Origin: Candidatus Nomurabacteria bacterium
GTDB taxonomy: Bacteria; Patescibacteriota; Minisyncoccia; Phycocordibacterales; UBA9973
NCBI GenBank assembly: GCA_943348755.1
Contig: CALQYS010000001.1
Span: 69,963 to 133,962 of the forward strand
Direction of reading: 5' to 3'
Length of the DNA stretch: 64,000 nucleotides
Shown: positions 1 through 64,000 of the stretch, in pieces
Layout: the number at the start of each line of letters is the position of its first letter
Numbering within the stretch: position 1 is the first letter of the stretch
Notes under the pieces: model-generated
Seen by the model: the letters and a program-made list of their open reading frames with translations, nothing else
Database searches by the model: none
Told to the model about the DNA's origin: nothing
Made by a program: the position numbers and the translations under genes

Positions 1-225
1 GGGAGGGGTCTAGGGAAAAAGCTAATGGAGAAAGCTTTTGAATGGTTTGGTCCGAATCTAGAGGTCAGGCTCAAGGTGGTCAAATACAACTCCAGAGCTA
101 TCGCTTTCTATAAAAAATTTGGATTTAAGGAAACCACAACAAAAGTTCTTTACCAAGGTACAACTCTCCCGAGCGGAAAAGAAATTCCCCGAATTGAAAT
201 GGTTAAACAAGCTACTTTAGCTTAG
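1..225 (+). CDS. GNAT-family N-acetyltransferase, C-terminal fragment (gene continues upstream of window)
   Basis: Frame is open from nt 1 (GRGLGKKLMEKAFEW...). 'GRGLGKKLM' matches the acetyl-CoA-binding R/Q-x-x-G-x-G/A motif and 'AIAFYKKFGFKE' is the typical GNAT C-terminal motif. Confidence 0.5.
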   Translation, partial: GRGLGKKLMEKAFEWFGPNLEVRLKVVKYNSRAIAFYKKFGFKETTTKVLYQGTTLPSGKEIPRIEMVKQATLA

Positions 226-247
226 TAAAGTGGGTATTTCTTGTGAT

Positions 248-937
248 TTATATCAATCTAAGTAGTTGGTTTGCAAAACGAATTAAATCAGCAACTTCAT
301 TTGGGTCTGTGTAAGAGACTACTCGGTGGCTGGTGGGATTTTTCAAAAGGCCAATAGCTCCAGAAAAAAGGTTATGTTTCGCTAGTTGCTCTGGGACAGG
401 AGAAGTTTTATCAGTTAGTAATCCCGTATTTGCTTTAAATGCTTTGCTCATCAAATCAATGCCTATGTCAGTTTCAGCTAAGTTTGCCTTGCGTCTAACC
501 CTAACTTCTACTTCACGAAAAGCTTGAAATATGGCTGTCTCGTAGTCACCTCTAATAAAAGTAGGTTTTACTTTTTCTATTAAAACTGGATCAAGCCCAG
601 ACGAAGGTAGTAATGAACCTTTTTGATAAACACTAAAATCTTTTTCTTGCAAGATTTTCTTACCTTTCCGGGTAACAAAACTCCATCCATCAGTTGTTCC
701 TGGTTGGGGAGCTAGGAACCCCTCTACTTCTAGCCACATCCAAGCTTCCATTAAAACTCTATAAACATCACCCGATTTTCTTTGAGCATAACTTTCAATT
801 TCTGCATTTGGAAGGCTGAAGTTGTAACGATTTAAGTTGGGCTGAGTTTCTAGGTATCTCAATACAATAGGAGCAATTTCTTCTGGTTGCATTGAGAGTA
901 AGTCTTCTATTGGAGGCAATAATTCTAAGAGTCTCAT
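248..937 (-). CDS. Hypothetical protein with C-terminal TIGR02391-like domain
   Basis: 229 aa. C-terminal half (GDYETAIFQAFREVEVRVRRKA...DLMSKAFKANTGLLTD...LFSGAIGLLKNPTSHR) matches, from memory, the conserved TIGR02391 'hypothetical/Abi-associated' domain signature (DLM..AF...LTD...LF.GA....RNP.sH). The ATG overlaps the pepN stop (ATGA). Confidence 0.55.
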   Translation of the reverse strand: MRLLELLPPIEDLLSMQPEEIAPIVLRYLETQPNLNRYNFSLPNAEIESYAQRKSGDVYRVLMEAWMWLEVEGFLAPQPGTTDGWSFVTRKGKKILQEKDFSVYQKGSLLPSSGLDPVLIEKVKPTFIRGDYETAIFQAFREVEVRVRRKANLAETDIGIDLMSKAFKANTGLLTDKTSPVPEQLAKHNLFSGAIGLLKNPTSHRVVSYTDPNEVADLIRFANQLLRLI

Positions 938-3591
938 AATTTATATTTTCTCTCCAAAAACCTTTCTATTTTCCTTCCGTCTCTTTTGAGCCAAGCGACG
1001 TTGCCTTCGAGCCGCTCGAGGACTTGCTGGATAGAGCGCTTGGCTCCTGGGGCATCGTGGGTGGTAAAGAATTTTTTAAAAGATTTGAGGTGTTTCTCTT
1101 CCGCGCTACTTGAAATAGCCTTCACGAGTCGGGCGAGGGTGTGTCCACCGTCCCCATAGCGGGCGACAAGCTGTACCCACTTCTTTTGTACAAAGTCGAG
1201 CCAGATGTCTCGACCGAGAGGGTTGGCGCCAACAGAGGAGAGGATGCCGATAGTGTCTTGTTTGCGGACATGTTCAGAGAAGGAAAATTCACAAGTTAGT
1301 TTTAATAGTTTGTCATCACAGAAATCACCCAAGGCGCTTCCGATTCTGTTTTTCTCTTCGTGTAATGTCTCTGCTTTGTATTTTTTGATAAAAGTGTCGT
1401 ATTCTTTCTGTCCGCCATGCTTCGCAATAATAGAATAAATAGCTCCGCGGAGGTCAGGATTTACATGTCCACCTGTCTGAAGGCTGGTGAACTTCTTTTT
1501 GGCTTCATCTATTACTTTTTGATCACCCGAACGTCCAGCGCGAGAGATGGCAAGGGAGCGTAGCAAGGCGTCAGTGTGTGCTTCACCTTGCTTCTTTTCC
1601 CAGCCTAATTTACGAGCAAGAGGGGAGAAAAGGGAGAGAGCAAGCTCGTCGAGTTTATTTTTTACTTTATCCTCTTTCGCCAATAAGGCCTCCAGCCTAC
1701 CTATACCCATGGCTAATTCGAGCCAGACGGTGTAATTATCTTCGTTTTTATATGCAGATAGGAACTCGAGAGCATCAGTCGTTGGCACTGTGCCTGCTTC
1801 TGCTAGAGCAAAGAGGTCTCTGATGATGCCGAGTCTGTCTCGCGCAGACAGGAGTTTCTTTTCTACCGGCATTTTTAGCTTTTCTAAAAGTTCTGTGGAA
1901 TATGCTGTTCTGAAAAATCCTGCCTCGCCAAAATTAACCTTTATCCAAAAATCTTGTAAATCAAACTTTTTGCCCCTCGTTGCAGGCACACTTTTTAAAA
2001 AGCCTTGCGCAGGCGGGTAGCCGAGCAGTTCGCTCCCAAAGCTTTGGGAGATAGATTGCTTTATAAAAAGTTGTGCCAAGAAAGAGGGGCTATGACCAAA
2101 AGAGACAGAAACGGGTACTTGCCATAGAGTCTTATCTTTTGTCTTTGCTTTTGACGCTGGACTTGCAAAGAATCTTTCTTGGGAAAGTTTTAATTTGTCA
2201 TTTTTCATCTCTGCTTTTATTACCGGATATCCGGGTTTGCCAGTCCAGTTTTTCATCATCTTTGCCACTGGCTTCTTGGAAACTTTTTCAAACGCTTCCC
2301 ACAAGTGAAAGGTCTCAGTATTTTTATAGCTATGCTTTTTGAGATAATGTCGCAGTCCATCGCGGAAATCTTTTTCACCGAGATAGTCTGCAAGCATGCG
2401 GATGACGGAAGCGCCTTTAGAATAGGACACTTCATCAAATATCTCGCCTATTTCATCAGGGTGATGCACGTGGATCTCGATCGGATGCGTGTGGAGCAGG
2501 GCGTCGAGGCGGAGCGCAGTGCCGAGCTCGTTGGTGGAGAATTGGGTCCAGATGTCCCAATGAGGGAAAAGTTTATCGATCGCGAGGTATTCTATGTATG
2601 AAGCAAAGCCTTCATTTAGCCATAGGTGCGTCCACCATTCCATGGTTACCAAGTTGCCAAACCATTGATGCGCTATTTCATGAGCTATAACGAGAGCCAC
2701 CCATTGCTTGTTGCCGATAGAGGAATGGTTTTCATCTACCAAAAGGGCTGATTCACGATATGTGATGGCACCCCAGTTTTCCATGGCTCCGGAAGTAAAG
2801 TCGGGGATGGCAATCATGTCGAGGACTGGCAGGGGATATGCGATGTCAAAATATTCTTCGTAAAATTCAAGGGTCTTCACGGCGCAGTCGAGGGCGAACT
2901 TCGCTTGGTGTTTTTTCCCTGGGGTGGTAAATACTCGCACCTGTACGTTATTTTTTGTTTTGGATTCTATATATTCAAAGTCTCCAATGATAAACGCTAA
3001 AAGGTAGGTAGACATTTTTGGCGTCGGAGAAAATTTAATTATTTCGTAGCCGGCTTCGTGTTCGGAAACAGAAACTGGCAAAGTGTTTGATATAGCAGTT
3101 TTACCTTTTGGAATGATGAGCGAGACATGGAAAACTGCTTTCTGGGCTGGTTCGTCAAAGCAGGGGAAGGCTCGACGGGCATCTGTGGCTTCAAACTGCG
3201 TCGTAGCCATGTGATGTTCTTTATCACCAATAGTATACTTGCTTCGATAGAAGCCCCGCATCTTGTCATTGAGGATACCTTTAAATACGATAGTTAATTT
3301 TATTTTTCCTTTGTTCTCTTTAGGAATATTTTTAGGGAAAGTGAAAGTGGCTGTCTCAGACTTTTCATCATAAGAAATTTTCGCGAAATCATCTTTAATT
3401 CGGGCTGTCTCTATCTCTATCTCTTTGCAGTGTAGCGTGAGTGTCTTTGTCGGTTTCAAAATAGAGAGAGTAATAGTCTCAATTCCCTCAAAAGTAAAAT
3501 TGTTTAGATCAGGCCGTAATTGAATATCGTACTCTATCGGAACGACGTTTTTAGATAAGCGTACGCTCTTTGCAGTTTGCTTCTTTTGCAT
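934..3591 (-). CDS. pepN: Aminopeptidase N (M1 family zinc metallopeptidase)
   Basis: GAMEN exopeptidase motif, HEIAHQWFGNLVT (HExxH) and the downstream LWLNEGFASY glutamate. ERAP1-like C-terminal domain present. Start moved to the internal Met (MQKKQTAKSV...) because the first 23 codons of the listed ORF are Cys-rich junk. Confidence 0.9.
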   Translation of the reverse strand: MQKKQTAKSVRLSKNVVPIEYDIQLRPDLNNFTFEGIETITLSILKPTKTLTLHCKEIEIETARIKDDFAKISYDEKSETATFTFPKNIPKENKGKIKLTIVFKGILNDKMRGFYRSKYTIGDKEHHMATTQFEATDARRAFPCFDEPAQKAVFHVSLIIPKGKTAISNTLPVSVSEHEAGYEIIKFSPTPKMSTYLLAFIIGDFEYIESKTKNNVQVRVFTTPGKKHQAKFALDCAVKTLEFYEEYFDIAYPLPVLDMIAIPDFTSGAMENWGAITYRESALLVDENHSSIGNKQWVALVIAHEIAHQWFGNLVTMEWWTHLWLNEGFASYIEYLAIDKLFPHWDIWTQFSTNELGTALRLDALLHTHPIEIHVHHPDEIGEIFDEVSYSKGASVIRMLADYLGEKDFRDGLRHYLKKHSYKNTETFHLWEAFEKVSKKPVAKMMKNWTGKPGYPVIKAEMKNDKLKLSQERFFASPASKAKTKDKTLWQVPVSVSFGHSPSFLAQLFIKQSISQSFGSELLGYPPAQGFLKSVPATRGKKFDLQDFWIKVNFGEAGFFRTAYSTELLEKLKMPVEKKLLSARDRLGIIRDLFALAEAGTVPTTDALEFLSAYKNEDNYTVWLELAMGIGRLEALLAKEDKVKNKLDELALSLFSPLARKLGWEKKQGEAHTDALLRSLAISRAGRSGDQKVIDEAKKKFTSLQTGGHVNPDLRGAIYSIIAKHGGQKEYDTFIKKYKAETLHEEKNRIGSALGDFCDDKLLKLTCEFSFSEHVRKQDTIGILSSVGANPLGRDIWLDFVQKKWVQLVARYGDGGHTLARLVKAISSSAEEKHLKSFKKFFTTHDAPGAKRSIQQVLERLEGNVAWLKRDGRKIERFLERKYKL

Positions 3592-3621
3592 GATTTTCAG
3601 TATATCTTTTTTTACGAAAAA

Positions 3622-3630
3622 TGCTAATAT
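3622..3630 (+). promoter_or_regulatory. Extended -10 element (TGcTAATAT) 6 nt upstream of the scpA ATG, implying a leaderless mRNA
   Basis: tgcTAATATacaaggATG; no usable leader or SD. Confidence 0.3.
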
Positions 3631-3636
3631 ACAAGG

Positions 3637-4398
3637 ATGAATACAGGTATCCCGACACAAACATTTCAGATAAAAACGACTGGTTTTGAAGGTCCGTTTG
3701 GGTTGCTTTTGGAGCTAGTAGAAAAGCGGAAACTTCATATTAATGATGTATCTTTGGCATCGGTTACAGAAGACTATTTGAACTATATAAATAAAATGGG
3801 GAATCTACATCCAGCCGAAGTGGCGAGTTTTGTGTTGGTGGCTTCTACTCTCATTTTAATAAAATCAAAATCCCTTTTGCCGAACCTGAGTCTGACCGGT
3901 GAAGAAGAAGGGGATATAAAGAATCTAGAAGAAAGGCTGCGCTTGTTTGAAATTTTCACAAAACTGGGTGTAAATGTGAAAAATATGTTTGGAGAGAAAA
4001 TAATCTTTGCTCCGCTCGAAAGGAAAAACGATGTCTTAGTATTTTTGCCAGATGAGCAGATTACAAAAGAAAGCATGATGGGTTTTGCCAAGGGCGCTCT
4101 TGGAAGTATGCCCAAAAAGGTATCTATGCCAGAAGTGGAGGTGCGAAAAGTCATCAGCATCGAAGAAATGATCAACAATCTGACGGAAAGAATCCAGAAT
4201 TCGGTGAAGATGAGCTTCAAAGATTTTGCAGGTAAGGCTAAAACGAAAGAAGAAAAGGTGTTTGTAATTGTGGGGTTTTTGGCGATGCTGGAATTGGTCA
4301 GAAGTGGTATATTAAACGTTGTGCAAGAGAGCGGTTTCGCGGATATTATTATTGAGAAGCAAGAAGGTCCGATTCAGTTGATGCAAGAAAATTTATAG
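3637..4398 (+). CDS. scpA: Segregation and condensation protein A
   Basis: LLELVEKRKLHINDVSLASVTEDYLNYI is a typical ScpA N-terminus; 253 aa; followed by scpB. Confidence 0.85.
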   Translation: MNTGIPTQTFQIKTTGFEGPFGLLLELVEKRKLHINDVSLASVTEDYLNYINKMGNLHPAEVASFVLVASTLILIKSKSLLPNLSLTGEEEGDIKNLEERLRLFEIFTKLGVNVKNMFGEKIIFAPLERKNDVLVFLPDEQITKESMMGFAKGALGSMPKKVSMPEVEVRKVISIEEMINNLTERIQNSVKMSFKDFAGKAKTKEEKVFVIVGFLAMLELVRSGILNVVQESGFADIIIEKQEGPIQLMQENL

Positions 4399-4476
4399 AA
4401 ATAAACTTTGCCAGAGCCTTATCCTTATGGCCTAACGCAGGAAAGTTTGATTTTTATAAATTTTCTCAGAATTAAA

Positions 4477-5043
4477 ATGATGAATTTAGAATCAAAAATA
4501 GAAGCTATACTTTTCTGGAAAGGGGAACCAATGTCACGCAAAAAGCTGGCAGAAGTTTTGAAAGTTGGTGAGCTTGAAATAAACGAAGGGATAGAAAAAC
4601 TGAAAGAAAATTTAAAACAGAGGGGGATAGTATTAATAGAAAAGGAAAATGAAATCGCTCTCGGCACAGCGCCGGAACTTTCAGATTTGATTGAAAATTT
4701 ACAAAAAGAAGAATTAAATAAAGATCTTTCAAAAGCAAGCCTGGAAACCTTATCAATAGTTTTATATAAAAATGGCGTCAGTCGAGCGGAAATAGACTAT
4801 ATCAGAGGAGTAAACTCTGGTTTTACTTTGCGCGCTTTATCTATCCGCGGATTAGTAGAAAGAATTACCGATCCTAAAGACAACAGGCGTTTCATCTATA
4901 AGCCAAGTTTTGAACTCTTGTCCTACATGGGCGTACAATCAGTGACGGAACTTCCTGACTATGCGGAAGTCCTGGGTTCTATCGATATCGCCGCGAAAAG
5001 TTTAGAAGAGGAATCTAATAATGAAGAAACAGGTACAAACTAA
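4477..5043 (+). CDS. scpB: Segregation and condensation protein B
   Basis: MMNLESKIEAILFWKGEPMSRKKLAEVL... is a ScpB winged-helix N-terminus. Start placed at the internal Met pair rather than the upstream ORF start. Confidence 0.8.
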   Translation: MMNLESKIEAILFWKGEPMSRKKLAEVLKVGELEINEGIEKLKENLKQRGIVLIEKENEIALGTAPELSDLIENLQKEELNKDLSKASLETLSIVLYKNGVSRAEIDYIRGVNSGFTLRALSIRGLVERITDPKDNRRFIYKPSFELLSYMGVQSVTELPDYAEVLGSIDIAAKSLEEESNNEETGTN

Positions 5044-6754
5044 AAATTGTCAAAACTGTAAAAATGACTTCGTAATAGAGCCGGATGATTTTGGTTTTTA
5101 TGAAAAAATAAAAGTTCCACCACCGACATTTTGTCCAGAATGTCGAAATCAGCGACGGCACTCCTGGAGAAATGACACTTCTTTATATAGTAGAACGTGT
5201 GATTTATGTAAAAAATCTGTAGTGACAATTTATTCTAAAGAATCAAGTGTGACTGTCTACTGTAATAAATGTTGGTGGGGAGACGGATGGGATCCCCTAA
5301 AGTATGCTCAAGATTATGACTTTTCTCGACCTTTTTTTGAACAGTTCAAAGAGCTCTCGTTAAAGGTTCCACATCTAGCTTTAGTGAATGATGATGGCAT
5401 CGCGAGCATGAATTGTGAATATACACAAGATTTTTCGTTTGCAAAAAATTGTTACATGGTTTTTATTGGATGGAAAGTTGAAAATGTTATGTATAGCTAT
5501 TACACTTCTGCTGGTAAAGACATGGTGGACTGCTTAGATATAAAATCAAAAAATGATTTTTTATACGAATGCATGCGATGTGCTACTTCGTATAGATTAA
5601 AATACTCTCAACAGTCAAAAAATTGTATAGATTCTCAATTTCTTTTTAATTGTATGAATTGTACGGATTGTTTTATGTGTACAATGCTTGTTGGTAAGAA
5701 ATATTTTTTTAAAAACAAACAATATTCTAAAGAAGAATATGAAAAAATATTAGAGAGTTATAAACTAGATACATTTAGTGGGGTAAAAAGAGCTCAGAAG
5801 GAGTACGATGAGTTCATCTTAAAATATCCTAAACGATACGTTTATGTTTTTAACAGTAAGGGTTGTATAGGAGATGCCATCTCGTATTCGAAAAATTCAC
5901 AATTTTGTTTTAACGTTAAAAAATCAGAAAATTGTAAGTGGGTAGATAATTCTGATTCCCCAAAAGATTCATATGATATGTCGACTGGGGGTGAACTCAG
6001 CGAATGCTACGAAGATATAACCTGTGATCATTCAAGCCGTAATTTATTTGGAATTTTTTCCTGGAAAAGTCAGGACATGGAATATACTCAGCATTGCCAT
6101 TCTTCCAAATCACTTTTTGGCTGTGTAGGTTTAAGAAATAAAAAATATTGCATTTTTAATAAACAATATTCCAAAGAGCAGTATGAAATACTGGTAGAAA
6201 AAATTAGAAAACAAATGGCAGAATTGCCGTATAAAGATGCTAATGGAATTGTATATAAATATGGAGAATTTTATCCTGCAGAACTATCGTATTTTGGCTA
6301 TAACGAAACAATAGCAAGTGAACGTTTTCCTTTAAGGAAAAATGAAGCTATTTCCAGAAATTTAAACTGGCAAGATAAGGTCCAAAAAACCACTGGCAAG
6401 GAAACTCTTAGGCCAGAAAATATTCCCGATAGCATAAACGAGGTAGGAGAATCTATATTAGACGAGGTACTGGCATGTATTGATTGCACAAGAAATTATA
6501 AAATTGTACCGAACGAGTTTATTTTCTACAAAAAAATGAGTGTTCCGATACCCAGGAGGTGTTTTTATTGCCGGCACGACGCCAGACTCAAGCGTCGCAA
6601 TCCCTTTAAGCTTTGGCATCGAAAATGTATGTGCGACAAGAGGGGGCATGCTAATCATGAAGGAAAATGTGAAATAGAGTTTGAAACTACTTACGCTCCG
6701 GAGCGTCCAGAAATTGTTTATTGCGAAAAATGTTATCAAGCAGAAGTATACTAG
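5021..6754 (+). CDS. Cysteine-rich protein, paralog A (about 35 Cys; N- and C-terminal zinc-ribbon modules; family unknown)
   Basis: 577 aa. N-terminus CQNCKNDFVIEPDDFGFYEKIKVPPPTFCPECRNQRR plus three more CxxC pairs. Central periodic [DN]C..C repeats. C-terminal CIDC...RRCFYCRH...YCEKCYQAEVY. Paralogous to 35888-37555 and 37603-39264. Start overlaps the scpB 3' end by 23 nt. Confidence 0.75.
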   Translation: MKKQVQTKNCQNCKNDFVIEPDDFGFYEKIKVPPPTFCPECRNQRRHSWRNDTSLYSRTCDLCKKSVVTIYSKESSVTVYCNKCWWGDGWDPLKYAQDYDFSRPFFEQFKELSLKVPHLALVNDDGIASMNCEYTQDFSFAKNCYMVFIGWKVENVMYSYYTSAGKDMVDCLDIKSKNDFLYECMRCATSYRLKYSQQSKNCIDSQFLFNCMNCTDCFMCTMLVGKKYFFKNKQYSKEEYEKILESYKLDTFSGVKRAQKEYDEFILKYPKRYVYVFNSKGCIGDAISYSKNSQFCFNVKKSENCKWVDNSDSPKDSYDMSTGGELSECYEDITCDHSSRNLFGIFSWKSQDMEYTQHCHSSKSLFGCVGLRNKKYCIFNKQYSKEQYEILVEKIRKQMAELPYKDANGIVYKYGEFYPAELSYFGYNETIASERFPLRKNEAISRNLNWQDKVQKTTGKETLRPENIPDSINEVGESILDEVLACIDCTRNYKIVPNEFIFYKKMSVPIPRRCFYCRHDARLKRRNPFKLWHRKCMCDKRGHANHEGKCEIEFETTYAPERPEIVYCEKCYQAEVY

Positions 6755-7596
6755 AGACACTCCGGATTAATGCTAAGCACGTAATCATTTATCAAATCAA
6801 AAGAAGGCACATATTCATCTCCATCAAATCCATCGATGTCTTCGTTGGTTATTAGTCTTTTGTATTCTCGGGTAAAATCTCGAGAAAGTGGTAGGTATGA
6901 CCAATGCCACTTTTCTTCATTGTAACCAGTCAGTCTAAAATCATTTTTTTCATTATACGTCTCGCAAAAGCCAAAGAGGGGAGCGTTTTTGACTAGCCAT
7001 GTATATACCTTTTCGCCTTCTTCTGTTTCAAAGAATTTTGGGGTTACACTATTTATATCTATTTCTGTGCCCCAATGGTGTCTCGAAGTACCGGGCACAG
7101 CACTGTAGTTTAATATTTTTTCGAATCTTTCCTGACCATCTGGAATACTTTTGGATAGATCTTTTCCATCCACAAAAATAGTGCCTTTCCACTTGCCATT
7201 CCAAAGATCTTTTTGATAAGCAAAATTCCTAGTGGCCGAAGTTATATTTAATTCTATATCCTCCTTTTCAGCAGTCTCTGCCATCTTTTCAAAAGCATCT
7301 AAGGCTTCTTTTCTCAAGTACATATTGTATCCAGCGATGGCGTATTTCAAAGGTACAAGAGTGAAATCCTTCCTTTTTGATGGATCAAATTTGCCAGTCA
7401 AATAAATCTTTTTTTCGATATCCTCCTTTGCTTTTTTTATAGCTGCTTCTTCTCTTAGAATTTTCTGATAATTTTCTTCGTTTTCTTTTTCTTGTCTTAT
7501 GTCTAAAAAGTCGCTAGTGAAATAAGGTACAAGAACCAGAAGCACAAGAACCAGTAAAAAGAGAGATGAAGTGAGGTTTAGGATGTGTTTTTTCAC
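6751..7596 (-). CDS. D-alanyl-D-alanine carboxypeptidase-like peptidase (M15/VanY family), membrane anchored
   Basis: N-terminal TM helix; SRHHWGTEIDI matches the VanY SxHxxGxAxD motif; downstream EEKWH (ExxH). Convergent 4-nt CTAG stop overlap with paralog A. Confidence 0.7.
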   Translation of the reverse strand: MKKHILNLTSSLFLLVLVLLVLVPYFTSDFLDIRQEKENEENYQKILREEAAIKKAKEDIEKKIYLTGKFDPSKRKDFTLVPLKYAIAGYNMYLRKEALDAFEKMAETAEKEDIELNITSATRNFAYQKDLWNGKWKGTIFVDGKDLSKSIPDGQERFEKILNYSAVPGTSRHHWGTEIDINSVTPKFFETEEGEKVYTWLVKNAPLFGFCETYNEKNDFRLTGYNEEKWHWSYLPLSRDFTREYKRLITNEDIDGFDGDEYVPSFDLINDYVLSINPECL

Positions 7597-7652
7597 TTAG
7601 AGACAATAACATATTGGTGTACTTTAATCAAAAAAATGCTATATTTATTTAT

Positions 7653-8705
7653 ATGTATTTGAATTTAATCAAAATTTTCTTACCAACCTTGGTAGCTTTT
7701 TTCTTAGGACTTTTTTTTACGCCGATTGCCACTCACTTTTTTTATAAATACAAGATGTGGAAAAAATATGGTAGAAGCGTAACCACCACCTCAGACTTTT
7801 CGAAAATTCACAATGAAAAAGAGGAATTAAAGACCCCAAGAGTCGGTGGGATAATAATCTGGGTCTCTGTCCTCACGACTGTTCTAGTTTTTTATTTGTT
7901 TTCTGTTTTGTTTCCCTCAGAATATAGTTTCCAGATGAATTTTCTAAGTCGAAACCAAACTCTTATACCACTTTTCACACTTTTAGTTGGGTCACTGATT
8001 GGACTTTGGGATGATTTAATTCAAATATATGGAAATGGTGATTTCGCCCGTGATGATAAATCTTGGCGAAAATGGAAAGCCTCACTTATCGGAATTTTAT
8101 CTCTTTTAATTGGTATTTGGTTTTTTTATAAATTGGGGCTAACGTCTGTCCACATTCCCTTTAACGGAGAACTTCATTTGGGTATTCTTATCATCCCATT
8201 TTTTATAATTGTCGCTCTCGCCACTTTTTCTGGGGGAGTGATTGATGGAATAGATGGACTTTCCGGTGGAGTTCTGGCTTCTATTTTTGCTGCATACTCG
8301 GCAATAGCATATGCTCATAACCAAATGGACATTGCTGCTTTTTCGGGGGTTATTACTGGAGCTACATTGGCATTTCTTTGGTTTAACATTCCTCCTGCCA
8401 GGTTCTACATGGGGGAGACTGGTATTATGGGGCTTACCATCACCCTGGCGACGATCGCATTTTTAACCGATTCAGTCTTTATTCTTCCCGTTGTCGCATT
8501 ACCCCTTGTCATCACATCTCTTTCTGTTATTTTGCAAATGATTTCAAAAAGATTTCGGGGTGGAAAAAGATTATTCAAACTTGCTCCTATACATCATCAC
8601 TTTGAGGCAATTGGCTGGTCATCTTATAAAGTTACAATGCGTTTTTGGGTCATATCAGTTGTCTTTGCTGTCATCGGCGTAATTTTAGCAGTTATAAGTC
8701 GATAA
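7653..8705 (+). CDS. mraY: Phospho-N-acetylmuramoyl-pentapeptide transferase
   Basis: VIDGIDGLSGG and LAPIHHHFE signature motifs; about 10 TM helices. Start set at the ATG (MYLNLIK); the track ORF begins at an upstream TTG. Confidence 0.9.
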   Translation: MYLNLIKIFLPTLVAFFLGLFFTPIATHFFYKYKMWKKYGRSVTTTSDFSKIHNEKEELKTPRVGGIIIWVSVLTTVLVFYLFSVLFPSEYSFQMNFLSRNQTLIPLFTLLVGSLIGLWDDLIQIYGNGDFARDDKSWRKWKASLIGILSLLIGIWFFYKLGLTSVHIPFNGELHLGILIIPFFIIVALATFSGGVIDGIDGLSGGVLASIFAAYSAIAYAHNQMDIAAFSGVITGATLAFLWFNIPPARFYMGETGIMGLTITLATIAFLTDSVFILPVVALPLVITSLSVILQMISKRFRGGKRLFKLAPIHHHFEAIGWSSYKVTMRFWVISVVFAVIGVILAVISR

Positions 8706-8728
8706 AAAGTCATATTGATTTAATCAAA

Positions 8729-9838
8729 ATGAAAGAAAAAAGGGTAGACAGATTTTTCCTAACAATTCTCGGCCTTTTACTGACTGTTGGGCTTGCCATT
8801 TTTATTTCTGCATCTTTGGGAATTTGGGCTAAAAATTCGAAAACCTTTTTCTCAGTTCTGTTTAGTCAGTTGATCCTTGGTCTTGGCATGGGGCTGGTCG
8901 GTATGTATTTCTGTTACAAAATTAATTATAAATTTTGGAGAAAATATTCTTTTTTAATTTTTATTAGTTCGATATTGTTGACAGCGTGCGTGTTTGTCCC
9001 ACATTTTGGATGGAGTCATGGTGGAGCGCAACGCTGGATACAACTTGGGAGCTTTTCCTTCCAACCGGTCGAATTTCTGAAGTTTGGGTTTGTTATTTAT
9101 TTTGCGGCCTGGTTATCTTGGGCTAAAAACAAGGTACAAGATTTTAAGTTTGGAATTTTACCATTTTCTATAATGCTTACACTTATCGCTGTTATCCTAC
9201 TTAAACAACCCGATACCAAGAGTTTTATTTTGATTTCTATTACTGGGACAGGGATGCTCTTGATTTCTGGTGTTCCATTGAAATACATCTTAGGCATGGG
9301 TGTGGGCGGGGTACTTCTTTTAGGCACGCTTCTTTTCTTTAAACCATATCTTCAAGAACGAGTGAAAACTTTTATTGACCCAGCTTCTAATCCACAAGGA
9401 TCTTCTTATCAAATTCAACAATCCTTCATTGCTCTGGGTTCGGGTGGAATTTTCGGTAGAGGCTTTGGTCAAAGTATTCAAAAATTCAGTTATCTCCCAG
9501 AACCACAAGGGGATTCTATTTTTGCTGTTTTGGGAGAGGAGTTGGGTTTTGTCGGGGCACTATCAACAATATTACTTTATTTACTCTTTACCTTACGTGG
9601 ATTTCGTATTGCCAATAATTCGCCGGATCTCTTTGGTAGACTTTTAGTCTATGGAATTGTTATACTAATTACGGTGCAGTCATTTATGCACATTGCTTCT
9701 GTTACTGGAGTTTTTCCACTAACAGGGGTGCCGCTTCCTTTTATGAGTGGCGGAGGTACTTCGCTTATGGTGTATCTTTCGGCGATGGGCATCGTGCTTC
9801 AAATATCGAAGTTCTCTGGGAGGGGTAGATCAACATAA
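8729..9838 (+). CDS. ftsW: SEDS-family peptidoglycan glycosyltransferase FtsW/RodA
   Basis: Polytopic membrane protein; GDSIFAVLGEELGFVGA and PLPFMSGGGTSL motifs. Start at MKEKRVDRFF, 24 nt after the mraY stop. Confidence 0.85.
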   Translation: MKEKRVDRFFLTILGLLLTVGLAIFISASLGIWAKNSKTFFSVLFSQLILGLGMGLVGMYFCYKINYKFWRKYSFLIFISSILLTACVFVPHFGWSHGGAQRWIQLGSFSFQPVEFLKFGFVIYFAAWLSWAKNKVQDFKFGILPFSIMLTLIAVILLKQPDTKSFILISITGTGMLLISGVPLKYILGMGVGGVLLLGTLLFFKPYLQERVKTFIDPASNPQGSSYQIQQSFIALGSGGIFGRGFGQSIQKFSYLPEPQGDSIFAVLGEELGFVGALSTILLYLLFTLRGFRIANNSPDLFGRLLVYGIVILITVQSFMHIASVTGVFPLTGVPLPFMSGGGTSLMVYLSAMGIVLQISKFSGRGRST

Positions 9839-9869
9839 TACTGAAGAATAAGTAATAATATTAAATCAT

Positions 9870-11000
9870 ATGAAAATAGTTTTTACAGGTGGTGGAACGG
9901 GCGGACACTTTTATCCTATTATTGCCGTTGCGGAAAGACTCAATCAGATAATAGATCAAGAAAAAATACTAAAAGTTAAGCTCTTCTATATTTCTGATAA
10001 TCCCTACGACAAAGAGATGCTCTTTGAGAACAGTCTTTTGTATGAAGAAATAAGTACTGGCAAAATGCGTACTTATTTTTCCCTTAAAAATTTTTCTGAC
10101 ATCTTTAAAACTTTTTTTGGAGTTATAAATGGTATTTACAAACTATTTTCAATTTATCCCGATGTTGTTTTTGGTAAGGGGGGGTACGCTTCATTTCCGA
10201 CAGTTTTTGCTGCCAGAATTTTACATATCCCCGTGGTCATTCATGAGTCCGACTCTGCCCCTGGCCGAGTAAATAAATGGGCTGGGCACTTCGCTAAAAA
10301 AGTTGCTGTTTCTTTTTTAGAAGCAGGCTCTTATTTTCCTAAAAATAAAGTTGCTTGGACGGGCCATCCAGTAAGGACTGAAATAGAACATCCCGCGAGT
10401 CGCAAAGAAGCGCTTGAGTATTTTAAATTAGAATCTGATTTGCCAGTGATACTTGTTTTAGGTGGTTCCCAAGGTGCAGAACTTATAAATAATACTGTTC
10501 TCGATGCATTACCGCGACTCGTAAATAATTATCAAATTATCCATCAAACCGGGGTCAAAAATTTTAAAATGGTTAGTGATAGAGCTGATGTTGTACTTAC
10601 CGACAACAAATATAGATTGAGATATATTTCAATGCCTTTCTTAAACCCTCTAGCCCTTCGAATGGCAGGAGGAGCCGCGACTATTATTATTTCTAGAGCT
10701 GGTTCAATGTTGTTTGAGATAGCCGCCTGGGGTGTACCGTCTATCCTGATACCTATCACCAACACAAATATGGATCACCAGAGAAAGAATGCCTTTAACT
10801 ATGCGCGAGATGGGGCATGCAGCGTCGTCGAAGAGATGAACATGACTGCCAATATTTTAAGTTCTGAAATTGAAAGAATTATCGGAGACAAAGAAGTCTA
10901 TGATACCATGGCGCAAAGTGCTAAAGCTTTTAACAAGCCCGATGCGGCGATGAAAATCGCTCGCGCTCTCGTGGACATCGCTTTGAGTCATGAGAAATAA
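9870..11000 (+). CDS. murG: UDP-GlcNAc:MurNAc-pentapeptide-undecaprenol GlcNAc transferase
   Basis: MKIVFTGGGTGGHFYPIIAVAE N-terminus, GT28 fold; mraY-ftsW-murG order conserved. Confidence 0.9.
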   Translation: MKIVFTGGGTGGHFYPIIAVAERLNQIIDQEKILKVKLFYISDNPYDKEMLFENSLLYEEISTGKMRTYFSLKNFSDIFKTFFGVINGIYKLFSIYPDVVFGKGGYASFPTVFAARILHIPVVIHESDSAPGRVNKWAGHFAKKVAVSFLEAGSYFPKNKVAWTGHPVRTEIEHPASRKEALEYFKLESDLPVILVLGGSQGAELINNTVLDALPRLVNNYQIIHQTGVKNFKMVSDRADVVLTDNKYRLRYISMPFLNPLALRMAGGAATIIISRAGSMLFEIAAWGVPSILIPITNTNMDHQRKNAFNYARDGACSVVEEMNMTANILSSEIERIIGDKEVYDTMAQSAKAFNKPDAAMKIARALVDIALSHEK

Positions 11001-11052
11001 GATAATATAGGTTTATATTCTCTTATTTCCCCATAAATGCTAAAATGTCCCT

Positions 11053-12474
11053 ATGTACAATAAAGTTGTAACTAGATTTGCGCCGAGTCCGACTGGATTT
11101 ATGCATATAGGCGGCGTGCGCACCGCGCTTTTTGCTTGGCTCTGGGCGAGGAAAAATAATGGAGTTTTTATATTGCGAATTGAAGATACAGACAAGGAGA
11201 GGGAAGTGAAGGGTTCAATAGAACATATAATAAAATCTTTAAAATGGCTCGGGCTCAATTGGGATGAGGGTCCAGATGTTGGAGGACCGCACAAGCCTTA
11301 TTTACAATCAGAAAGATTAGATTCTTACAAAAAATACGCGCAAATTTTAATCGATAAAGGATTTGCATATCCTGACCCTTATACAAAAGAAGAACTTGAT
11401 GCATTTAGAAAGAAGGCGGATGAAGAAAGAAGGCCATTTTTATATAGAGATCATCGGCCCAAAGAATTTGGAGTTTGGGATGGCACCAAGGCATTACGTT
11501 TTAAAACTCCGGAAATAAAAATCTATCATTGGAATGATGCCGTGCGTGGAGCCCTATCAGCCGGCGTTGAGGCTCTGGATGACTTCATATTGATTAAAAG
11601 TGATGGATATCCTACATATAATTTTGCGCATATTGTCGATGACCAAGAAATGAAGGTCACCCATATTATCCGCGCTGATGAATTTATCTCTTCTACACCC
11701 AAATTCCTTTCTTTATATGAAGCGCTCGGCATCACTCCACCAGTATTCGTAACTTTGCCGCCGATATTGGCTGACGGTGGGAATAAAAAACTTTCCAAAC
11801 GTGATGGGGCAAAGGATATTTTAGAATATGGGGAAGAGGGGTATTTACCGGAAGCTGTAATGAATTTTCTGGCACTTTTGGGCTGGAATCCTGGTACCGA
11901 AAAAGAAATATTTACAGTTAAAGAATTACTAAAAGTTTTTGAAATAAATAGAATTCAGGTTTCGGGGGCTCAGGTCAATCTAGAGAAATTAGATTGGATG
12001 AATAAAGAACATATGAAGAAATTACCAGCCGAAGAGATGCAGAAAAATATCTTCTCCTATCTTCCCAAAGAATTTCAAAATGAAAAACTTGTGCCGATTA
12101 TCTTTGAAAGGATCTCAAAATGGAGCGATGTGAAAGTCATGTTAGAGGCAGGGGAGTTAGATTGCTTTTCTGTGGTCAAACAGCCTAAGTACGACAAAAT
12201 AAAACTAGTTTATAAAAATTCATCACCTGAAAGAATTACTAAAAATATAAAATTGGTGATCAAAGCCCTAGAGAAATTAAGCGAAAATGATTTTACTATG
12301 GAAAATGTAAAAAGTACCTTGATGCTAATTGCTGAAATGGAAGGCAATAGGGGAGAAGTATTGCACCCTGTGCGCTATGCTCTTTCAGGTCTTGATAAAT
12401 CTCCGGATCCATTTATTATAGCCTCAATTATAGGAAAAAATGAAACTTTATCTCGCTTACAAAAAGCTCTTTAG
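11053..12474 (+). CDS. gltX: Glutamyl-tRNA synthetase
   Basis: Class I HIGH-type motif (PSPTGFMHIGGVRTALF) and KLSKR (KMSKS) motif. Confidence 0.9.
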   Translation: MYNKVVTRFAPSPTGFMHIGGVRTALFAWLWARKNNGVFILRIEDTDKEREVKGSIEHIIKSLKWLGLNWDEGPDVGGPHKPYLQSERLDSYKKYAQILIDKGFAYPDPYTKEELDAFRKKADEERRPFLYRDHRPKEFGVWDGTKALRFKTPEIKIYHWNDAVRGALSAGVEALDDFILIKSDGYPTYNFAHIVDDQEMKVTHIIRADEFISSTPKFLSLYEALGITPPVFVTLPPILADGGNKKLSKRDGAKDILEYGEEGYLPEAVMNFLALLGWNPGTEKEIFTVKELLKVFEINRIQVSGAQVNLEKLDWMNKEHMKKLPAEEMQKNIFSYLPKEFQNEKLVPIIFERISKWSDVKVMLEAGELDCFSVVKQPKYDKIKLVYKNSSPERITKNIKLVIKALEKLSENDFTMENVKSTLMLIAEMEGNRGEVLHPVRYALSGLDKSPDPFIIASIIGKNETLSRLQKAL

Positions 12475-13762
12475 TATAATATTTTTTATTATACTAGTGG
12501 TGGTTCCGCTTACTTTTTCTCGGGCACAAACCGTGGCAGACCTTCAGAATCAAATAAACCAAAAAAACCTAGATATAACTAGCTTGGAGAAAGAGATAGA
12601 AGGTTATCAATCCCAGCTCGAGAGTTTGGGGAAAGAGAAAAATTCTTTAAATAAATCTTTACAAGAACTTGATTTAACTAGAAAGAAGTTGACCATTGAT
12701 ATTGCTGTAACTCAGAAAAAAATAGACAAAACCAATCTCATGATAGCGAGTCTAACTTCAGATATAAGCGACAAGCAAGATGCCATAACGACTGAAGTAG
12801 AGTCAGTTTCTTCGGGTATTAAAAATACAAATGAATTTGAGCAGGGCAACATCGTCGGTACACTTTTATCTGAAAATAATTTTACGGAAATGTGGAATGA
12901 CTTAGATAACATGGTTACAGTCCACGAGAGTCTCAGAAAAGACATAGTTAAATTAAAGCAATTAAAAGGCGGTCTAGAGAATACTAAAAAAATAACCGTT
13001 AATGCCAAGAATCAGCTTACCGCTTTAAAATCCAGGCTTGCCGACCAGCAAAAAATAGTTGTACAAAATACCAACGAGAAAAATAAGCTCTTAAAGCAAA
13101 CCAAAAATAACGAAGCCAACTACCAAAAGTTATTAAAAGAAAGAATCATACAACGTGATGCTTTTGAAAAAGAATTACGTGACTATGAAGCGCAGTTGCA
13201 ATTTATCCTCGATCCATCAAAGCTGCCTAGTGCCGGAGTTCTAAGCTGGCCGCTTGAAAGGGTGTTTGTGACCCAACTTTTTGGTAAAACTGTCGACTCT
13301 AAGCGTTTATATGCATCAGGAACCCACAACGGAGTAGACTTTCGAGCTTCCGTCGGTACTCCTTTGATGGCCATGGCAGATGGTACGGTTTTGGGAGTTG
13401 GTGATACTGATTTGACTTGCCAAGGAGCGTCCTTTGGAAAATTTGTTTTCATTCAATACAACAACGGACTTTCGAGTACTTTTGGGCATCTCTCACTTAT
13501 AAAAGCTTATGAAGGGGAACTCGTAAAAAGAGGTGAAGTAGTGGGCTATAGCGGTGCTACTGGCCATGTTACTGGACCCCACCTACACGTGTCTCTATAC
13601 GCATCACAGGCTGTTAAAATGGCTTCTAAGCCGTCTTCATCTTGTGGTGGGCGGACTTATAGGTTACCCGTGGCGCCAATAAATGCTTATTTGGATGCAC
13701 TTTATTATCTACCTTCTTATGTCATAAATACCTCTTTGTTAACAAATAGGGTGACCGAATAG
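12440..13762 (+). CDS. Secreted M23-family peptidase with N-terminal coiled-coil (EnvC/NlpD-like)
   Basis: Signal peptide, long Q/K/E-rich coiled coil, then GTHNGVDFRA...GHVTGPHLHVSLY M23/LytM zinc-site motifs. Confidence 0.8.
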   Translation: MKLYLAYKKLFSIIFFIILVVVPLTFSRAQTVADLQNQINQKNLDITSLEKEIEGYQSQLESLGKEKNSLNKSLQELDLTRKKLTIDIAVTQKKIDKTNLMIASLTSDISDKQDAITTEVESVSSGIKNTNEFEQGNIVGTLLSENNFTEMWNDLDNMVTVHESLRKDIVKLKQLKGGLENTKKITVNAKNQLTALKSRLADQQKIVVQNTNEKNKLLKQTKNNEANYQKLLKERIIQRDAFEKELRDYEAQLQFILDPSKLPSAGVLSWPLERVFVTQLFGKTVDSKRLYASGTHNGVDFRASVGTPLMAMADGTVLGVGDTDLTCQGASFGKFVFIQYNNGLSSTFGHLSLIKAYEGELVKRGEVVGYSGATGHVTGPHLHVSLYASQAVKMASKPSSSCGGRTYRLPVAPINAYLDALYYLPSYVINTSLLTNRVTE

Positions 13763-13785
13763 GGGATCTGGTTTGATTACTAGGT

Positions 13786-13989
13786 GTGTATTGTGGTAAA
13801 ATTAATATCATGATCAATAAAATGGAAAATAAAGAGGGTGGGTTTTTGAGATTAATCGTAGTAGTTGTTATCGCTCTTCTTGTTATGCGTTATTATCATC
13901 TAACGATATCCGGCATTCTAAATTATTTCCATCTTTCTTGGGATGGAATTCTGAATTGGTTTAAAGATTTGTTTAATAGCGTAAAGTAA
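13786..13989 (+). CDS. Hypothetical small membrane protein
   Basis: 67-aa ORF with one clear hydrophobic helix (LRLIVVVVIALLVM); no homology recognised. Confidence 0.3.
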   Translation: MYCGKINIMINKMENKEGGFLRLIVVVVIALLVMRYYHLTISGILNYFHLSWDGILNWFKDLFNSVK

Positions 13990-14103
13990 TATTACCCACC
14001 GCAATAAATTGTGCCAACATTTACATGTCGTACGATACGCGATGTTTCAGGTCATTTCATCACCCAACATATATTGTGCGACACGCATGTAAAATAAAGA
14101 GTT

Positions 14104-14496
14104 TTATCTACACGAGCTGGAAAGCTCATACCCTGCCCCTTCGGCTTCTTCTTTTGTCGTGAAGTAGACCCTGTTTTCTTGTTTAATAGTTCTACCGCCA
14201 GAACATCCTAAAGAATAATATTTTGTTCCCTTGCTTGAGGCGAAAAAATTTTTACCGATAGAATTTGTTGATGCAGAAACTTTTTTCACTGGAATCATGT
14301 TAGATAATGCATTTGCTTCTTGCATCAGGCTTTTGGCCGGATACTCTATTTTAATGCCCGAGGAGTCATTTTCTTTAGATAATCTACCCAGCTCAAATGA
14401 GCCCAAACCCACCAATATAACGACAATAACGATCAAAATGTTCTTTCCCTGCTCACTTTCAACCCAGTTGGTTATCTTTGACTTGATTTTTTCCAT
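14104..14496 (-). CDS. Hypothetical membrane-anchored protein with C-terminal Ada-like metal-binding-type domain
   Basis: Start set at MEKIKSK. TM anchor (ILIVIVVILVGL). C-terminus YYSLGCSGGRTIKQENRVYFTTKEEAEGAGYELSSSC resembles the Ada N-terminal fold signature (C....ENVxF....EAxxAGFRPC). Confidence 0.45.
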   Translation of the reverse strand: MEKIKSKITNWVESEQGKNILIVIVVILVGLGSFELGRLSKENDSSGIKIEYPAKSLMQEANALSNMIPVKKVSASTNSIGKNFFASSKGTKYYSLGCSGGRTIKQENRVYFTTKEEAEGAGYELSSSCR

Positions 14497-14543
14497 AGAA
14501 TTATATATACTTCTGTTGTTCTTAATTATATCATTAAACCCAT

Positions 14544-14816
14544 ATGGCACATAGAAAAGCCGGCGGTACCGCCAAAAATTTAAGAGATTCAAATCCACAA
14601 TATCTAGGTGTGAAGCTTTATGATGGTGAAAAGGCACAACGTGGCTCTATCATCATTCGTCAGCGTGGCACAGTCACTATGGCTGGCGCAAACGTTGGCA
14701 TGGGTAAGGATCATACCCTCTTCGCTCTAAAAGACGGCACAGTAAAGGTGGGCACTCGACGCAAGACTTCATTTGACGGAAAGAGTACAGTCAAGAAAGT
14801 AGTCAACGTCATATAA
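14544..14816 (+). CDS. rpmA: 50S ribosomal protein L27
   Basis: [24 protein letters not shown]... is a canonical L27. Confidence 0.95.
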
Positions 14817-14831
14817 ATAAACTTTAAACAT

Positions 14832-14860
14832 AAAAACCTCCACGATGGAGGTTTTTATGT
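14832..14860. terminator. Bidirectional intrinsic terminator between convergent rpmA and rplI
   Basis: aaaaaCCTCCAcgaTGGAGGttttt: perfect 6-bp GC-rich stem, 3-nt loop, A-run on one side and T-run on the other. Confidence 0.6.
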
Positions 14861-14863
14861 TTG

Positions 14864-15307
14864 TTATATTTTCTCCACAACAAGCTTAAATGAAGACTTT
14901 TTACCTTTGATGAAGATCGGGATCTCAAATTCCCCTACTTCTTTAATTGGTTTTTCGAGCACGATGAATTCTTCACCGACGTCTGCATGGTTTTGTGCTT
15001 TCATCGCCTCAATTATTTCTTTTTTGTGAACTTGAGCGAAGAGGTGCCCTTTTTCATCAGCTTTTGCTTTTAAGGTGACAGTTTTACCCTTTATCGCTTC
15101 TAAGTTCTTCAAAAGCAGGCTTTCTTGCACTTCCCTTTCGATCTCGATTTCTTTTTTACGGAGTTCCAGTTCAGCTACGGCTTTTGAGGTAGCGATTACG
15201 GCTAACTTTTTAGGTAGTAAGAAATTTGTAGCATACCCATCATTCACTTCTTTCACATCATGTTTTTTTCCTACTCTCGGGACATCGCTTAAGAATATTA
15301 CTTTCAT
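14864..15307 (-). CDS. rplI: 50S ribosomal protein L9
   Basis: [36 protein letters not shown] is a canonical L9 N-domain. Confidence 0.9.
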
Positions 15308-15316
15308 ATTATTTTG

Positions 15317-16528
15317 TTATTTTAATAATATTTCAACTGCTTTGTCTAACTGAGGATCCTTCTTATTATCTAGATCTTTTCGAGTAATCTCTACTGGGTA
15401 ATCTGGAGTTAATCCTTTTTCTGAAATCGAAGTCCCATTTGGCGTTAGCCATTTAGCTACTGTGATCTTCAAGAGAGTATCAGGAGTTATTTTTATTGCT
15501 TCTTGCACAGAACCCTTACCAAAGCTTTGGCTGCCCACTAGCTTTGCACGTCCATTGTCTTGCATGGCGCCAGCAACGATTTCGGAGGCAGAGGCAGACC
15601 CGCCGTTTATTAAAATGACGAATTTTAATTTATCATTGAATACATTATATCCCCTACTTCTGTATATTTCTGGAGCCTTGTCATTACCATAATCTTCGGT
15701 TACGATGACCTTCCCACTCCTCAAGAACCAGCTTGCTATATCAACAGCTGCATCTAGATATCCACCGGGATTCCCTCGTAAATCTAGCAACAATTTGTCA
15801 GCGCCTGATTCTGAAAATTTCTGAATTGCATTATGGAAAAGACTTGCTGAATTAGCCGAAAAGCTATAAAGCTTGATCACGAAAATTCCATCCGGGCGTA
15901 GCTCGGTATCGAGAGTCGGTATATTTATGACATCTCTTACTATTTTTACTTCAATCGGATCTTTGTTCTCTTCTCGGAAAATTGTGAGTGTCACTGTCGT
16001 TCCCTTTTCCCCTCTTATTAATTTAATTGCCTTTTCTATACTCAAACCAGAAGTGACGGTTTTATCAATCTTAAGGATTTTATCACCAGGCTTGATGTTT
16101 GCTCTATCAGCCGGAGTGTTTTTAAGCGGAGCGATAACTGTAAGCACTTTGTCTTTCATCCCCACCTCCATTCCGATTCCTGTAAAGTTTCCAGCTATTT
16201 CTTCTTCAAAAGATTTTGCTTCATCTGGACTGAAAAACACGCTATATGGATCATTCAATGAACCCATAAGGCCTGAAATAGCGCCATAAACCCTATCTTG
16301 GTCAGTTGTTTTACTAGCTGTGGGATATTTTTCATTAATTGTGTTCCATACTTTCCAGAAAGGAGAAAAGTCTGCCTTTGTCGTTACAGCTGTTTCTTTA
16401 CCAGAAACACCCATGACTTTATCTATCTCAGGACGATTATGATCACCGACATATACGCCCCAAGCAAAAGCTAAGGCCACAAGGAAAACGACAGTAATGA
16501 TGTGTCTTTTTTTAGAAAAGTTCTCCAT
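15317..16528 (-). CDS. ctpA: Carboxy-terminal processing protease (S41 family, PDZ-containing)
   Basis: N-terminal TM; PDZ segment; LLLDLRGNPGGYL S41 catalytic-region motif. Confidence 0.9.
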   Translation of the reverse strand: MENFSKKRHIITVVFLVALAFAWGVYVGDHNRPEIDKVMGVSGKETAVTTKADFSPFWKVWNTINEKYPTASKTTDQDRVYGAISGLMGSLNDPYSVFFSPDEAKSFEEEIAGNFTGIGMEVGMKDKVLTVIAPLKNTPADRANIKPGDKILKIDKTVTSGLSIEKAIKLIRGEKGTTVTLTIFREENKDPIEVKIVRDVINIPTLDTELRPDGIFVIKLYSFSANSASLFHNAIQKFSESGADKLLLDLRGNPGGYLDAAVDIASWFLRSGKVIVTEDYGNDKAPEIYRSRGYNVFNDKLKFVILINGGSASASEIVAGAMQDNGRAKLVGSQSFGKGSVQEAIKITPDTLLKITVAKWLTPNGTSISEKGLTPDYPVEITRKDLDNKKDPQLDKAVEILLK

Positions 16529-16534
16529 ATTTTT

Positions 16535-16759
16535 TTATAGTTCCCCTCCATTAAAAAACTTATTTTCTGAAAAATTATCAAAAGTTTTTTCTTCTTTTAC
16601 TTCTTTTATTTTGGATTCTTTATATAAAATGTAACTTATATAAATAAACCCAAATCCAGAAATAGTCTCCAAAGTGTCCTTCCAAGAATAAGGAAAGCCC
16701 AAATATGGCAATATCGCCACCCAAATACCCATCACTAAAATAATATAAGCTTTACGCAT
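16535..16759 (-). CDS. Hypothetical small membrane protein (2 TM)
   Basis: 74 aa, two hydrophobic helices; 6 nt downstream of ctpA in the same operon. Confidence 0.4.
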   Translation of the reverse strand: MRKAYIILVMGIWVAILPYLGFPYSWKDTLETISGFGFIYISYILYKESKIKEVKEEKTFDNFSENKFFNGGEL

Positions 16760-16815
16760 TAGTACATTCTATTTCATAAATACCTAAAATGCAAACGTAC
16801 ATTTAGTCTGTAAGC

Positions 16816-18543
16816 TTACTCAAAATACTCCGGAGTATTTGTAGACATCCAGTCGAGAAGTTCTCGCATTACAGTAGATGCGTTTGCACTATTGGTCGTG
16901 GGCCCCGCTTCCATCATTATCACAAAAGCATATTTTGGATTTTCAAATGGAAGAAAACCCATCACCCAAGAATTAACTTTATTTTTTACTCCGCCGAGCT
17001 GGGCTGTACCAGTTTTAACCGCAACGTGTACATATGGCACATTAAGCGTGGTTGCCGTACCACTTGTCACAGCTTGTCTCATTCCCCCTCGTACCACATC
17101 GAAATATTCTTTTGGTAAAGCTATGGTTTGGATCTGTTCTTCTTTTATTTTGTCGGACAATATAAAATGAGGGGTTAAAAGTTTTCCATCATTAGCAATA
17201 GCAGAAACAGCCCGTGTCATTTCCATCGGTGTAACTTGGAATCCGTATTGTCCAATGGCTGTGTGATAAGTATCTCCAATGCGCCATGGATCCCCCCTAA
17301 AGTTTTTAAGTTTCCATTCTGGACTTGGAATTATGCCTTCTGTTTCATCAGGAAGATCAACTCCCGTTTTATCTCCAAAACCGAAAAGTCTGGCGTATTT
17401 CTCGATGTTTGCTATGCCAAGTCCCTTTTGATCTTCAAAACCTCCGCCGATTTCATAAAAATAAACATCAGAAGAAACCGCCAGCGCCTCTCCCATATTT
17501 GTCCAACCATTTACTCTCCAGTCCTTAAAAACTGTTTTTTTATCTGGGAAATAAGGGTTTGGGATTGAGATGGAGCCAGTTGAGAGAATCTTTTTATATT
17601 GATCGATGACACCTTCTGCTAGAGCACCCAAAGCAAAGAATGGTTTTACAATTGAGCCAGGAGTATAAAGTCCAGAAACCGTCCTATCCAAAAAGGGTTT
17701 CTTTTTATCATTTAAATAAGTATCGATTTTTTTTGCGTCTTTTCCCAGAGACAAAATCTCCGAATCATATTCTGGAAAGCTTGTAGAAGTTATAATTTCT
17801 CCGCTTTGTGTATCCATAATTACGCCCGCGCCACCGAAGAAATTATTACTTTTAGAAAGGTTTTTAATTAGAGTAAATAATTCAGATTGAATCCTTGAGT
17901 CGATACTTGTTTTTAAGTCACTTCCTCTCTTTGGACTGTTTATAACATTTTCTGAATAAATGACACCTTTTGCATTTGTTTCTATTATTTTTGATCCGTT
18001 CTCTCCCTTTATCTGATTATTGTATTCTTTTTCTAATCCATCTTTGCCCACAAAGTCAGTTTGCCAGTAATTTCCCTTACTATCTTTTGTGGGGTAACTA
18101 ACATATCCCAGCACATGCGAGAATCCTGGCTTCATATAAGTACGAATATAGGATAGATCTTCCCCAGGAGATGAATTTACTACCAGGACCTCTGTGCCGC
18201 TATCTTCTTTTTTGTTCCAAGCAAGCTCCTTTCCATTCCTATCATAAATTATACCTCTTTCAGTAAAGATATTTATTTTTTCTAGAATGTTATTTTCACT
18301 TCTTTTTCGATATATTTCTCCATTTTTTATTTGCAAGTATGTCAATCGAACACCAAATACTAAAATCATCAAAATAAAAGCAATACCGATAAAGTTGATG
18401 GTTTTTTTGGGAATTGGTTTCTCTATTCGTCCTTCAAATTGCTGGCGATTAAAATTTTGTAAGTTTTTTGAATCCAGAAAAATCTCGTCCGGTTCGACAA
18501 AAGTATCCCTTACTTTTTTTCTTATAAATTTTCTAGAGACCAT
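16816..18543 (-). CDS. mrdA: Penicillin-binding protein 2 (class B transpeptidase)
   Basis: N-terminal TM. SIVKPF (SxxK), SSDVYF (SxN-like) and KTGTA (KTG) motifs in the transpeptidase domain. Confidence 0.85.
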   Translation of the reverse strand: MVSRKFIRKKVRDTFVEPDEIFLDSKNLQNFNRQQFEGRIEKPIPKKTINFIGIAFILMILVFGVRLTYLQIKNGEIYRKRSENNILEKINIFTERGIIYDRNGKELAWNKKEDSGTEVLVVNSSPGEDLSYIRTYMKPGFSHVLGYVSYPTKDSKGNYWQTDFVGKDGLEKEYNNQIKGENGSKIIETNAKGVIYSENVINSPKRGSDLKTSIDSRIQSELFTLIKNLSKSNNFFGGAGVIMDTQSGEIITSTSFPEYDSEILSLGKDAKKIDTYLNDKKKPFLDRTVSGLYTPGSIVKPFFALGALAEGVIDQYKKILSTGSISIPNPYFPDKKTVFKDWRVNGWTNMGEALAVSSDVYFYEIGGGFEDQKGLGIANIEKYARLFGFGDKTGVDLPDETEGIIPSPEWKLKNFRGDPWRIGDTYHTAIGQYGFQVTPMEMTRAVSAIANDGKLLTPHFILSDKIKEEQIQTIALPKEYFDVVRGGMRQAVTSGTATTLNVPYVHVAVKTGTAQLGGVKNKVNSWVMGFLPFENPKYAFVIMMEAGPTTNSANASTVMRELLDWMSTNTPEYFE

Positions 18544-18810
18544 TTATTTTGACCGAACCCTTAGTTGGTTTTTTAATATTTCTAAAATTATGAAAAATCC
18601 GATGCCTATTATAAAAGAAACTCCCAACAGATTAAAAAGTTTTGGTTCTTTAATCCCATAAAGTAAATCTGATAAAAATAATAACAAGACCGCTTCCCCA
18701 AAAAAGGAGAAATATGCCATTTCGGTCAATACCAATATGATAGTTACCCAAAATGGGGCAAAAAGGACCGATAGCAAAAGTAAAATAGAAGCCAAAATTC
18801 TTAAAACCAT
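18544..18810 (-). CDS. Small polytopic membrane protein, possibly a short MreD-like protein
   Basis: 88 aa, 3 predicted TM helices, directly upstream of and abutting mrdA (the position of mreD in many mre-mrd clusters). Assignment is positional only. Confidence 0.35.
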   Translation of the reverse strand: MVLRILASILLLLSVLFAPFWVTIILVLTEMAYFSFFGEAVLLLFLSDLLYGIKEPKLFNLLGVSFIIGIGFFIILEILKNQLRVRSK

Positions 18811-18819
18811 AACCCTATC

Positions 18820-20193
18820 TTACATCGAAGCGAGTTTAGACGCCAGACCTGTATAATTTTCTGGAGTTAATTTCAACAGCTCCTTTTTTATTTTCTCGGT
18901 TACTTCCAGTGTTTCGATAAATGCATGAATGTCAGAAAGTGTGATCTCTTTTCCCCGAGCTAATTCCTTTAATTTCTCATAAGGCATCTCTGCTCCTTCA
19001 CGGCGCAGGATGGTCTGGATGGCTTCAGTGATGACTTCCGGATGTACTACTAAATCTTCCTTAATTTTTTCTTCATTCACTTTTATTTTCCCCAAGCCCT
19101 TCATTAGCGACGTGTAAGCGAGGTATGAGTGCCCGAAAGCTGTGCCGAAGGCTCGCTCGACAGTAGAGTCTGACAAATCTCGCTGAAGGCGAGAAATTGG
19201 AAGCTTGCGAGCAAAGAATTCAAACAAAGCATTCGCCAGGCCCAGGTTCCCTTCACTATTTTCGAAATCAATCGGATTTATTTTGTGCGGCATAGTTGAT
19301 GAACCCGTCTCCCCCGCTTTCGGTATTTGCCCTACCCAACCATCAGAGATATATCTCCACATGTCTTGGTTTAAGTCTAGAAGGATGGTATTTATAGCCC
19401 TGATTATGTCGAAAATAGCCGCGTAGCTATCATGACATTCTATTTGAGTGGTGATTAAGTTAACTTCGAGTTTTTGCGAACGATCTTTATTAAAGCTTTC
19501 AATAAACTTTTCACTGAATTCTATCCAGTCAATACTTGGGTAAGCGGCTATATGGGCATTGTAGTTACCAGTAGCGCCATTTAATTTGGCTTGTATTTTT
19601 ATACTTTGTAATCCTGCGAGTCTTTTTTCGAGACGAGCCACAAATACCTTCATTTCCTTACCAAAAGTCGTCGGGCTGGCTGACTGACCATGTGTACGAG
19701 CGAGCATAGGTAGATCGGCATATTTTTTTGCGAGGTTATTTAATTCTTTGATTATTTTAGAAATTTCAGGGATTATTACTTTCTCCAAAGAATCAGAAAG
19801 TATAAGTGCATAAGAAATATTATTTGTGTCTTCAGAAGTAATAGCAAAATGCAACCATTCAGTGCAGTCTTTGAGGGATGTTTTGGCAAGTTTTTCCTTT
19901 AGAAAATATTCCACCGCTTTCATGTCATGGTTTGTGGTCTCCTCTAGTTTTTTTATTTCTTCGTAAGAAGCATCGTCAAACCTTTCGTAAAGTTCTCTGA
20001 CCATTTTTATCTCAGCTGCAGTGAATTTACGTAAAGCTGTCTTACCCGATGCAGACAGCGCAATCAAGTACTCCCCCTCCATCATCACTCGGTATTTCAT
20101 CAGTGCCTGCTCAGAGAAATACTCCGCAAGCGGGCGAGTTTTATTAAAATATCTTCCGTCCAAAGGACTTATGGGGTTGATTGAGTTTTTCAT
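18820..20193 (-). CDS. purB: Adenylosuccinate lyase
   Basis: SPLDGRY N-terminal motif; fumarase/lyase family signature region GSSTMPHKINP. Confidence 0.95.
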   Translation of the reverse strand: MKNSINPISPLDGRYFNKTRPLAEYFSEQALMKYRVMMEGEYLIALSASGKTALRKFTAAEIKMVRELYERFDDASYEEIKKLEETTNHDMKAVEYFLKEKLAKTSLKDCTEWLHFAITSEDTNNISYALILSDSLEKVIIPEISKIIKELNNLAKKYADLPMLARTHGQSASPTTFGKEMKVFVARLEKRLAGLQSIKIQAKLNGATGNYNAHIAAYPSIDWIEFSEKFIESFNKDRSQKLEVNLITTQIECHDSYAAIFDIIRAINTILLDLNQDMWRYISDGWVGQIPKAGETGSSTMPHKINPIDFENSEGNLGLANALFEFFARKLPISRLQRDLSDSTVERAFGTAFGHSYLAYTSLMKGLGKIKVNEEKIKEDLVVHPEVITEAIQTILRREGAEMPYEKLKELARGKEITLSDIHAFIETLEVTEKIKKELLKLTPENYTGLASKLASM

Positions 20194-21128
20194 TATATTT
20201 TATATTTCTTTAAATTATTCTCTATTCTTTTTAAAGTATCTTCTCCTTCGTTGATTTGGAACTTTTCTCCCGTTATCTGTTCATATATTTTAATGTATCG
20301 ACGAGAGAGCTCGATCACCATATCGGTTGGAGCTTTGGGTAGTTTCTCGTCTTTATATGGATCACAATTTTCTTTAAACCATAAACGCAAGAATTCTTTA
20401 TCGAAATTTTCCGGTTCTAGACCTTTCTCTATCCTTTCTTTGTATGTATTTGCCTGCCAGTAGCGGGAAGAGTCTGGAGTGTGGATCTCATCTATCAGCA
20501 TGACTTTACCATCAGGCGTGAGTCCGAATTCATATTTGGTGTCTACTAGTATTAGTCCCCTTGTTAAGGCAATTTCCTGTCCACGAGCGAAAAGTTTCAA
20601 AGATATATCGCAGACCTGTTTCCAAATTTCTGGTTTCATCATTTTTTCTTCTAAAATGATTTTACTTGTCAGCGGGCGGTCATGAGCTTCAAACTTGGTA
20701 GTTGGAGTGATAATTGGCACATCGAGCTTTTGATTTTTCTTTATGCCCTCTTTAAGGGTCATATCTCCAAAAACTCTTTCCCCCTTTTGATACAAGGTCC
20801 AGATAGATGTGCCCGTCACTCCGGTGATATATCCACGCACAACCATCTCGACTGGCAGCACGGTGCATTTCTTGCCGACGACGACGTTCGGATCAGGGAA
20901 ATCAATGGCGTGATTTTGCACTATGTCTTTGGTATTTTCGAACCAGAATTTACTGATCTGAGTCAATACTTGGCCTTTGTATGGCACTAGGGCTAAATTT
21001 CTATCAAAAGCAGAATACCTGTCAGTTGAAATCATAATAACCTTATCTTTTTGATTGTAGACGTCGCGTACTTTACCGACATATTTTTCCCCTAAGTTTT
21101 TAAAATCTGTTTTTTCTAGAATGTTCAT
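20193..21128 (-). CDS. purC: SAICAR synthetase (long form)
   Basis: YVGKVRDVY N-terminal motif; 311 aa. Confidence 0.9.
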   Translation of the reverse strand: MNILEKTDFKNLGEKYVGKVRDVYNQKDKVIMISTDRYSAFDRNLALVPYKGQVLTQISKFWFENTKDIVQNHAIDFPDPNVVVGKKCTVLPVEMVVRGYITGVTGTSIWTLYQKGERVFGDMTLKEGIKKNQKLDVPIITPTTKFEAHDRPLTSKIILEEKMMKPEIWKQVCDISLKLFARGQEIALTRGLILVDTKYEFGLTPDGKVMLIDEIHTPDSSRYWQANTYKERIEKGLEPENFDKEFLRLWFKENCDPYKDEKLPKAPTDMVIELSRRYIKIYEQITGEKFQINEGEDTLKRIENNLKKYKI

Positions 21129-21164
21129 AACGCAGAGTAATTTGATTTTTCTTTTATAATCATA

Positions 21165-22208
21165 TTAATTAAACCAATTTAATACTTCTTTTAAAATGAC
21201 CTGCTTATTCCCTTTCACTACTCTACCTATTTCGTAGCTCTCCACACCGCACTTTTTCAGGTGGCTCTGTATTGTATCTACAAAATCTTTCTTCACCACT
21301 GCCGTCATGCCTACTCCCATATTAAATGTCCTCATCATATCATTATCTTCCAGATCCCCAAATTTTTTCAATACCTTAAAAATGTTCAAAATTTTGATTT
21401 TACCGATATCAATCTCCGCATTTAAATTCTCAGGCAAGATTCTATTCAAATTTTCTTTTATTCCGCCTCCTGTGATGTGTGCGAGTCCTACCAATCCGTC
21501 GTTTCCAAACAAATCCTTCAAGCAGTTGTAGTAGCCAAAATGTGGAGTGAGGATACTTTCTATAAAATTCTTGCCATCAACTTTTTCTTTTAAAATTTCT
21601 GGACTCTTCTCCATTATTTTCTGCACAAGGGAGAAGCCATTTGTATGTATGCCTCTTGAAGCTAGACCCAAGACCACATCTCCTTCTTGTATTTTAGAGC
21701 CGTCGATTATTTTTTTCTTTTCTACCACGCCTACGATGCTAGCGGTCAAAATGTAAGTTCCTATGGCAAGTACACTCGGCTGTTCCGAGGTCTCGCCTCC
21801 AGTCAATACGCAGTCATTTTCTTTACATGCTTTAGAAAAAGCGGAAACCATTTTTAGGATTATTTCTTTGTCTATTTTCCCGCAGACGATGCAGTCTTGG
21901 ACAGATAGGGGTTTGGCTCCCATGACTATTGCATCATTAACTAGGTGATTTATTAAATCAAAACAAATGGTGTCTATACTTCTATGTTTTAAGGCCAACT
22001 TTTGCTTTGAGCCGGGCTCTTCTGTCTTAAACACTAGCACCGGTTCTTGATATTCAGGAAAAGATCCGTCGAACAAAGTAGCAAAAGCGCCTGCTTTGTT
22101 CAGCACGCGCGCATTTCCACTATTATTTAAACTTTTAGCCATTTCATTTTTCGTCGCATTGGCTTTGTCTATATCAACTCCTGAAGTTTTATACGACAAT
22201 TTCGGCAT
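21165..22208 (-). CDS. purM: AIR synthetase
   Basis: LSYKTSGVDIDKANAT N-terminus; start set at MPKLSYK, 1 nt after the purE stop. Confidence 0.9.
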   Translation of the reverse strand: MPKLSYKTSGVDIDKANATKNEMAKSLNNSGNARVLNKAGAFATLFDGSFPEYQEPVLVFKTEEPGSKQKLALKHRSIDTICFDLINHLVNDAIVMGAKPLSVQDCIVCGKIDKEIILKMVSAFSKACKENDCVLTGGETSEQPSVLAIGTYILTASIVGVVEKKKIIDGSKIQEGDVVLGLASRGIHTNGFSLVQKIMEKSPEILKEKVDGKNFIESILTPHFGYYNCLKDLFGNDGLVGLAHITGGGIKENLNRILPENLNAEIDIGKIKILNIFKVLKKFGDLEDNDMMRTFNMGVGMTAVVKKDFVDTIQSHLKKCGVESYEIGRVVKGNKQVILKEVLNWFN

Positions 22209-22209
22209 T

Positions 22210-22731
22210 TTATTTATTCTGAAGATATTGCTTGTATCCAACTTTTGAAAGCTTCTCCCCCTTCGTCTCTATCTCTTTGCTCATCTTTTCTTTGTAAGCG
22301 ATCAATTTTCTCTCTAAATCTTTATCAGACAAGGCGAGCATCTGTACAGCCAAAATACCAGCGTTTTTACCTCCATTTATCCCAACGGTGGCGACAGGCA
22401 CCCCGGGAGGCATCCCCACTGTAGAGAGGAGTGAATCAAGTCCGTCTAGACTTTTGGTTTTTATTGGAATTCCTATTACAGGTAGAGTAGTGAGTGAAGA
22501 TACTACACCAGCCAAATGAGCTGCTCCCCCTGCACCCGCAATAATTATTTTTAATCCACGATCTTTTACATTAGTTACATATTTATGCACGATCTCGGGA
22601 GAGCGATGCGCCGAAGCGACTGTGATCTCATAAGACACTCCGAACTCTTCCAGCACTTTCGCTGCCTCAGACATCACTTCTAGATCTGAATCCGAACCCA
22701 TGAGTATGGAAACCTTTGTGTCTTTTTTCAT
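22210..22731 (-). CDS. purE: PurE (N5-CAIR mutase / AIR carboxylase family)
   Basis: VSILMGSDSDLEVM...ASAHRSPE conserved PurE motifs; 173 aa. Confidence 0.9.
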   Translation of the reverse strand: MKKDTKVSILMGSDSDLEVMSEAAKVLEEFGVSYEITVASAHRSPEIVHKYVTNVKDRGLKIIIAGAGGAAHLAGVVSSLTTLPVIGIPIKTKSLDGLDSLLSTVGMPPGVPVATVGINGGKNAGILAVQMLALSDKDLERKLIAYKEKMSKEIETKGEKLSKVGYKQYLQNK

Positions 22732-22777
22732 TTGCTCTATCTTATCATTTTTTTAATTTAAAACAACCTAAAAACTA

Positions 22778-22826
22778 GCTTAAAACGAAAAGGACCCTGC
22801 ATCGCGCGATGCGCGCAATGCAGGGT
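22778..22826 (-). terminator. Intrinsic terminator (GC-rich hairpin plus U-tract) after the high-GC ORF
   Basis: Hairpin CCCTGCATCGCGCG-at-GCGCGCAATGCAGGG (14-bp stem, one mismatch) followed on the minus strand by UCCUUUUCGUUUUAAG. Confidence 0.5.
22781..22794. repeat. Direct repeat copy 1: TAAAACGAAAAGGA (identical 14-mer at 23765-23778)
   Basis: Exact 14/14 identity between the U-tract regions of the two terminators flanking the high-GC block. Confidence 0.7.
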
Positions 22827-22897
22827 ATCCTTGGTCGATCAGACGATTTCTCGTCCGGCCCAGAATCTACGTCTGAGCTCGGTGATGTGAGGCAGGC

Positions 22898-23566
22898 TTA
22901 CGCCGCCTGCAATGTGCCCTCACCACGGCTGGCCGGCTGGGGTTCGGTGGGCGCGTAGCCTTGTTCGGCGGTGCCGGGATCACCAGCAGGTCCAGCGGGC
23001 AGCTGATCGGCGTCACCAGGTTTGGCGGTCACAGTGGTGTTCTCAGCGCCGAGTTCTTCGCGGAGCTGCGGCGTAGCGGCCGGCTTCAAGAAATGCCTCG
23101 CCGCCAGTTCGTGGAACTTCGTCGCATCAATGAGCGGGTTGATGGCCGCCGCGTGAGTGATGCCGGTCAAGTTGAGGCTAAATTCTGCCTCGATGCCTGC
23201 GATCGTGGGGGCGTCGAATTCATAGCCTCCCGCGAATGCGTTCCATTTTCCGCGCTCAGTCACGTCGTCGAGTAAGTTGCCTTCTTGGCCCCGGATCCAC
23301 GCCAGGAACTCCGGAAACGACGGCAGGTGGTCGAGCGAGGTGATCCACTGGTTCAGGGCTTCACGCTTCACGTTCAAGCCCCGGGTCTTGTCCTGGTAGC
23401 CCTCGAGGATGAGCAGGTCGAACCCGTCACCGCGGCCCCATTCGTCAACCGTGGCCTTGATCATCTCGATCAGGATCTTCTGCCACAGGCGCAGGAGGTG
23501 GGCCCAACCAGTGAACACATCGGCAAAGCCAGACGGATGCAGCGGGAGTAGTTGTAGTGTTTTCAT
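22898..23566 (-). CDS. Hypothetical protein encoded in a high-GC (about 62%) block, with a Pro/Ala/Gly-rich C-terminal tail
   Basis: 222-aa ORF, the longest in an abrupt GC jump. It has its own promoter and terminator. No family recognised. Low-complexity tail (PGDADQLPAGPAGDPGTAEQGYAPTEPQPASRGEG) is typical of high-GC taxa. Confidence 0.5.
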   Translation of the reverse strand: MKTLQLLPLHPSGFADVFTGWAHLLRLWQKILIEMIKATVDEWGRGDGFDLLILEGYQDKTRGLNVKREALNQWITSLDHLPSFPEFLAWIRGQEGNLLDDVTERGKWNAFAGGYEFDAPTIAGIEAEFSLNLTGITHAAAINPLIDATKFHELAARHFLKPAATPQLREELGAENTTVTAKPGDADQLPAGPAGDPGTAEQGYAPTEPQPASRGEGTLQAA

Positions 23567-23723
23567 GCGTTTGTTTTTGTTGTATGTTTCTGATGACCAT
23601 CACGCGAACCTAAGTGGGTCCGTTTGTTGTGTGACAGTCAGCCAAATTACGATGTATTTACATGCATAATCTCGCCGACTGCCACAAATTTCACATCAAT
23701 TTTAAAGAACAAATAACTACGTT

Positions 23724-23751
23724 ATATTACATTTTTTTGCTATTTTGTCAA
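23724..23751 (-). promoter_or_regulatory. Sigma70-like promoter TTGACA-16-TAATAT oriented toward the high-GC ORF
   Basis: Minus strand reads TTGACAaaatagcaaaaaaatgTAATAT; ORF start about 150 nt downstream. Confidence 0.4.
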
Positions 23752-23764
23752 TATTGGATGGGTC

Positions 23765-23778
23765 TAAAACGAAAAGGA
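23765..23778. repeat. Direct repeat copy 2: TAAAACGAAAAGGA
   Basis: Identical to 22781-22794. Confidence 0.7.
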
Positions 23779-23807
23779 GCCGGCATACGATTAGAACGTA
23801 GTCCGGC
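23765..23807 (-). terminator. Intrinsic terminator after the small-peptide micro-operon
   Basis: Hairpin GCCGGcaTACG-attagaa-CGTAgtCCGGC followed on the minus strand by UCCUUUUCGUUUUAG. Confidence 0.45.
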
Positions 23808-23852
23808 TTCTCCTTGAGAGTTAATTAGTAACCCCCACAACTGTTTCTCGGT

Positions 23853-24026
23853 TCACGCCGAGTACATGTTCAGGAACAAGACGAGAATGCCCGTTCCTAG
23901 ATACACCAAACCTAAACCCATCCCAGTCACGAGGACTGGGAAGAGGATGGGGTGTTTCCTCCACCACAGGCGAAGCGCATACAAATGCAGCGTCTCGTCG
24001 ACCATCAACATTAGTTCTTCTTTCAT
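23853..24026 (-). CDS. Small hydrophobic peptide 3 (57 aa)
   Basis: Hand-translated: MKEELMLMVDETLHLYALRLWWRKHPILFPVLVTGMGLGLVYLGTGILVLFLNMYSA. One TM. Below the 60-aa ORF-track cutoff. Confidence 0.35.
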   Translation of the reverse strand: MKEELMLMVDETLHLYALRLWWRKHPILFPVLVTGMGLGLVYLGTGILVLFLNMYSA

Positions 24027-24038
24027 AGCTTTCGTGGG

Positions 24039-24143
24039 TTAATTTTTAATCACCTCCAACAATGCCAGGAATACGATTCCGGCAAATGCCAGCCCCAAGA
24101 GTAAGGGGCACCAAAACCCATATCGACGGATTATTTTTTCCAT
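24039..24143 (-). CDS. Small hydrophobic peptide 2 (34 aa)
   Basis: MEKIIRRYGFWCPLLLGLAFAGIVFLALLEVIKN; one TM; 12 nt upstream of peptide 3. Confidence 0.3.
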   Translation of the reverse strand: MEKIIRRYGFWCPLLLGLAFAGIVFLALLEVIKN

Positions 24144-24164
24144 ATTCTCCTTTTGGTTGTTGAG

Positions 24165-24263
24165 TTACCAGTGATTCTTAAGCCACACCGTTCCTGCTAT
24201 CAAGAGAACAAGCAGGACGAGACCAATTGTATGAGGAAGTGCAAACTCCTTGAATTGTTTCAT
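24165..24263 (-). CDS. Small hydrophobic peptide 1 (32 aa)
   Basis: MKQFKEFALPHTIGLVLLVLLIAGTVWLKNHW; one TM; first gene after the promoter at 24385-24413. Confidence 0.3.
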   Translation of the reverse strand: MKQFKEFALPHTIGLVLLVLLIAGTVWLKNHW

Positions 24264-24384
24264 TGTGAGTGCATTGTTTTGTTTTTTTAGTTTAGCTACG
24301 GAATACAAATTACAAAAAAATAAGCTGTATTCCACAGCCAAACACAACGTGAACCAAATTTTTAAAGAACCATCTTACCCTTGT

Positions 24385-24413
24385 ATTATATACTTTTTTA
24401 AGCCAAAAGTCAA
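24385..24413 (-). promoter_or_regulatory. Consensus-like sigma70 promoter TTGACT-17-TATAAT driving the small-peptide micro-operon
   Basis: Minus strand reads TTGACTtttggcttaaaaaagtaTATAAT, starting 15 nt downstream of the purH stop. The roughly 115-nt leader contains an 8-bp stem-loop (24300-24333). Confidence 0.45.
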
Positions 24414-24427
24414 TAGAACCTTAAATC

Positions 24428-25975
24428 TTAATGCTTAAAATGTCTAAATCCAGTAGCCACCATCGCCATATTGTAGGTATTCGCCATATCTATGGATGCT
24501 TGGTCGTTCTTTGAGCCTCCGGGCTGGATGACAGCCGTGACGCCCATCTTGCCTGCTAGCTCTACGCAGTCTGGAAATGGAAAGAACGCCTCAGAGGAAA
24601 GCACTGAGCCGTTGAGCGAGAACCCAAACTTCCCTGCTTTATCTATAGCTTGCTTGAGCGCATCAATTCGAGAAGTCTGTCCACAACCCATGGCAAGCAG
24701 TGTGCCGTCTTTGACGAGGGCGACAGAGTTCGACTTTAAATGTTTTGTAGCAATGGCTGCGATGAGTAAATCCTTTTTCTCGGACTCTGTCGGCGCGCGC
24801 TTGGTCGTTACTTTCAGGTCTCCTTCAGTCTCTACATGAGTGTCTCTATCTTGAATAAGTAATCCATTAAAACAAGTACGGACTTGTCTGTTCGGGAACA
24901 TAGGATTCTTCCCCGCCTGCACCAGCTGTGCTGAAGGCATTGCGGGCAGGCATTTTAGAATCCTGCAATCCTTTTTCTCCATTAATATATCGAGAGCACC
25001 TTTTTCAAAGTCTGGAGCAATGATGACTTCGATAAAAAGCTTTTGCTTTTTAATTAGTTTTGCTATATCTTCGGTTATTGTCCTGTTCCCTGCCAATATT
25101 CCACCGAAAGCCGACAATGGGTCTGCATTATAAGCTGCCTTGTATGCTTCAAAAAGTTTGCCTTCGGGTCGCACCGCCAGACCGCATGCATTCATGTGCT
25201 TGATAATGACGAAAGCTGGATCTGTAAAATCACTTACTGCAAGTATTGCTGCTTCTGTGTCTATTAAATTATTAAAAGAAAGTTCTTTGCCATGAAGCTG
25301 GGTGAAGCTCTCAGCGAGACTGCCGACGAATTCTGCTTTTTGGTGCGGGTTCTCTCCGTAGCGGAGCTCGGTGCCTTGGAAGTATCCGCGGATAGCGCTG
25401 TCGTAATGGCTTGTCACTTCAAATGCGTTACCAGCAAACTTCTTGCGCTCTTCTAGGGTTGTCTCATTTCCCTTTTTTAAAATGTCAGCTAGTTCTGCGT
25501 ATTGATTCTTGGAAGGTATAACCACTACGTCATTGAAATTCTTCGCGGCCGCACGAATTAGAGATATTCCGCCGATGTCTATCTTCTCTATTATCTCCTC
25601 TTCTGTTCCGCCCTGATTGTTTCTTTTGGCCAGAGTTTCTTCAAATGGATATAGGTCCACTATCACGAGGTCTATGTCTTCGATCTTGTGTTTAGCCTTT
25701 TCTTTTTGATCGTCTGTATTGTCTCGGCGATTTAAAATCCCACCAAAGATTTGTGGTTGAAGCGTCTTTACCCTTCCACCAAAAAGCGCTGGATAGTTAG
25801 TAATGGATTCGACTTCAGTGACAGACACACCTAATTTACGAATAAATTCTGCCGTCCCACCAGTCGAAATGATTTTGACGTCCTGTTTAGCGAGGAGCTT
25901 TACTATCTCGTCCAGCCCGTCTTTATTAAAAACCGAAATCAGCGCTGAGTTAATCTTCTTTTTCATTGAGGGCAT
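24428..25975 (-). CDS. purH: Bifunctional AICAR transformylase / IMP cyclohydrolase
   Basis: N-terminal MGS-like IMPCH domain (ALISVFNKDGL...ISTGGTA) and C-terminal AICARFT domain; 515 aa. Confidence 0.95.
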   Translation of the reverse strand: MPSMKKKINSALISVFNKDGLDEIVKLLAKQDVKIISTGGTAEFIRKLGVSVTEVESITNYPALFGGRVKTLQPQIFGGILNRRDNTDDQKEKAKHKIEDIDLVIVDLYPFEETLAKRNNQGGTEEEIIEKIDIGGISLIRAAAKNFNDVVVIPSKNQYAELADILKKGNETTLEERKKFAGNAFEVTSHYDSAIRGYFQGTELRYGENPHQKAEFVGSLAESFTQLHGKELSFNNLIDTEAAILAVSDFTDPAFVIIKHMNACGLAVRPEGKLFEAYKAAYNADPLSAFGGILAGNRTITEDIAKLIKKQKLFIEVIIAPDFEKGALDILMEKKDCRILKCLPAMPSAQLVQAGKNPMFPNRQVRTCFNGLLIQDRDTHVETEGDLKVTTKRAPTESEKKDLLIAAIATKHLKSNSVALVKDGTLLAMGCGQTSRIDALKQAIDKAGKFGFSLNGSVLSSEAFFPFPDCVELAGKMGVTAVIQPGGSKNDQASIDMANTYNMAMVATGFRHFKH

Positions 25976-25993
25976 TTTAGCACAATAGTATCA

Positions 25994-27535
25994 TTACTCA
26001 AATTCTGTCGTAGCGGGGGGTTTGGGGGTCATGTCGAAGAAGACGCGGACGATGTCTTTATGCTTGGTGAGAGCACTAGTGATCTCGTTTATAACGGCTT
26101 CTGGGAAGTAATAGCCTTTTGCAGTCATGAAGTCTACAGTCTGCACAGCGCGGACGGCTAGAGAGTGTCCATAGACGCGTTCATCCCCTTTTACTCCGAC
26201 GGAGTTTACACCTAGGAGGGCGACGATGAGCTGGGAGATTTCTTTATTCAAATTATGTTTCTTTAAAATATCGGCGACAGTCTCATCTGCTTCTCGTACA
26301 AGCTCGATGTTTTCTTTGGATACAGGTGTACCCACAACTCGCAGGAATAGTCCGGGGCCTGGAAAAGGATTCCTTTCATACACAGCTGGTGGGAGTTTCA
26401 ATACACGAGCGAGTTCGCGAACTTCGTATTTAAATAGATTTCTAAAAGGATGTAGGTCTTCCACTTCCCATGAAAGGCCGACGTTGTGGTGTGTCTTGAT
26501 CATGGCTGATTCTCCTGCTTTACCGCTCTCGATGATGTCTGTGGCGAGCGTTCCCTGTACGATGTAACCCGCTTGATGTTTCGCTATTTGTTCTTCAAAT
26601 TTTTGTTTGTATACTTCACGGAATTTTGCGCGTTTTTCTTCTCCATCTATCGTCGTGCCAATATTTTTTATAAATTCTTTCGCCGCGTCTATGATTACCA
26701 GATTTTTACTAGCGTTTTTACCTAAGGCACTCGTAGTGTTTGCCTTTAATTCTTCTACTTCGCCGGCTCGTAGCCCACCAGTGTCGATGGCGACGCATAT
26801 AAGTCTCTCATTTAAGACTGGCGCGAGCACTGCTGCGAGTGTCGTTGAGTCTACTCCGCCGGAAACGCCTAAGATTAAATTCTTTTTGTCTTTGCTCATG
26901 ATGTCCAAGACTTCTTTTTGTATTTCATGAATCAGATTTATCGGATCCCAGTCTTTTACACAACCAGAAAGGTCGAGGAAATTCTGGAGTATCTTTTTAC
27001 CTTCTTTGGTGTCTACCACTTCTGGGTGAAATTGTATGCCGAGCACTCGATTGTTTTTATCAGTCATGGCAGCCACTCCGCCGGATGTAGCGATAGAGGT
27101 AAAACTCTTTGGGAGTTTAGTAACTGTATCTCCATGACTTGCCCAGACTTCTGTCTTTTCTTTGATGCCTTTAAAAAGTGGATGCCCGGTGTCCGGAGTC
27201 ACTGTGGCTGGTCCGTATTCGCGGTGCGCGAGTGGACGCTCGACAGTGCCGCCGAGCTTGTGTGCGAGAAGCTGCATGCCATAGCACACGCCGAGGACAA
27301 AATATTTTTGGCCGGTAGTGTCGAGAGATTTTGGTAGTTCAGGTGTACCTTCACTATGCACGCTCCAGTGGCTGCCGGAGAGGATGACTGATTTTAGAGT
27401 ATTTTTCTTGAGCCAATCATCAGCCTTTATCGGAGGGAGTATGAGGCTGCGTACTCCGAGCTCGCGCAGAGTCCGCCCGATGACCAGCGTATATTGCGAG
27501 CCGTAATCCACGATCAGTATTTGTATACTATTCAT
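25994..27535 (-). CDS. guaA: GMP synthase (glutamine-hydrolysing)
   Basis: Class I GATase N-domain (GVCYGMQ), ATP-PPase SGGVDS motif, C-terminal dimerisation domain. Confidence 0.95.
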   Translation of the reverse strand: MNSIQILIVDYGSQYTLVIGRTLRELGVRSLILPPIKADDWLKKNTLKSVILSGSHWSVHSEGTPELPKSLDTTGQKYFVLGVCYGMQLLAHKLGGTVERPLAHREYGPATVTPDTGHPLFKGIKEKTEVWASHGDTVTKLPKSFTSIATSGGVAAMTDKNNRVLGIQFHPEVVDTKEGKKILQNFLDLSGCVKDWDPINLIHEIQKEVLDIMSKDKKNLILGVSGGVDSTTLAAVLAPVLNERLICVAIDTGGLRAGEVEELKANTTSALGKNASKNLVIIDAAKEFIKNIGTTIDGEEKRAKFREVYKQKFEEQIAKHQAGYIVQGTLATDIIESGKAGESAMIKTHHNVGLSWEVEDLHPFRNLFKYEVRELARVLKLPPAVYERNPFPGPGLFLRVVGTPVSKENIELVREADETVADILKKHNLNKEISQLIVALLGVNSVGVKGDERVYGHSLAVRAVQTVDFMTAKGYYFPEAVINEITSALTKHKDIVRVFFDMTPKPPATTEFE

Positions 27536-29059
<1,524 letters not shown>

Positions 29060-29060
<1 letters not shown>

Positions 29061-30397
29061 TGAAAGCTAAGAATAAAGTTAAATCAGGCTTCATCGACGT
29101 AGTGGTGGGTCTGCAGTGGGGCGATGAGGGTAAAGGTAAAAATATAGATGAGCTTCTCTCTCACGGAGCTTATACTGGAGTCGCACGTTTTCATGGCGGA
29201 GCAAATGCCGGTCATACTATTAAATTAGGAGATAAAACTTTTGTGGGGCACATCGTGCCTTCTGGTTGTTTTCATAAGAATATTGAATTGTATATCGGTA
29301 ATGGTGTTGTAGTCGATGCAGTTTCGTTAATCAAAGAGAAAAACGAAATTAAAAATTTAGGTTTTGATATCACAAAACGTCTTTATGTTTCGAATCGCGC
29401 AAAGTTAGTTTCGCACCTTCATCCTTTTTTAGACCAGGCTGATGAATATCGCCGAAATAAATTGGGGACAAAAGTAGGCACCACTTCGAGAGGCATTGGC
29501 CCAGCTTATAGTGATGTCCGAGCCAGGAGGGCTCTTCTCGTTGGAGATGTGTTATCACCGGATTTTGCCGAAAAAGAAGTTACCCTTTCTGAATTTCATA
29601 TGAATCTTTTGAATATGTATCAGGATAAATATGGTTTTGAAATTAATTTGGGAAAAATAAAAGAAGCGAAAGAAAAATGGGACGATGCCATAAAAGAACT
29701 CCGAAAGTTACAAATTTGTGACTTATCCTTACTTATACAAAGTAGACTTTCTAAAGGGAAAAATATCCTAGCTGAAGGCGCGCAAGCAATTATGCTCGAC
29801 ATAGACTTTGGTGATTATCCAAACGTCACCAGCAGCAATACCCTGCCAGCCAATGTTTGCCTCGGCCTCGGCGTACCCCATACGATGCTACGAGACGTCT
29901 ACGGCGTTATTAAGGCATATACAACAAAAGTAGGAGGTGGAAACTTTCCATCCAGAATGAAAGATCAAACTCTAGAAAAAGCCTTTCAGGACGCAGGGCA
30001 TGAATTTGGAGCTACCACCGGCCGGCCTCGGATGTGCGGCTGGCTTGACCTTTTCGCCCTTCGCCATGCCATCGTTCTCTCTGGCGCAAATAAAATTTTT
30101 ATCAATAAAGCGGATATTTGCTTGAGCGATAAAATAAAAGTGGTTACTGGATATAAAAGTAAGGGAAAAATTGTAAAAGAATTTCCACTTTATCTAAGCG
30201 ACGTCGCAGATGTCATAACCGAAGAAATGCCGGGTTGGGGTGATGCTAATTACGGGATCAATAAAAAACAAAAAACTTCTAAAGAACTTTCTTCATATTT
30301 AAAATACATAAAAGGTAAACTTTCCGATCTAAACGTCAAAATAATCTCCGTCGGCACCGGCCCAGACCGAGACCATTTCTTCAATTGGGAGAAGTAG
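29060..30397 (+). CDS. purA: Adenylosuccinate synthetase
   Basis: GLQWGDEGKGK P-loop-like N-terminus; GATTGRPRMCGWLD motif; 1-nt overlap with the guaB stop. Confidence 0.95.
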
Positions 30398-30490
30398 ATC
30401 TAACTTGTAATTTATCTATAATATTGCATAATATTCTCAAACGAGGTCTTATACCTCAAAACAAACCGCAGTTCAGTAACGAAAACCTCT

Positions 30491-30820
30491 ATGAAAACGT
30501 TCTTTGTAAACCTTAATGCGTCGATTGACGTAAAAGCCGACAACTTCGTGGCAGGCTACCACAACCGTCCGATCATCCTTTTAGCAATGCTGCTTGTTGG
30601 AATAATGACCTTCCTTGGGGCCATTATGAACACGCTGTGTTTCTTTGGGATTATTCCGCCATTGCGGAATGACGAGTGGGCTGTATGGCATTACAGCTTT
30701 ACCACTCTCTCATTCCTTTGTCTGCCTTTGGTCGCTATGTGGTGGGTTCACATTTGCAGGAATGCTTCTTGGCATCTCTACCATTGCATGGATAAAACAC
30801 TTGGAGACTTTGTGGACTGA
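30491..30820 (+). CDS. Hypothetical small membrane protein in an orphan GC-elevated region
   Basis: 109-aa ORF with 2-3 hydrophobic helices, preceded by TTGTAA-16-CATAAT. Region GC is about 45-50% versus about 38% for flanking genes. No homology recognised. Confidence 0.3.
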   Translation: MKTFFVNLNASIDVKADNFVAGYHNRPIILLAMLLVGIMTFLGAIMNTLCFFGIIPPLRNDEWAVWHYSFTTLSFLCLPLVAMWWVHICRNASWHLYHCMDKTLGDFVD

Positions 30821-30937
30821 GTCCCATGCTGAATCATTAATCGCCCAAACGATGAGGAATCGTCCGAGGGCGATTTTTCATTTCTGCTTAGCTTCCCTAG
30901 ATTATCATATATGATATGTTAAGGAATTATTAGTGCG

Positions 30938-32221
30938 TTAGTTCTTGCCTAACGCAGACTTGCCTATATCTTTTCTATACTGCATCCCTTCAAATGATAT
31001 TTTTTCGATAGCTTTGTAAGCTTTATCAAGTGCTTCCTTCATAGAGCTTCCAGTCGCTGAGACTCCAAGTACTCGTCCGCCGTTAGTTGTGAGGTCTTGC
31101 CTAACAATTTTAGTGCCCGCATGAAAGATAATGACGTCTGGCTGCATACCTGCTTCCATTATTCCAGAAATTACTTTGCCTTTTTCGTAACTCCCTGGAT
31201 ATCCACCTGAAGCAATAGCAATATTACATGCATATAGCTCTTTCCACTTTATTTTTAAGTCAGTAATTTTCCCATCGATACTGGCGTCGACGATATCGAG
31301 CAAGTCAGTATCAAGCAGTCGCATATATGTCTGAGTCTCAGGGTCGCCAAAACGCGCATTGAATTCAAAAACCTTTGGGCCTTCGGGGGTTAGCATTATT
31401 CCCGGATACAAAATGCCCACAAATGGTCTGCCCTCCCTTGCCATGCCTTCGATTGTTGGTTTGATGATTTCTTTCTCAATCCTTTTCATCATAGCGCTGT
31501 CTATGAATGGTAGTGGCGCGATGACTCCCATGCCACCAGTGTTCGGACCGACGTTGCCGTCAAAGATACGCTTGTGGTCTTGAGAACAAGGAAACATCTT
31601 AAAAGACTTTCCGTCAGAAATGGCGTGGGCTGAGATCTCTATTCCAGATAAGTATTCTTCGATAACTACTTCATTCCCCGCGTTACCGAAAACTTTTTTT
31701 ACGAGTACATCTTCGAGAGACCTCAAGGCTTCTTCCTTAGTTTGAGCCACAGTCACCCCTTTGCCGAGCGCGAGTCCGCTTGCTTTGATGACCACAGGTA
31801 CTGCCCCCTTTTCAACATACTTTTTTGCCTTCTCAAAATCATTAAATACTTCGTATTTTGCAGTGGGGACACCATGCCTCTTCATGAAGTCCTTCGCATA
31901 CGCTTTGGACCATTCGAGCTCGCTCGCAGCCTTTGTGGGGCCCCAGATGCGCAAACCTTCAGCCCTAAATGCATCGACTATACCTAGCGAGAGAGGATCA
32001 TCAGGCAAAGCCAGTGTTAGATCTATCTTTTCTCTCTTAGCGAATTCTACTAGTTTTGGGATATCTGTGGCAGAAATGGTAACGTTTGTCCCTAATTCAA
32101 GGGTGCCGGCATTACCTGGAGCAAAGTATAAACTTCCGGCTCGTTCAGACTGAGACACTTTCCACCCCACGGCATGTTCTCTACCTCCCCCGCCAATTAT
32201 TAAAATTTTCTGTTTTTGCAT
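30938..32221 (-). CDS. purD: Phosphoribosylamine-glycine ligase
   Basis: MQKQKILIIGGGGREHA N-terminus; ATP-grasp core; 427 aa. Confidence 0.95.
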   Translation of the reverse strand: MQKQKILIIGGGGREHAVGWKVSQSERAGSLYFAPGNAGTLELGTNVTISATDIPKLVEFAKREKIDLTLALPDDPLSLGIVDAFRAEGLRIWGPTKAASELEWSKAYAKDFMKRHGVPTAKYEVFNDFEKAKKYVEKGAVPVVIKASGLALGKGVTVAQTKEEALRSLEDVLVKKVFGNAGNEVVIEEYLSGIEISAHAISDGKSFKMFPCSQDHKRIFDGNVGPNTGGMGVIAPLPFIDSAMMKRIEKEIIKPTIEGMAREGRPFVGILYPGIMLTPEGPKVFEFNARFGDPETQTYMRLLDTDLLDIVDASIDGKITDLKIKWKELYACNIAIASGGYPGSYEKGKVISGIMEAGMQPDVIIFHAGTKIVRQDLTTNGGRVLGVSATGSSMKEALDKAYKAIEKISFEGMQYRKDIGKSALGKN

Positions 32222-32234
32222 CAGATTATATAAA

Positions 32235-32972
32235 TTAATATGCCAATGCTGTATCGTTATTTACACTTCTGACAGCTTGATTATAATAATATTTAACTCT
32301 ATCTAAAAAATGTGATAAAGAATTAGGATCCACATTTTCATAGCCAAATTCATATAGTGTATTATTTAATCTTTCCAAATTTCTAATTTCTACATGTTCT
32401 ATGGGTACTGCCTTGATTAAATTATCCATATCCCCGAAAACGAAATCTATCTCTGTTGGCTCATCTTTAGTTAAAATAAAGAAAGGTACATCATCTTTAT
32501 AAATTTCAATTCCCTCATGCGCTGCTTTTAAGCCTTCAGTAAAAAATTCTTCCAGAAATCTATCTAAATTAGAAAATTCTTTTATTTTTGGTCTACCAAA
32601 GCTTTCTACCGTGACCCTTCTGTGATTTTTGCTTCCAATACATATTTGATTATCTTTAAAACCCGTTGTCATCAATATACTCTCATTATCTTCACCTATT
32701 CTAAATGTTAGGAACACCCTTAAACCAGCCTTTTTTGCTCGAGAATAATTTTCAAATGCAAAGCTAGCCCTTTGAGTCGCACTACGCCACTCATTTGCTA
32801 AATATTTTTTTATTATAAATCTTTTTTTATGACCACCGATTTCAACCACTGCGTCAAAAATATTTCCGAAATTTCCTCCGTTAATTTTCTTTTCACTAAT
32901 TATTTCTACTTCAGTTTTCCCCCCAGTATCTTTTCTGAAAGAAAACCCAGTTGGTTCAAATTCGTTACTCAT
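32235..32972 (-). CDS. Hypothetical protein with protein-kinase-like motifs, embedded in the pur operon
   Basis: 245 aa. NGGNFGNIFDAVV resembles a GxGxFGxV glycine loop, followed by KRFIIKK (VAIK-like lysine) and a later IDFVFGD (DFG-like). This is reading of motifs only, not a confirmed fold. Confidence 0.55.
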   Translation of the reverse strand: MSNEFEPTGFSFRKDTGGKTEVEIISEKKINGGNFGNIFDAVVEIGGHKKRFIIKKYLANEWRSATQRASFAFENYSRAKKAGLRVFLTFRIGEDNESILMTTGFKDNQICIGSKNHRRVTVESFGRPKIKEFSNLDRFLEEFFTEGLKAAHEGIEIYKDDVPFFILTKDEPTEIDFVFGDMDNLIKAVPIEHVEIRNLERLNNTLYEFGYENVDPNSLSHFLDRVKYYYNQAVRSVNNDTALAY

Positions 32973-32984
32973 TTTTTTATTATC

Positions 32985-33596
32985 CTATAATTTTCCCAAA
33001 ACGTCCACATATAATTTATTTTCTTTTTTCTTAAGCCTTGAGTATAAAGATTCCACATTATCATTTTCTTCTACTTTTTCAAAAACTCTGCCTAAAACTG
33101 GCCCGAAATCAAAGTTTAAGGTCAAAAAGTGGATAGAGGAGCCGGCGAAGGTAGATTTTTGGTCTAAAAAGTTCTGGATAGCCTTAGTGGCGAGCATCCC
33201 TTTATTCCAAAGTGCCTTTGTGCCGTCTGGATTCTGTATTTCACCATTCGTAGTGTCTGGGATAAGCCCTGGGTGCAAATTCAAGATTTTATTTGGAAAA
33301 GCGGTGATGACTTCATTTAGAATTATTTTTTTCCAGCCAGCAAGGCACATGTAGTCGGGATTTATTTTTTGTAAAAGTGGAAGTAAAGTTTCCTTCTTCG
33401 AACATATTTCTATTTTCAGATTATGCTTTCTGGCTCGCTCCAACCCTGGAGTATTTTCCTTATCAGAGATCACAGCCGAGATTTCGGCATTAATTTTTCC
33501 AGATTCAACTCCGTCAATTATTGCTTGCAGGTTTGTGCCAGTGCCGGCATCAGAAATAAGAATGACAAGTTTCTTTTTAGTCTTTTGGGACATCAT
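32985..33596 (-). CDS. purN: GAR formyltransferase
   Basis: KLVILISDAGTGTNLQAIID N-terminus; formyltransferase fold; overlaps purF by 20 nt. Confidence 0.9.
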   Translation of the reverse strand: MMSQKTKKKLVILISDAGTGTNLQAIIDGVESGKINAEISAVISDKENTPGLERARKHNLKIEICSKKETLLPLLQKINPDYMCLAGWKKIILNEVITAFPNKILNLHPGLIPDTTNGEIQNPDGTKALWNKGMLATKAIQNFLDQKSTFAGSSIHFLTLNFDFGPVLGRVFEKVEENDNVESLYSRLKKKENKLYVDVLGKL

Positions 33597-35025
33597 AATT
33601 TATCTCTTTTTCTCTTTCGTGTATTGGTATCGGATAAACTCCATCAAAGGACGCAAGAGAAAATCTAGATTTTGGCAGTCCGGTAGCCGCTATCATGCCC
33701 TCGATAGAGAGATATGAGACGGATGTTGCCCCCAAGAAATCCTTTATTTCTTTCATTGTCTTGTGCGAGGCGATAAGCTCTGATTGATTTGGGGTGTCAA
33801 TCCCATAAAAGTCTGGGAATTTTATCGGGGCAGAGCTGACCAAGAAGTGCACTTCTTTAGCACCAGCATCGAAAAGCATTTTTACGATTTGTTTACTTGT
33901 GGTTCCACGAACTATAGAATCATCCATCACGGCGATTTTTTCCCCTTCAATCACTTTTCGAAGTGGGCTTAGCTTCATCCTCACTTTTTCTGCGCGTAAT
34001 TCTTGAGTGGGCTCGATGAAGGTGCGGTTGATGTAGCGGTTTTTAGAAATGGCCATTTCAAATGGGATGCCTGACTCTTCTGCATAGCCTATAGCAGCTG
34101 AAATAGCTGATTCCGGCACTGGGATGATCATATCAACCTCATTTATACCGTGTCTGTAGTGCTTTTTGGTCTCTCGGGCCAGCATGCGGCCGAGGTTTTT
34201 CCTTACTTCATATACTGGTCTGTCTAACATCACACTGTCGTAGCGGGCAAAATAAACAAACTCAAAAATATCAAATTTAGGCTTAGCCTTTGCCACTTTT
34301 TTGCTTTTGACCACGATTTTACCCTTGCTTCTTTGGACGATTACCATTTCTCCTGGTTCTATTTCTCTGACAAATTTTGCTCCAAGCGTGTCTAGCGCAC
34401 ATGTCTCAGAACAAATTATTATCTCTTCGCCCTTTTTACCTAGGACCAAGGGACGAATCCCGCAAGGATCACGGAATCCGACCAAGATGTCCAAACCAAG
34501 TGCTACACAAGAAAATGCCCCAGTGAAAAGCGGATACGTCCTTGCGATAGCATCCGGGAGAGATTGGCCCTTTTTCATATACACGGCGATGGCCTGCGTC
34601 ATGAGCTGGGAGTCAGACATGTCTTTCGTCAGTTCGTTGTTCTTTTTTAAGAATTTAACCAATTTTTCGATACTAGGCAGATTGCCATTGTGCCCCAAAG
34701 CGAAAAGATTATCAAAAAGAAAGGGCTGAGCATATTCGACGTGGTTGCCGTTTGAAGTGGAGTAGCGGTTGTGTCCGATCGCAGCAAAACCTGGGAGCTT
34801 TTTTAAAATTTCTTCGGTGTAAATTTGGCTCACTAATCCTTCATTTTTATGTAAGCGAAGCTTGTTGCCATCAGTTGTGGCAATGCCAGAGTGTTCTTGT
34901 CCACGATGTTGAAGAGAAAATAGTCCGAAGTAAGTCTCTCTAGTTATTCTATTTTCCTTTTCCAGCGCTGGAGAATCAATATTTCCAAAAATTCCAAAAA
35001 CCGCGCACTTTTCGTTAAGATCCAT
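33577..35025 (-). CDS. purF: Amidophosphoribosyltransferase
   Basis: CAVFGIFG Ntn-amidotransferase catalytic Cys after a short propeptide; PRTase domain with VMDDSIVRGTT. Confidence 0.95.
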   Translation of the reverse strand: MDLNEKCAVFGIFGNIDSPALEKENRITRETYFGLFSLQHRGQEHSGIATTDGNKLRLHKNEGLVSQIYTEEILKKLPGFAAIGHNRYSTSNGNHVEYAQPFLFDNLFALGHNGNLPSIEKLVKFLKKNNELTKDMSDSQLMTQAIAVYMKKGQSLPDAIARTYPLFTGAFSCVALGLDILVGFRDPCGIRPLVLGKKGEEIIICSETCALDTLGAKFVREIEPGEMVIVQRSKGKIVVKSKKVAKAKPKFDIFEFVYFARYDSVMLDRPVYEVRKNLGRMLARETKKHYRHGINEVDMIIPVPESAISAAIGYAEESGIPFEMAISKNRYINRTFIEPTQELRAEKVRMKLSPLRKVIEGEKIAVMDDSIVRGTTSKQIVKMLFDAGAKEVHFLVSSAPIKFPDFYGIDTPNQSELIASHKTMKEIKDFLGATSVSYLSIEGMIAATGLPKSRFSLASFDGVYPIPIHEREKEINYDVPKD

Positions 35026-35029
35026 TTTA

Positions 35030-35857
35030 TTATTTAAAATATTTAACTGCGTTTTTAAAAATCTGCAATCCTGCTCCTTCTTTTTTCACCCCGCCATGGA
35101 GGGGCAAGCCTTCCTTATTTATCTGCCACAGTGGACTTTGATGTGAAAACATTGCTCTCTCAGGATGTGGCATCATCCCTAAAACCCTCCCATTATATGC
35201 TAAAACTCCCGCAATGTCATGGTCCGAGCCGTTTGGGTTATGTTCTAGATTTTGAAACTTGGCTATCTCTCCTTTTGTATAAGTAAAGGCGATCTGCCCG
35301 CCTTTTTTCATCTTTCGGTATTCTTTTTCAGAAATGACGTAGCGACCCTCGCCGTGCGCTATCGGTAACGATATTTTCTTGATGCCTGCGAGCCATGGGC
35401 TACTCACCCCGCCATGGCGGGGTGAACCCGTAACTTTTAGATCTACCCAACGATCCATATAGCGTCCGTTTTTGTTGTAGGTTAGAGCCCCTGGTAATAT
35501 TCCCAAGTTGGTAATTATCTGAAAACCATTACAAATGCCGATGACGAGGGTGTCCCGAGATAGAAATTCCTCGAGTTCTTTTGATAAATGATTTTTAAAC
35601 TTATTCGCGAAAGCTTTTCCACTGCCTGTATCGTCCCCATAGGAAAATCCTCCAGGGAAAGCCAAAATTTGATACTGAGAAAGCATTTGGGGCTTGGCGA
35701 TTAAGTCGTTTATATGCACGATGTCCGCCAGCCCTCCCGCACTCTCAAAAGCGAACTTCGTTTCTTCTTCGCAATTGAGTCCATATCCGGATAAAATTAT
35801 AATTTTTGGTTTTTTCATGTGATTTAATTCCCTCACCCCTTGCTTTCCCCTCTCCAT
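35030..35857 (-). CDS. purQ: FGAM synthase glutaminase subunit
   Basis: KIIILSGYGLNCEEET...CNGFQ class I GATase signature; 275 aa. Confidence 0.9.
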   Translation of the reverse strand: MERGKQGVRELNHMKKPKIIILSGYGLNCEEETKFAFESAGGLADIVHINDLIAKPQMLSQYQILAFPGGFSYGDDTGSGKAFANKFKNHLSKELEEFLSRDTLVIGICNGFQIITNLGILPGALTYNKNGRYMDRWVDLKVTGSPRHGGVSSPWLAGIKKISLPIAHGEGRYVISEKEYRKMKKGGQIAFTYTKGEIAKFQNLEHNPNGSDHDIAGVLAYNGRVLGMMPHPERAMFSHQSPLWQINKEGLPLHGGVKKEGAGLQIFKNAVKYFK

Positions 35858-35887
35858 TTAAGTAAATGGAGAGGGGCTGGGGAGAGG

Positions 35888-37555
35888 TCAATACACCTCT
35901 TGCTGGTAACATTTCTCGCAGTAAATTTGGTATATTTTCTGATCCTCGGGTCTATAAGATGTTTGTATCAGATTACCACATTTAGCACAATTTCCACTCC
36001 ATAAGTCACGCGGGTTTCTTTTACTCATTCTGGCTTCATGTCGGCAGTTAAAGCACTTAGCTGGCAGGGCTAATCTATTCTTTTTATAAAAATTCACCTC
36101 TCTATTTATTAATCTGTAATTTTTCTCGCAATTTTTACAAGTTAGAATTTCATTAACTAATGCATCGCTGTATTCTTCAGGATTTTTAGGTAAATTTTCG
36201 TATTCTATTGTCCCCTGTCCAGTTGTGCTTGGTATATTATCTTTCCATTTAAAACCTTGCCTCGTAGCTTCCTCTTTTGTAATTGGCATGTACTCATTTA
36301 CTATCGCTTCATTATAAGCAAATGGGCTAATAAATGCTGGAAAGAATTTACCCCAGTCTCCACTTTCTTTCATCTGCGCGATTATTTTTTCTTTTAGCGT
36401 AAAGTATTCTTCCTTTGAATATTGTTTATTTAAAATACAGTAAGATTTCTTGCGTAGACCATAACATCCAAAAACTTCATTACAGTTGTGACAATTATTT
36501 GAGTAATAAATATTATGGCAATCTACTATCATCTCAGAGGCTATGGCTATGTTGCTGTTGCTTATAGTCATAGCCTGATAACATTCAGATAGATCGCTGG
36601 TGAAAGAAATATCATACGAATCTATGGCTTCTCTAACTGTAAAGCAATGCCTAGAGTTTTCACCGCTTTTTATATCAAAGGAATCATGTACATTGTGTGC
36701 ATTATATATATGGTTACCAGAAACATCATTATTGTGAGAGCCAAAGAAAGAGCGCTGAGGAGTTATTTTACGTAAACTCTCCATCTCTTTTAAAATATAT
36801 TCGATAGAAGACTTTTCATTTAGGGGGTGTTCTAATAAGAATTTTTTGTATTCTTCTTTTGTAACTTGTTTATTGAAAATATGATAGGACTTGTTTACTT
36901 GCCCCACGCATCCGATGCAATTCAAACAGTTTCGACAATCAAAAAGTCCAATGGAGTCTACACAAGCTTCACATTCTTGTGAATAGAAAAGTTTCGCTGA
37001 GCCTAGGCAATCAACACAGTCGTAACAAGATTCTGATTTAAATAAATATAAATTATCAATAGAATCTCGGCAATTCCAAACTATGTGTCCATAATCGCAG
37101 TCTTCGTTCTCAAGAGCACCAAAAAGTAAATAGCAATTTTTACAGTCAATTATTTGATTAGTGTAATCGCAATTAACACTTCTAACGGCATTACGAGCCG
37201 GATGTGGTACAGCGTTAAAAAGAAGAGCGAGTTGCTTAAAAAATGACTTACTTAGATCAACATCTACAGCATAATCCATGGGTTCCCAGCTATCCCCCCA
37301 CCAGATCTCATTATCATAAACTGGGAATTTTGTATCTTCGTTGTACATCGAGATGATCATTTTACCGGATTTACTGCAGGGTCTTTTGTATAAAGTCTTA
37401 AAATTCCTAAAGGATGCACGAAGTTGCTGACGACATTGTGGGCACTGTTCCGGGGCAGGTATTCCCATCTTTTCATAAAAGCCAAAATCATCCGGCTCGA
37501 TGACGAAATCTTCGTTGCACTTTTTACATATTCGATTTTCGCTCTTGTGTTCCAT
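35888..37555 (-). CDS. Cysteine-rich protein, paralog B
   Basis: 555 aa. N-terminus CKKCNEDFVIEPDDFGFYEKMGIPAPEQCPQCRQQLR; C-terminus ...CFNCRHEARMSKRNP...YCEKCYQQEVY. Same architecture as paralogs A and C; third N-terminal zinc ribbon is degenerate. Confidence 0.75.
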   Translation of the reverse strand: MEHKSENRICKKCNEDFVIEPDDFGFYEKMGIPAPEQCPQCRQQLRASFRNFKTLYKRPCSKSGKMIISMYNEDTKFPVYDNEIWWGDSWEPMDYAVDVDLSKSFFKQLALLFNAVPHPARNAVRSVNCDYTNQIIDCKNCYLLFGALENEDCDYGHIVWNCRDSIDNLYLFKSESCYDCVDCLGSAKLFYSQECEACVDSIGLFDCRNCLNCIGCVGQVNKSYHIFNKQVTKEEYKKFLLEHPLNEKSSIEYILKEMESLRKITPQRSFFGSHNNDVSGNHIYNAHNVHDSFDIKSGENSRHCFTVREAIDSYDISFTSDLSECYQAMTISNSNIAIASEMIVDCHNIYYSNNCHNCNEVFGCYGLRKKSYCILNKQYSKEEYFTLKEKIIAQMKESGDWGKFFPAFISPFAYNEAIVNEYMPITKEEATRQGFKWKDNIPSTTGQGTIEYENLPKNPEEYSDALVNEILTCKNCEKNYRLINREVNFYKKNRLALPAKCFNCRHEARMSKRNPRDLWSGNCAKCGNLIQTSYRPEDQKIYQIYCEKCYQQEVY

Positions 37556-37602
37556 TTCTATTTTACTTTATTTAAATAAATTACTTTACTAAACTAAAGT
37601 AG

Positions 37603-39264
37603 CTAGTATATCTCCTGTTGATAACATTTCTCACAGTATACTATTTCTGGACGATCTGGCGAATAGCTTGTTTCGAATTCATTCATACAGTCTTGATTCA
37701 TGCATTTTTGATGCCAAAGCTTTCTTTCACCAGCAAGTTTTATTCTCTTTTCATGTCTACAATTTGGACATTTTCGTGGTATAGGCAAGCCCATCTTTCG
37801 GTAAAGATTGAGCTCGTAAGGCACTATTTTGTAATTTTTTCCACATTCACAAACCAAAACCTCTTTCATTATTTCGTCTTTTACATCATCTATGTTGTCT
37901 GGCAAAAGATCCATATCTACGGTTTCCTGCTTGTATGTGTTTGTATTTTTTTCCCACCAAGGTAGAGAAAGTTTTTCACAATCCTCCTTTGTTAATGGAA
38001 AATATTCTTGAGCTACTGTCTCATTATATCCAAAATTACTTATACCGATCGGGAAAAATTCTCCCCATTCGCCAGTTTTTTTCATATGTTCTATTATTTT
38101 ATTTTTAAGGATGAGATATTCTTCTTTGGAATATTGTTTGTTTAAAATACAATATTTCTTTTTTGACATGCCTATACAACCGAATAAATCAGAAGAATTG
38201 TTGCATTTATCGCAATACCAAATGTCATTCGAGTAATGTGAGGCATTGCAGAAGCCGGAGCTGCCTAAATTCAAAGTGCTTATTAGTTCGATATTAAAAG
38301 ATGGTTTATATAAGGAAAAATCTAGGTCATAACATTCTTTCGCGTCCAATACATCGCATAGATATTTTCCATTTTCAGCATTACTGACATCGAAACTCTC
38401 TTTTACATTCTTACAATTAAAAAGATCATCTCCTGTGCAGTTCGTACTATTTATTAGATTAGCGAACTTCGTAATCGCTTTTTTGGAATACTTCCCGAAT
38501 TCTTTTTTCAGATTTTCTAAAGCAGAAAAAGATTTTTTATTAAAGCCCGAAACAATTTTATTGTATTCTTCCCTGCTGTATGGTTTATTAAAAATATGGT
38601 ATGACTTATTTCTCAAGTTCCAGCACCCAAAACAATCGGTACAACTCCTACAATCATACATAAAATGACAATTGCTGCAGTCCGTGCACTTATTTAGAAA
38701 AGATGAGCCGTAGATTTTATGGCAATTCACGCATTCGTAATTTAATTCAGAATTGTAAACAAAAGAGCAATCTATGCAGTCCTTGGAGTATTTAATAAAT
38801 TTACAAAAGTAGCAATATTCGTTTTTCTCTCCAGCTATATCAAAGTAACAATAATTATCATCTCCGCAATAGCTTACATAATCGCTATTTTTACAATTTA
38901 CGATGTCCAGTGAAAGTGTCGGGACTTTTTTATAAAGATCTTTAAATTGTTCAAAAAATGGCTTGGAAAAATTAAAATCTTTCCCATACGAAAGCGGGTT
39001 AGACTTATCGCTCCACCAGCAGGATGGACACCAGACGGCTTGCTCCTTATCTCCATGATAATATGAAATTATTTTTTGATTACATGAATTACAATTACGC
39101 CAGTAAAAAACCCTTTCGTTTCTGATGGCGAGTCTGCGCTGATGCCGGCATTCTGGGCAAAATGTCGGTGGTGGGACTTTTATTTTTTCATAAAATCCAA
39201 AATCATCCGGTTCGATCACGAATTCCTTTTTACAATTCTGGCAAATTTTATTTTCCGCTTTCAT
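37603..39264 (-). CDS. Cysteine-rich protein, paralog C
   Basis: 553 aa. N-terminus CQNCKKEFVIEPDDFGFYEKIKVPPPTFCPECRHQRR is near-identical to paralog A. Start codon overlaps the purL stop (TAATG). Confidence 0.75.
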   Translation of the reverse strand: MKAENKICQNCKKEFVIEPDDFGFYEKIKVPPPTFCPECRHQRRLAIRNERVFYWRNCNSCNQKIISYYHGDKEQAVWCPSCWWSDKSNPLSYGKDFNFSKPFFEQFKDLYKKVPTLSLDIVNCKNSDYVSYCGDDNYCYFDIAGEKNEYCYFCKFIKYSKDCIDCSFVYNSELNYECVNCHKIYGSSFLNKCTDCSNCHFMYDCRSCTDCFGCWNLRNKSYHIFNKPYSREEYNKIVSGFNKKSFSALENLKKEFGKYSKKAITKFANLINSTNCTGDDLFNCKNVKESFDVSNAENGKYLCDVLDAKECYDLDFSLYKPSFNIELISTLNLGSSGFCNASHYSNDIWYCDKCNNSSDLFGCIGMSKKKYCILNKQYSKEEYLILKNKIIEHMKKTGEWGEFFPIGISNFGYNETVAQEYFPLTKEDCEKLSLPWWEKNTNTYKQETVDMDLLPDNIDDVKDEIMKEVLVCECGKNYKIVPYELNLYRKMGLPIPRKCPNCRHEKRIKLAGERKLWHQKCMNQDCMNEFETSYSPDRPEIVYCEKCYQQEIY

Positions 39265-42188
39265 TATTGTGAATTAGAAAATTTATGATAAATGGTATTT
39301 AATTTTTTAACATTTGTTTCAACTATTTTGTTTTTGCCATTCACTATAGTTATTTTCCCACCCTTCTCTACTTTGCCGAGTTTTGTGTAGGAGATTCCTA
39401 CAAGCACTTTTTCAAATTCTTTTGTGTTTTTAGGAGAAACAGAAACAAGAATCCTTCCTTGGCTTTCAGAGAAAAGTTTAGCATCTATTGTTGATGCGCT
39501 TCCAGCCAGATCTTTGAGGTTCACCCCACACCCCACATTTCCTCCGACACAGGCTTTAGCGAGTGCTATGCCCAAGCCTCCAGATGTCACAGAAAGAGAA
39601 GAGGCCACTAATTCTTTTTCGATACATTTTTCTAAAGCAAGATAAACTTTTAGATTTTTCTCTAAATTAACTTTCGGAACATTATTCCCAACTCCACCCA
39701 ACATTTTAAAATATTCACCACCTCCAAGCTCGTCTTTCGTTTCTCCAAGTAGATAAATTACATCACCACCGTTTTTGAATTCAGGCGAAACGGTCTTGTA
39801 CAAGTCAGGCATCACGCTGATAGCCGAGATGAGTAGCGTCGGCGGTATAGATATAGCCACCGGATTACCTTTTTCATCATAACCTTTAAAGTCGTTGAAC
39901 ATGCTGTCCTTGCCGGAAATAAAGGGCGTGCCGTAGCCCACAGCATAGTCGTAGCAGGCTTTGACGGATTCTACGAGCTGGTAAAGCCTTTTTGGATCAT
40001 TTGATGAGCACCAGCAGAAGTTGTCGAGTATGGCTAGGTGCTTGAGTGCACCACCGGCTGCCACGATGTTTCTGACAGCAGTATCGAGCGCGCAGGCTGC
40101 CATGTGATAAGTGCTGATGTCTCCATATGAAGGATAGGTGCTGGATGAAAGGACGACTGCTTTATTTGAGCTCAAAACAGGGCGGAAAACTTGAGCATCA
40201 GTGTTGATGCGTCCAGCACCTGAAAGTGGTTTCAAGACGGATGATGCCTGCACTTCATGGTCGTATTGTTGTGAAATAAAAGAAAATCCACCAATGTTTT
40301 TTTCTCCAAGTAAATTTTCTAAAACTTTTGTTCGAGACATACCCTTTGGCATTTCTGGCTCAGGATTTTTTTGCTCTACTTTGGTCGTAGTCAGATGGTG
40401 TTTCGGCAGTCCATTGTGCAGAAATTCCATTTCCATGTCCATGATTTTTTTACCATGCCATTCAATTATTACTTTTCCAGAATCTGTAAATTCACCTATT
40501 ACTGTTGATTCTACTCCCCTACTTTCCATTAATTTTTGGAACGCAGGCCATTTGTCTTTTGGGACAGATAGAGTCATGCGTTCTTGTGATTCGGATATCC
40601 AAATCTCCCATGGTGTAAGTCCTGGGTATTTCAAAGGTACTTTTTCTAGGAAAACTTTTACTCCGCCACACTCCCTTGCCATCTCTGCCACCGAAGAGGA
40701 AAGTCCTCCTGCCCCATTATCTGTGATGCTATTATATAGACCCATATCACGAGCTTCCTTTACTATTGCATCGCTTAATTTTTTTTGAGTTATCGGGTCA
40801 CCGATTTGCACAGCAGTAGCTGGTGAAGTTGAATCTATTTTAACTGACGAAAAGGTGGCTCCATGAATACCATCTAGCCCCACTTTCCCACCAACCATTA
40901 CCACATAGTCACCATTTTTCGCGCCTTTTTCGTGTGAAAATTTATTTTGTACTTTTTTTGGAATCAAGCCCACAGTACCAGCAAAGACTAAGGGCTTACC
41001 TCTAAATCTGTCGTCGTATTTTATAAATCCAGATAAGGTTGGAATTCCAGAACAATTTCCTCCGACATTGATACCTTTTATTACGCCATCCATAATCCTC
41101 TTCCCGGATAGCATCGGCTGGGTAAGGTTTTTATCTCGGAAAAATTTTCTTTCGTCTTCTGGATATCCAAAACAAAATCCATATGTATTAACTACGGGTT
41201 TAGCGCCTAAGCCAAATCCTATAGCATCACGATTAACTCCTCCTATGCCAGTAACTGCTCCGCCAAATGGATCGAGCGCCGAAGGGCTGTTGTGTGTCTC
41301 CACCTTGTGCGTCACTAGATAATTTTCATCAAAAACTATGCCGCCAGCATTATCAGAAAATACAGAAACACAAAAATCATCTTTTCCTTTTTGTTTGCGT
41401 ATTAAATTTGTAGCACCCTTGATGTATGTTTTATATAGGCCATCTTTAACCTGTAGCCCTTCTGCATCTATCGAGTTAGCAAAAATAGTATGCTTGCAGT
41501 GTTCAGACCACGTCTGCGCCAGAGACTCTAGTTCTATATCTGTCGGGTCCCTTTTTAATGTTTCAAAATATGCTTTGATAGCTTTCATGGAAGCTAGATC
41601 AAGCGCGAGTGGGCCACGGCGTGTGCCTGATTCATCCATTATTCCTTCTCCACCTATTTTTATAAGCTCGTCGTCGGGTGCTGATAGAGGAACGGTAACC
41701 ACGGGGGTTCTTTTATTTAAAATTACCTCCGGAACTTTATTTAGAAAATTTATTTTCCTGTTTTTAACTTCTACGATCGTCGCTTTCTCTATCAGCGGAT
41801 TATACATAGCGTTCGCAATTTCTTTCACCTCTTCCGCTTTGCCAGAAACAAGGAAAATCTTTGAGGTATAAAAGTTAAGAGGTTTGTCTGCTTTTAGTTT
41901 AAATAAATCCGTCGCTATTTCTTTGACCGTATGAGCCACATTGTCAGTCACTCCAGGTAGCAAGCTTATTTCAATGGCAAAATTAAATTTCTCTATTTTC
42001 GGAGATTCATCTATAAAAGACTCCTCTAAAATAGGGTTCGTGAGTGCTCGAGCCAGTGTTTCAAGTTCTTTTTTTGAAAATTCAGAATCGATCAGATAGG
42101 AGTCAATCTGTTTTGCCCCGTTTTTTAGCCCGCCTGCAACGTTGTGCGTAGCACTTCGGGCAGGCATCACATATATGCGCGAAATCAT
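39264..42188 (-). CDS. purL: FGAM synthase II with N-terminal PurS-like domain(s) fused (PurS-PurL)
   Basis: 974 aa. Small-PurL core starts near LSAPDDELIKIGGEG...WSEHCKHTIF. The preceding roughly 165 aa contain a PurS-like unit (GKAEEVKEIANAMYNPLIEKATIVEV) and a second degenerate one. Confidence 0.9.
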   Translation of the reverse strand: MISRIYVMPARSATHNVAGGLKNGAKQIDSYLIDSEFSKKELETLARALTNPILEESFIDESPKIEKFNFAIEISLLPGVTDNVAHTVKEIATDLFKLKADKPLNFYTSKIFLVSGKAEEVKEIANAMYNPLIEKATIVEVKNRKINFLNKVPEVILNKRTPVVTVPLSAPDDELIKIGGEGIMDESGTRRGPLALDLASMKAIKAYFETLKRDPTDIELESLAQTWSEHCKHTIFANSIDAEGLQVKDGLYKTYIKGATNLIRKQKGKDDFCVSVFSDNAGGIVFDENYLVTHKVETHNSPSALDPFGGAVTGIGGVNRDAIGFGLGAKPVVNTYGFCFGYPEDERKFFRDKNLTQPMLSGKRIMDGVIKGINVGGNCSGIPTLSGFIKYDDRFRGKPLVFAGTVGLIPKKVQNKFSHEKGAKNGDYVVMVGGKVGLDGIHGATFSSVKIDSTSPATAVQIGDPITQKKLSDAIVKEARDMGLYNSITDNGAGGLSSSVAEMARECGGVKVFLEKVPLKYPGLTPWEIWISESQERMTLSVPKDKWPAFQKLMESRGVESTVIGEFTDSGKVIIEWHGKKIMDMEMEFLHNGLPKHHLTTTKVEQKNPEPEMPKGMSRTKVLENLLGEKNIGGFSFISQQYDHEVQASSVLKPLSGAGRINTDAQVFRPVLSSNKAVVLSSSTYPSYGDISTYHMAACALDTAVRNIVAAGGALKHLAILDNFCWCSSNDPKRLYQLVESVKACYDYAVGYGTPFISGKDSMFNDFKGYDEKGNPVAISIPPTLLISAISVMPDLYKTVSPEFKNGGDVIYLLGETKDELGGGEYFKMLGGVGNNVPKVNLEKNLKVYLALEKCIEKELVASSLSVTSGGLGIALAKACVGGNVGCGVNLKDLAGSASTIDAKLFSESQGRILVSVSPKNTKEFEKVLVGISYTKLGKVEKGGKITIVNGKNKIVETNVKKLNTIYHKFSNSQ

Positions 42189-42200
42189 GTTATAGCTATC

Positions 42201-43424
42201 TTATATGATTTTCATTTCTTTGCCAACTTCACCAAGTATTTTCAGGGCTTTATCAATATGTGTCTTAGTATGAGCGGCGGAAATTTGAAAACGCAGTCGG
42301 GCGGTATTTTCTGGCACAACTGGGAACCAAAGGCCTACCACATAGAGTCCCTTTTCTAGAAGTTTTTTACTCATTTCTTGAGTCTTGCCCGCTTCACCTA
42401 GCATCACTGGTACTATAGGATGCTCGCCTTCTAAAACATTGAAACCGAGTTTTTTCGCGCCATTCCTGAAATATTCGGAGTTTTCTCTTACTGTGGTGAG
42501 GAGCTCTGGATGTTCTTTAAGCAAATCAAGCGCTTTGATCGAAGCGATGACGACAGATGGAGGCACAGAGTTAGAGAAAAGATAGGTTCGAGATTTTTGT
42601 CGAAGAAGCTCGATGATTTGTTTTTTACCTGCGACGTATCCACCCACGGCTCCGCCGAGAGCTTTACCGAAAGTTCCAGAGAGGACGTCTATCTTTCCAT
42701 GCAGGCCGAAGTGTTCTGGCGTGCCCGCACCAGTCTTACCGAGGACACCTATCGAATGAGCGTCGTCCACAAAGAGTAATGCCTCGTATTTTTTTGCTAA
42801 TTTTAAAATTTTTGGCAGATCCGCCAGATATCCTTCCATCGAAAAGACCCCATCAGTCACGATCATTTTGAAACGATAACCCTTGTCCTTGTCTTCCTCA
42901 AGCATTTTTTCAAGCATTGCGAGGTCACCATGAGTATAGATTCTTTTCACTAAATTTTCTTTTTTACAGAGCTTGAAAGCGTCGATAATGCTCGCGTGGT
43001 TGAGCTCATCGCTATATATGGCGTCGATGTGTTCGGTGCTACCCAAGGCTTCATTCACAATGGTTGCGAAAAATCCTAGATTTGACATGAAGTTTGTAGA
43101 ATAAAGTATGCTATCTTCTACTCCCAAGAATTCGGCTAATTTTTTTTCTAGAATTTTATGTATTGTCTCTGTGCCAGAAATGAATCGAACAGAAGAAAGC
43201 CCAAAGCCGTATTCTTTTATTGCTTTTTCAGCTGATTTAGTAATTTCAGGATGATTTGCTAATCCCAGATAGTTATTTGAAGCAAACATCAGCACTTTTT
43301 TCCCAGCAATAGAAACTTCCGGTCCTTGCGCACCCATGAGTTCTCTTTCAACTTTAAATTTACCTGCTTGCTTCAAGTTCTCGAGTTCTTTTTCTACATC
43401 TTGTATGAGTTTTTGGGAATACAT
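42201..43424 (-). CDS. kbl: 2-amino-3-ketobutyrate CoA ligase (glycine C-acetyltransferase)
   Basis: Class II aminotransferase/AONS family (SNNYLGL, PLP-lysine region SGTFGKALGG); paired with tdh two genes upstream. Confidence 0.8.
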   Translation of the reverse strand: MYSQKLIQDVEKELENLKQAGKFKVERELMGAQGPEVSIAGKKVLMFASNNYLGLANHPEITKSAEKAIKEYGFGLSSVRFISGTETIHKILEKKLAEFLGVEDSILYSTNFMSNLGFFATIVNEALGSTEHIDAIYSDELNHASIIDAFKLCKKENLVKRIYTHGDLAMLEKMLEEDKDKGYRFKMIVTDGVFSMEGYLADLPKILKLAKKYEALLFVDDAHSIGVLGKTGAGTPEHFGLHGKIDVLSGTFGKALGGAVGGYVAGKKQIIELLRQKSRTYLFSNSVPPSVVIASIKALDLLKEHPELLTTVRENSEYFRNGAKKLGFNVLEGEHPIVPVMLGEAGKTQEMSKKLLEKGLYVVGLWFPVVPENTARLRFQISAAHTKTHIDKALKILGEVGKEMKII

Positions 43425-43426
43425 AT

Positions 43427-43765
43427 TTATTTATTGAAATCTATTCTAAATTCTTTGCCGTGATCTTTAAATCCAAGCTTTTCATACCACACATGAGCTT
43501 CAAAATTTTTATAACGACTAGTACAAATTAATTTGTAGCAATTTTTTTCTTTGGCCTCAGCTATCGCCGCTTCGACTAATTTTGTGCCTGTGCCCTTTCC
43601 ACGATTCCCTTCTTTTACAAAAACGTTCTCCAGAAAACCGAAAGGCTCTTCATGCAAGTCGTTATACATAATGTACAAATAAGCCGAACCTAGCATGGCG
43701 CCATTTTCTTCGGCTTTAATTTTTATAGCATAGCTTTTATTTTCCTTGCTTAATTTGATGTCCAT
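43427..43765 (-). CDS. GNAT-family N-acetyltransferase
   Basis: 112 aa; NRGKGTGTKLVEAAI acetyl-CoA-binding motif. Confidence 0.7.
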   Translation of the reverse strand: MDIKLSKENKSYAIKIKAEENGAMLGSAYLYIMYNDLHEEPFGFLENVFVKEGNRGKGTGTKLVEAAIAEAKEKNCYKLICTSRYKNFEAHVWYEKLGFKDHGKEFRIDFNK

Positions 43766-43766
43766 G

Positions 43767-44975
43767 TTATCCGTTGATCTTAAATATAATCTTTGGATTT
43801 TCGTTCATTGCTTTTTCGAAGCTCTCTGGTGTGAAATCTTTAAATTCCAATATCGTGCCCTTACCTTTTTTGAGAATGACATTCCAGATTGCGTCGGCTA
43901 TGCCGTTGGTTTTATCATTTAAGATACGTTGAGCTGTCTGCCATGTTTTAAATATCTCGCGTCCGATGATGTTGTGAATGGTGAGTCCACGAGTGACAAG
44001 GCGAGAGAATTTCGGAATAGTTAAATCTCCGTCTTTGATACCGAAGAAGATGACATGTCCGCCTCTTCTGGTACTATCTATCGAATTATTTACCGAAGAA
44101 AAGGCTCCAGCCATCTCCATAGATACGTCTACACCTTTGCCATAAGTGAGTTTCATGATTTGATCAACGACAGATTGATCTGCTTCCCAACCATGCTCTT
44201 TTTTGGTTTTCGGGATCAAAATAGTCTCGTGGGCTCCAAGCTCTTTTGCCATCTTTAGATTTTCTGGCAGGACGTCTACGGCGATTATTTTCGCCGCTCC
44301 GAAATTCCGCGCGAGCAAAATAGAGAAGAGTCCAATCGGTCCGCAGCCGAATATTGCCACTCGCTGTCCTCGGAAGTCAGTCACGGTGGTGGCATGGACG
44401 GCATTGCCAAAAGGATCATAGATAGCAGCCAGCTCTGGGCGCAGACGTGTCTCATCTACTGCCCACAGATTTTTAGCTGGGATCTTCACATATTCGGCGA
44501 AAATGCCATCAATTGAAATACCGAGGATAGATTCATTTAAGCACACATGTGCTTCACCCACTCTACATTGGTAGCACTTGCCGCACGTCACATGAGAGTC
44601 TCCGGAAACCAGACTGCCCACTTCTATCTTTGCTTTGTTGTTTGGGTCGGGGTCGTAATACAAACTTTTCACCATTGAGCCGGCTTCCACAATTTCACCG
44701 ACGAACTCATGTCCAGTGATGCGCATATCTTTCTTTTCTTTCGCAAGCGAACCATGCACAAGGTCTTTGAAAGCAGCTCTGTGCCAAAGTCCTCTGTCTG
44801 ATCCGCACACTCCCGCATAGCGTATTTTCAAAATTACTGAAGTTGCATCCGCAGGATTTTTCTTTTCATCCAAGACCGGCATCGGAACGTCCCGCATCAC
44901 AAAACCGCGAGTGCCCTCCCAGCCATCCCTTTTCAAATCTATTGTTAAAGCTTTTACAAGTTTTTTCGTAGCCAT
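43767..44975 (-). CDS. tdh: L-threonine 3-dehydrogenase-like zinc alcohol dehydrogenase
   Basis: GHEFVGEIVEAG and structural-zinc CGKCYQCRVGEAHVC motifs; Rossmann GCGPIGL. Confidence 0.8.
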   Translation of the reverse strand: MATKKLVKALTIDLKRDGWEGTRGFVMRDVPMPVLDEKKNPADATSVILKIRYAGVCGSDRGLWHRAAFKDLVHGSLAKEKKDMRITGHEFVGEIVEAGSMVKSLYYDPDPNNKAKIEVGSLVSGDSHVTCGKCYQCRVGEAHVCLNESILGISIDGIFAEYVKIPAKNLWAVDETRLRPELAAIYDPFGNAVHATTVTDFRGQRVAIFGCGPIGLFSILLARNFGAAKIIAVDVLPENLKMAKELGAHETILIPKTKKEHGWEADQSVVDQIMKLTYGKGVDVSMEMAGAFSSVNNSIDSTRRGGHVIFFGIKDGDLTIPKFSRLVTRGLTIHNIIGREIFKTWQTAQRILNDKTNGIADAIWNVILKKGKGTILEFKDFTPESFEKAMNENPKIIFKING

Positions 44976-44991
44976 ATCTTATTATTATATC

Positions 44992-46842
44992 TTACTCTAC
45001 TGTCACACTTTTTGCCAAATTTCTGGGTTTGTCTACGTCGTTGCCTCGCTCTACTGATATATAGTAGGCCAAAAGCTGCATCGGTATGAAAGCGAGGATT
45101 GGGGTAAGCATTTCTAAAGTTTTCGGGATATAAATCACATCATCAGCGATTTCTTTCATCTCAGGGTTACCGCTCGAGACTAGGGCGATGACTTTACCTC
45201 CGCGCGCCTTGATCTCCTCGATATGAGTTTTATTTTTTTCATACATGCTGTCCGCTGGAGCGATGACAAGCGTTGGGAAATTTTTATCAATTAGAGAAAT
45301 GGGACCATGTTTTAATTCGGCGGCGTTGCATCCTTCCGCATGGATATAAGAACACTCTTTCAGCTTGAGCGCGCCTTCCATGGCAGCGCCTGCGCAGTAC
45401 TTACGTCCGAGAAAAAAGAAATTAGGTGATTTTTTGTATTTTTCTGCGATTTTTTGTATAGATTTAGCGTTTTTAAGCACTTCTTCGACTAATTCCGGAA
45501 GTTTCTGGATCTCTTTTAGTATTTCTTCTCCACTTTTCTTGGAAAGTCCGCGCATCCTGCCTAGATAGACAGCAAGCATGACAAGCAGGACTGCTTGCGA
45601 AGTGGATGCTTTGGTCGAAGCCACGGCTGTTTCTGGACCAACGTGATTGTAAATCCCAGCATCGACGATTCGAGCGATGCTGGAACCGATGACATTCACG
45701 ATGCCCAAAGTTAGCATTTTATCTTGCTTTGCTTTTTTGATCGCGTTTAACGTGTCCGCCGTTTCTCCTGACTGGGAAATAGCAATCAGCCCAGTGTGCT
45801 GTGCGTCCGCGCTTTTTCTGTAAGTAAATTCTGAGCCATATTCGACTTTAGTTGGTATTCCAGATAATTCTTCAAAGGCGTATTCACCGATCAGTCCAGT
45901 AAAACGGGCCGTACCCATGCCTGTGATCACTAGATGTTTCAGATTTTGTAATTCCTTAGAAAATTTCTCCAGTCCGCCGAATTTTACATTACCTTTTTCT
46001 AAAATAATTCTGCCACGGATGGTGTTGCGTAAAGATTCTGGCTGCTCAAATATTTCTTTCAGCATAAAATGTGGAAAGCCACCTTTTTCTAGCTCCTCCA
46101 TCTTTGTTTTCAATGTCTGGATATAAGGGCTTTTGGTTTTCTTACTCAATATTGTTTTTATTTTTAAAGTAAGTTTGTCTTTTTTTGTTTCGATAGTAGC
46201 CATTTCGCCGTCTTCTAGATAAACCACTTTTTTGGTATGTTCTACGATCGGGGTAGCGTCAGAGGCGATAAAAAACTCATTTTTCCCCACCCCAATGACC
46301 GCAGGACTGCCCACCTTAGCCACTACCATCGTTCCAGGCTCGTCTTTTGATAACACCAAAATGGCATAAGCTCCTGTCACTTCTGCTAGCGCCAAACGCA
46401 CGGCTTCCTCCACAGAGACTTTCGTATTTTTCTTTATATCTTCGATTAAATTTGCCAAAACTTCTGTGTCAGTATCACTTTTAAATTTATATCCCTTGTT
46501 GATTAATATTTTTTTTATCGCTAGATAATTTTCGATGATGCCGTTGTGCACGATGACAATGTCTCCGCTGTTTGATACATGCGGATGCGCGTTTCTATCT
46601 GACGGGACGCCATGCGTCGCCCAGCGAGTATGAGCGATGCCCACCCCACCTGAGAGTTTATTATTTTTTACAAATTTTGAAAGCTCCGCGACTCTGCCCT
46701 TCTTTTTATAGACAGAAAAAGCTCCACTTTCCATAAGAGCAATACCCGCAGAGTCATAACCGCGATACTCTAGCCTTTCTAATCCTTTAATTAAAATTGG
46801 CCAAGCCTCTCTTTTTCCGATGTATCCGACGATGCCACACAT
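44992..46842 (-). CDS. glmS: Glutamine-fructose-6-phosphate aminotransferase
   Basis: MCGIVGYIG Ntn-Cys; two SIS domains; 616 aa. Confidence 0.95.
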   Translation of the reverse strand: MCGIVGYIGKREAWPILIKGLERLEYRGYDSAGIALMESGAFSVYKKKGRVAELSKFVKNNKLSGGVGIAHTRWATHGVPSDRNAHPHVSNSGDIVIVHNGIIENYLAIKKILINKGYKFKSDTDTEVLANLIEDIKKNTKVSVEEAVRLALAEVTGAYAILVLSKDEPGTMVVAKVGSPAVIGVGKNEFFIASDATPIVEHTKKVVYLEDGEMATIETKKDKLTLKIKTILSKKTKSPYIQTLKTKMEELEKGGFPHFMLKEIFEQPESLRNTIRGRIILEKGNVKFGGLEKFSKELQNLKHLVITGMGTARFTGLIGEYAFEELSGIPTKVEYGSEFTYRKSADAQHTGLIAISQSGETADTLNAIKKAKQDKMLTLGIVNVIGSSIARIVDAGIYNHVGPETAVASTKASTSQAVLLVMLAVYLGRMRGLSKKSGEEILKEIQKLPELVEEVLKNAKSIQKIAEKYKKSPNFFFLGRKYCAGAAMEGALKLKECSYIHAEGCNAAELKHGPISLIDKNFPTLVIAPADSMYEKNKTHIEEIKARGGKVIALVSSGNPEMKEIADDVIYIPKTLEMLTPILAFIPMQLLAYYISVERGNDVDKPRNLAKSVTVE

Positions 46843-46888
46843 GGAGAGAAATATAGCAAAATTTGGTAATTTAGGCTAATATTTACGG

Positions 46889-47878
46889 ATGCAAGACAAG
46901 GTCAAAAATATTGTTACCGTGGGGGGCGGGACAGGCAGTTATACTGTTTTATCTGGGTTGAAGAATCTTCCGGATGTTTCTCTGACTGCGCTTGTCACTA
47001 TGGCTGATGATGGCGGTTCGACTGGGGTACTACGCGATGAGCTCGGAGTCTTGCCAGCTGGCGATGTGAGACAATGCTTAGTCGCTCTTTCGGAGCACAG
47101 CGAAGTTGTCCGTGCGCTCATGAATTACAGGTTTGAAAATGGGGGTTTGGCGGGACACAACTTTGGAAATATTTTTTTAGCAGCACTCGAAAAAGTCACT
47201 GGCGACTTCTCTAAAGGTGTGGAGACAGCTTCAGAAATTTTGAAAGTAAAAGGTACAGTTGTTCCTGTCACAAAAAATAAAGCGCAACTATCTATCTCGC
47301 TTTCTAATGGCAAATTATTTGAGGGCGAAAACAACATTCAAAATGCAAACTTACAAGAAGACAGTATTAAGAATATTTCTTACAAAAATAAGGTTTTATT
47401 AAATGAACATGCTAAAAACGCCCTACTAAAAGCGGATTACATCGTTTTAGGTCCTGGCAATTATTATTGCTCCGTGGTTCCCAATCTTTTAGTGGATGGT
47501 TTTAAAGAAACTGTCGCAGAAAGTAAGGCTAAAATAATTTTTCCAGTCAATCTTACGAATAAGCAAGAGCATACGGGAAAATGGAAAGTAAGTGATTACG
47601 TTCAGGACATCGAAAAATACTTGGGTAAAAAAGTAGACTTTATTTTAGTAAACAATGAAGCTCCCTCGAAACAGCAAGTCGAGCGATATAAACTAGAAGA
47701 AGGAGCGGGTGTGCTCGTGGAAGATGATCTTCAAGACAAACGAGTCGTTCGGGCTTCCCTTCTTTCCCCTATCGTTTTTGATAAATCCAAAGAAGATGTC
47801 ATTCCAAGCACTAAAGGCTTCATCCGCCATGATTCGGAAAAATTAGCGGAGTGTATAGAAAAGATAATGAAGAAATAA
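46889..47878 (+). CDS. YvcK/CofD-like gluconeogenesis-factor family protein (UPF0052)
   Basis: IVTVGGGTGSYTVLSGLK...MADDGGSTG family motifs. Confidence 0.8.
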   Translation: MQDKVKNIVTVGGGTGSYTVLSGLKNLPDVSLTALVTMADDGGSTGVLRDELGVLPAGDVRQCLVALSEHSEVVRALMNYRFENGGLAGHNFGNIFLAALEKVTGDFSKGVETASEILKVKGTVVPVTKNKAQLSISLSNGKLFEGENNIQNANLQEDSIKNISYKNKVLLNEHAKNALLKADYIVLGPGNYYCSVVPNLLVDGFKETVAESKAKIIFPVNLTNKQEHTGKWKVSDYVQDIEKYLGKKVDFILVNNEAPSKQQVERYKLEEGAGVLVEDDLQDKRVVRASLLSPIVFDKSKEDVIPSTKGFIRHDSEKLAECIEKIMKK

Positions 47879-47882
47879 ATAT

Positions 47883-48449
47883 ATGAAATTTATTTTTGAT
47901 TTTGATGATGTGTTGTTTAATACAAAAAAGTTTAAAGAGAAAATATATTTGTCTGTAGAAAAAGTCGGTATTTCACGCGATGTTGAAGAAACATATTACA
48001 AAGAGTTCAGAAAATACGCCTTTTCTCTAAAAATTTTCCTGACAAATCTTTTTGCTAGAGAGAAGAAAAGGAGTGTGTCAGTGGATGCTATCTATGAAGA
48101 GATAATGTCTGATTGCGAAAGGCTTTTGAATAAAGACTTGCTTGAAATTGTGCAAAAGTTGAGTGCCAGTGACTGCTTTATTTTAACTAGCGGGGATGAA
48201 GAATTCCAAAAGGATAAAATTAGAAGGTCTGGCATCGAGAAACTTTTTTCTGAAATTACCGTCGTGCCGGACAGTAAAAGAGAAGCCATGAATAAAATAT
48301 GCGCTCAATATAAAGACGAAAAAGTAATCTTTATCGACGATAAACAAAAATTTTTGGATGATCTGGATTTAGCTAAATGTCCAAATCTAAAGACGATTCT
48401 TTGTGATGAACAGGGTTTAGAAAAATTGAAGGCAGAAATTATAAAATAG
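47883..48449 (+). CDS. HAD-superfamily hydrolase
   Basis: Motif I FDFDDVLFNT (DxDxV/T) at the N-terminus. Confidence 0.65.
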   Translation: MKFIFDFDDVLFNTKKFKEKIYLSVEKVGISRDVEETYYKEFRKYAFSLKIFLTNLFAREKKRSVSVDAIYEEIMSDCERLLNKDLLEIVQKLSASDCFILTSGDEEFQKDKIRRSGIEKLFSEITVVPDSKREAMNKICAQYKDEKVIFIDDKQKFLDDLDLAKCPNLKTILCDEQGLEKLKAEIIK

Positions 48450-48456
48450 GATATAT

Positions 48457-48900
48457 TTACTTCAACTTCACTGACTCTGATGTTAGTATGATTTTACCCT
48501 CAGGTGTTTTCCAGTCTGTAAATCTCCACCAGTTGGGAGTAAATTTAAAAAAGACGAATTTCGGGTCTATCGACTTTTCTTTTTTCTCCGGAAACTTCCC
48601 AAGGTACACCAAGTTAAAAATTTCTTTTTCCTCCGGCTTTATGAGCTCGACTACCCCGTCCATTTGTAGAGTTTTCATATTACTTTCATCGCAACCTATG
48701 ACAAAAGAAGCCCTAGAAACTTCCCTGCCATATAAAGCTTCGGCTTTTCGGTAATCTCTATATGTCTCAAAATAAAAAACTAAAGGACTCTCGGTATGAG
48801 CAAAATGTACCGTAGCGGCATGCGGAGAACCATCGAGCATCTCTACTGCTAGCACACCCACTCTTTGTTTTTTTATATATTCTAAAGTTTCCTGTTGCAT
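48457..48900 (-). CDS. Pyridoxamine 5'-phosphate oxidase-like FMN-binding protein
   Basis: LEYIKKQRVGVLAV...PHAATVHFA split-barrel PNPOx-like N-terminus. Confidence 0.65.
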   Translation of the reverse strand: MQQETLEYIKKQRVGVLAVEMLDGSPHAATVHFAHTESPLVFYFETYRDYRKAEALYGREVSRASFVIGCDESNMKTLQMDGVVELIKPEEKEIFNLVYLGKFPEKKEKSIDPKFVFFKFTPNWWRFTDWKTPEGKIILTSESVKLK

Positions 48901-48902
48901 AA

Positions 48903-49277
48903 TTAGATTTTTTTAAATTCTATAACAACTAAGCCAAGCTCGGTTGCATATTTTTTGTCAAATAGTCGTTGGCAATCCAGAACAGCTTGGTCTTTAGAAA
49001 TTCCGGGCGCTATTTTACTTAGATCTTCTTTTTCTAGCATGGATTCAAAGGTTTTATATTTTCTTGATCCAACCACTCTAGCCCTCAAACTTTTTTTATT
49101 AGCAGCTTTAAACTCTAAGATTTGGCCAGGTTTTATACGTAGAAAACTATCATATGCCAGTCTCAGCTCGCATGTTTTCTGTCCAGATTCTATTTGTGAA
49201 AAGATTTCATCTTTCACAAACATATTACGTGCTTTATTTTGTTCTGACAAGTTTGGTTTTATTCCTTCTGTTCGCAT
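48903..49277 (-). CDS. ASCH (PUA-like) domain protein
   Basis: ESGQKTCELRL...IKPGQILEF pattern typical of ASCH. Confidence 0.5.
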   Translation of the reverse strand: MRTEGIKPNLSEQNKARNMFVKDEIFSQIESGQKTCELRLAYDSFLRIKPGQILEFKAANKKSLRARVVGSRKYKTFESMLEKEDLSKIAPGISKDQAVLDCQRLFDKKYATELGLVVIEFKKI

Positions 49278-49279
49278 AA

Positions 49280-49576
49280 TTATTTATTAGAGAAGAAAAG
49301 TATAAGTACAAACGCTATTACAAAACAGGTAAAGAAACCCACTGTTTGAGTAAATAGTTTCAGGGCTTCTTTCTGGCGCTTCTCTATTAAGAGCTGTACA
49401 GGCTCATAGAAAAACAAGAAAGCCATCACGGCTACTGACAAGACTAAAAGACCTAACATTACTATCGGAATAATTATATGATTTTCAGGTAAAAATGAGC
49501 TAAAAGTATTTATAGATAAAACGATAAACACTATATATACGGCGGCGACTAATGCTAATAAAAATGGTTTTTTCAT
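49280..49576 (-). CDS. Hypothetical membrane protein (3 TM)
   Basis: 98 aa, three hydrophobic helices. Confidence 0.4.
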   Translation of the reverse strand: MKKPFLLALVAAVYIVFIVLSINTFSSFLPENHIIIPIVMLGLLVLSVAVMAFLFFYEPVQLLIEKRQKEALKLFTQTVGFFTCFVIAFVLILFFSNK

Positions 49577-49597
49577 GGTTTTATTATGGCAAATAAC

Positions 49598-49849
49598 TTA
49601 CCGATGAATACATCCCGCCCAGCAGCACGGTCGGCGCATGCCGCCTTTTAGCTTGGAGATCGCTTTCTCGATTCTAATACTTCTCGTCTCCGCTTTTTTA
49701 CCAGACGTAACCCAGCATATCCATTCATTCCGCGCGAGCGGAGTGACATGCTCCCATGTAGCTAGCGCTCCCGAATTTGAGGCGATAGCCTTTCGTAAAT
49801 CCGAGGGCATTTTGTGCATTGTACCAATAGCGATTTTTGTTTTAGTCAT
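49598..49849 (-). CDS. YdeI/OmpD-associated family protein
   Basis: MPSDLRKAIASNSGALATWEHVTPLARNEWICWVTSGKKAETRSIRIEKAISKL matches the YdeI-family pattern (PxDLxxAL...F..L.P..R.E...WI..AKK.ETR..RI). Confidence 0.55.
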   Translation of the reverse strand: MTKTKIAIGTMHKMPSDLRKAIASNSGALATWEHVTPLARNEWICWVTSGKKAETRSIRIEKAISKLKGGMRRPCCWAGCIHR

Positions 49850-49857
49850 TTAGAATA

Positions 49858-50160
49858 CTACTCTCTCGGATCTTTGTTGATAATTTGGCATTCAGGAAAC
49901 TTTTCTTTCAGGATTTGCCGGACTTCTTTAAAAGGAATTTCTCCATAGGCGGTACTTTTACCCCAAACATAGATTATACCCTGTTCCATTTTAAGTTTTC
50001 CTCCTCCCCTGACATTTAGTATGGAAATTCCAGAACCTCGCATCTTTTCTACTATGTCTTTATGATATTCCATATTAGGATCACCCCATACAAATATACC
50101 ATCTTCGCTTTCCACGACCACGAATTTCTGAATTTTATTTGGTTGGATTTGTATGTTCAT
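49858..50160 (-). CDS. Hypothetical protein
   Basis: 100-aa ORF, no homology recognised; coding-like composition. Confidence 0.4.
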   Translation of the reverse strand: MNIQIQPNKIQKFVVVESEDGIFVWGDPNMEYHKDIVEKMRGSGISILNVRGGGKLKMEQGIIYVWGKSTAYGEIPFKEVRQILKEKFPECQIINKDPRE

Positions 50161-50223
50161 AGCTTCTTGATTGTATCAAATTTATGGTTTTTTGCTTGAA
50201 TTTGTGTTATAAATTAAAGTGTT

Positions 50224-50294
50224 TTTTAAACATTGGGGTATCGTCTAATGGTAGGACAGAGGCCTTTGAAGCCTTTAATCGTGGTTCGAATCCA
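50224..50294 (+). tRNA. tRNA-Gln (anticodon UUG), CCA not encoded
   Basis: Acceptor stem TGGGGTA/TACCCCA (U1:A72, a hallmark of bacterial tRNA-Gln). Anticodon arm GAGGC-cuUUGaa-GCCTT. T-arm CGTGG-TTCGAAT-CCATG. Confidence 0.8.
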
Positions 50295-50313
50295 TGTACC
50301 CCAGCAAATAGAT

Positions 50314-51351
50314 TTATTCTCCCCCTAAAATCTTCACAAGTGCTAATTCGAGCGGAAGCTCGGCGATGAAGGCATTGTCTATGTTTTGATATGCCTCAAG
50401 CAATATAGCAAGAGCCGGAGAACGGAGCATGCCTTCTTTGTCTGCTTTTACTAGGCCTCCCAGGAATTCAATATCAGCTTCCGATAAATCCCCCACCATC
50501 TCATCTTTGAGTTTCGGCGCATAGCGCAAGATTATCGCTATGCGGAATTTGGTGACGATGAGTTTCAAGTACAATTTCATATCTAAATTCTCTTCTGCGG
50601 CAGTTTGTACAGCTTTGATGCCTTTTTCGATATTTTTTTCAGCGATAGCGGAAATAAAATCATTTACTAAAATTGTTTTCGGCGCACCAGTGATGGCTTC
50701 CACGTCTTCCCTTTTTACTTTCTTGCCCTTAGTAAAGTTTAGAATCTTTTGCAGTTCCCCTAGTCCATCACGGAATGATCCGTCAGCTAAAATTGCGAGA
50801 AGCTCCGCACTACCAGCATCGAGCTCGAAGCCCTCCTTTTTCGCTACATCTATCATCATTTTCCTGCATACTGCATCCGAAGCTTTTTTGAAAGTGAAAA
50901 CTTGGCAACGGGAAATAATCGTCTCTGGGACTTTATGCAATTCTGTCGTCGCTAAAATAAAAATGACATGCTTTGGAGGCTCTTCGAGGGTCTTGAGTAA
51001 TGCACCCCACGCATCCTTCGAGAGCATGTGCACTTCATCTATGATGTAAACTTTGTATTTAGAATCAAAAGGCAGCACTCGTACACCATCACGAAGTTCC
51101 TTTATGTCCTCGATGCCTCTGTTTGAAGCGGCATCTATCTCATACATATCATTTGCCGAGACTCCTATGCTAGTGGCAAATATTCGAGCGACGGAAGTCT
51201 TGCCAGTACCACGCGAACCGACAAAAAGGTACGCATGAGAAACTTTCTCAGTATCTACTGATTTCTTTAAAACATCTACAATATGATCCTGCCCGAGGAC
51301 TTCCTTGAAGCTTTTGGGTCTATATTTTCGATACAGTGCCGTGTGTTCCAT
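50314..51351 (-). CDS. dnaX: DNA polymerase III subunit gamma/tau (short form)
   Basis: YRKYRPKSFKEVLGQ..., Walker A GSRGTGKTS, SRC clamp-loader motif; 345 aa. Confidence 0.9.
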   Translation of the reverse strand: MEHTALYRKYRPKSFKEVLGQDHIVDVLKKSVDTEKVSHAYLFVGSRGTGKTSVARIFATSIGVSANDMYEIDAASNRGIEDIKELRDGVRVLPFDSKYKVYIIDEVHMLSKDAWGALLKTLEEPPKHVIFILATTELHKVPETIISRCQVFTFKKASDAVCRKMMIDVAKKEGFELDAGSAELLAILADGSFRDGLGELQKILNFTKGKKVKREDVEAITGAPKTILVNDFISAIAEKNIEKGIKAVQTAAEENLDMKLYLKLIVTKFRIAIILRYAPKLKDEMVGDLSEADIEFLGGLVKADKEGMLRSPALAILLEAYQNIDNAFIAELPLELALVKILGGE

Positions 51352-51368
51352 AAATTCAGGTTATTGTA

Positions 51369-52406
51369 TCAAATTTTACTCAAAAATTCATTAACCAATG
51401 TTTCCACTTGTGATGCATTTTCTGTTTCCATCAACTTCATGCGGAGTTCTTTGGTACCATCGAAGCCATTACAGTACGCCTTATAGTGCTTTTTCATGAT
51501 GGCGAAGTTTTTATGTTTACCGAGCTTTTCTTCAAAAAGTTTCGTGTGTTCTACCATCACTCGTAGTTTTTCTGAAATTGAGGGCACGAAGATACTTCCA
51601 ATTTTTCGGCCCTGCGCCCTTCCCCCGAGTACGGGGGTGGGACCCTCGGGCAGCTCAAAATTGGAAGTATCTTCTTTGCTGAATAGCCATGGATTCCCAA
51701 ATATCGCTCTTCCGAGCATCACACCGTCACAACCAGTCTCTTTTATTTTTTGCTTTGCATCTTCTAAATTCAAAGCATCACCATTTCCCAGTATCAAAGT
51801 ATCTTTTCTTAGTTCATCACGAATCTCTACTACCCTTTTCATCAAATCCCAATGCGCAGGCACGTCAGACATTTCTTTACGTGTACGTAGGTGTATTATA
51901 AGGGCAGCGATATTTTCTTTTAGAAGCTCCGGTATCCAAGTCTCAATTTCATTTTTATTGTAGCCAATACGAGTCTTCACAGAGACAGGTAGTCCGCCCC
52001 CACCTTCGATCGCAGCACGGATACATTCCCGAGCGAGCGCTGGATTTTTCATCATGGCGGCCCCGGAACATTGCTTTTCGATGGATTTATCCGGACAGCC
52101 CATATTTATGTCTATGCCGTCAAAGCCCAGCTCTTTGCAAAGCTCCGAAGCCTTTTTAATGTTTTCCGGCTTGGAGCCAAATATTTGTGCCACGATCGGA
52201 TGTTCGTTTTCTCCATAGATAAAATCAATCAAGAGTTTTTCTCTAGCAACGGGATGCGCAAGACCATCCGCAGAGACAAACTCGGTCCAAAAGACATCTG
52301 GCTTACCGTACTTAGCGATAATTTGCCTAAAAACACAGTCTGTGACATCTGCCATCGGCGCTAAGGCGAAAATAGGTTTCTTAAGTTTTGTCCAAAAATT
52401 CTGCAT
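51369..52406 (-). CDS. dus: tRNA-dihydrouridine synthase
   Basis: FALAPMADVTDCVFR and INMGCP motifs of the Dus TIM barrel. Confidence 0.9.
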   Translation of the reverse strand: MQNFWTKLKKPIFALAPMADVTDCVFRQIIAKYGKPDVFWTEFVSADGLAHPVAREKLLIDFIYGENEHPIVAQIFGSKPENIKKASELCKELGFDGIDINMGCPDKSIEKQCSGAAMMKNPALARECIRAAIEGGGGLPVSVKTRIGYNKNEIETWIPELLKENIAALIIHLRTRKEMSDVPAHWDLMKRVVEIRDELRKDTLILGNGDALNLEDAKQKIKETGCDGVMLGRAIFGNPWLFSKEDTSNFELPEGPTPVLGGRAQGRKIGSIFVPSISEKLRVMVEHTKLFEEKLGKHKNFAIMKKHYKAYCNGFDGTKELRMKLMETENASQVETLVNEFLSKI

Positions 52407-52483
52407 ATTTTAGTGACAGAAAGTATCTTTTATAAAGCAATCTATCTAGCAAAGCTTTGCTAGCGAACTTCTCGTCGCTCAAG

Positions 52484-52526
52484 AAAATAATAAATGGCAA
52501 AAGTCTACAATGCCATTTTTATTTTC
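52484..52526. terminator. Bidirectional intrinsic terminator (AATGGCA-loop-TGCCATT flanked by A/T runs)
   Basis: aaaataataAATGGCAaaagtctacaaTGCCATTtttattttc; terminates the serS-ftsQ unit ahead of dus. Confidence 0.45.
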
Positions 52527-52568
52527 TAAGCTCCTGCGAAAGGCTTTCTAAAAGAAACTTTCTGTCAC

Positions 52569-53441
52569 TTATCTGAACTTGTAATATACCTTATTACCAA
52601 AGCGCAAATCAATGTATTCCAAAGAAGAATATTTGTTTTTAAAGTTTGATAAAAGTGGCTCAGTGCTCAGAGCTGCTTGCAAGTTTTCTGCTACAGTCTC
52701 TAGGCTAGCATCCAATTTGAAAATTATCTCTGGACCTGTCGATGCCTTATTAGAAAGAATAATTCTTACATCTCCATCTTCTTCAATATATAAAGTTATT
52801 GATTTTAATCCCATGCTTTCTAGAATATTTTTAAAGGAAACCAATTTAGAAAAGTTTTGCGGAGCGAAATAAATCCCGAGTGGGGCTTTGTCGCCAGAAT
52901 TAATCGAGCCATAAAATTTGAAATAAACTTCTCCGGAAAAATAGGGAGCTTCATCGAAAAGATAGCCAGAATCATCTAAGAAATAGCATACCTCTTTTTC
53001 TTTGCTGTCTGGCTGGGGTGGAGTATTTCCGCACCATGTGTAGAGAGCAGTCCGCTCAGTAACAGAGACTTCTAGCTTATTATTCCCCTTGATAGCAAAA
53101 TTTATCTTATTAATTCTTTTAAATTGGTCACTTATCCCTTTCTCTATTTCCTTTTTAGGGTAAATTAGAATATTCGTTCTTGGGAAAAAAAATAAATAAT
53201 TTCCGGTGATTTTTTCTCCAATGATTGACTTGATGGTTTCAGTGCTGACTACTTTATTGCCAGTTACCTCCACCCCGCTGATATTTAATTCTTTTAAACC
53301 AGAAATATAAGCTGATAAAGCAAAAAGGGCCACGAGTACAAATATGCAAAACAGGATCTTTACTAAAAAGACATTACGTCTATGCTTTTTTAATTCCAAA
53401 AGTTTTGGCGAATTTAAGATATTTCGTTTTAACATCGTCAT
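52569..53441 (-). CDS. ftsQ: Cell-division protein FtsQ/DivIB-like (POTRA domain)
   Basis: N-terminal TM then ISGVEVTGNKVVSTETIKSIIGEK...LEVSVTERTALYTW POTRA-like pattern. Start overlaps the serS stop by 1 nt. Confidence 0.6.
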   Translation of the reverse strand: MTMLKRNILNSPKLLELKKHRRNVFLVKILFCIFVLVALFALSAYISGLKELNISGVEVTGNKVVSTETIKSIIGEKITGNYLFFFPRTNILIYPKKEIEKGISDQFKRINKINFAIKGNNKLEVSVTERTALYTWCGNTPPQPDSKEKEVCYFLDDSGYLFDEAPYFSGEVYFKFYGSINSGDKAPLGIYFAPQNFSKLVSFKNILESMGLKSITLYIEEDGDVRIILSNKASTGPEIIFKLDASLETVAENLQAALSTEPLLSNFKNKYSSLEYIDLRFGNKVYYKFR

Positions 53442-54706
53442 TATTTAATGGACTCCTTTCCTCCCATGTATTTTCGGAGAACTTCTGGGATTTTCACCGA
53501 GCCGTCGGCTTGCTGATAGTTTTCAATCAAGGAAACGAGAATTCTGGGTGTAGCAATCGCTGTCTGGTTTAAAGAATGAGCATAGTTCATCTTTCCAGAT
53601 TCATTTTTGTAACGAATGCCGAAGCGACGACATTGGAAATCGTGAAAATATGAAGCGGAGGCAATTTCTCGGTATTTATTTTCTTTCGGCACCCAAAGTT
53701 CGATGTCGTATTTCTTGACCTGTCCGAGGCCAAGATCGGCTCCACAGTTCACAACTCGATGGTAAGGAATACCTAAAGATTCTATAAAATCTTCCGTGTT
53801 TTTAGTTAGTTCCTCGTGAAATTGCACTGAAGTTTCGTGGTTAGCTTCACACAGAATCACTTGTTCTAGTTTATAAAACTCATGCACTCGAATGAGACCC
53901 TTCACATCTTTACCGTGACTTCCCGCCTCGCGCCGATAGCAAGGAGAAAATCCTAAGTATTTTATTGGAAATATCTTTTGATCTAAAACTTCATTGGCGT
54001 GCATACCCATGACTGGCACTTCGGCTGTGCCGGCCAAATAGTCTCCATCCTGTGTTTTATATAAATCCTCTTCACTTTGCGGTAAAAATCCAGTGCCGAT
54101 AAAATTTTCCTTACGGGCTAGTATTGGTGGAATAACTGGAATAAAGCCACGCGCGGAATAAAATTCTAAGGCATAGTTCCAAATCGCAAAAGATAATCGC
54201 ACGCCTTCATTTGTTAAAAAATATCCGCGGAAGCCGTGTACCTTTGTTCCCCTTTCAAAATCCACCATCTTTAGTTTGGTCATTATCTCGACATGATCTT
54301 TTGGTTCAAAATTGAAAGTGGGTTTATCACCCCAGACTTTTACTTCCTGATTTTCTGCGTCACTTGCACCATCTGGCACAGACATATCTGGCACGTTTGG
54401 CACTTGTAACATTATCAATTGCCATTCCTCCATTATTTTCTTCAACTTTTCTTCTTTTGATTTTATTTCTTCTTTGACTGAACGCATTTCTTCGATCAAC
54501 TGAATTTTGAGCGCAGAATCTTGATCGCGAGCTATGTCGTTAGAAACTCTGTTTACTTCCGCTCGCAAATCTTCTATAGCTTTTAGTTCTTTCAAGCGCT
54601 CATCGTCGAGATTTATAAGTTTTATGATATCAACATCAACTTGCTTTTTCTGCGCGGCTGACTGAACGATATCCCTGTTTTCACGAATAAATTTTATGTC
54701 CAACAT
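53441..54706 (-). CDS. serS: Seryl-tRNA synthetase
   Basis: N-terminal coiled-coil arm; class II motifs (FRREAGSHGKDVKGLIRVHEF, ...GLGQ...). Confidence 0.95.
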   Translation of the reverse strand: MLDIKFIRENRDIVQSAAQKKQVDVDIIKLINLDDERLKELKAIEDLRAEVNRVSNDIARDQDSALKIQLIEEMRSVKEEIKSKEEKLKKIMEEWQLIMLQVPNVPDMSVPDGASDAENQEVKVWGDKPTFNFEPKDHVEIMTKLKMVDFERGTKVHGFRGYFLTNEGVRLSFAIWNYALEFYSARGFIPVIPPILARKENFIGTGFLPQSEEDLYKTQDGDYLAGTAEVPVMGMHANEVLDQKIFPIKYLGFSPCYRREAGSHGKDVKGLIRVHEFYKLEQVILCEANHETSVQFHEELTKNTEDFIESLGIPYHRVVNCGADLGLGQVKKYDIELWVPKENKYREIASASYFHDFQCRRFGIRYKNESGKMNYAHSLNQTAIATPRILVSLIENYQQADGSVKIPEVLRKYMGGKESIK

Positions 54707-54730
54707 ATTTTATATTGTATACTATATTTC

Positions 54731-55591
54731 ATGGAAATCAAAAAACTTCCGAAAAATAAATTTCCCAAAGCGCTGCTCGAAATACCGCAACCGCCTGAGG
54801 ACCTTTGGATTATTGGTGAACTACCATCAGAAGATTTGATACACTTATGTGTAGTGGGATCGAGAAAATTCACTTCTTACGGGAAAGAAGTCTGTGAGAA
54901 GATAATTGCTGGGCTAAAAGGCTACCCAATAGTCATAGTTTCTGGATTCGCTATGGGTATAGACACCATTGCCCACAAAAAAGCGATGCAGGCGGGACTG
55001 AGAACAATAGTTTTCCCTGGTTCTGGACTATCTCTCGAAGCGATACATCCAAAAACAAACATAAAATTAATAAATGAAGTAGTCGAAAGTGGTGGATGCC
55101 TGATATCGGAATTCGAACCAGACTTTAAGGCGACGCAGTGGAGCTTCCCCATGCGCAATAGGCTGATGGCTGGGATTTCCAAAGCTGTCCTTATCATAGA
55201 AGCCGAAGAAAAGTCTGGTACCCTCATTACTGCCCGGCTTACGACAGAATACAATAGAGACTTGTTAGTAGTACCCGGGTCAGTCTTTTCTTCAAATTCA
55301 AAAGGCACAAATAGATTACTACACCAAGGTGCCACACCTGTCACTTGCTCCGAAGATGTCTTAGAAGCGCTTGGTTTTGAGGTAGCTAAATCAGAAGAAA
55401 AACAGAAAAAACTTTTTGCGGATTTATCGCCGGAAGAAAAAAGGGTCGTAGATTTATTGCGCGAGCCAATGTCCAAAGACGATGTAATTCGAGCGATGAA
55501 AATGTCAACACCAGTGGCTAATGCCCTACTTTCTATTATGGAAATAAAAGAATTGATAAAAGAAGAGTTGGGTGAAGTTCGATTGGCTTAA
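54731..55591 (+). CDS. dprA: DNA-processing protein DprA
   Basis: VVGSRKFTSYGKEV...IVSGFAMGIDTIAHKKA Rossmann-like DprA core. Confidence 0.85.
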   Translation: MEIKKLPKNKFPKALLEIPQPPEDLWIIGELPSEDLIHLCVVGSRKFTSYGKEVCEKIIAGLKGYPIVIVSGFAMGIDTIAHKKAMQAGLRTIVFPGSGLSLEAIHPKTNIKLINEVVESGGCLISEFEPDFKATQWSFPMRNRLMAGISKAVLIIEAEEKSGTLITARLTTEYNRDLLVVPGSVFSSNSKGTNRLLHQGATPVTCSEDVLEALGFEVAKSEEKQKKLFADLSPEEKRVVDLLREPMSKDDVIRAMKMSTPVANALLSIMEIKELIKEELGEVRLA

Positions 55592-55592
55592 T

Positions 55593-55620
55593 TTGCATTG
55601 AAAAATATCTTTGCTACAAT
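55593..55620 (+). promoter_or_regulatory. Sigma70-like promoter TTGCAT-16-TACAAT for glnA (about 2-nt leader)
   Basis: -10 ends 9 nt before the ATG at 55630. Confidence 0.4.
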
Positions 55621-55629
55621 TTGGGCATC

Positions 55630-56649
55630 ATGAAAAATATTAAATCAAAGTTAGAATATGTATGGTTAGATGGTAGTAAACCAACTCAGGGTCTACGTTC
55701 GAAAACTAAAATTGTCGAAAATTTCAACGGAACATTAAAAGGCTGTCCGGTTTGGTCTTTCGATGGCTCTTCCACAAGCCAAGCTCCCGGCGGTTCATCA
55801 GACAGGGTTTTAAAACCTGTCTTTATGTGTCCTGATCCTGCCCGCCAAAATGGTTTCCTGGTAATGTGTGAAGTTTTCACGGCTGATGGGAAACCGCACG
55901 AGAGCAATGGCCGAGCCACGATTGAAGATGACGACGATGATTTTTGGTTTGGTTTTGAGCAAGAATATTTTCTTTGGGATACGAAGATCAACAAACCTTT
56001 AGGCTTTCCAGCTCAGGGCTTTCCTGCTCCGCAAGGACAATATTATTGTTCAGTGGGAGCAAATAATGCCTTTGGTAGAAATATTATTGAAGAACACTTA
56101 GATGTTTGTTTAGATGCAGGATTAAATATTGAAGGCATAAATGCCGAAGTCGCGACAGGTCAGTGGGAATTTCAAGTTTTTGCCAAGGGTGCCAAAAATG
56201 CGGGTGATCAAACTTGGATGGCAAGGTATCTTTTAGAACGTGTGGGTGAAAAGTATGGTGTAGCTATAAATTGGCATTGTAAACCGCTTGGCAATACAGA
56301 CTGGAATGGTTCCGGCATGCATGCTAATTTTTCAAACGGATTGATGCGTAAAACAGGTAAGAAGGAAACATTCGATAAAATTTGCAAAGCCTTTGCTCCA
56401 GTCGTTAAAGAACATATCGCTGTCTATGGTGCTGATAATCATTTAAGACTGACAGGTAAACACGAAACACAATCCATCGATCAGTTCTCTTATGGAGTTT
56501 CAGATCGAGGCGCATCCATCCGAATCCCAATTTCGACAGTGGAAAATGGCTGGAAAGGAAGACTTGAAGATCGCCGACCAAACTCTGCTGCTGATCCATA
56601 TAAAGTAGCTGCTAGAATCATCAAAACTGTAAAAAAGATAAAGGCGTAA
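55630..56649 (+). CDS. glnA: Glutamine synthetase, type II (eukaryote-like GSII)
   Basis: LEYVWLDGSKPTQGLRSKTK...WSFDGSSTSQAPGGSSD...CEV matches the GSII N-terminus; about 340 aa. Start set at the ATG (MKNIKSK), not the upstream TTG. Confidence 0.8.
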   Translation: MKNIKSKLEYVWLDGSKPTQGLRSKTKIVENFNGTLKGCPVWSFDGSSTSQAPGGSSDRVLKPVFMCPDPARQNGFLVMCEVFTADGKPHESNGRATIEDDDDDFWFGFEQEYFLWDTKINKPLGFPAQGFPAPQGQYYCSVGANNAFGRNIIEEHLDVCLDAGLNIEGINAEVATGQWEFQVFAKGAKNAGDQTWMARYLLERVGEKYGVAINWHCKPLGNTDWNGSGMHANFSNGLMRKTGKKETFDKICKAFAPVVKEHIAVYGADNHLRLTGKHETQSIDQFSYGVSDRGASIRIPISTVENGWKGRLEDRRPNSAADPYKVAARIIKTVKKIKA

Positions 56650-56663
56650 AATTACCGCCAGAT

Positions 56664-56692
56664 TTGCTTTGAAATTAAACTTCGTGTAATAC
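56664..56692 (+). promoter_or_regulatory. Sigma70-like promoter TTGCTT-17-TAATAC for topA (leaderless)
   Basis: -10 ends 8 nt before the topA ATG. Confidence 0.35.
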
Positions 56693-56700
56693 TGTGTGGA

Positions 56701-58917
56701 ATGAAATTATTAATTGTTGAGTCGCCATCAAAAGCAAAAACCATTGAGAAGTATCTCGAAGGCGCTTTTACTGTACGTGCCTCAGTCGGTCATGTGCGTG
56801 ATTTACCGAAATCAAATAAAAAAGCAATAGACATCGAGGGCGGTTTTATTCCTCACTACGAAATCTCTAAAGGTAAAGAAAAAGTTGTTAGCGAACTTCA
56901 AAAATTAGCCGAAAAATCAAGCGAAATAATACTAGCGACTGATCCCGACCGCGAAGGAGAAGCGATCGCATGGCACATAGAGACTCTTTTAAAGGAAGAC
57001 AAGAAAGTAAAAGCCCCGATAGAAAGAGTGACTTTTAATGAGATAACGAAAAAAGCGGTAGAAGAAGCGCTACAGCATCCTCGCAACATAGATACACACC
57101 TAAGAGAAGCCCAAGAAGCACGCAGAGTTTTAGACCGTCTGGTCGGATACGACTTATCAGGGCTTATTTGGAAAAAAGTAAGATATGGCCTTTCAGCTGG
57201 TCGTGTTCAATCCCCCGCGCTTCGTATCATCATGGAACGAGAACGTGAAATTCGCGCTTTCATCCCAGAAAAGTTTTGGAAAATTTCTGGTCTCTTTGAA
57301 ACAGAAAAAAAAGAGAAGGTTATTCTAACTTGTTCAGAGGAACCAAGAGATGAAAAATTAGTTAAAGAAATAATGGCATCTGGTCAAAGTGGGACTTGGT
57401 TAGTCAATGAAGTAAAAGAATCCGAACAGAAACGTTCTCCTAGAGCGCCCTTTACCACTTCTACCTTACAGCAAACAGCAAGTTCGCGTTTAGGCTATTC
57501 CCCTTCACGTACAATGCAAATAGCGCAAAAACTATATGAAGCTGGACACATAACATATATGCGAACAGATAGTACGAATTTATCTGTCGATGCTCAAACA
57601 CAGATTGTTAAATTTATAAAAAATAAATATGGTGAAGAATATGCTGAATCCAGAATTTATAAAACCAAATCTAAAAATGCTCAAGAAGCTCATGAAGCAA
57701 TACGGCCCACTCATATAGAAAATATGATTGCTGGTAGTGATGACCAAGATAGACTCTATAGATTGATCTGGGAACGTGCCGTATCATCTCAGATGACTGA
57801 CGCGAAACTATTAAAGACGAAAATCTCCGCTGTCATCAAGGGACGAGAAGATCTACCCGACTTTGTCGCTAACGGTTCCCGTCTGCTTTTTCCTGGATGG
57901 CTAAAAGTAGACAGTGACGCACGTGGTGATGATGTCGAACTACCAAAAGCTAGTGCGGGAGAGAAACTAAATCTTTTAAACCTTGTTAATGAAGAAAAGT
58001 TTACCGAACCACCAGGTAGATATAGTGAAGCAGGCCTCGTCAAAGAACTTGAGAGCCGAGGCATCGGTCGTCCATCTACGTATGCTTCTATCATGAAAAC
58101 AATTGAAGAGCGTGGTTATGTGAATAAAGAAGGTAAAACACTTTTCCCTACTGACGTCGGAGAAGTTGTATCCGACTTTTTAGAAAAACATTTCGCTAGT
58201 TATATTTCTGATACTTTTACTGCTGAGATGGAAGATGAGTTAGATGAAATTTCTCGTGGTGAACGTCAATATGAAAAGACTTTAAGGGATTTCTACGGAC
58301 CATTTTTGAAGGATGTTAAATCAAAAGAAAAATTAGAGAAAGCTACAAACTTGGGTGAAGCGCCAGAAAATATGAAATGTCCAAAATGTGGCTCTTCCAT
58401 GATCGTTAAGCTTTCTCGCGCTGGTAAATTTTATTCTTGTTCAAAATATCCAGATTGCGACGGAGCTTTAATGCTCGACGGTACTGAATTAAAGGGTCCA
58501 GAAGAGACTGGAGAGATGTGTCCAGAATGTGGTGATAAAAAAGGAAAATCAGGCGGTGGGAAACTTGTCGTGAAGGAACGACGTGACGGCACCGGCAGTT
58601 TCATTTCTTGTTCTCGTTATCCAAAATGTAAATTTATTAAAAAGAACGAAGTAGAAGAAGCCAAGAAACGCACTGGAGTCATATGCCCTACTTGTAGAAA
58701 GGGAGACATGTCAGAGCGACGTGGCAGGTTCGGCATCTTTTATTCCTGTTCTAACTATCCTGATTGTAAGTTTGCTATCAAAGCGAAGCCTACTGGTAAA
58801 ATATGTGCGAAATGCGATAGCTTAATGATGGAGGGAACAAAAACTATTCCCGAACGTTGCTCTAACAAAGCTTGTGTTATGCACAATCCACACAAGATAC
58901 CAAAAATTGACGCCTAA
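56701..58917 (+). CDS. topA: DNA topoisomerase I with four C-terminal zinc ribbons
   Basis: TOPRIM (MKLLIVESPSKAKTIEKYL), catalytic Tyr region (ITYMRTDS), four CxxC...CxxC ribbons at the C-terminus. Confidence 0.95.
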   Translation: MKLLIVESPSKAKTIEKYLEGAFTVRASVGHVRDLPKSNKKAIDIEGGFIPHYEISKGKEKVVSELQKLAEKSSEIILATDPDREGEAIAWHIETLLKEDKKVKAPIERVTFNEITKKAVEEALQHPRNIDTHLREAQEARRVLDRLVGYDLSGLIWKKVRYGLSAGRVQSPALRIIMEREREIRAFIPEKFWKISGLFETEKKEKVILTCSEEPRDEKLVKEIMASGQSGTWLVNEVKESEQKRSPRAPFTTSTLQQTASSRLGYSPSRTMQIAQKLYEAGHITYMRTDSTNLSVDAQTQIVKFIKNKYGEEYAESRIYKTKSKNAQEAHEAIRPTHIENMIAGSDDQDRLYRLIWERAVSSQMTDAKLLKTKISAVIKGREDLPDFVANGSRLLFPGWLKVDSDARGDDVELPKASAGEKLNLLNLVNEEKFTEPPGRYSEAGLVKELESRGIGRPSTYASIMKTIEERGYVNKEGKTLFPTDVGEVVSDFLEKHFASYISDTFTAEMEDELDEISRGERQYEKTLRDFYGPFLKDVKSKEKLEKATNLGEAPENMKCPKCGSSMIVKLSRAGKFYSCSKYPDCDGALMLDGTELKGPEETGEMCPECGDKKGKSGGGKLVVKERRDGTGSFISCSRYPKCKFIKKNEVEEAKKRTGVICPTCRKGDMSERRGRFGIFYSCSNYPDCKFAIKAKPTGKICAKCDSLMMEGTKTIPERCSNKACVMHNPHKIPKIDA

Positions 58918-58934
58918 ACTATACGGAGTATACT
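58907..58934 (+). promoter_or_regulatory. Sigma70-like promoter TTGACG-16-TATACT for the RSH gene (about 7-nt leader)
   Basis: Lies in the last codons of topA; -10 ends 14 nt before the ATG. Confidence 0.4.
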
Positions 58935-58948
58935 GAAGGACAGCCACT

Positions 58949-60412
58949 ATGTCTATACCAAATGTCGATATTTTAACCCAGGGAGCTACCAGGAAAGACA
59001 AAGAGCTTATAGAAAAAGCTTATAATTTTGCTGAACGTGCGCATGAAGGGCAAAAAAGAGAGAGTGGTGATCCACATTTTTATCACGTTTTCGAAACAGC
59101 AAAGATACTAACTTCACTTAAAATGGATGCTAAGACTGTCGCTGGCGGTCTTCTACACGATGTTTTAGAGGATACTTCAATAACTGAAAAGGAGCTTGAA
59201 AAAGAATTTGGCCCCGAAGTGCTTTTCTTAGTAAACGGGGTGACTAATTTGGGAACTTTAAAATACATAGGACACCAGAGACATGTAGAGAGTTTAAGAA
59301 AATTCTTTGTCGCGATGTCTAATGACCTACGTGTGGTCATAATTAAATTTGCCGATCGATTACACAATCTGCAAACACTGCAGTTTTTACGAGAAGATAA
59401 AAGGAAAAGGATCGCGATAGAATCCATCGAGGTTTATGCACCGCTTGCCAACAGGCTTGGTATGTGGAAACTAAAAAGCGAGATAGAAGAGGCTGCCTTT
59501 CCTTTTGCTTTTCCAAAAGAGTGTGCACAAATGGAAGAGATAGTGAAAGAAAAAAAGGATTCATATGAGAAAAACCTCTCCAAAGTAAAAAGGGAACTTG
59601 AAAAAGAATTTGCAAAAAATAAGAATAAAGTAATAGAAATAAACTATCGAGTAAAAAATAATTACAGTTTATGGAGAAAACTCGTTAAACGTGAAATGGA
59701 TATTGAAAAAGTGTACGACGTGGTGGCGTTGCGTATTATTGTAGAAAATGTTGAGGAATGTTATAGAGTTCTGGGCCTTATTCATTCTCTATGGAAACCT
59801 TTGCCCGGTAGAATTAAAGATTATATTGCAATCCCGAAACCCAATGGATATCGTTCCATTCACACTACCATCTTTACTGGTGGCGGGGGAATTGCAGAAA
59901 TTCAAATAAAAACCAGGGAAATGCACGCAGAATCGCTAAATGGTATAGCGGCTCATTTTGCTTATAAAGAGCAAAGCGGTAAAAGGAATTACGATGAAAA
60001 ATTAAAATTCAAATGGCTAGAAGAGTTAAAAGGTTTGAATTATAGTTCTAATGAATCAAGAAAATTTTTAGAAAATCTAAAAATGGACTTTTTTAATGAT
60101 CGCATTTTTATTTTTACCCCAGAGGGAGATATCGTAGATTTACCAGAAGATTCGACTCCAATAGATTTTGCCTACGCTATTCACTCAGACGTTGGAGATC
60201 ACATATTTGGCGTAAAAATAAACGGTAAAATGTCTAAAATTTTCTCAAAACTGAAAAATAGAGACATTGTGGAAATAATAAAAAAGCCTGATGCCCACCC
60301 GTCTTCGAAGTGGTTAGACTATGCGAAAACGACCATTGCCAGAAAGAATATAAGGTCATATTTGGAACAAAATAGTCTATATGGAAAGCTGAGGTCTTTT
60401 GGTAAATCCTAA
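58949..60412 (+). CDS. RelA/SpoT-homolog (HD hydrolase + synthetase + TGS; C-terminal regulatory domains absent)
   Basis: HD motif (HDVLEDT), synthetase motif (RIKDYIAIPKPNGYRSIHTTI), TGS-like segment; 487 aa versus about 730 for long RSHs. Confidence 0.85.
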   Translation: MSIPNVDILTQGATRKDKELIEKAYNFAERAHEGQKRESGDPHFYHVFETAKILTSLKMDAKTVAGGLLHDVLEDTSITEKELEKEFGPEVLFLVNGVTNLGTLKYIGHQRHVESLRKFFVAMSNDLRVVIIKFADRLHNLQTLQFLREDKRKRIAIESIEVYAPLANRLGMWKLKSEIEEAAFPFAFPKECAQMEEIVKEKKDSYEKNLSKVKRELEKEFAKNKNKVIEINYRVKNNYSLWRKLVKREMDIEKVYDVVALRIIVENVEECYRVLGLIHSLWKPLPGRIKDYIAIPKPNGYRSIHTTIFTGGGGIAEIQIKTREMHAESLNGIAAHFAYKEQSGKRNYDEKLKFKWLEELKGLNYSSNESRKFLENLKMDFFNDRIFIFTPEGDIVDLPEDSTPIDFAYAIHSDVGDHIFGVKINGKMSKIFSKLKNRDIVEIIKKPDAHPSSKWLDYAKTTIARKNIRSYLEQNSLYGKLRSFGKS

Positions 60413-60418
60413 TAGGAT

Positions 60419-61420
60419 TTATACACTAAAATTAGAAATATTGTACAGATCGCTGTCGTCTTTTTGAATTTCGTCTTTAGTTCTGTCGTCTAGTGGAGTC
60501 ACCCCAGAAATATCCTCCGTTTGAACAGACATATTGGCAATATGGTTCTCTAGCATTTCTGCTTGCGCGGGTAAACCGTTTGATTTTTTATCCATGTCTG
60601 ATTTTTGTATAGAATTTAAAATAGTTCTTAAATCCTCTGTAGAGAAATAGTCTATTTTAATTTGTCCTCCTAATTCTTTCCTGTCTATGTGTACCCGGGT
60701 GCCAAGTTTCTCCTGGAATTCTTCTTCCAGTTCGGTTATTTCTGGATCTGGCATAAATTCTTTCTTGCGTACACGGTCATAAGCTATTTTTCTGGCAAGC
60801 CGTTCTGCCTCGCGTACCGTTATTTTTTTGTAAACTATTTCCTTAAATAACACTAATTGTTCTTCTGGATGATCAGCTAGCATTAATATGGGTCTTGTAT
60901 GTCCTTCTGTGATCTTGCCTTCAGATAGACCATTTAAGATTTCTTCTGGAAGAGTTAGAATACGCAAAGAATTAGAAACGTATTCCCTACTACGACCCAT
61001 TTTCTTAGCAATTTCACTATGAGTGAATTTAAATTCATTTGCCAACCGAAAAAAGGCTCGAGCGCGATCAACTGCATTTAAATCCTCTCGTTGTAAGTTT
61101 TCTATAATAGCTAACTCAAGCTTCATAATGGCGGTATCGCCGGTGCGAATAATTACGGGTACTTGCGAAACATGCGCCATGATGGCAGCACGCAACCTAC
61201 GTTCACCAGCGATAAGCTCATATTCGGTAACCAGTCCACCACCCTCTTTTTCTACTTCTAAACGAGAAACTGTTAATGGTTGAAGTACTCCGTATTGTTT
61301 TATCGAATCTGCGAGATCTTGAAGACGCGACATCTCAAAGTCCCTCCTCGGTTGATAAGGATTTGGTTTTATTTTATTTGTGTCAACCCAGAAAATTGAA
61401 TTTGAATATATATTAGACAT
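60419..61420 (-). CDS. parB: ParB/Spo0J-family partition protein
   Basis: IKPNPYQPRRDF, GVLQPLTV and LIAGERRLRAA ParB box motifs. Confidence 0.85.
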   Translation of the reverse strand: MSNIYSNSIFWVDTNKIKPNPYQPRRDFEMSRLQDLADSIKQYGVLQPLTVSRLEVEKEGGGLVTEYELIAGERRLRAAIMAHVSQVPVIIRTGDTAIMKLELAIIENLQREDLNAVDRARAFFRLANEFKFTHSEIAKKMGRSREYVSNSLRILTLPEEILNGLSEGKITEGHTRPILMLADHPEEQLVLFKEIVYKKITVREAERLARKIAYDRVRKKEFMPDPEITELEEEFQEKLGTRVHIDRKELGGQIKIDYFSTEDLRTILNSIQKSDMDKKSNGLPAQAEMLENHIANMSVQTEDISGVTPLDDRTKDEIQKDDSDLYNISNFSV

Positions 61421-61454
61421 GCTTTATTTTAGCATATTTTAATTTTTTAAAAAA

Positions 61455-61483
61455 TTGATTCCATAGACTTTTTAGTGTAAAAT
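61455..61483 (+). promoter_or_regulatory. Sigma70-like promoter TTGATT-17-TAAAAT for tRNA-Leu
   Basis: About 34-nt leader before the mature tRNA 5' end. Confidence 0.4.
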
Positions 61484-61523
61484 CTGTGGATTGCTGTTAA
61501 CGCAATGCAAAGCAGTTTGTTTT

Positions 61524-61610
61524 GCCCAGGTGGCGGAATTGGTAGACGCGATAGACTCAAAATCTATTGATGGCAACATCATGAGAGTTCGATTCTCTCC
61601 CTGGGCACCA
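61524..61610 (+). tRNA. tRNA-Leu (anticodon CAA), CCA encoded
   Basis: 87 nt; acceptor GCCCAGG/CCTGGGC; long variable arm; anticodon loop cuCAAaa; T-arm GGTTCGATTCTCTCC... then ACCA. Confidence 0.9.
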
Positions 61611-61641
61611 GGATCAGCAAGTTAAAAAGTAATTTATTCTT

Positions 61642-62904
61642 ATGAAAAAAAAGAAAATTATTACTCTATCGGATTATTTCCCACAAGGCACAGAATATTT
61701 CTATTCATATCCCGTAGGAGATAGCATCTATCATTTTTTCAAACCAGAGGATCCCGTTGCTGAAGAGATGATTTCAGCCAGACTTTTGACTTGTGCAGGA
61801 GAAGGTATGAAGGTCATAGTATATAAAAGTATATTAAGATATAAATCCTTAGAACTCTTACGGAAAAATTCCGATATCCCTTTTATACCAAAGAAACAGA
61901 TAATAGTTTTACCGCCGACTATCAATGAAAAAACCTTAGATTCTAAAAAGAATAAGCTTGTCACAGATGCTCTACTTAAACAAACTTCCCACCGTAACTT
62001 AGTTGTGGCTCAGCCCATAATGGACGAACGCCTTTTGGATGAATATCAGATTGACCCAAAATTGAGCATTTGGCTTAATGATAAGATATACCTTGATCAA
62101 TACGTTGACTCTGAATTTTTACCACAAAGATATGCCCAATTTAGGAACGGACAAGACTTTTTCCACTCAACTGAGAAAATACCTGTTCCTTGCGTGGTAA
62201 AGGTGTCTGCTTCCAGTTCTGGTCAGGGTACAAGAATATGCTTGAACTCAATTGACCTCAAGAAAGCGAAAAAAGATTTCAAAAAGAGAGTAGGAACTTT
62301 GTTTATCGAAGAATACATTTCTTATATTCATAATTTTGGTTTTCAGTTTGGCATACCTTTCGACAAGAAAAAAGCTCCTCATATTATTGGTTATAACCAC
62401 CAAGTCACTGCTGCAGATGGGGAATTCCTCGGTGGGTTTATTTTTAAGAAAGAAAAACACAAAGAAACAAAGACCATAAAAAAGTTTATCACCAAAGAAA
62501 TTTTACCAAAAATTCAGAAAATGGGTTGGCATGGGGTGGGTGGCTTTGATGTATTGCTCAAATCTAATGGAAAATTCTATATTATAGATAGCAACTTCCG
62601 TACTACTGGTATGACCGCATATATTTTTCTTTCCAGAAATAAACTAATTTCAAAATCACTTGTTAGTTTTACCGCGACATTTCGTGGCACTCGGGAAGAA
62701 TTTGTAGAGAAAGTGCTATCTCTGAATAAGGGCGAAGACAAGATACTTACCATAGTATCTCTGTCTAAAAAAGGAAATGAGTACCGTTTTAATGGCGCTC
62801 TTTTGTTTGATAAAAAGGAAGAAACACCTCAATTAGCCTCTATACTTATAGGAAGAGGTATCAAATCAGAAGTTTTACAAATGCTAAGATTCTGGGAGTG
62901 TTAG
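61642..62904 (+). CDS. ATP-grasp domain protein (orphan ligase)
   Basis: VVKVSASSSGQGTRIC and GVGGFDVLLKSNGKFYIIDSNFRTTGMT fit ATP-grasp B-loop and C-terminal (E/D-x-N) motifs. N-terminus is unlike PurK, Ddl or RimK. Confidence 0.6.
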   Translation: MKKKKIITLSDYFPQGTEYFYSYPVGDSIYHFFKPEDPVAEEMISARLLTCAGEGMKVIVYKSILRYKSLELLRKNSDIPFIPKKQIIVLPPTINEKTLDSKKNKLVTDALLKQTSHRNLVVAQPIMDERLLDEYQIDPKLSIWLNDKIYLDQYVDSEFLPQRYAQFRNGQDFFHSTEKIPVPCVVKVSASSSGQGTRICLNSIDLKKAKKDFKKRVGTLFIEEYISYIHNFGFQFGIPFDKKKAPHIIGYNHQVTAADGEFLGGFIFKKEKHKETKTIKKFITKEILPKIQKMGWHGVGGFDVLLKSNGKFYIIDSNFRTTGMTAYIFLSRNKLISKSLVSFTATFRGTREEFVEKVLSLNKGEDKILTIVSLSKKGNEYRFNGALLFDKKEETPQLASILIGRGIKSEVLQMLRFWEC

Positions 62905-62967
62905 ACTATTTTTTACCATAAGTTATCCACACTTGCAATATATCATATATGAGATATACTTGTCAGT

Positions 62968-64000
62968 ATGAAAGAATCAGATCAAAGTGAGCAGGGGAAA
63001 ATAGGATATTTTATCAAAGAACTTCGAGAGCATCGTGGCATGACCCAGGAAGAGTTCGCTCAGGCACTCAATACTTCTCAAAGTTCAATTCCCCGTATAG
63101 AAAAGGGCGAACAAAACTTAACCACAGAGCTCTTGTCTAAAATTGGTAAGGTTTTGAACCATAAAATAGTTTCTATAAATGATTCGATTGATTTTGAAGT
63201 AAATGGGGGTAAGAAATTAAGTGGAACCATCAAGACTAATTTCTCCAAAAATGGTTCAGTGGGTCTTCTTTGTGCTTCCCTCTTAAACAGCGGTACGACT
63301 ACTCTCCACGGCATAGCGCGGATCGAAGAAGTAAATAGAGTGATCGAAATCCTAGAAAGTATTGGTGTGACAGTCAAATGGATCGATCAAAATTCTGTTA
63401 AAATTACACCACCGAAAGAATTTGATTTAAGTAAGATAAATGTAGAATCAGCGATAAAAACCCGTTCAATCGTAATGCTCATCGGGCCCCTTATACATAA
63501 GTTGTCACATTTTTCTATTCCTCATGCATATGGATGCAATTTAGGCAAAAGGACTATTTCTGCTCATTTATATTCTCTCGAAGAACTTGGTATAAAGATA
63601 AAAACAACCAGCAGGAGTTATGATGTAAGCGCTAAGAAATTAAAGGGTGGGAAAGATATCATAATGTATGAAACTGGCGAAACAGCTTGTGAGAATATTC
63701 TATTTGCTGCAGCCCTAATCAAAGGACCCACTACCGTAAGTTTCATGAGTAATAACTACATGGTTCAAGAAATTTGTTTCTTTTTAGAAAAACTAGGGGT
63801 AAGGATTGACGGTATCGGAACTTCGACTCTTACTATTCATGGGGTGGATAAAATAAATACGAATATTGAATATTCAAATAGTGAAGATCCAATAGAATCA
63901 ATGATGTTCATATCTGCTGGAGTAGTTACTGACTCAAATATTACCATCACTCGCTCACCAATCGACTTTCTTTCTCTCGAGCTTGAAAAAATGAAAAGGA
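62968..64000 (+). CDS. murA: XRE-family HTH domain fused to UDP-GlcNAc 1-carboxyvinyltransferase (MurA), 3'-partial
   Basis: N-terminal about 60 aa IKELREHRGMTQEEFAQALNTSQSSIPRIEKGEQNLTTELLSKIG (HTH_3). Continues in frame with no stop or ATG into KLSGTIKTNFSKNGSVGLLCASLL... (MurA N-terminus). Open to the window end. Confidence 0.7.
   Translation, partial: MKESDQSEQGKIGYFIKELREHRGMTQEEFAQALNTSQSSIPRIEKGEQNLTTELLSKIGKVLNHKIVSINDSIDFEVNGGKKLSGTIKTNFSKNGSVGLLCASLLNSGTTTLHGIARIEEVNRVIEILESIGVTVKWIDQNSVKITPPKEFDLSKINVESAIKTRSIVMLIGPLIHKLSHFSIPHAYGCNLGKRTISAHLYSLEELGIKIKTTSRSYDVSAKKLKGGKDIIMYETGETACENILFAAALIKGPTTVSFMSNNYMVQEICFFLEKLGVRIDGIGTSTLTIHGVDKINTNIEYSNSEDPIESMMFISAGVVTDSNITITRSPIDFLSLELEKMKR

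What the first reader, a model, noticed from the sequence alone, without database searches (positions are those of the whole stretch)
23853..24413. Self-contained micro-operon of three tiny hydrophobic peptides (32, 34, 57 aa) with consensus promoter and terminator
Immediately downstream of purH lies a strong promoter (TTGACT-17-TATAAT) on the minus strand. It is followed by a 115-nt leader with an 8-bp/18-nt-loop hairpin, then three tandem ORFs spaced 21 and 12 nt apart. Each encodes a single predicted TM helix (MKQFKEFALPHTIGLVLLVLLIAGTVWLKNHW; MEKIIRRYGFWCPLLLGLAFAGIVFLALLEVIKN; MKEELMLMVDETLHLYALRLWWRKHPILFPVLVTGMGLGLVYLGTGILVLFLNMYSA). An intrinsic terminator closes the unit. None is in the ORF track (all under 60 aa). 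GC is intermediate (about 48%) and grades into the foreign block. Such peptide trios could be membrane-active toxins, bacteriocin-like peptides, or small subunits or regulators of a membrane complex.
Basis: seen in the sequence. Interest (0 to 1): 0.65.

Follow-up and report, generated by a model that had tools for sequence, protein, structure and literature searches.

The report
Orphan three-peptide cassette with boxA-hairpin leader
A small foreign insert in the purine gene cluster of an uncultured, probably ultra-small (Patescibacteria-like) bacterium carries its own strong promoter, a leader resembling the one in front of ribosomal RNA genes, three tiny membrane-peptide genes with no relatives anywhere, and its own terminator; the reusable leader is the more interesting part.

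Summary
On the minus strand there is a TTGACT-17-TATAAT promoter, a roughly 115-nt leader, three ATG ORFs (32, 34 and 57 aa; gaps of 21 and 12 nt) and an intrinsic terminator. The ORF tiling, codon periodicity and hydrophobicity all exceed chance.

- All three ORFs lie in one reading frame, separated only by single TAA stops.
- The leader hairpin is about 24 bp, not 8 bp.
- Eight to nine nt after the presumed transcription start lies GTTCTTTAAAA, a perfect match to the published boxA (Nus-factor) consensus GYTCTTTAANA.
- The unit is one of two adjacent sister cassettes. The second (22781-23751) has the same promoter, boxA, hairpin, A/C-rich start region and terminator tail, and carries a 62% GC DUF5069-like gene.

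A third, independent copy of the leader occurs in other metagenomes, in front of a 74-aa orphan gene. Its 12-bp lower stem covaries completely.

The peptides have no homologue among 1.84 billion representative proteins. All available copies of the locus are 100% identical, so conservation could not be tested.

Best reading: a horizontally acquired, moron-like expression cassette with a boxA plus RNase III-type leader that drives three co-translated single-pass membrane peptides. What the peptides do is unknown.

The parts
24385..24413 (-). Cassette A promoter, TTGACT-17-TATAAT (ATTGAC conserved in all three leader copies)
   Evidence: 11 of 12 positions; alignment
24360..24370 (-). boxA-like element GTTCTTTAAAA, about +9 to +19 of the presumed transcript
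   Evidence: only two matches to GYTCTTTAANA in the window, both at the same offset from the two promoters; consensus from PMC5725501
24294..24339 (-). Leader hairpin A: 12-bp lower stem, conserved 8-bp duplex (CAGCUUAU/GUAAUUUG) and a U6 loop
   Evidence: z = -3.3; register and covariation
24260..24291 (-). A/C-rich unstructured translation-start region (AAAAACAAAAC) with a 4-codon uORF (MHSQ*, 24260-24274) whose UGA overlaps the ORF1 AUG
   Evidence: sequence, repeat D2 (70% identical to the equivalent region of cassette B)
24165..24263 (-). ORF1, 32 aa, MKQFKEFALPHTIGLVLLVLLIAGTVWLKNHW, one TM-like segment, TAA stop
24039..24143 (-). ORF2, 34 aa, same frame as ORF1, AAGGAG 3 nt upstream of the ATG, one TM-like segment, TAA stop
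23853..24026 (-). ORF3, 57 aa, same frame, amphipathic charged N-terminus plus a Gly-rich hydrophobic segment, GC3 0.69, TGA stop; the only one of the three present in protein collections (P0005)
23765..23813 (-). Cassette A intrinsic terminator; tail TCCTTTTCGTTTTA identical to that of cassette B
   Evidence: fold, repeat D3
23724..23751 (-). Cassette B promoter, TTGACA-16-TAATAT
23700..23710 (-). Cassette B boxA-like element GTTCTTTAAAA
23631..23685 (-). Cassette B leader hairpin (12-bp lower stem of different sequence, same conserved duplex, 4-bp apical stem)
   Evidence: z = -6.3
22898..23566 (-). Cassette B cargo: 222-aa ORF, GC 0.62 and GC3 0.74, distant DUF5069-like protein with a Pro/Ala/Gly-rich tail
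22781..22830 (-). Cassette B intrinsic terminator (15-bp GC-rich stem plus TCCTTTTCGTTTTA)

Best explanation
The region is one of two tandem, self-contained expression cassettes inserted between purH and purE of an AT-rich, probably Patescibacteria-like (Nomurabacteria-like) genome in which most genes appear leaderless. I call it 'moron-like' after the autonomous promoter-gene-terminator units found in phages.

Each cassette uses the same lineage-specific scaffold: a consensus sigma-70 promoter; a boxA element at about +8 to +19; a 24-25-bp hairpin with a conserved inner duplex; an unstructured A/C-rich start region; and a terminator with a shared base and tail.

Inferred mechanism:
- The nascent boxA recruits NusB/NusE (S10) and the other Nus factors, as in ribosomal RNA (rrn) leaders, lambda nut sites, suhB and CRISPR leaders.
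- This makes transcription of the long untranslated leader and its foreign cargo resistant to Rho.
- The long duplex is an RNase III-type processing or stabilising element, like the stem that follows boxA in rrn leaders and the rIII hairpin in the lambda N leader.

In cassette A the cargo is three separate cistrons in one frame, translated by coupling or re-initiation across gaps of 21 and 12 nt. They yield three single-pass membrane peptides of 32, 34 and 57 aa that probably act together in the membrane.

Shown: the anatomy, the non-random coding signal, the orphan status, the scaffold family with covarying stems, and the compositional foreignness of the cargo.

Inferred: Nus binding, RNase III processing, translation of the peptides, and anything about their activity.
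For: Anatomy and statistics:
- Promoter, ORFs and terminator are as described.
- Three ATG ORFs in one frame occurred in 3 of 5000 shuffles.
- Codon-position heterogeneity gives p = 4.5e-6, and TM-like hydropathy is seen in 1% of random ORFs against 3 of 3 real ones.
- The cargo RNA is not unusually structured (z = -1.26), which argues against a structured non-coding RNA.

Scaffold:
- Cassettes A and B share the promoter, GTTCTTTAAAA, the hairpin, the start region and a 14-nt terminator tail.
- A third independent leader (L115/L116/L118) precedes a 74-aa orphan ORF that has its own terminator.
- In register, all 36 cells of the 12-bp lower stems pair while every position differs among the three copies; 0 of 100000 shuffles reach this. 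The 8-bp duplex nAGnUUAU/GUAAUUUG is conserved.
- That duplex pattern occurs only in these leaders in 1.31 Mb of held sequence, always with boxA upstream.

boxA:
- GTTCTTTAAAA fits the published consensus GYTCTTTAANA exactly (PMC5725501).
- The window has only two matches, both 13-14 nt after a -10 box.
- boxA lying close to the upstream arm of a long RNase III stem is the rrn layout (PMC4807359).
- boxA is known outside rRNA, at suhB and CRISPR leaders.

Foreignness:
- GC is 0.62 (GC3 0.74) for cargo B and GC3 is 0.69 for ORF3, against about 0.39 for the host, while the scaffold parts are about 0.30.
- In the host, 30 of 44 genes have TAnnnT 3-13 nt before the ATG, and only 7 of 44 have a Shine-Dalgarno-like core. 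Leaders of 115-155 nt are therefore exceptional here.

Separate cistrons rather than one broken gene:
- An ATG follows each TAA within 7 and 4 codons.
- Each segment starts with Met and charged residues followed by a hydrophobic stretch.
- There are no frameshifts.
Against: - There is no evidence of transcription, processing or translation.
- No relatives exist, so purifying selection on the three frames is untested.
- All three ORFs share one frame, separated by single TAA codons. This is also what a recently broken 3-TM gene would look like.
- ORF1 and ORF3 lack a Shine-Dalgarno sequence, and the one before ORF2 is only 3 nt from its ATG.
- The boxA assignment rests on 11 nt. The count of two matches in the window is not significant by itself: 23 of 100 shuffles have two or more.
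- Neither the organism's own rrn leader nor its nusB or rho genes could be examined.
- Only three independent leader copies are known.
- An intrinsic terminator at the end of a boxA-modified unit is slightly odd if antitermination is strong.
Confidence: 0.5

Rival explanations
1. The cargo of cassette A is the remnant of a single horizontally acquired gene for a roughly 147-aa, three-helix membrane protein. Two nonsense (TAA) mutations inactivated or split it. The three 'peptides' are its fragments, translated poorly or not at all.
For: - All three ORFs are in one frame, and read-through gives a plausible TM-loop-TM-loop-TM protein.
- Codon periodicity runs across all three segments.
- GC3 falls from 0.69 (ORF3) to 0.45 (ORF1), consistent with decay or amelioration in an AT-rich host.
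- C-to-T and G-to-T changes readily create TAA from CAA or GAA (established knowledge).
Against: - The read-through sequence has no homologue among 1.84 billion representative proteins.
- Each stop is followed within 7 and 4 codons by an in-frame ATG. My estimate of this arising by chance is about 1.5%, from a Met frequency of 2.4%.
- Each fragment starts with Met and charged residues.
- There is no frameshift, although indels usually accompany gene decay.
- Sharing one frame by chance has a probability of 1 in 9, which is not rare.
Confidence: 0.2
2. The peptides are a type I toxin-like or otherwise membrane-damaging module (toxin, abortive-infection or holin-like). It is kept silent by the structured leader or by an antisense RNA.
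For: - The ORFs are small and hydrophobic (under 60 aa) and lie behind a long structured 5' UTR.
- Promoter-like sites on the + strand occur at the same relative place in both cassettes (24361-24389 and 23701-23728). The second would read antisense into ORF3.
- The setting is a foreign island.
Against: - There is no match to any toxin or defence family.
- The + strand 'promoters' score 9 of 12 and are mirror images of boxA and the -10 box, so they are probably by-products of those elements.
- The same leader drives hydrophilic, non-toxin-like cargo (the DUF5069-like gene and the 74-aa ORF). The leader is therefore not toxin-specific.
- An operon of three unrelated peptides is not the usual type I layout.
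Confidence: 0.12
3. GTTCTTTAAAA is not a Nus-binding boxA. It is instead a DNA operator, or a promoter-proximal sigma-dependent pause element (it contains a -10-like TAAAAT at +11 to +16). The hairpin is a binding site for a lineage-specific regulator. On this reading the scaffold is a regulated promoter family, not an antitermination leader.
For: - The element sits very close to the start (+8 to +19) at a fixed 13-14 nt from the -10 box in all three copies.
- It contains TAAAAT in cassette B and in L115 (sequence).
- The conserved inner duplex with G.U pairs and a variable mismatch looks like a protein-recognition site.
Against: - The element matches the full 11-nt published boxA consensus exactly in 3 of 3 copies, while the flanks diverge.
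- boxA followed by a long stem is the rrn arrangement.
- No regulator gene is linked to either locus.
Confidence: 0.13
4. The three ORFs are chance open frames in a transcribed but non-coding spacer or small-RNA region of the island.
For: - Other frames of the same 411 nt also have few stops: 2-5 in four of the other five frames.
- There is no homologue and no conservation data.
Against: - The shuffle tests: 3 of 5000, and 1% per ORF for hydropathy.
- Three-base periodicity, p = 4.5e-6.
- The RNA is not unusually structured.
- No Rfam match above noise.
Confidence: 0.05

Closest known systems
[quoted passage not shown]
   Same: Strong consensus promoter. boxA matches GYTCTTTAANA a few nucleotides into the transcript. 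After a spacer of about 20 nt comes a long (24-25 bp) duplex of the size RNase III cuts.
   Different: The stem closes on itself with a short loop instead of enclosing an rRNA. The cargo is small protein-coding ORFs. The unit ends in an intrinsic terminator after 0.6-1 kb. No boxB or boxC is defined, and Nus binding was not tested.
Lambda pL-nutL-N leader, and boxA-regulated mRNAs and leaders (suhB 5' UTR; CRISPR array leaders)
   Same: boxA lies in the 5' leader of a non-rRNA transcription unit. In the lambda N leader (from my own knowledge) a large RNase III-sensitive hairpin lies between nutL and the start codon. boxA use outside rRNA is documented in PMC5725501 and PMC7665894.
   Different: There is no boxB-type short hairpin with a conserved loop; here the inner duplex is conserved, not the loop. 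No N-like protein is present. The host is a Patescibacteria-like organism. The scaffold is reused with different cargo.
Phage 'morons' (autonomous promoter-gene-terminator units inserted between two genes; from my own knowledge, Hendrix/Juhala 2000)
   Same: Each cassette has its own sigma-70 promoter and factor-independent terminator. It sits between two genes of an operon-like cluster (purH and purE). Its base composition differs from its neighbours.
   Different: The site is a chromosomal biosynthetic cluster, not a prophage. There are no PHROGs hits and no blastn match to phages or plasmids. The cassettes share an AT-rich, host-like scaffold around GC-rich cargo.
Small bacterial membrane proteins, type I toxins and multi-peptide leaderless bacteriocins (e.g. 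the 32-34-aa garvicin KS peptides; from my own knowledge)
   Same: Size range of 30-60 aa. One hydrophobic helix each. Tandem small ORFs in one transcript.
   Different: No sequence family match. The peptides are not paralogues of each other. They are strongly hydrophobic rather than cationic and amphipathic. No antitoxin RNA, transporter or immunity gene was identified.

Membership tests
boxA / Nus-factor leader | Sequence matches the boxA consensus (GYTCTTTAANA, PMC5725501) | tested here: met
   GTTCTTTAAAA in cassettes A and B and in L115/L116/L118; consensus quoted
boxA / Nus-factor leader | Element lies in the transcribed leader downstream of a promoter | tested here: met
   It lies 13-14 nt after the -10 hexamer in all three copies. 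The transcription start is inferred, not mapped.
boxA / Nus-factor leader | The same element is present in the organism's own rRNA leader or spacer | not testable with these tools
boxA / Nus-factor leader | NusB/NusE bind the element, and expression depends on boxA and the Nus factors | not testable with these tools
   Needs biochemistry or genetics. No nusB or rho gene was seen in the roughly 84 kb held, which is uninformative.
RNase III processing hairpin | Uninterrupted or near-perfect duplex of about two helical turns or more, conserved as a structure | tested here: met
   24-25 bp in all three copies; 36 of 36 lower-stem cells paired with full covariation
RNase III processing hairpin | Cleavage by RNase III | not testable with these tools
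   Needs an experiment or 5'-end transcriptomics
Phage moron | Own promoter and own terminator flanking the cargo, with atypical composition | tested here: met
Phage moron | Located within a phage or prophage genome | tested here: not met
   The flanks are guaA-purH and purE-purM-purC. No phage hits.
Type I toxin-antitoxin | Small hydrophobic toxin ORF (under 60 aa) | tested here: met
Type I toxin-antitoxin | Overlapping or adjacent antisense small RNA with its own promoter and terminator | tested here: inconclusive
   Only 9-of-12 promoter-like sites on the + strand, which mirror boxA and the -10 box. No + strand terminator.
Type I toxin-antitoxin | Membership of a known toxin family | tested here: not met
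   No Pfam, NCBIfam or PADLOC hit
Multi-peptide leaderless bacteriocin | Tandem ORFs of about 30-45 aa encoding mutually similar cationic peptides | tested here: not met
   The sizes fit, but the peptides are not similar to each other (best E = 0.07 over 12 TM residues) and are strongly hydrophobic
Multi-peptide leaderless bacteriocin | Linked immunity or ABC-transporter genes | tested here: not met
   The neighbours are purH, the DUF5069-like gene and purE
Integron cassette / attC | attC with conserved R boxes at the base of the hairpin; intI or an attC array; usually no promoter | tested here: not met
   Here the base of the hairpin is the variable part and the inner duplex is conserved. Each unit has its own promoter and terminator, and there is no integrase in the window ORF list.
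Any Rfam family | Covariance-model match at or near the gathering score | tested here: not met
   Only tRNAs at the gathering threshold. The best sub-threshold hits in 22700-24500 score 14-22 bits against cut-offs of 45-160.
DUF5069 (PF16798), for the cassette B cargo | Significant match to the family model or its members | tested here: inconclusive
   No Pfam hit at E <= 1. However, there is 31% identity to proteins annotated PF16798 (E 1e-4 database-wide, 3e-15 pairwise), with shared motifs HLxRLWQK and GDGFD.

The most novel reading that the evidence does not exclude
The promoter-boxA-hairpin...terminator scaffold is a lineage-specific, modular expression platform of Patescibacteria-like bacteria. 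These genomes otherwise use leaderless mRNAs. The platform is repeatedly found around orphan or foreign ORFs and lets them escape Rho-dependent silencing of foreign DNA by borrowing the rRNA antitermination and processing machinery. The covarying hairpins and terminators may also mark units that are exchanged as cassettes. On this reading the three peptides are one such cargo: a new hetero-oligomeric membrane-active peptide set.
Probability: 0.15. Interest if true: 0.8.

Novelty: new variant of a known kind. Interest (0 to 1): 0.5.

Why it matters
If the leader works as inferred, it extends boxA/Nus-dependent control to small protein-coding cassettes in the candidate phyla radiation (the Patescibacteria group), where transcription signals are almost unstudied. 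It would show how an organism dominated by leaderless mRNAs expresses newly acquired genes, and it would tie into Rho-mediated silencing of foreign DNA.

The leader is a compact, structurally covarying RNA element that is absent from Rfam. It could be modelled and searched for across genomes, and that search would also yield a catalogue of its cargo.

The three peptides are complete orphans. Their value is as candidates for new membrane-active small proteins, but without relatives or expression data they remain a hypothesis.

Tried and rejected
Searches for the peptides that found nothing:
- Pfam, NCBIfam, PHROGs and PADLOC gave no hit apart from a DUF6264 match at E = 0.11.
- A word-indexed search with the concatenated peptides found nothing at E <= 10.
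- An exhaustive phmmer search with the read-through sequence (X at the stops) found only ORF3 itself.

Searches for the DNA and the host:
- blastn of the 1.65-kb island against plasmids and phages found no match.
- The genome scan anchored on purH found a closest relative at 74% identity (L004, a 'Ca. Nomurabacteria' MAG), but that contig ends 142 nt after purH. The other hits are Bacteroidota at 50-57%, so no orthologous junction could be compared.
- Exact-protein look-ups returned only 100% identical copies, so no polymorphism was available.

Searches for more copies of the scaffold:
- The viral-contig scan for boxA...GTAATTTG gave 26 hits, all without a promoter or long hairpin. I judged them chance matches.
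- In the metagenome scan, L114 and L117 were judged chance matches, while L115 and L116 are real.
- Extending 10 kb beyond each end of the window found no further cassette and no rRNA.

Methods that failed:
- MAFFT/RNAalifold alignments of the hairpins were out of structural register. I counted the pairs by script instead.
- The AlphaFold model of the 222-aa protein had pLDDT 47 and was too poor for a fold search.

Context and literature checks:
- The neighbourhoods of DUF5069 homologues contain no small TM ORFs or shared scaffold.
- No paper in the library mentions DUF5069.

Ideas considered and rejected:
- Integron attC: the wrong part of the hairpin is conserved, and each unit has its own promoter.
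- Transcription attenuator in leader A: the small terminator-like hairpin at 24323-24339 is not conserved in the other two leaders.
- TAA recoding: host genes such as purH end in TAA.
- A structured non-coding RNA as cargo: z = -1.26.
Full report
WHAT IS THERE

On the minus strand, 14 nt after the purH stop codon (24428-24430), lies a TTGACT-17-TATAAT promoter (24413..24385). It matches 11 of 12 consensus positions and is the best site in 22500-25000.

| ORF | Coordinates | Length | Stop |
|---|---|---|---|
| ORF1 | 24165-24263 | 32 aa | TAA |
| ORF2 | 24039-24143 | 34 aa | TAA |
| ORF3 | 23853-24026 | 57 aa | TGA |

The gaps between them are 21 and 12 nt. A hairpin (GGAGAAGCCGG...CCGGCUCC) followed by UUUUCGUUUU closes the unit at 23765-23813. 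The simple terminator scan missed it because its loop exceeds 8 nt.

IS IT MORE THAN CHANCE?

- In 5000 dinucleotide-preserving shuffles of 23853-24263, only 3 had three or more ATG ORFs of at least 30 aa in one frame. Only 30 reached 123 aa in such ORFs.
- Base composition differs strongly between codon positions (pooled p = 4.5e-6; ORF3 alone 5e-4). T occupies 49% of second positions, which is the signature of hydrophobic coding sequence.
- Only 1% of random ATG ORFs of at least 30 aa from the shuffles contain a 19-residue window with mean Kyte-Doolittle hydropathy of 1.9 or more. All three real ORFs do (2.16, 2.67, 1.97).
- The cargo RNA is not unusually structured (z = -1.26).

The region is, or very recently was, protein-coding in this frame.

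(a) One reading frame. All three ORFs lie in the same frame and are separated only by single TAA codons. Read-through would give a plausible three-helix membrane protein.

(b) A longer hairpin. The leader hairpin is about 24 bp with a 6-nt loop (24294-24339), not 8 bp with an 18-nt loop.

(c) A sister cassette. The unit has a twin immediately downstream:

| Part | Cassette B |
|---|---|
| Promoter | TTGACA-16-TAATAT, 23751..23724 |
| Leader | about 155 nt |
| Cargo | 222-aa ORF, 22898-23566; GC 0.62, GC3 0.74, against a host at about 0.39 |
| Terminator | 22781-22830 |

The two cassettes share the following:
- the -35 region (ATTGAC);
- an A-rich spacer;
- GTTCTTTAAAA, 13-14 nt after the -10 box;
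- a long hairpin ending in GTAATTTG;
- an A/C-rich start region (AAAAACAAAAC or AAAAACAAAC);
- an identical 14-nt terminator tail, TCCTTTTCGTTTTA, on a stem whose base (AAGGA/UCCUU) is shared while the upper part differs.

THE LEADER IS A FAMILY

One metagenome scan with ATTGAC-N-GTTCTTTAAAA-N-GTAATTTG returned four loci. Two of them, L115 and L116, plus the strain variant L118, carry a genuine third copy. It consists of:
- TTGACA-17-TATACT;
- GTTCTTTAAAA;
- a 25-bp hairpin;
- AAGGAG;
- a 74-aa hydrophilic ORF;
- a terminator.

This copy lies between genes for a Sigma70_r4/HARE-HTH protein and a DUF8128 protein. The 74-aa ORF is also an orphan: only its own cluster was found.

I put the three hairpins in register on the conserved duplex:
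- The 12-bp lower stem is paired in 36 of 36 cells, although every position differs among the three copies. None of 100000 arm shuffles reaches this.
- The 8-bp inner duplex nAGnUUAU/GUAAUUUG is conserved, including two G.U pairs and one variable or mismatched position.
- In 1.31 Mb of held sequence this duplex pattern occurs only in these leaders, always with the box upstream and 12 of 12 lower-stem pairs.
- Rfam has nothing comparable.

WHAT THE BOX IS

GTTCTTTAAAA is an exact match to GYTCTTTAANA, the boxA consensus derived by Baniulyte et al. (PMC5725501). It is the only match to that pattern in the window, occurring twice, each time at the same offset from a consensus promoter. The bare count is not significant, since 23 of 100 shuffles have two or more matches. 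The positional coincidence in three independent leaders is what carries the argument.

[quoted passage not shown] I therefore read the leader as a Nus-factor (NusB/S10) loading site followed by an RNase III-type duplex. This is an inference from sequence. Binding, cleavage and the organism's own rrn boxA could not be examined.

THE HOST

Genes purA, guaB, guaA and purH are syntenic with, and 72-84% identical at the protein level to, a groundwater MAG deposited as 'Candidatus Nomurabacteria' (L004). All other purH relatives are at most 57% identical.

Of 44 host genes, 30 have a TAnnnT hexamer ending 3-13 nt before the ATG (background 22%). Ten have TGnTAnnnT (background 1.1%). Only 7 have a Shine-Dalgarno-like core. 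Most host mRNAs therefore appear leaderless, and the 115-155-nt leaders of the two cassettes are exceptional.

The island (about 22781-24427) interrupts an otherwise continuous cluster: guaA-purH / purE-purM-purC-purB. The scaffold parts are AT-rich like the host (GC about 0.30), whereas the cargo is GC-rich. The scaffold therefore looks native to the lineage and the cargo looks foreign.

THE CARGO

None of the three peptides has a family match in Pfam, NCBIfam, PHROGs or PADLOC.

No homologue was found in either protein search:
- concatenated, against 5.8 billion clusters;
- as a read-through sequence, by exhaustive phmmer against 1.84 billion representatives, which found only ORF3 itself.

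The peptides are not paralogues of one another.

The cassette B protein is a distant DUF5069-like protein (31% identity; shared motifs HLxRLWQK and GDGFD). Its function is unknown, and its AlphaFold model was too poor to use (pLDDT 47).

THREE CISTRONS OR ONE BROKEN GENE?

Sharing one frame by chance has a probability of 1 in 9. Under the broken-gene model, three things would have to be coincidental or secondarily selected:
- an in-frame ATG 7 and 4 codons after each TAA, which I estimate at about 1.5% from a Met frequency of 2.4%;
- Met-plus-charged N-termini on each fragment;
- the absence of any frameshift.

I therefore favour three coupled cistrons (about 0.5) over a recently split gene (about 0.2), but I cannot exclude the latter. 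The Shine-Dalgarno sequence before ORF2 is only 3 nt from its ATG, and ORF1 and ORF3 have none. Initiation would have to rely on the unstructured A-rich region (ORF1) and on coupling or re-initiation (ORF2, ORF3). A 4-codon uORF (MHSQ*, 24260-24274) overlaps the ORF1 AUG in an AUGA arrangement. By alignment it occupies the position of cassette B's start codon (repeat D2).

MECHANISM I COMMIT TO

Steps 1-3 are inferred. The anatomy they rest on is shown.

1. A strong sigma-70 promoter fires. boxA, emerging at about +9 to +19, recruits NusB/S10 and the other Nus factors. This makes RNA polymerase resistant to Rho across the long untranslated leader and the compositionally foreign cargo.
2. The 24-bp hairpin is cut, or acts as a 5' stabiliser, leaving an mRNA that starts near the A/C-rich initiation region.
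3. The three small ORFs are translated in sequence and insert as single-pass membrane peptides. The intrinsic terminator insulates purE.

What the peptides do in the membrane is unknown. Toxin, bacteriocin and subunit readings each fail at least one defining feature where I could test it (see the membership table).

COMPARISON AND NOVELTY

The cassette architecture works like a phage moron, but it is not in a prophage. The leader works like an rrn or nut leader, but it drives small ORFs and closes its stem on itself. The cargo resembles small membrane proteins but belongs to no family.

I rate it a new variant of a known kind. Interest is moderate (0.5). The peptides alone are unverifiable orphans. 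The reusable boxA-hairpin scaffold in a leaderless-mRNA lineage is a concrete, searchable and testable lead.

Noticed in passing
window 22781-23751 (-): Sister cassette with the same promoter, boxA, hairpin, start region and terminator tail. It carries a 222-aa ORF (GC 0.62, GC3 0.74) distantly related (31% identity) to 155-aa DUF5069 (PF16798) proteins, plus a Pro/Ala/Gly-rich C-terminal tail. Only one identical copy exists in public collections.
   Followed up: yes
L115 1400-1830 (-), L116 970-1400 (-), L118 1330-1800 (+): Independent cassette in other metagenomes (Ga0209541, Ga0209211, ERZ4903055): the same leader scaffold in front of a 74-aa hydrophilic orphan ORF with its own terminator, between genes for a Sigma70_r4/HARE-HTH protein and a DUF8128 protein. 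The sequence AAAACGAAAAG, the reverse complement of the window's terminator-tail core, lies 10 nt upstream of its -35 box.
   Followed up: partly
whole window, e.g. 27536-27560 and 54707-54730: Most host genes have a -10-like (often TGnTAnnnT) element 3-13 nt before the ATG and no Shine-Dalgarno sequence, so the mRNAs appear leaderless. Two divergent gene pairs (guaA/guaB; 53441-54706 and 54731-55591) are separated by only 24-25 nt, with near-palindromic overlapping -10 boxes (GCTAGTATAC..., TTGTATAC...).
   Followed up: partly
window 5021-6754 (+), 35888-37555 (-), 37603-39264 (-): Three paralogous proteins of 553-577 aa (38-42% identical to each other) with an N-terminal CxxC motif and no Pfam domain on record. 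Two of them are adjacent, next to the purine cluster.
   Followed up: partly
window 18820-35857, plus L119 and L120: A genome whose closest relative is labelled Ca. Nomurabacteria carries a near-complete de novo purine pathway in one cluster (purL-type genes, purF, purN, purD, purA, guaB, guaA, purH, purE, purM, purC, purB). It also carries riboflavin synthesis, glutamine synthetase, RelA/SpoT and EPSP synthase nearby. This is metabolically rich for a candidate-phyla-radiation organism, so the taxonomic label deserves checking.
   Followed up: no
window 32235-32972 (-): A 245-aa ORF with very low GC (0.31; GC3 0.21) and no Pfam hit sits between purN and purD. It is compositionally atypical in the opposite direction to the island.
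   Followed up: no
window 24361-24389 (+) and 23701-23728 (+): Weak promoter-like sites (9 of 12) on the opposite strand at the same relative position in both cassettes, formed by the reverse complements of boxA (TTTAAA) and the -10 box. The second would read antisense into ORF3. Probably a by-product, but it is the only candidate for an antisense RNA.
   Followed up: partly
window 24323-24339 (-): Within leader A, a small alternative hairpin (GGCUGUGGAAUACAGCU) followed by UAUUUUUUU was flagged as terminator-like. It is not conserved in the other two leaders.
   Followed up: partly

What the first reader, a model, noticed from the sequence alone, without database searches (positions are those of the whole stretch)
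32235..32972. Kinase-like unknown gene embedded between purN and purD
A 245-aa protein with GxGxFGxI (NGGNFGNIF), a downstream K-rich strand (KRFIIKK) and a DFG-like IDFVFGD sits inside the purine operon, with 12-13-nt gaps to both neighbours. It is not any canonical pur enzyme; purK is absent from the locus. It could be a small-molecule kinase or a regulatory factor tied to purine synthesis.
Basis: partly seen in the sequence, partly recalled or inferred. Interest (0 to 1): 0.5.

Follow-up and report, generated by a model that had tools for sequence, protein, structure and literature searches.

The report
Accessory mini-kinase inside a purine operon
The unknown gene between purN and purD encodes a very small protein with a protein-kinase fold from an undescribed family seen so far almost only in ultra-small (CPR/Patescibacteria) bacteria, but it is an optional passenger in the purine operon, not a missing purine enzyme.

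Summary
Window 32235-32972 (- strand) is a real 245-aa gene, 12 nt after purN and 13 nt before purD, with GxGxFG, a lysine strand and a DFxxGD motif.

It belongs to an unnamed family (237 clusters at 50% identity); every named genome is Patescibacteria. The family keeps the Gly-loop, the ATP lysine (K55, 100%) and an Asp cluster (D161, D176, D181, D183). It lacks the alpha-C glutamate, the HxD histidines and the catalytic-loop Asn.

The purine link is weak. Eight distinct clusters show purN-X-purD, but four of four sampled close relatives (PurD 77-87% identical) lack X, and one has purN fused to purD. Other family members sit in a suf operon, beside a recombinase, an IMPDH-like gene or prfB. 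X evolves fastest among the cluster's enzymes apart from purM, and has the lowest GC3 in the window.

Best reading: an accessory, co-transcribed, Mg-ATP-binding atypical kinase or ATPase with an unknown, probably macromolecular, target. It is not a PurK substitute.

The parts
32235..32972 (-). Gene X: 245-aa minimal protein-kinase-like protein (stop codon included)
32859..32885 (-). Codons 30-38, INGGNFGNI: glycine-rich ATP loop (GxGxFGxV equivalent; G33 = PKA G52, G36 = G55)
   Evidence: G33 97%, F/Y35 78%, G36 83%, V/I38 84% in 115 sequences. Aligned to the PKR Gly-loop by hmmsearch and to the PKA Gly-loop by hhalign.
32808..32810 (-). Codon K55: predicted ATP-anchoring beta3 lysine (PKA K72 equivalent)
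   Evidence: 100% conserved in 115 sequences. Aligned to the VAIK lysine of PKR.
32490..32492 (-). Codon D161: the only conserved acidic residue of the catalytic-loop segment, two residues before strand beta7
   Evidence: 98% conserved. Strand positions come from DSSP of the model. Assigning it to PKA D166 or to the N171 position is inference.
32421..32447 (-). Codons 176-184, DFVFGDMDN: Asp-rich Mg-loop (DFG equivalent), strand beta8 plus the following turn
   Evidence: D176 94%, F177 89%, G180 93%, D181 100%, D183 91%.
32379..32381 (-). Codon N198: conserved Asn at the start of the first C-terminal helix, role unknown
   Evidence: 95% conserved. Helix 192-213 in the model.
32985..33596 (-). 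purN (GAR transformylase), upstream neighbour; its stop is 12 nt before the X start
   Evidence: Pfam Formyl_trans_N, E 5e-29.
30938..32221 (-). purD (GAR synthetase), downstream neighbour; it starts 13 nt after the X stop
   Evidence: Pfam GARS_N, GARS_A and GARS_C.

Best explanation
X is a genuine, co-transcribed but dispensable accessory gene lodged at the purN-purD junction of a Patescibacteria (Nomurabacteria/Paceibacteria-type) purine operon.

It encodes a stripped-down protein-kinase-like domain of the RIO/Bud32 size class: an N-lobe sheet with a canonical Gly-loop and beta3 lysine, an alpha-C helix, a short hinge (ILMT), and a C-lobe reduced to alpha-E, the beta6-beta8 catalytic/Mg region and two long helices.

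Proposed mechanism:
1. Mg-ATP is bound by the Gly-loop, K55 and the invariant Asp cluster (D161, D176, D181, D183).
2. The gamma-phosphate is then hydrolysed or transferred through a rewired catalytic centre that lacks the alpha-C Glu, the HxD histidines and the catalytic-loop Asn.
3. Because the C-lobe has no enclosed substrate pocket, the target is more likely a macromolecule or partner protein (as for RIO, Bud32, HopBF1 and ArkI) than a purine intermediate.

Shown: the gene, the fold, residue conservation, patchy distribution, fast evolution and atypical composition. Inferred: ATP binding, catalysis and the type of target.
For: Fold:
- AF2 pLDDT 87, pTM 0.82.
- Foldseek top hits are PRPK/Bud32 (E 5e-6) and Rio1.

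Sequence:
- The family profile hits only protein-kinase Gly-loop/VAIK regions in PDB.
- The only recurrent sub-threshold Pfam hits are PK_Tyr_Ser-Thr (10/75) and Pkinase (8/75).
- K55 and D181 are 100% conserved. G33, D161, D176, D183 and N198 are 91-98% conserved. Such conservation argues for a working nucleotide/metal site.

Co-transcription:
- The gaps are 12 and 13 nt. There are 8-nt overlaps with purN (L001, L002) and with purD (L002).
- No - strand terminator lies between purF and purD.

Accessory status:
- More than 120 PurD clusters are at least 67% identical to the window's, against only 13 X homologs.
- L036 (PurD 87%), L037 (81%) and L039 (77%) have purN-purD with 8-36 nt between them and no X. 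L038 (77%) has a purN-purD fusion. No family-HMM hit occurs in those loci.
- X mean pairwise identity is 52.5%, against 67-84% for the other enzymes of the cluster (purD, purN, purF, purL, purQ, purE, purC, purB, purA, guaA, guaB, purH); purM (40.0%) is the exception.
- X has the lowest GC (0.313) and GC3 (0.207, z -2.1) of 43 window genes.
- Family members occur in a suf operon, next to a serine recombinase, an IMPDH/GMPR-like gene, prfB-ftsEX, an H+-PPase and pilT.
- Non-pur members nest inside the pur-linked clade.
- The junction is an insertion hotspot: an IS200-like transposase in L007, a hydrolase in L010, and GC-rich palindromes in L038 and L039.
Against: - No biochemical evidence exists for ATP binding or catalysis.
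- Three of the six catalytic key residues of the superfamily are absent or relocated (E91, N171 and possibly D166), so it could be catalytically dead.
- The purN-X-purD arrangement is kept in eight distinct clusters whose PurD proteins are only 63-80% identical. One non-pur member sits directly upstream of an IMPDH/GMP-reductase-like gene. Some purine-related role is therefore not excluded.
- No coordinates of the model were available, so residue-to-residue equivalence with RIO/Bud32 active sites is inferred from secondary-structure register only.
- Only four X-less clusters were inspected directly.
- No link to phages, plasmids or defence systems was found that would explain the mobility.
Confidence: 0.5

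Rival explanations
1. X is an accessory small-molecule kinase, for example for salvage of a nucleoside or base derivative, or for inactivation of an antibiotic or antimetabolite. It would be analogous in lifestyle to APH/MPH resistance kinases. It sits in the pur operon either by chance or because its substrate is a purine analogue.
For: - The patchy, fast-evolving, compositionally atypical profile is typical of resistance or accessory kinases.
- Several contexts touch nucleotide metabolism: pur, an IMPDH/GMPR-like gene, and pyrG/LOG.
Against: - It lacks the HxDxxxxN (Brenner) motif that defines the APH/choline-kinase group.
- The C-lobe is only about 110 residues with two helices after the Mg-loop, so there is little room for the helical substrate-binding subdomain of that group.
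- The best matches are macromolecule-directed minimal kinases.
- No plasmid or phage copies were found.
Confidence: 0.2
2. X is a pseudokinase. It would be a nucleotide-binding or purely structural scaffold that associates with neighbouring enzymes (PurN/PurD, SufB/SufS and others) without catalysing phosphotransfer.
For: - No conserved alpha-C Glu, no HxD histidines and no Asn at D161+5.
- By secondary-structure register D161 sits where PKA N171 sits, which would leave no catalytic base (inference).
- Overlapping or near-abutting start and stop codons with neighbours suggest stoichiometric co-expression.
Against: - 100% conservation of K55 and D181, and more than 90% conservation of three further Asp residues and N198, across about 25-30% identical sequences. 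This is more than scaffolds usually keep.
- Neighbours differ between family members, so there is no constant partner.
Confidence: 0.15
3. X is a purine-pathway enzyme. It would be either a non-orthologous replacement for PurK (ATP + bicarbonate + AIR to N5-CAIR), or an ATP-dependent helper of the GAR steps, for example making formyl phosphate for PurN.
For: - PurE is class I-like (AGGAAHLAG) in the window and in all X-bearing clusters, and no purK is seen in the window or the loci.
- X is the only unassigned enzyme-like gene placed among the pur genes.
- purN-X-purD synteny occurs in eight clusters.
Against: - Closest relatives with the same purK-less cluster and gene order lack X entirely, and in several purN is fused to purD.
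- Family members occur where no pur genes are nearby.
- X is kept next to non-pur genes inside the pur-linked clade.
- The fold is PKL, not ATP-grasp.
- X evolves much faster than the pur enzymes.
- Class I-like PurE without PurK is common in high-CO2 anaerobes and judged not to need a missing enzyme (PMC3261824).
- PurN keeps its N-H-D catalytic residues (comparison with E. coli PurN is from memory) and canonical PurH is present. Together these imply ordinary formyl-folate chemistry.
Confidence: 0.04

Closest known systems
RIO kinases (Rio1/Rio2; e.g. A. fulgidus Rio1, PDB 1zp9/1zth)
   Different: Only 14-17% identity. No hit to the Pfam RIO1 model. X lacks the catalytic-loop Asp/Asn pair and the alpha-C Glu. 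RIO proteins are archaeal/eukaryotic ribosome-maturation factors, whereas X is bacterial (CPR), patchy and operon-embedded.
Bud32/PRPK (KEOPS subunit; PDB 7szc, 4ww5, 8k20)
   Different: 10-14% identity. No Kae1/TsaD or Cgi121-like neighbour occurs in any locus. No Pfam hit. The HxDxxxxN and alpha-C Glu are missing in X.
HopBF1 and ArkI minimal kinases (PDB 6pwd, 7vnx)
   Different: No sequence similarity. X has no secretion signal and no tRNA-related context.
APH/MPH/choline-kinase-like small-molecule kinases
   Different: X lacks the HxDxxxxN motif and the helical substrate subdomain. No mobile-element, plasmid or phage copies were found.
PurK (N5-CAIR synthetase)
   Same: Would fill the only gap in the window's purine pathway. 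ATP-dependent.
   Different: PurK has an ATP-grasp fold and X has a PKL fold. X is absent from sister clusters that equally lack purK.

Membership tests
Protein-kinase-like (PKL) superfamily | Bilobal kinase fold: N-lobe beta-sheet plus alpha-C, hinge, and a C-lobe with the catalytic/Mg-loop hairpin | tested here: met
Protein-kinase-like (PKL) superfamily | Key residues G52 (Gly-loop) and K72 (beta3 Lys), as listed by Kannan et al. 2007 (PMC1821047) | tested here: met
   G33 97% and K55 100% conserved. Aligned to the PKR Gly-loop and VAIK.
Protein-kinase-like (PKL) superfamily | Key residue E91 (alpha-C Glu pairing with K72) | tested here: not met
   No column of helix 65-81 has more than 50% Asp or Glu. 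E74 of the window protein is only 29% conserved. The loss is tolerated in some active PKL families.
Protein-kinase-like (PKL) superfamily | Key residues H158/H164 and D166 (HxD catalytic loop) | tested here: inconclusive
   One conserved Asp (D161, 98%) lies in the loop between beta6 and beta7, and there is no conserved His. By strand register D161 may occupy the N171 position rather than D166. No coordinates were available to decide.
Protein-kinase-like (PKL) superfamily | Key residue N171 (catalytic-loop Asn, Mg ligand) | tested here: not met
   Position D161+5 is Leu/Ile. The nearest polar column (168) is a mixture of N, D, S and E.
Protein-kinase-like (PKL) superfamily | Key residue D184 (DFG Asp, Mg ligand) | tested here: met
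   D176-F177 (94%/89%) and G180-D181 (93%/100%) lie on and just after beta8. Which Asp is the true equivalent was not resolved.
RIO kinase family (Pfam RIO1) | Significant match to the family sequence model | tested here: not met
   No RIO1 hit for X at E <= 1, nor among the most frequent sub-threshold hits of the 75 members scanned.
Bud32/PRPK family | Sequence-model match and association with Kae1/TsaD-type partners | tested here: not met
   No Pfam hit. No Kae1/TsaD-like neighbour in any locus whose neighbours were annotated.
APH/choline-kinase-like small-molecule kinases | HxDxxxxN catalytic motif and a helical substrate-binding subdomain | tested here: not met
   No conserved His or Asn around D161. 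Only two helices follow the Mg-loop. No APH hit in Pfam.
PurK (N5-CAIR synthetase) | ATP-grasp fold, and presence wherever class I PurE works without high CO2 | tested here: not met
   The fold is PKL. X is absent from four of four sister clusters with the same purK-less layout.
Core de novo purine operon gene | Conserved presence across related pur clusters | tested here: not met
   More than 120 close PurD clusters against 13 X homologs. Seven PurN-PurD fusions appear among the listed PurD hits. X-less junctions were confirmed.

The most novel reading that the evidence does not exclude
X-family proteins are portable, operon-embedded regulatory kinases or ATPases of CPR bacteria. Each copy would modify or gate the enzymes it is co-translated with: PurN/PurD here, SufB/SufS in L013, a GuaB/GuaC-like enzyme in L009. 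That would give genome-reduced cells, which are poor in classical regulators, a plug-in way to control a pathway with ATP. The rewired active site (an Asp cluster instead of HRD...N and the alpha-C Glu) would then represent a new catalytic solution within the kinase fold.
Probability: 0.1. Interest if true: 0.7.

Novelty: new variant of a known kind. Interest (0 to 1): 0.38.

Why it matters
The result adds an uncharacterised family to the protein-kinase-like superfamily. No source in the searched collections names it, and every named genome that carries it is Patescibacteria. The family is as small as Bud32 and keeps the ATP-binding half of the catalytic machinery while replacing the rest, so it is a natural test case for which parts of the kinase core are dispensable.

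It also corrects a tempting annotation error. Tight embedding in a biosynthetic operon, even when conserved in eight clusters, does not make a gene part of the pathway. Here sister operons show the gene is optional.

For CPR biology, it flags the purN-purD junction as a recombination and insertion hotspot. It also shows a purK-less, class-I-PurE purine pathway that works without a substitute enzyme.

Tried and rejected
**Searches that found nothing**
- Direct sequence annotation: Pfam, NCBIfam and PDB phmmer gave nothing for X.
- PHROGs, PADLOC, viral contigs, and phage and plasmid records gave no relatives. A phage, defence or plasmid origin therefore has no support.
- Source annotations carry no names.
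- Literature searches on CPR kinases and CPR purine synthesis found no description of the family.

**Analyses that did not work**
- hhalign of the family against the PKA sequence aligned only the Gly-loop, so C-lobe residue mapping by sequence failed.
- The AFDB fold library was unavailable.
- Broad alignments A2 and A3 were too diverse for locus scanning. I used A1 and a motif-selected alignment A4 instead.
- The longer family members gave no informative partner domain, only a weak Pkinase N-lobe hit and a probable mis-called GH3 fragment.
- The search for X remnants at X-less purN-purD junctions gave only low-complexity noise. Loss versus gain is undecided.

**Hypotheses rejected**
- PurK-analogue hypothesis: rejected on the X-less sister clusters and the literature.
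- PurT-like or formate hypothesis: rejected because canonical PurH and an intact PurN catalytic triad imply folate chemistry anyway.
- The 61642-62904 ATP-grasp ORF as a hidden PurK: rejected, because its best match is the S. aureus L-amino-acid ligase 7r8p.

Full report
**1. The observation**

The ORF is exactly as described: window 32235-32972, - strand, ATG start, 245 aa. It lies in a co-directional run purF (33577-35025), purN (32985-33596), X, purD (30938-32221). There are 12 nt between the purN stop and the X start, and 13 nt between the X stop and the purD start. The three quoted motifs are present (INGGNFGNI 30-38, KRFIIKK 50-56, IDFVFGD 175-181).

The surrounding 25 kb holds every de novo purine gene except purK:
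- purB, purC, purM, purE, purH and guaA on the - strand
- guaB and purA on the + strand
- purD, X, purN, purF and purQ, then two Zn-finger genes of about 555 aa, then purL

No - strand terminator-like site separates purF, purN, X and purD, and promoter-like matches are not enriched over shuffles. X is therefore almost certainly co-transcribed with its neighbours.

**2. It is a real gene of an unnamed family**

Pfam, NCBIfam and PDB sequence searches give nothing significant. The word-indexed search of 5.8 billion proteins finds 13 homologs at 42-52% identity, none carrying a Pfam domain; no source names the five looked up. An exhaustive HMMER pass over 1.84 billion cluster representatives finds 237 clusters at E <= 1e-3, 156 at <= 1e-10 and 24 at <= 1e-30. 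Nearly all are 220-260 aa.

Five of the six genome hits with organism names are Patescibacteria MAGs (Nomurabacteria, Paceibacterota). The sixth is labelled only 'bacterium'.

Across 115 full-length members the strongly conserved positions are:
- G33 (97%), G36 (83%) and K55 (100%)
- the AGLKVFPT[FY]R segment (82-91) and ILMT (99-102)
- D161 (98%), D176 (94%), G180 (93%), D181 (100%), D183 (91%) and N198 (95%)

**3. Fold**

An AlphaFold2 model built on the 13-sequence alignment is confident (mean pLDDT 87.1, pTM 0.82).
- Foldseek independently ranks PRPK/Bud32 (E 5e-6, TM 0.54) and Rio1 first.
- At sequence level the family profile hits only the Gly-loop/VAIK region of PKR, Tie2 and EphB1 in PDB (E 0.05-0.7).
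- When 75 members are scanned one by one against Pfam, the only recurrent sub-threshold families are PK_Tyr_Ser-Thr (10/75) and Pkinase (8/75).

**4. Active-site anatomy**

I used the ten key PKL residues of Kannan et al. 2007 (PMC1821047) as the standard.
- G52 and K72 are present (G33, K55).
- E91 is absent. No acidic column exists in helix 65-81, and the window's E74 is only 29% conserved.
- No conserved His corresponds to H158 or H164.
- There is a single conserved Asp (D161) in the beta6-beta7 loop, and no Asn five residues later.
- The Mg-loop is an unusual D176-F-x-x-G180-D181-x-D183 cluster.

In the model's DSSP, D161 lies two residues before beta7 and D181 two residues after beta8. 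These are the places occupied by N171 and D184 in PKA (my inference from known PKA secondary structure). The classical catalytic base may therefore be missing or relocated.

The absolute conservation of K55 and D181 over sequences that are only about 25-30% identical argues for a functional nucleotide/metal site. Kannan et al. note that nine of the ten residues can be lost in active families. I could not obtain model coordinates, so the residue equivalences remain inference.

**5. Is it tied to purine synthesis?**

For a link:
- purN-X-purD occurs in eight distinct clusters: the window, L001, L002/3, L004-6/17, L007/18, L008/19/20, L010/22 and L011.
- In two of them X overlaps purN by 8 nt, and in one of these it also overlaps purD by 8 nt.
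- One non-pur member (L009, 49% identical) sits 17 nt upstream of an IMPDH/GMP-reductase-family gene.

Against a link:
(a) The window's PurD has more than 120 database clusters at 67% identity or above, and seven of the listed hits are PurN-PurD fusion proteins.
(b) I inspected four close relatives. L036 (PurD 87%) and L039 (77%, on an 813-kb contig) have purN and purD 9 and 36 nt apart. L037 (81%) has them 8 nt apart once an unmerged scaffold overlap is read through. L038 (77%) has them fused. Gene order is otherwise the same, and no family-HMM hit (E <= 10) occurs anywhere in these loci.
(c) Other family members lie inside a suf operon (L013), 4 nt before a large serine recombinase (L024/25), and near prfB-ftsEX (L012, L015), an H+-PPase (L028), a PilT-like ATPase (L035) and an EamA transporter (L026).
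(d) In an NJ tree (no support values) the IMPDH-linked and recombinase-linked members nest within the pur-linked clade.
(e) Within the same loci X averages 52.5% pairwise identity. The other enzymes of the cluster average 67-84% (for example purN 68.6, purD 70.7, purL 73.3, purA 79.0, guaB 83.7); only purM (40.0) is lower.
(f) X has the lowest GC (0.313) and GC3 (0.207, z = -2.1) of 43 genes in the window, while purN and purD have GC3 of 0.39 and 0.43.
(g) The junction itself is plastic. L007 has an IS200-like Y1 transposase between purN and X. L010 has an alpha/beta-hydrolase between X and purD. L038 and L039 have GC-rich palindromes at the junction.

Together these findings show that X is an optional insert, not a pathway component.

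**6. The purK question**

PurE is class I-like in the window and in all X-bearing clusters that include purE (AGGAAHL[AP]G). No purK is visible. The only other ATP-grasp ORF in the window (61642-62904) matches the S. aureus L-amino-acid ligase 7r8p (E 4e-15), not PurK or PurT (PMC9486568).

However, the sampled X-less sister loci show no purK either. Brown et al. 2011 (PMC3261824) document class I-like PurE without PurK in many high-CO2 anaerobes. They explicitly do not take it as a sign of a missing gene. The PurK-replacement idea is therefore unlikely (about 4%).

**7. Most likely function**

I commit to the following reading. X is an accessory, co-transcribed, Mg-ATP-binding atypical kinase or ATPase of the RIO/Bud32 architectural class.
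- The C-lobe is only about 110 residues, with two helices after the Mg-loop. The small-molecule kinases of this superfamily carry a helical substrate subdomain that this leaves little room for.
- The nearest structural relatives all act on macromolecules or as partner-gated ATPases. I therefore favour a macromolecular target or partner (confidence about 0.5 for the whole statement).
- The rivals are an accessory small-molecule kinase (0.2), a pseudokinase scaffold (0.15) and a purine enzyme (0.04).
- Nothing links the family to phages, plasmids or known defence systems.

**8. Novelty and verdict**

The fold and superfamily are known. The family is not captured by any model library searched and has a non-canonical catalytic constellation. 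I found no paper that describes it. I class it as a new variant of a known kind. Interest is moderate (0.38): it is a neat new minimal kinase family and a cautionary example for guilt-by-association annotation, but it has no demonstrated function and is not the missing purine enzyme the context suggested.

Noticed in passing
window 35888-37555 and 37603-39264 (- strand): Two paralogous, Cys-rich proteins of about 555 aa, with weak treble-clef zinc-finger hits at both ends, sit between purQ and purL. Homologs occur in one to four copies inside the pur clusters of relatives (L002, L010, L020, L037-L039), so they are far more constant companions of the CPR pur operon than X. Function unknown.
   Followed up: partly
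window 22732-24427 (ORF 22898-23566, - strand): A 1.7-kb insert lies between purE and purH and contains a 222-aa ORF with GC 0.617 and GC3 0.74, in a 40% GC genome (z > 4). It is flanked by a 22-nt direct repeat (22781-22802 and 23765-23786, 91% identical). Relatives have purH and purE 54 nt apart (L007). There was no Pfam hit and no plasmid match. It is either foreign DNA or an assembly chimera.
   Followed up: partly
window 61642-62904 (+ strand): A 420-aa ATP-grasp protein whose best match is the S. aureus L-amino-acid ligase 7r8p (E 4e-15). The hit to the PurK/PurT-type Pfam domain is only sub-threshold. It is not PurK, and its substrate is unknown.
   Followed up: partly
window 22210-22731 (purE), and purE in L002, L007, L008, L010, L011, L020: All PurE proteins carry the class I-like AGGAAHL[AP]G motif, yet no purK is present in the window or in any pur locus examined. 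The lineage probably relies on non-enzymatic N5-CAIR formation at high CO2.
   Followed up: partly
P0161, P0164, P0215, P0216, P0217, P0225, P0245; L038 6001-7887: PurN-PurD fusion proteins (609-663 aa) are common among close relatives. In L038 the linker is read through a GC-rich palindrome (CCTCACCCC...GGGGTGAGG). L039 has a similar GC-rich hairpin in the 36-nt purN-purD spacer. These look like REP-like elements at an insertion hotspot.
   Followed up: partly
L007 687-1352 (- strand); L010 10739-11476 (+ strand): Other inserts occur at the same junction. L007 has an IS200-like Y1 transposase between purN and X. L010 has a 245-aa alpha/beta-hydrolase (Hydrolase_4/Peptidase_S9) between X and purD.
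   Followed up: yes
purF 33577-35025 and purM 21165-22241 versus relatives: The cluster is mosaic. The window's PurF is 80-84% identical to that of L036, L038 and L039 but only 52-57% identical to that of L001, L002, L004, L010, L011, L020 and L037. PurM is 23-38% identical in some relatives and 70% in others. This suggests xenologous replacement or recombination within the operon.
   Followed up: no
L036 3537-3872 and 7355-7696: In the closest relative (PurD 87%) the pur cluster looks decayed. Only fragments of purQ (111 aa) and purB (113 aa, C-terminal domain) remain, and purE, purM and purC are missing between purD and the purB fragment.
   Followed up: no
L013 8557-13943: A distant X-family member (29% identical) is embedded in a suf Fe-S operon (sufB/D, X', an unannotated 192-aa ORF, sufS, sufU, sufC). 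This is a second example of the family sitting inside a core-metabolism operon.
   Followed up: partly
window 32280-32307 (- strand): The best sigma-70-like match on the - strand (TTTAGA-16-TATAAT, 10/12) lies inside the 3' end of X, about 60 nt upstream of purD. It could be an internal promoter brought in with X, but promoter-like counts are not above shuffles in this AT-rich stretch.
   Followed up: no

Follow-up and report, generated by a model that had tools for sequence, protein, structure and literature searches.

Two genes between purL and purQ belong to a large, undescribed family of cysteine-rich proteins that appears restricted to Patescibacteria

The two genes that lie between purL and purQ in the 64-kb window (the whole stretch of DNA that was analysed), here termed A and B, are members of a large, undescribed, multi-copy family of Cys-rich proteins that appears to be restricted to Patescibacteria. 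We give roughly an even chance to the reading in which A and B are old paralogs of this family that serve as zinc-stabilised binding or adaptor scaffolds, outside the chemistry and the dedicated regulation of purine synthesis. The Patescibacteria (CPR) represent a large share of bacterial diversity, are mostly uncultured and have tiny genomes, usually reported as ~1 Mb, and a family that takes up 1 to 10 or more genes of ~1.7 kb in genomes of that size clearly matters to these bacteria. Its degree of conservation is close to that of PurL and PurQ, although no function has been described for it and it has neither an above-threshold match in Pfam nor a structural relative. New here are the architecture of the family, its habit of residing in core operons, and the repeated association of its genes with a TrmB-like regulator and with orphan coupling-protein ATPases. 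Metal content, binding partners and co-occurrence statistics are entry points for tests.

Genes A, B and C and their junctions

The genes and junctions concerned are the following.

5021..6754, plus strand: paralog C (577 aa; from tblastn and the ORF list)
35030..35857, minus strand: purQ (GATase_5 by Pfam)
35847..35876, minus strand: perfect palindrome (14 + 14 nt) in the A–purQ spacer, a predicted RNA hairpin
35888..37555, minus strand: family gene A (ORF; 555 aa, 34 Cys)
37603..39264, minus strand: family gene B (ORF; 553 aa, 42 Cys)
39262..39266, minus strand: TAATG (CATTA on the plus strand), spanning the overlapping stop codon of purL and start codon of B
39264..42188, minus strand: purL (974 aa; FGAR-AT linker, AIRS and AIRS_C by Pfam)

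The initial annotation had placed two paralogous, Cys-rich ORFs of ~555 aa between purL and purQ, and these are indeed present; a full-length alignment of the two shows 39% identity (E 2e-137), and their Cys contents are 6.1% (A) and 7.6% (B). The junction sequence bears out that B starts on the purL stop, with a 1-nt overlap in a translational-coupling geometry. Of the two gaps reported, the 47 nt between B and A stands, but the 30 nt between A and purQ applies only to the longest purQ ORF. Because homologous PurQ proteins align from the second Met, the true purQ start is probably the ATG at 35818 and the real A–purQ spacer is probably 69 nt. The hairpin in this spacer (ΔG –30.4 kcal/mol) is not followed by a U-tract, and no terminator-like site was found in the spacers around A and B. 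In relatives, the purL-to-family junction is an overlap of 4 or 1 nt in 16 of 34 cases, which matches the geometry of direct purL–purQ junctions (a 4-nt overlap in 17 of 25). Co-transcription of A and B with purL and purQ is therefore plausible, as had been suggested, given the shared strand, the spacers free of terminator-like sites and the recurring stop/start overlap. Since they lie on the same strand with short spacers, and since B starts on the purL stop, A and B are taken to be expressed as passengers of the pur operon. They do not appear to belong to purine synthesis.

The PurL protein has the FGAR-AT linker typical of large PurL. A PurS-PurL fusion had been assumed, and this is not confirmed, as the first 200 aa of PurL give no PurS match at E ≤ 1. 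That A and B are not themselves a pur enzyme agrees with the lack of any pur-family match by Pfam/NCBIfam and with the related operons that do without such a gene (see below). The third family member in the window, C, is 38–42% identical to A and B and lies directly 3' of scpA/scpB, where it shares 23 nt with the end of scpB.

A variable slot between purL and purQ

A scan that was anchored on purQ and blind to the family yielded 55 informative, distinct related operons. One to three family genes are found directly upstream of purQ in 32 of them (58%), purL abuts purQ in the other 23 (42%), and the two kinds are mixed among operons with similar PurQ sequences. The occupants, in 0–3 copies, belong to at least nine orthogroups that are ~40% identical to one another. 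A is a member of the commonest (g1), with orthologs of 60–74% identity between purL and purQ in many contigs, and two of the three B orthologs examined (74–83% identity) sit in the same place. The purL–purQ junction in this Paceibacteria clade is thus a variable slot, which advises caution in reading function from position, as the slot is not evidence of a purine role. The recurrence of the pur linkage, which was to be checked according to the initial annotation, is established by these operons, and the order scpA-scpB-C is found again in 5 other loci. Nevertheless, passive hitch-hiking does not account for the filling of one particular junction in 58% of operons, often with the stop and start codons overlapping exactly, and an effect related to pur or specific to the position may be at work.

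Distribution, conservation and recurrent partners

Searches at E ≤ 1e-50 gave 5,051 matches with A and 7,981 with B, and with a profile the number of representatives was 5,156 at E ≤ 1e-3 and 2,150 at E ≤ 1e-30, their lengths clustering tightly at 544–602 aa. The family comprises ~2,150 clusters at 50% identity and at least 592 confirmed loci among species-representative genomes. All but one of the named matches are labelled Patescibacteria/CPR or merely ‘bacterium’, and the labels on named records include Paceibacteria, Nomurabacteria, Peregrinibacteria, Peribacteria, Gracilibacteria, Abawacabacteria, Altimarinota and others. Orthologs of A are 60–74% identical where PurL is 66–75% and PurQ 74–79% identical, so that the rate at which the family evolves is about as low as that of the housekeeping genes beside it. 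Paralogs are 30–45% identical, and near-identical copies are absent within or between genomes. Neither membership of a known unrelated family nor a combination of poorly conserved ORFs with a pur linkage unique to this genome, either of which would have counted against the initial annotation, was found.

The family also occurs in lineages and loci that have no pur genes. Orthologs of A and B are found between Mur ligases, next to aminoacyl-tRNA synthetase genes (argS/ileS), after dnaJ and in 10-gene arrays, tandem arrays extending to 10 or more family genes. In a Peregrinibacteria locus the order is purF-family-purD, and an additional copy separates purN from purD in one operon. The neighbours of family genes represent 117 different Pfam families; 81% of them point in the same direction as the family gene, and the median gap is 37 nt, values that derive from phylogenetically non-independent loci. 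Two partners recur. A TrmB-like regulator is present in 15 loci of several classes, mostly divergent and immediately upstream of the array, and a VirD4/TraD/HerA-like ATPase lacking TM segments is present within 10 loci, in 8 of which, from two classes, it lies immediately downstream of the array. The 64-kb window contains neither a TrmB-like nor a T4CP-like gene. Three of the ATPases have a strong TIGR04272 ribbon, but profiles of the ribbons of the family do not match it, and a link between family and ATPase through a ‘shared’ ribbon type is weak.

Protein architecture

The proteins consist of a ribbon pair, two duplicated narrow β-solenoids each with a KEEY cap helix, a linker, and a second ribbon pair. 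In A these parts are encoded as follows.

37310..37540, minus strand: N-terminal ribbon module (aa 6–82; putative Zn1 site C10/C13/C38/C41, then basic CR-x3-R-x3-RN)
36830..37198, minus strand: solenoid 1 and cap helix (aa 120–242; Cys on a 3-residue register)
36386..36748, minus strand: solenoid 2 and cap helix (aa 270–390; duplicate of solenoid 1)
36161..36361, minus strand: conserved linker (aa 399–465; motif GDWG.FFP..SPFAYNE..EY.P)
35909..36151, minus strand: C-terminal ribbon pair (aa 469–549; putative Zn3 site C473/476/501/504 and Zn4 site C523/526/546/549)

At both termini the ribbon spacings are CxxC-x24-CxxC and CxxC-x17/19-CxxC, and AF2 places β-hairpin and helix elements at these positions. 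An N-terminal block of CxxC ribbons with a common motif had been described for each protein; the motif holds, but the second N-terminal ribbon is degenerated or lost in A and is kept by only ~38% of the family, while B keeps all four terminal CxxC...CxxC ribbons. The resemblance noticed between the C-terminal and N-terminal ribbons reflects homology of the two pairs (hhalign probability 99.0%, E 3e-18). The same is true of the duplicated KQYSKEEY helix, as the two central halves that include the KEEY helix are homologous to each other (hhalign probability 99.3%, E 4e-20) and direct DNA repeats (D1) coincide with the duplicated KEEY segments of A. In A, solenoid 1 ends in C207-x2-C210-x2-C213-x2-C216 followed by K.YHIFNKQVTKEEY, and solenoid 2 ends in FGC364.G..K.YC373ILNKQYSKEEY. 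The periodicity of the Cys repeats greatly exceeds what chance would give: in solenoid 1 of 207 family members, 94.8% of the distances between consecutive Cys are multiples of 3 (33% expected). The four-Cys cap is 85–97% conserved, and most ladder positions are only 34–71% Cys and interchange freely with Ser. The linker has the family consensus GEWG.FFP..SPFGYNE..EY.P, with conservation of at least 93% at G402, P406, Y414, N415 and P424, and the C-terminal 90 residues of A (aa 466–555) have a net charge of +8.

AlphaFold modelling, which had been proposed as a check for a repeated architecture, gave two independent AF2 models with duplicated narrow β-solenoids and ribbons (A, pLDDT 80.8 and pTM 0.77; B, pLDDT 87.2 and pTM 0.86). 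Confidence (pLDDT) is 83–95 in the linker and only 55–77 in the solenoids, with the lowest values in the Cys-rich coils. No TM-like hydrophobic stretch or hydrophobic N-terminus was found in the proteins, in line with the initial annotation, and they are best explained as soluble, cytoplasmic proteins of ~555 aa.

Comparison with known families and folds

The family was unrecognised at the outset and profile searches leave it so. In Pfam/NCBIfam it has no above-threshold match, its ~400-aa core is covered by no model, and no sequence or fold relative was found in the PDB. The sub-threshold matches are confined to the termini and are to zf_Tbcl (PF13451), zf_Tbcl_2 (PF23477) and TIGR04272 (CxxC-x17-CxxC). 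For A these score 21.8 bits (cut-off 24; E 1.9e-4), 21.6 (cut-off 27) and 17.7 (cut-off 36), respectively, at aa 8–47 and 520–553; C matches PF13451 at E 0.0097, and B matches none of the three. Some homologues carry precomputed matches to these models, and some are named ‘zinc-ribbon domain containing protein’ by NCBI. The three share with the terminal modules of the family the CxxC...CxxC spacing (x24, x17–19) and the type motif F.I...D..FY.K...P.P..C..CR, and they likewise have no known function; however, they are single domains of ~40–50 aa, whereas the family has four modules flanking a core of ~400 aa. In having two CxxC pairs separated by ~x17–25, as in a treble clef or ribbon, the termini have the spacing of such modules, and the same treble-clef geometry is common to LIM and His-Me (HNH) modules. 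The similarity of the second LIM finger to the C-terminal ribbon (E 0.25) and the structural matches of phage HNH proteins in BFVD (E ~1) are non-significant; the catalytic His/Asn of HNH are absent from the family and there is no HNH-type Pfam/NCBIfam match.

A Cys-laddered β-helix with 12-residue coils is known from the antifreeze protein of Tenebrio molitor (1EZG; PF02420 AFP). The family is 11% identical to it in a match that spans only 71 of 555 residues, there is no PF02420 match in A, B or C, and the TCT/TxT ice-binding face is missing (0 TCT and 0–1 TxT in A, B and C). The antifreeze protein is secreted and disulfide-bonded, whereas the family proteins have no signal peptide and are cytoplasmic, which makes disulfides unlikely. 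Left-handed β-helix acyltransferases, γ-carbonic anhydrases and pentapeptide-repeat proteins differ in coil length and sequence signature, the trimer-interface active-site residues of hexapeptide-repeat enzymes are not identifiable, and there is no Hexapep (PF00132 and related) or Pentapeptide match in Pfam. None of the motifs CxxCxxCxxxCP, CxxxCxxC and CxxCxGxG occurs in A, B or C, which also lack Pfam matches to ferredoxin, radical SAM and DnaJ zinc finger families. The sole match in PHROGs is a local one of 28 bits between the Cys repeat and phrog_15341 (unknown function).

Proposed role and alternatives

In the scaffold reading that we favour, the zinc modules would be treble-clef/zinc-ribbon pairs, the second of them basic, and the solenoid cores would be lined by the Cys/Ser ladder on its 3-residue register and closed by the Cys cluster and the KEEY cap helix. 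The conserved ribbon pairs and linker may provide a common docking function, with nucleic acid or else a shared partner (the ATPase, for example) as its target, and the divergent solenoid faces may give each paralog its own ligand. More tentatively, and with the odds well against it, the divergent TrmB-like regulator and the orphan, soluble VirD4/HerA-like ATPase might form, together with the family, one unrecognised Patescibacteria-wide system, in which a genome-specific repertoire of family proteins would act as cargo or specificity adaptors of an exapted coupling-protein motor that handles macromolecules or delivers them where symbiont and host meet. Among 2,918 Patescibacteria genomes, 5,713 VirD4-like T4CPs have been reported, of which only 148 are near virB4, and these proteins were considered possibly exapted (PMC12102498). 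If correct, such a system would give a role to thousands of ‘orphan’ T4CP genes.

The position exactly between two subunit genes would be explained if A and B were a purine-linked accessory factor, such as a subunit of FGAM synthase that binds PurL/PurQ and serves in assembly, stabilisation or regulation, or a metal/redox sensor tuning purine synthesis. The frequency with which this very slot is occupied, its stop/start overlaps, the preference of A and B orthologs (60–83% identity) for it, and the family genes at purF-purD and purN-purD all agree with this. However, equally related operons lack any copy in 42% of cases, the occupants are at least nine interchangeable, non-orthologous groups, C and many orthologs lie in unrelated operons, and the family abounds in loci and lineages without pur genes and in arrays of 10 or more. 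The role tied to purine synthesis that had been thought conceivable is hence not upheld: on account of the empty slots, the many orthogroups and the arrays elsewhere, a dedicated purine role is unlikely, and we hold an accessory factor of this kind to be improbable. Binding of Fe-S or multinuclear metal-thiolate clusters by the Cys ladders and CxxCxxCxxC caps, for electron transfer, metal storage or buffering, would fit a Cys content of 5–8% on a strict register, the conserved four-Cys cap, and an AF2 confidence that is lowest where a model would miss a cofactor. Such a role is nonetheless quite improbable, as the free exchange of Cys with Ser at most ladder positions fits small core-filling residues rather than metal ligands, ferredoxin, radical-SAM and DnaJ-type motifs and a Fer4 Pfam match are lacking, and many diverged paralogs per genome are unexpected for simple storage.

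A junction that is empty or holds different paralogs among close relatives, and whose geometry is kept with or without an insert, might also be the mark of a selfish, homing-type cassette that inserts between conserved operon genes, its treble clefs being relics or variants of a His-Me/HNH nuclease, and the non-significant structural matches to phage HNH endonucleases and zinc-ribbon proteins point the same way. We regard this as very unlikely, because the paralogs are diverged with no near-identical copies, purifying selection is strong and length uniform, neither a nuclease match or catalytic motif nor flanking repeats were found, no relatives were found in viral contigs (IMG-VR), and GC3 is at the low end of the range of the genome and within it. 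Least probable of all is an anti-phage defence module of diversified solenoid ‘sensors’ with the HerA/VirD4-like ATPase. The arrays of diverged paralogs are variable and the ATPase weakly matches mad8, HerA, DndH and SspH models, but these are generic P-loop similarities, PADLOC has no matching family for A, B or C at E ≤ 1, an effector enzyme domain is absent, and the family sits in core operons and evolves slowly. Finally, the paralogs could be effectors or cargo that the VirD4-like coupling ATPase and the Patescibacteria T4SS would translocate into the host cell, which we consider unlikely. A T4CP-like ATPase directly follows the array in 8 of the 10 loci that have one, the repertoire differs between related genomes and the C-terminal module is basic. 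Yet the ATPase has no TM anchor, orthologs are conserved like housekeeping proteins and unlike typical effectors, the C-terminus is a folded zinc ribbon in AF2 rather than a disordered signal, and tightly folded, metal-bound proteins make poor T4SS substrates. Most Patescibacteria T4CPs are orphans of unknown role, which suits this reading, but S. epibionticum did not require its t4cp gene for epibiotic growth (PMC12102498).

The effector reading has a parallel in the expanded repeat-protein effector families of other symbionts. Independently of that reading, the family can be set beside expanded repeat-protein families of host-associated bacteria such as the ankyrin and TPR families. The present family has another fold, housekeeping-like conservation of orthologs, an embedding in core operons and no sign of secretion, and it has in common with them that a small genome holds many diverged paralogs, that the binding scaffolds are of solenoid type and that related genomes differ in their repertoire.

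The A/B pair and its junctions

Two paralogous cysteine-rich ORFs, B and A, occupy the interval between purL and purQ, and a third paralog, C, lies elsewhere in the window, behind scpA and scpB.

39264-42188, minus strand: purL, with FGAR-AT linker, AIRS and AIRS_C domains (Pfam)
37603-39264, minus strand: B, ORF of 553 aa, 7.6% Cys
35888-37555, minus strand: A, ORF of 555 aa, 6.1% Cys
35847-35876, minus strand: perfect 14+14 nt palindrome in the A-purQ spacer (RNA 35835-35895)
35030-35857, minus strand: purQ, longest ORF, GATase_5 (Pfam)
5021-6754, plus strand: C, ORF of 577 aa, 38-42% identical to A and B

Over their full length A and B share 39% identity (E 2e-137), which bears out the pair as it was initially annotated, and the proposed translational coupling of B to purL has the expected geometry, since the purL stop and the B start codon have one base in common (TAATG). 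The reported spacing is correct for B to A (47 nt) and for A to the longest purQ ORF (30 nt); however, homologous PurQ proteins begin at the Met encoded at 35818, so the A-purQ spacer is probably really 69 nt. The minus strand of the two spacers, B-A and A-purQ, contains no terminator-like sites. The A-purQ palindrome, which occurs once within the window and overlaps the earliest in-frame start codon (ATG) of the purQ ORF, is predicted to form an RNA hairpin (dG -30.4 kcal/mol, z -4.1) that is not followed by a U-tract, and it could be an element of mRNA processing or stability or of translational control of purQ. No riboswitches or other RNA families were found in the window apart from two tRNAs. 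The suggestion that PurL is a PurS-PurL fusion could not be confirmed, as no PurS match is obtained with the N-terminal 200 aa of PurL.

The composition of the family genes gives no clear sign of a foreign origin. Their GC3 (0.28-0.34, versus 0.33-0.45 in neighboring genes) is low yet inside the range of the genome, and their low overall GC and low GC1 are attributable to amino acid composition. A search around A and B for flanking repeats or target duplications found none, the sole repeats being the internal gene duplications and the one palindrome.

Protein architecture

The proteins are soluble, with no TM-like segments (as had been stated), and are built from duplicated ribbon pairs and duplicated solenoids. 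The N-terminus carries CxxC-x24-CxxC followed by CxxC-x17-CxxC, the second ribbon being degenerate in A, and the C-terminus carries CxxC-x24-CxxC followed by CxxC-x19-CxxC. The impression that the C-terminal ribbons echo the N-terminal ones proved right, in that the two modules are homologous (hhalign probability 99.0%, E 3e-18). The periodic central region with its repeated helix is likewise a genuine tandem duplication (hhalign probability 99.3%, E 4e-20), visible in the DNA as four related 55-nt segments, and each copy consists of Cys-rich repeats, a terminal Cys cluster and the helix K.Y.I.NK.Y.KEEY. In repeat region 1, 94.8% of the intervals between consecutive Cys are multiples of three, as are 73% of those in region 2.

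Among 207 diverse members, Cys conservation is 91-97% in ribbon 1, 74-97% in ribbon 3 and 97-100% in ribbon 4, while ribbon 2 is kept in only ~38%. The cap C207-x2-C210-x2-C213-x2-C216 is 85-97% conserved in the same set, whereas most of the remaining "ladder" positions are Cys in just 34-71%, alternating with Ser. Within the ribbon, basic-helix and linker elements, residues R42, R46, R505, G402, Y414, N415 and E486 are each conserved at ≥93%, and R50, N51 and H506 are invariant in the 49-sequence A1 alignment. The AF2 models of A (pLDDT 80.8, pTM 0.77) and B (87.2, 0.86) are confident and concordant, but confidence drops to 55-77 in both repeat regions. In our reading, the core consists of two solenoids of very small width, the interior of which would be packed with small Cys and Ser residues. 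A probable metal site would close each solenoid, and the whole would be flanked by a maximum of four structural ribbons of the Zn(Cys)4 type, both metal assignments being inferred.

A multigene family of the Patescibacteria

Searches with A and B returned 5,051 and 7,981 proteins, respectively, and a profile search run exhaustively over 1.84 billion representatives gave 5,156 matches at E≤1e-3, of which 2,150 were at E≤1e-30; nearly all of the best 150 profile matches are 544-602 aa long. All named matches are labeled "hypothetical" or "zinc-ribbon domain containing", and all but one bear Patescibacteria/CPR or "bacterium" labels. A scan of species genomes confirmed at least 592 family loci, with record titles that include Nomurabacteria/Paceibacteria, Harrisonbacteria, Peregrinibacteria/Peribacteria, Gracilibacteria, Abawacabacteria, Altimarinota and others. 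The label "Saccharibacteria" seems to be generic in some cases, since the contigs concerned bear pur operons ~73% identical to that of the window. There are 1 to 10 copies per ~13-kb locus, and on one 621-kb contig at least 10 paralogs, 31-57% identical to A, stand in tandem. The genes fall into stable orthogroups, defined here by BLAST-based single linkage at 52%. No relatives were found in viral contigs.

The initial annotation did not recognize the family, and profile searches agree: A, B and C have no match above cut-off in Pfam, NCBIfam, PADLOC or PHROGs (the last giving no meaningful relative), with sub-threshold Pfam and NCBIfam matches at the termini only (zf_Tbcl, zf_Tbcl_2 and TIGR04272). 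Foldseek against the PDB and an HMM search of PDB sequences gave nothing significant, a BFVD structure search returned local zinc-ribbon matches only, and longer members (808, 601 and 602 aa) contain no additional Pfam domains that would indicate fusions. Our literature search found no description of the family, nor is there a matching mention in a CPR protein family survey (Méheust 2019); a paper on a "knotted solenoid" is about Brevundimonas and has no bearing on the family. Among named entities, the zf_Tbcl and CxxC-x17-CxxC ribbon domains come closest; they too are uncharacterized, and A falls below their cut-offs. They are followed by generic β-solenoids, for example TmAFP, although its ice-binding repeats and secretion have no counterpart here and its disulfide context is unlikely to have one. 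With no characterized family, fold-level homolog or published description found, we place the family outside known kinds, even though its building blocks, ribbons and a solenoid, are familiar. We are confident that this is a new multigene family, apparently restricted to Patescibacteria, and that it is not a component of the pur pathway.

Variable occupancy of the purL-purQ junction

The order purL-family-purQ recurs in loci located through family genes, and contigs bearing such operons include some from groundwater, for example Hainich and Rifle-type samples. Because such loci are biased toward the family, a second scan was anchored on PurQ alone, and yielded 66 distinct operons after collapse at 97% nucleotide identity, 55 of them informative. 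One to three family genes lie immediately 5' of purQ in 32 of the 55 (58%), and purL abuts purQ in the other 23 (42%). The occupants of this slot represent at least nine orthogroups, B's having been added through separate B-ortholog loci; that of A (g1) and a second one (g2) are the most frequent. Arrays include g3-g1-g4, g6-g1-g4, g3-g2, g6-g2 and g2-g8, in addition to B-A in the window. Occupied and empty slots are interspersed among similar PurQ sequences (nearest-neighbor concordance 29/63). Overlaps of 4 or 1 nt between the purL stop and the start that follows occur at 16 of 34 purL-to-family junctions, and 4-nt overlaps at 17 of 25 direct purL-to-purQ junctions, so that the geometry is the same with or without an insert. 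Identity within orthogroups (60-74%) is near that of PurL in the same contigs (66-75%). The family genes are thus strongly constrained, while the slot has a fluid content that the operon can do without. As the history of the slot we favor an ancestral multi-gene array that underwent differential loss, with repeated replacement as the alternative.

Other locations and recurrent neighbors

Orthologs of A (50-58% identity) occur flanked by Mur ligase genes, behind dnaJ or as part of an array, and an ortholog of B (75% identity) belongs to an array of three genes that has ileS on one side and, on the other, a zeta-toxin-like kinase gene located downstream of argS. Those of C remain behind scpAB in five loci, so this linkage recurs as well. 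Immediate neighbors are very diverse (117 Pfam families among 150 proteins, four of which match VanY, the D-Ala-D-Ala carboxypeptidase), are co-directional in 81% of cases and are separated by a median gap of 37 nt, consistent with expression from within operons.

Two neighbors recur. A TrmB-like HTH protein of ~255 aa is present in 15 loci of Peribacteria, Peregrinibacteria, Abawacabacteria, Gracilibacteria and some Paceibacterota, and in most of them its gene is divergent and directly upstream of 2-5 family genes. A P-loop ATPase (480-870 aa) is found in 10 loci from two classes, in eight of them directly downstream of the last family gene. It lacks a TM segment and shows signatures of VirD4, TraD, TrwB and HerA; dnaJ follows it in four Paceibacteria loci. 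The complete module of divergent regulator, 2-5 family genes and ATPase recurs in other Patescibacteria classes among loci L020-L082, for example in L026:5079-12694, L055:3400-11618 and L071:219-9424. Neither the TrmB-like nor the coupling protein (T4CP)-like partner is present in the window. Three ATPases (loci L032, L053 and L070) contain a strong TIGR04272 (CxxC-x17-CxxC) ribbon (E 1e-16), but the ribbon profiles of the family do not detect it, so we count this "shared domain" as weak evidence. Among 2,918 Patescibacteria genomes, 5,713 VirD4-like T4CPs were reported in a 2025 survey, only 148 of them near virB4; in S. epibionticum, t4cp was not essential, and the survey's authors suggest that these proteins were possibly exapted (PMC12102498). 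The adjacency described here suggests one possible context for such orphan T4CPs.

A hypothetical function and its alternatives

We propose that the family proteins are zinc-stabilized binding scaffolds, in which a docking function common to all members would reside in the near-invariant elements (ribbons, basic helix and linker) and the divergent solenoid surfaces would confer recognition specific to each paralog, with the ATPase as a candidate partner. The adaptor mechanism itself is tentative and rather unlikely to be correct in this form, and for the explanation as a whole we consider the chances to be about even. The initial annotation had instead considered a role tied to purine synthesis conceivable, and an accessory factor of the pur enzymes would fit the recurrence of the linkage in 32 of 55 operons. 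The 23 empty junctions count against such a role, and the fluid, dispensable content of the slot argues against a dedicated purine function. It should be noted that this argument leaves the frequent use of the purL-purQ junction without explanation.

The same fluidity could be that of a selfish cassette, but neither repeats nor target duplications flank A and B, and this, like the near-PurL levels of identity, speaks against it. The T4CP-like ATPase would be in keeping with translocated effectors; it has no TM segment, however. A defense module might fit the variable arrays of diverged paralogs and the HerA/VirD4-like ATPase, but PADLOC gives nothing above cut-off for A, B or C. The cysteine content could point to a metal or redox protein, and the conserved cap is compatible with this, whereas most ladder positions alternate between Cys and Ser. 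The apparent link to purine metabolism is positional.

Other features of the purine operon and the window

A near-complete purine supercluster extends over ~18800-46850 and includes purA, purB, purC, purD, purE, purF, purH, purL, purM, purN, purQ, guaA, guaB and glmS, which is unusual because de novo nucleotide synthesis is reported to be missing from most Patescibacteria (Méheust 2019). The genes immediately preceding purL, in its orientation, encode a tdh-like Zn-ADH, a GNAT protein and a kbl-like aminotransferase (42201-44975, minus strand). The same trio precedes purL in one relative (L169), as does kbl in several purQ-anchored contigs (L100, L149, L165 and L167), and the trio looks like a threonine-to-glycine feeder module on the purine operon.

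The purN-purD junction is a second variable slot of the operon: it is empty in two relatives (L007 and L046), filled by a family gene in another (L051), and in the window holds a 245-aa ORF (32235-32972, minus strand) with a very low GC3 of 0.21 and no Pfam or NCBIfam matches. Against loci L089-L168, PurF of the window (33577-35025) is mostly 52-55% identical where PurQ is 74-85% identical, and reaches 76-86% in a few contigs (L091, L101, L151 and L163), which points to two types of PurF, or to xenologous replacement, in operons that are otherwise syntenic. Between purE and purH, a 222-aa ORF with no Pfam match (22898-23566, minus strand) lies in the most GC-rich stretch of the window (GC 0.50 over 22001-24000). 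Finally, a convergent ORF (6751-7596, minus strand) overlaps the end of C by 4 nt, and, by BLAST clustering, a syntenic convergent ORF recurs downstream of the C ortholog in three loci (L022, L033 and L058).
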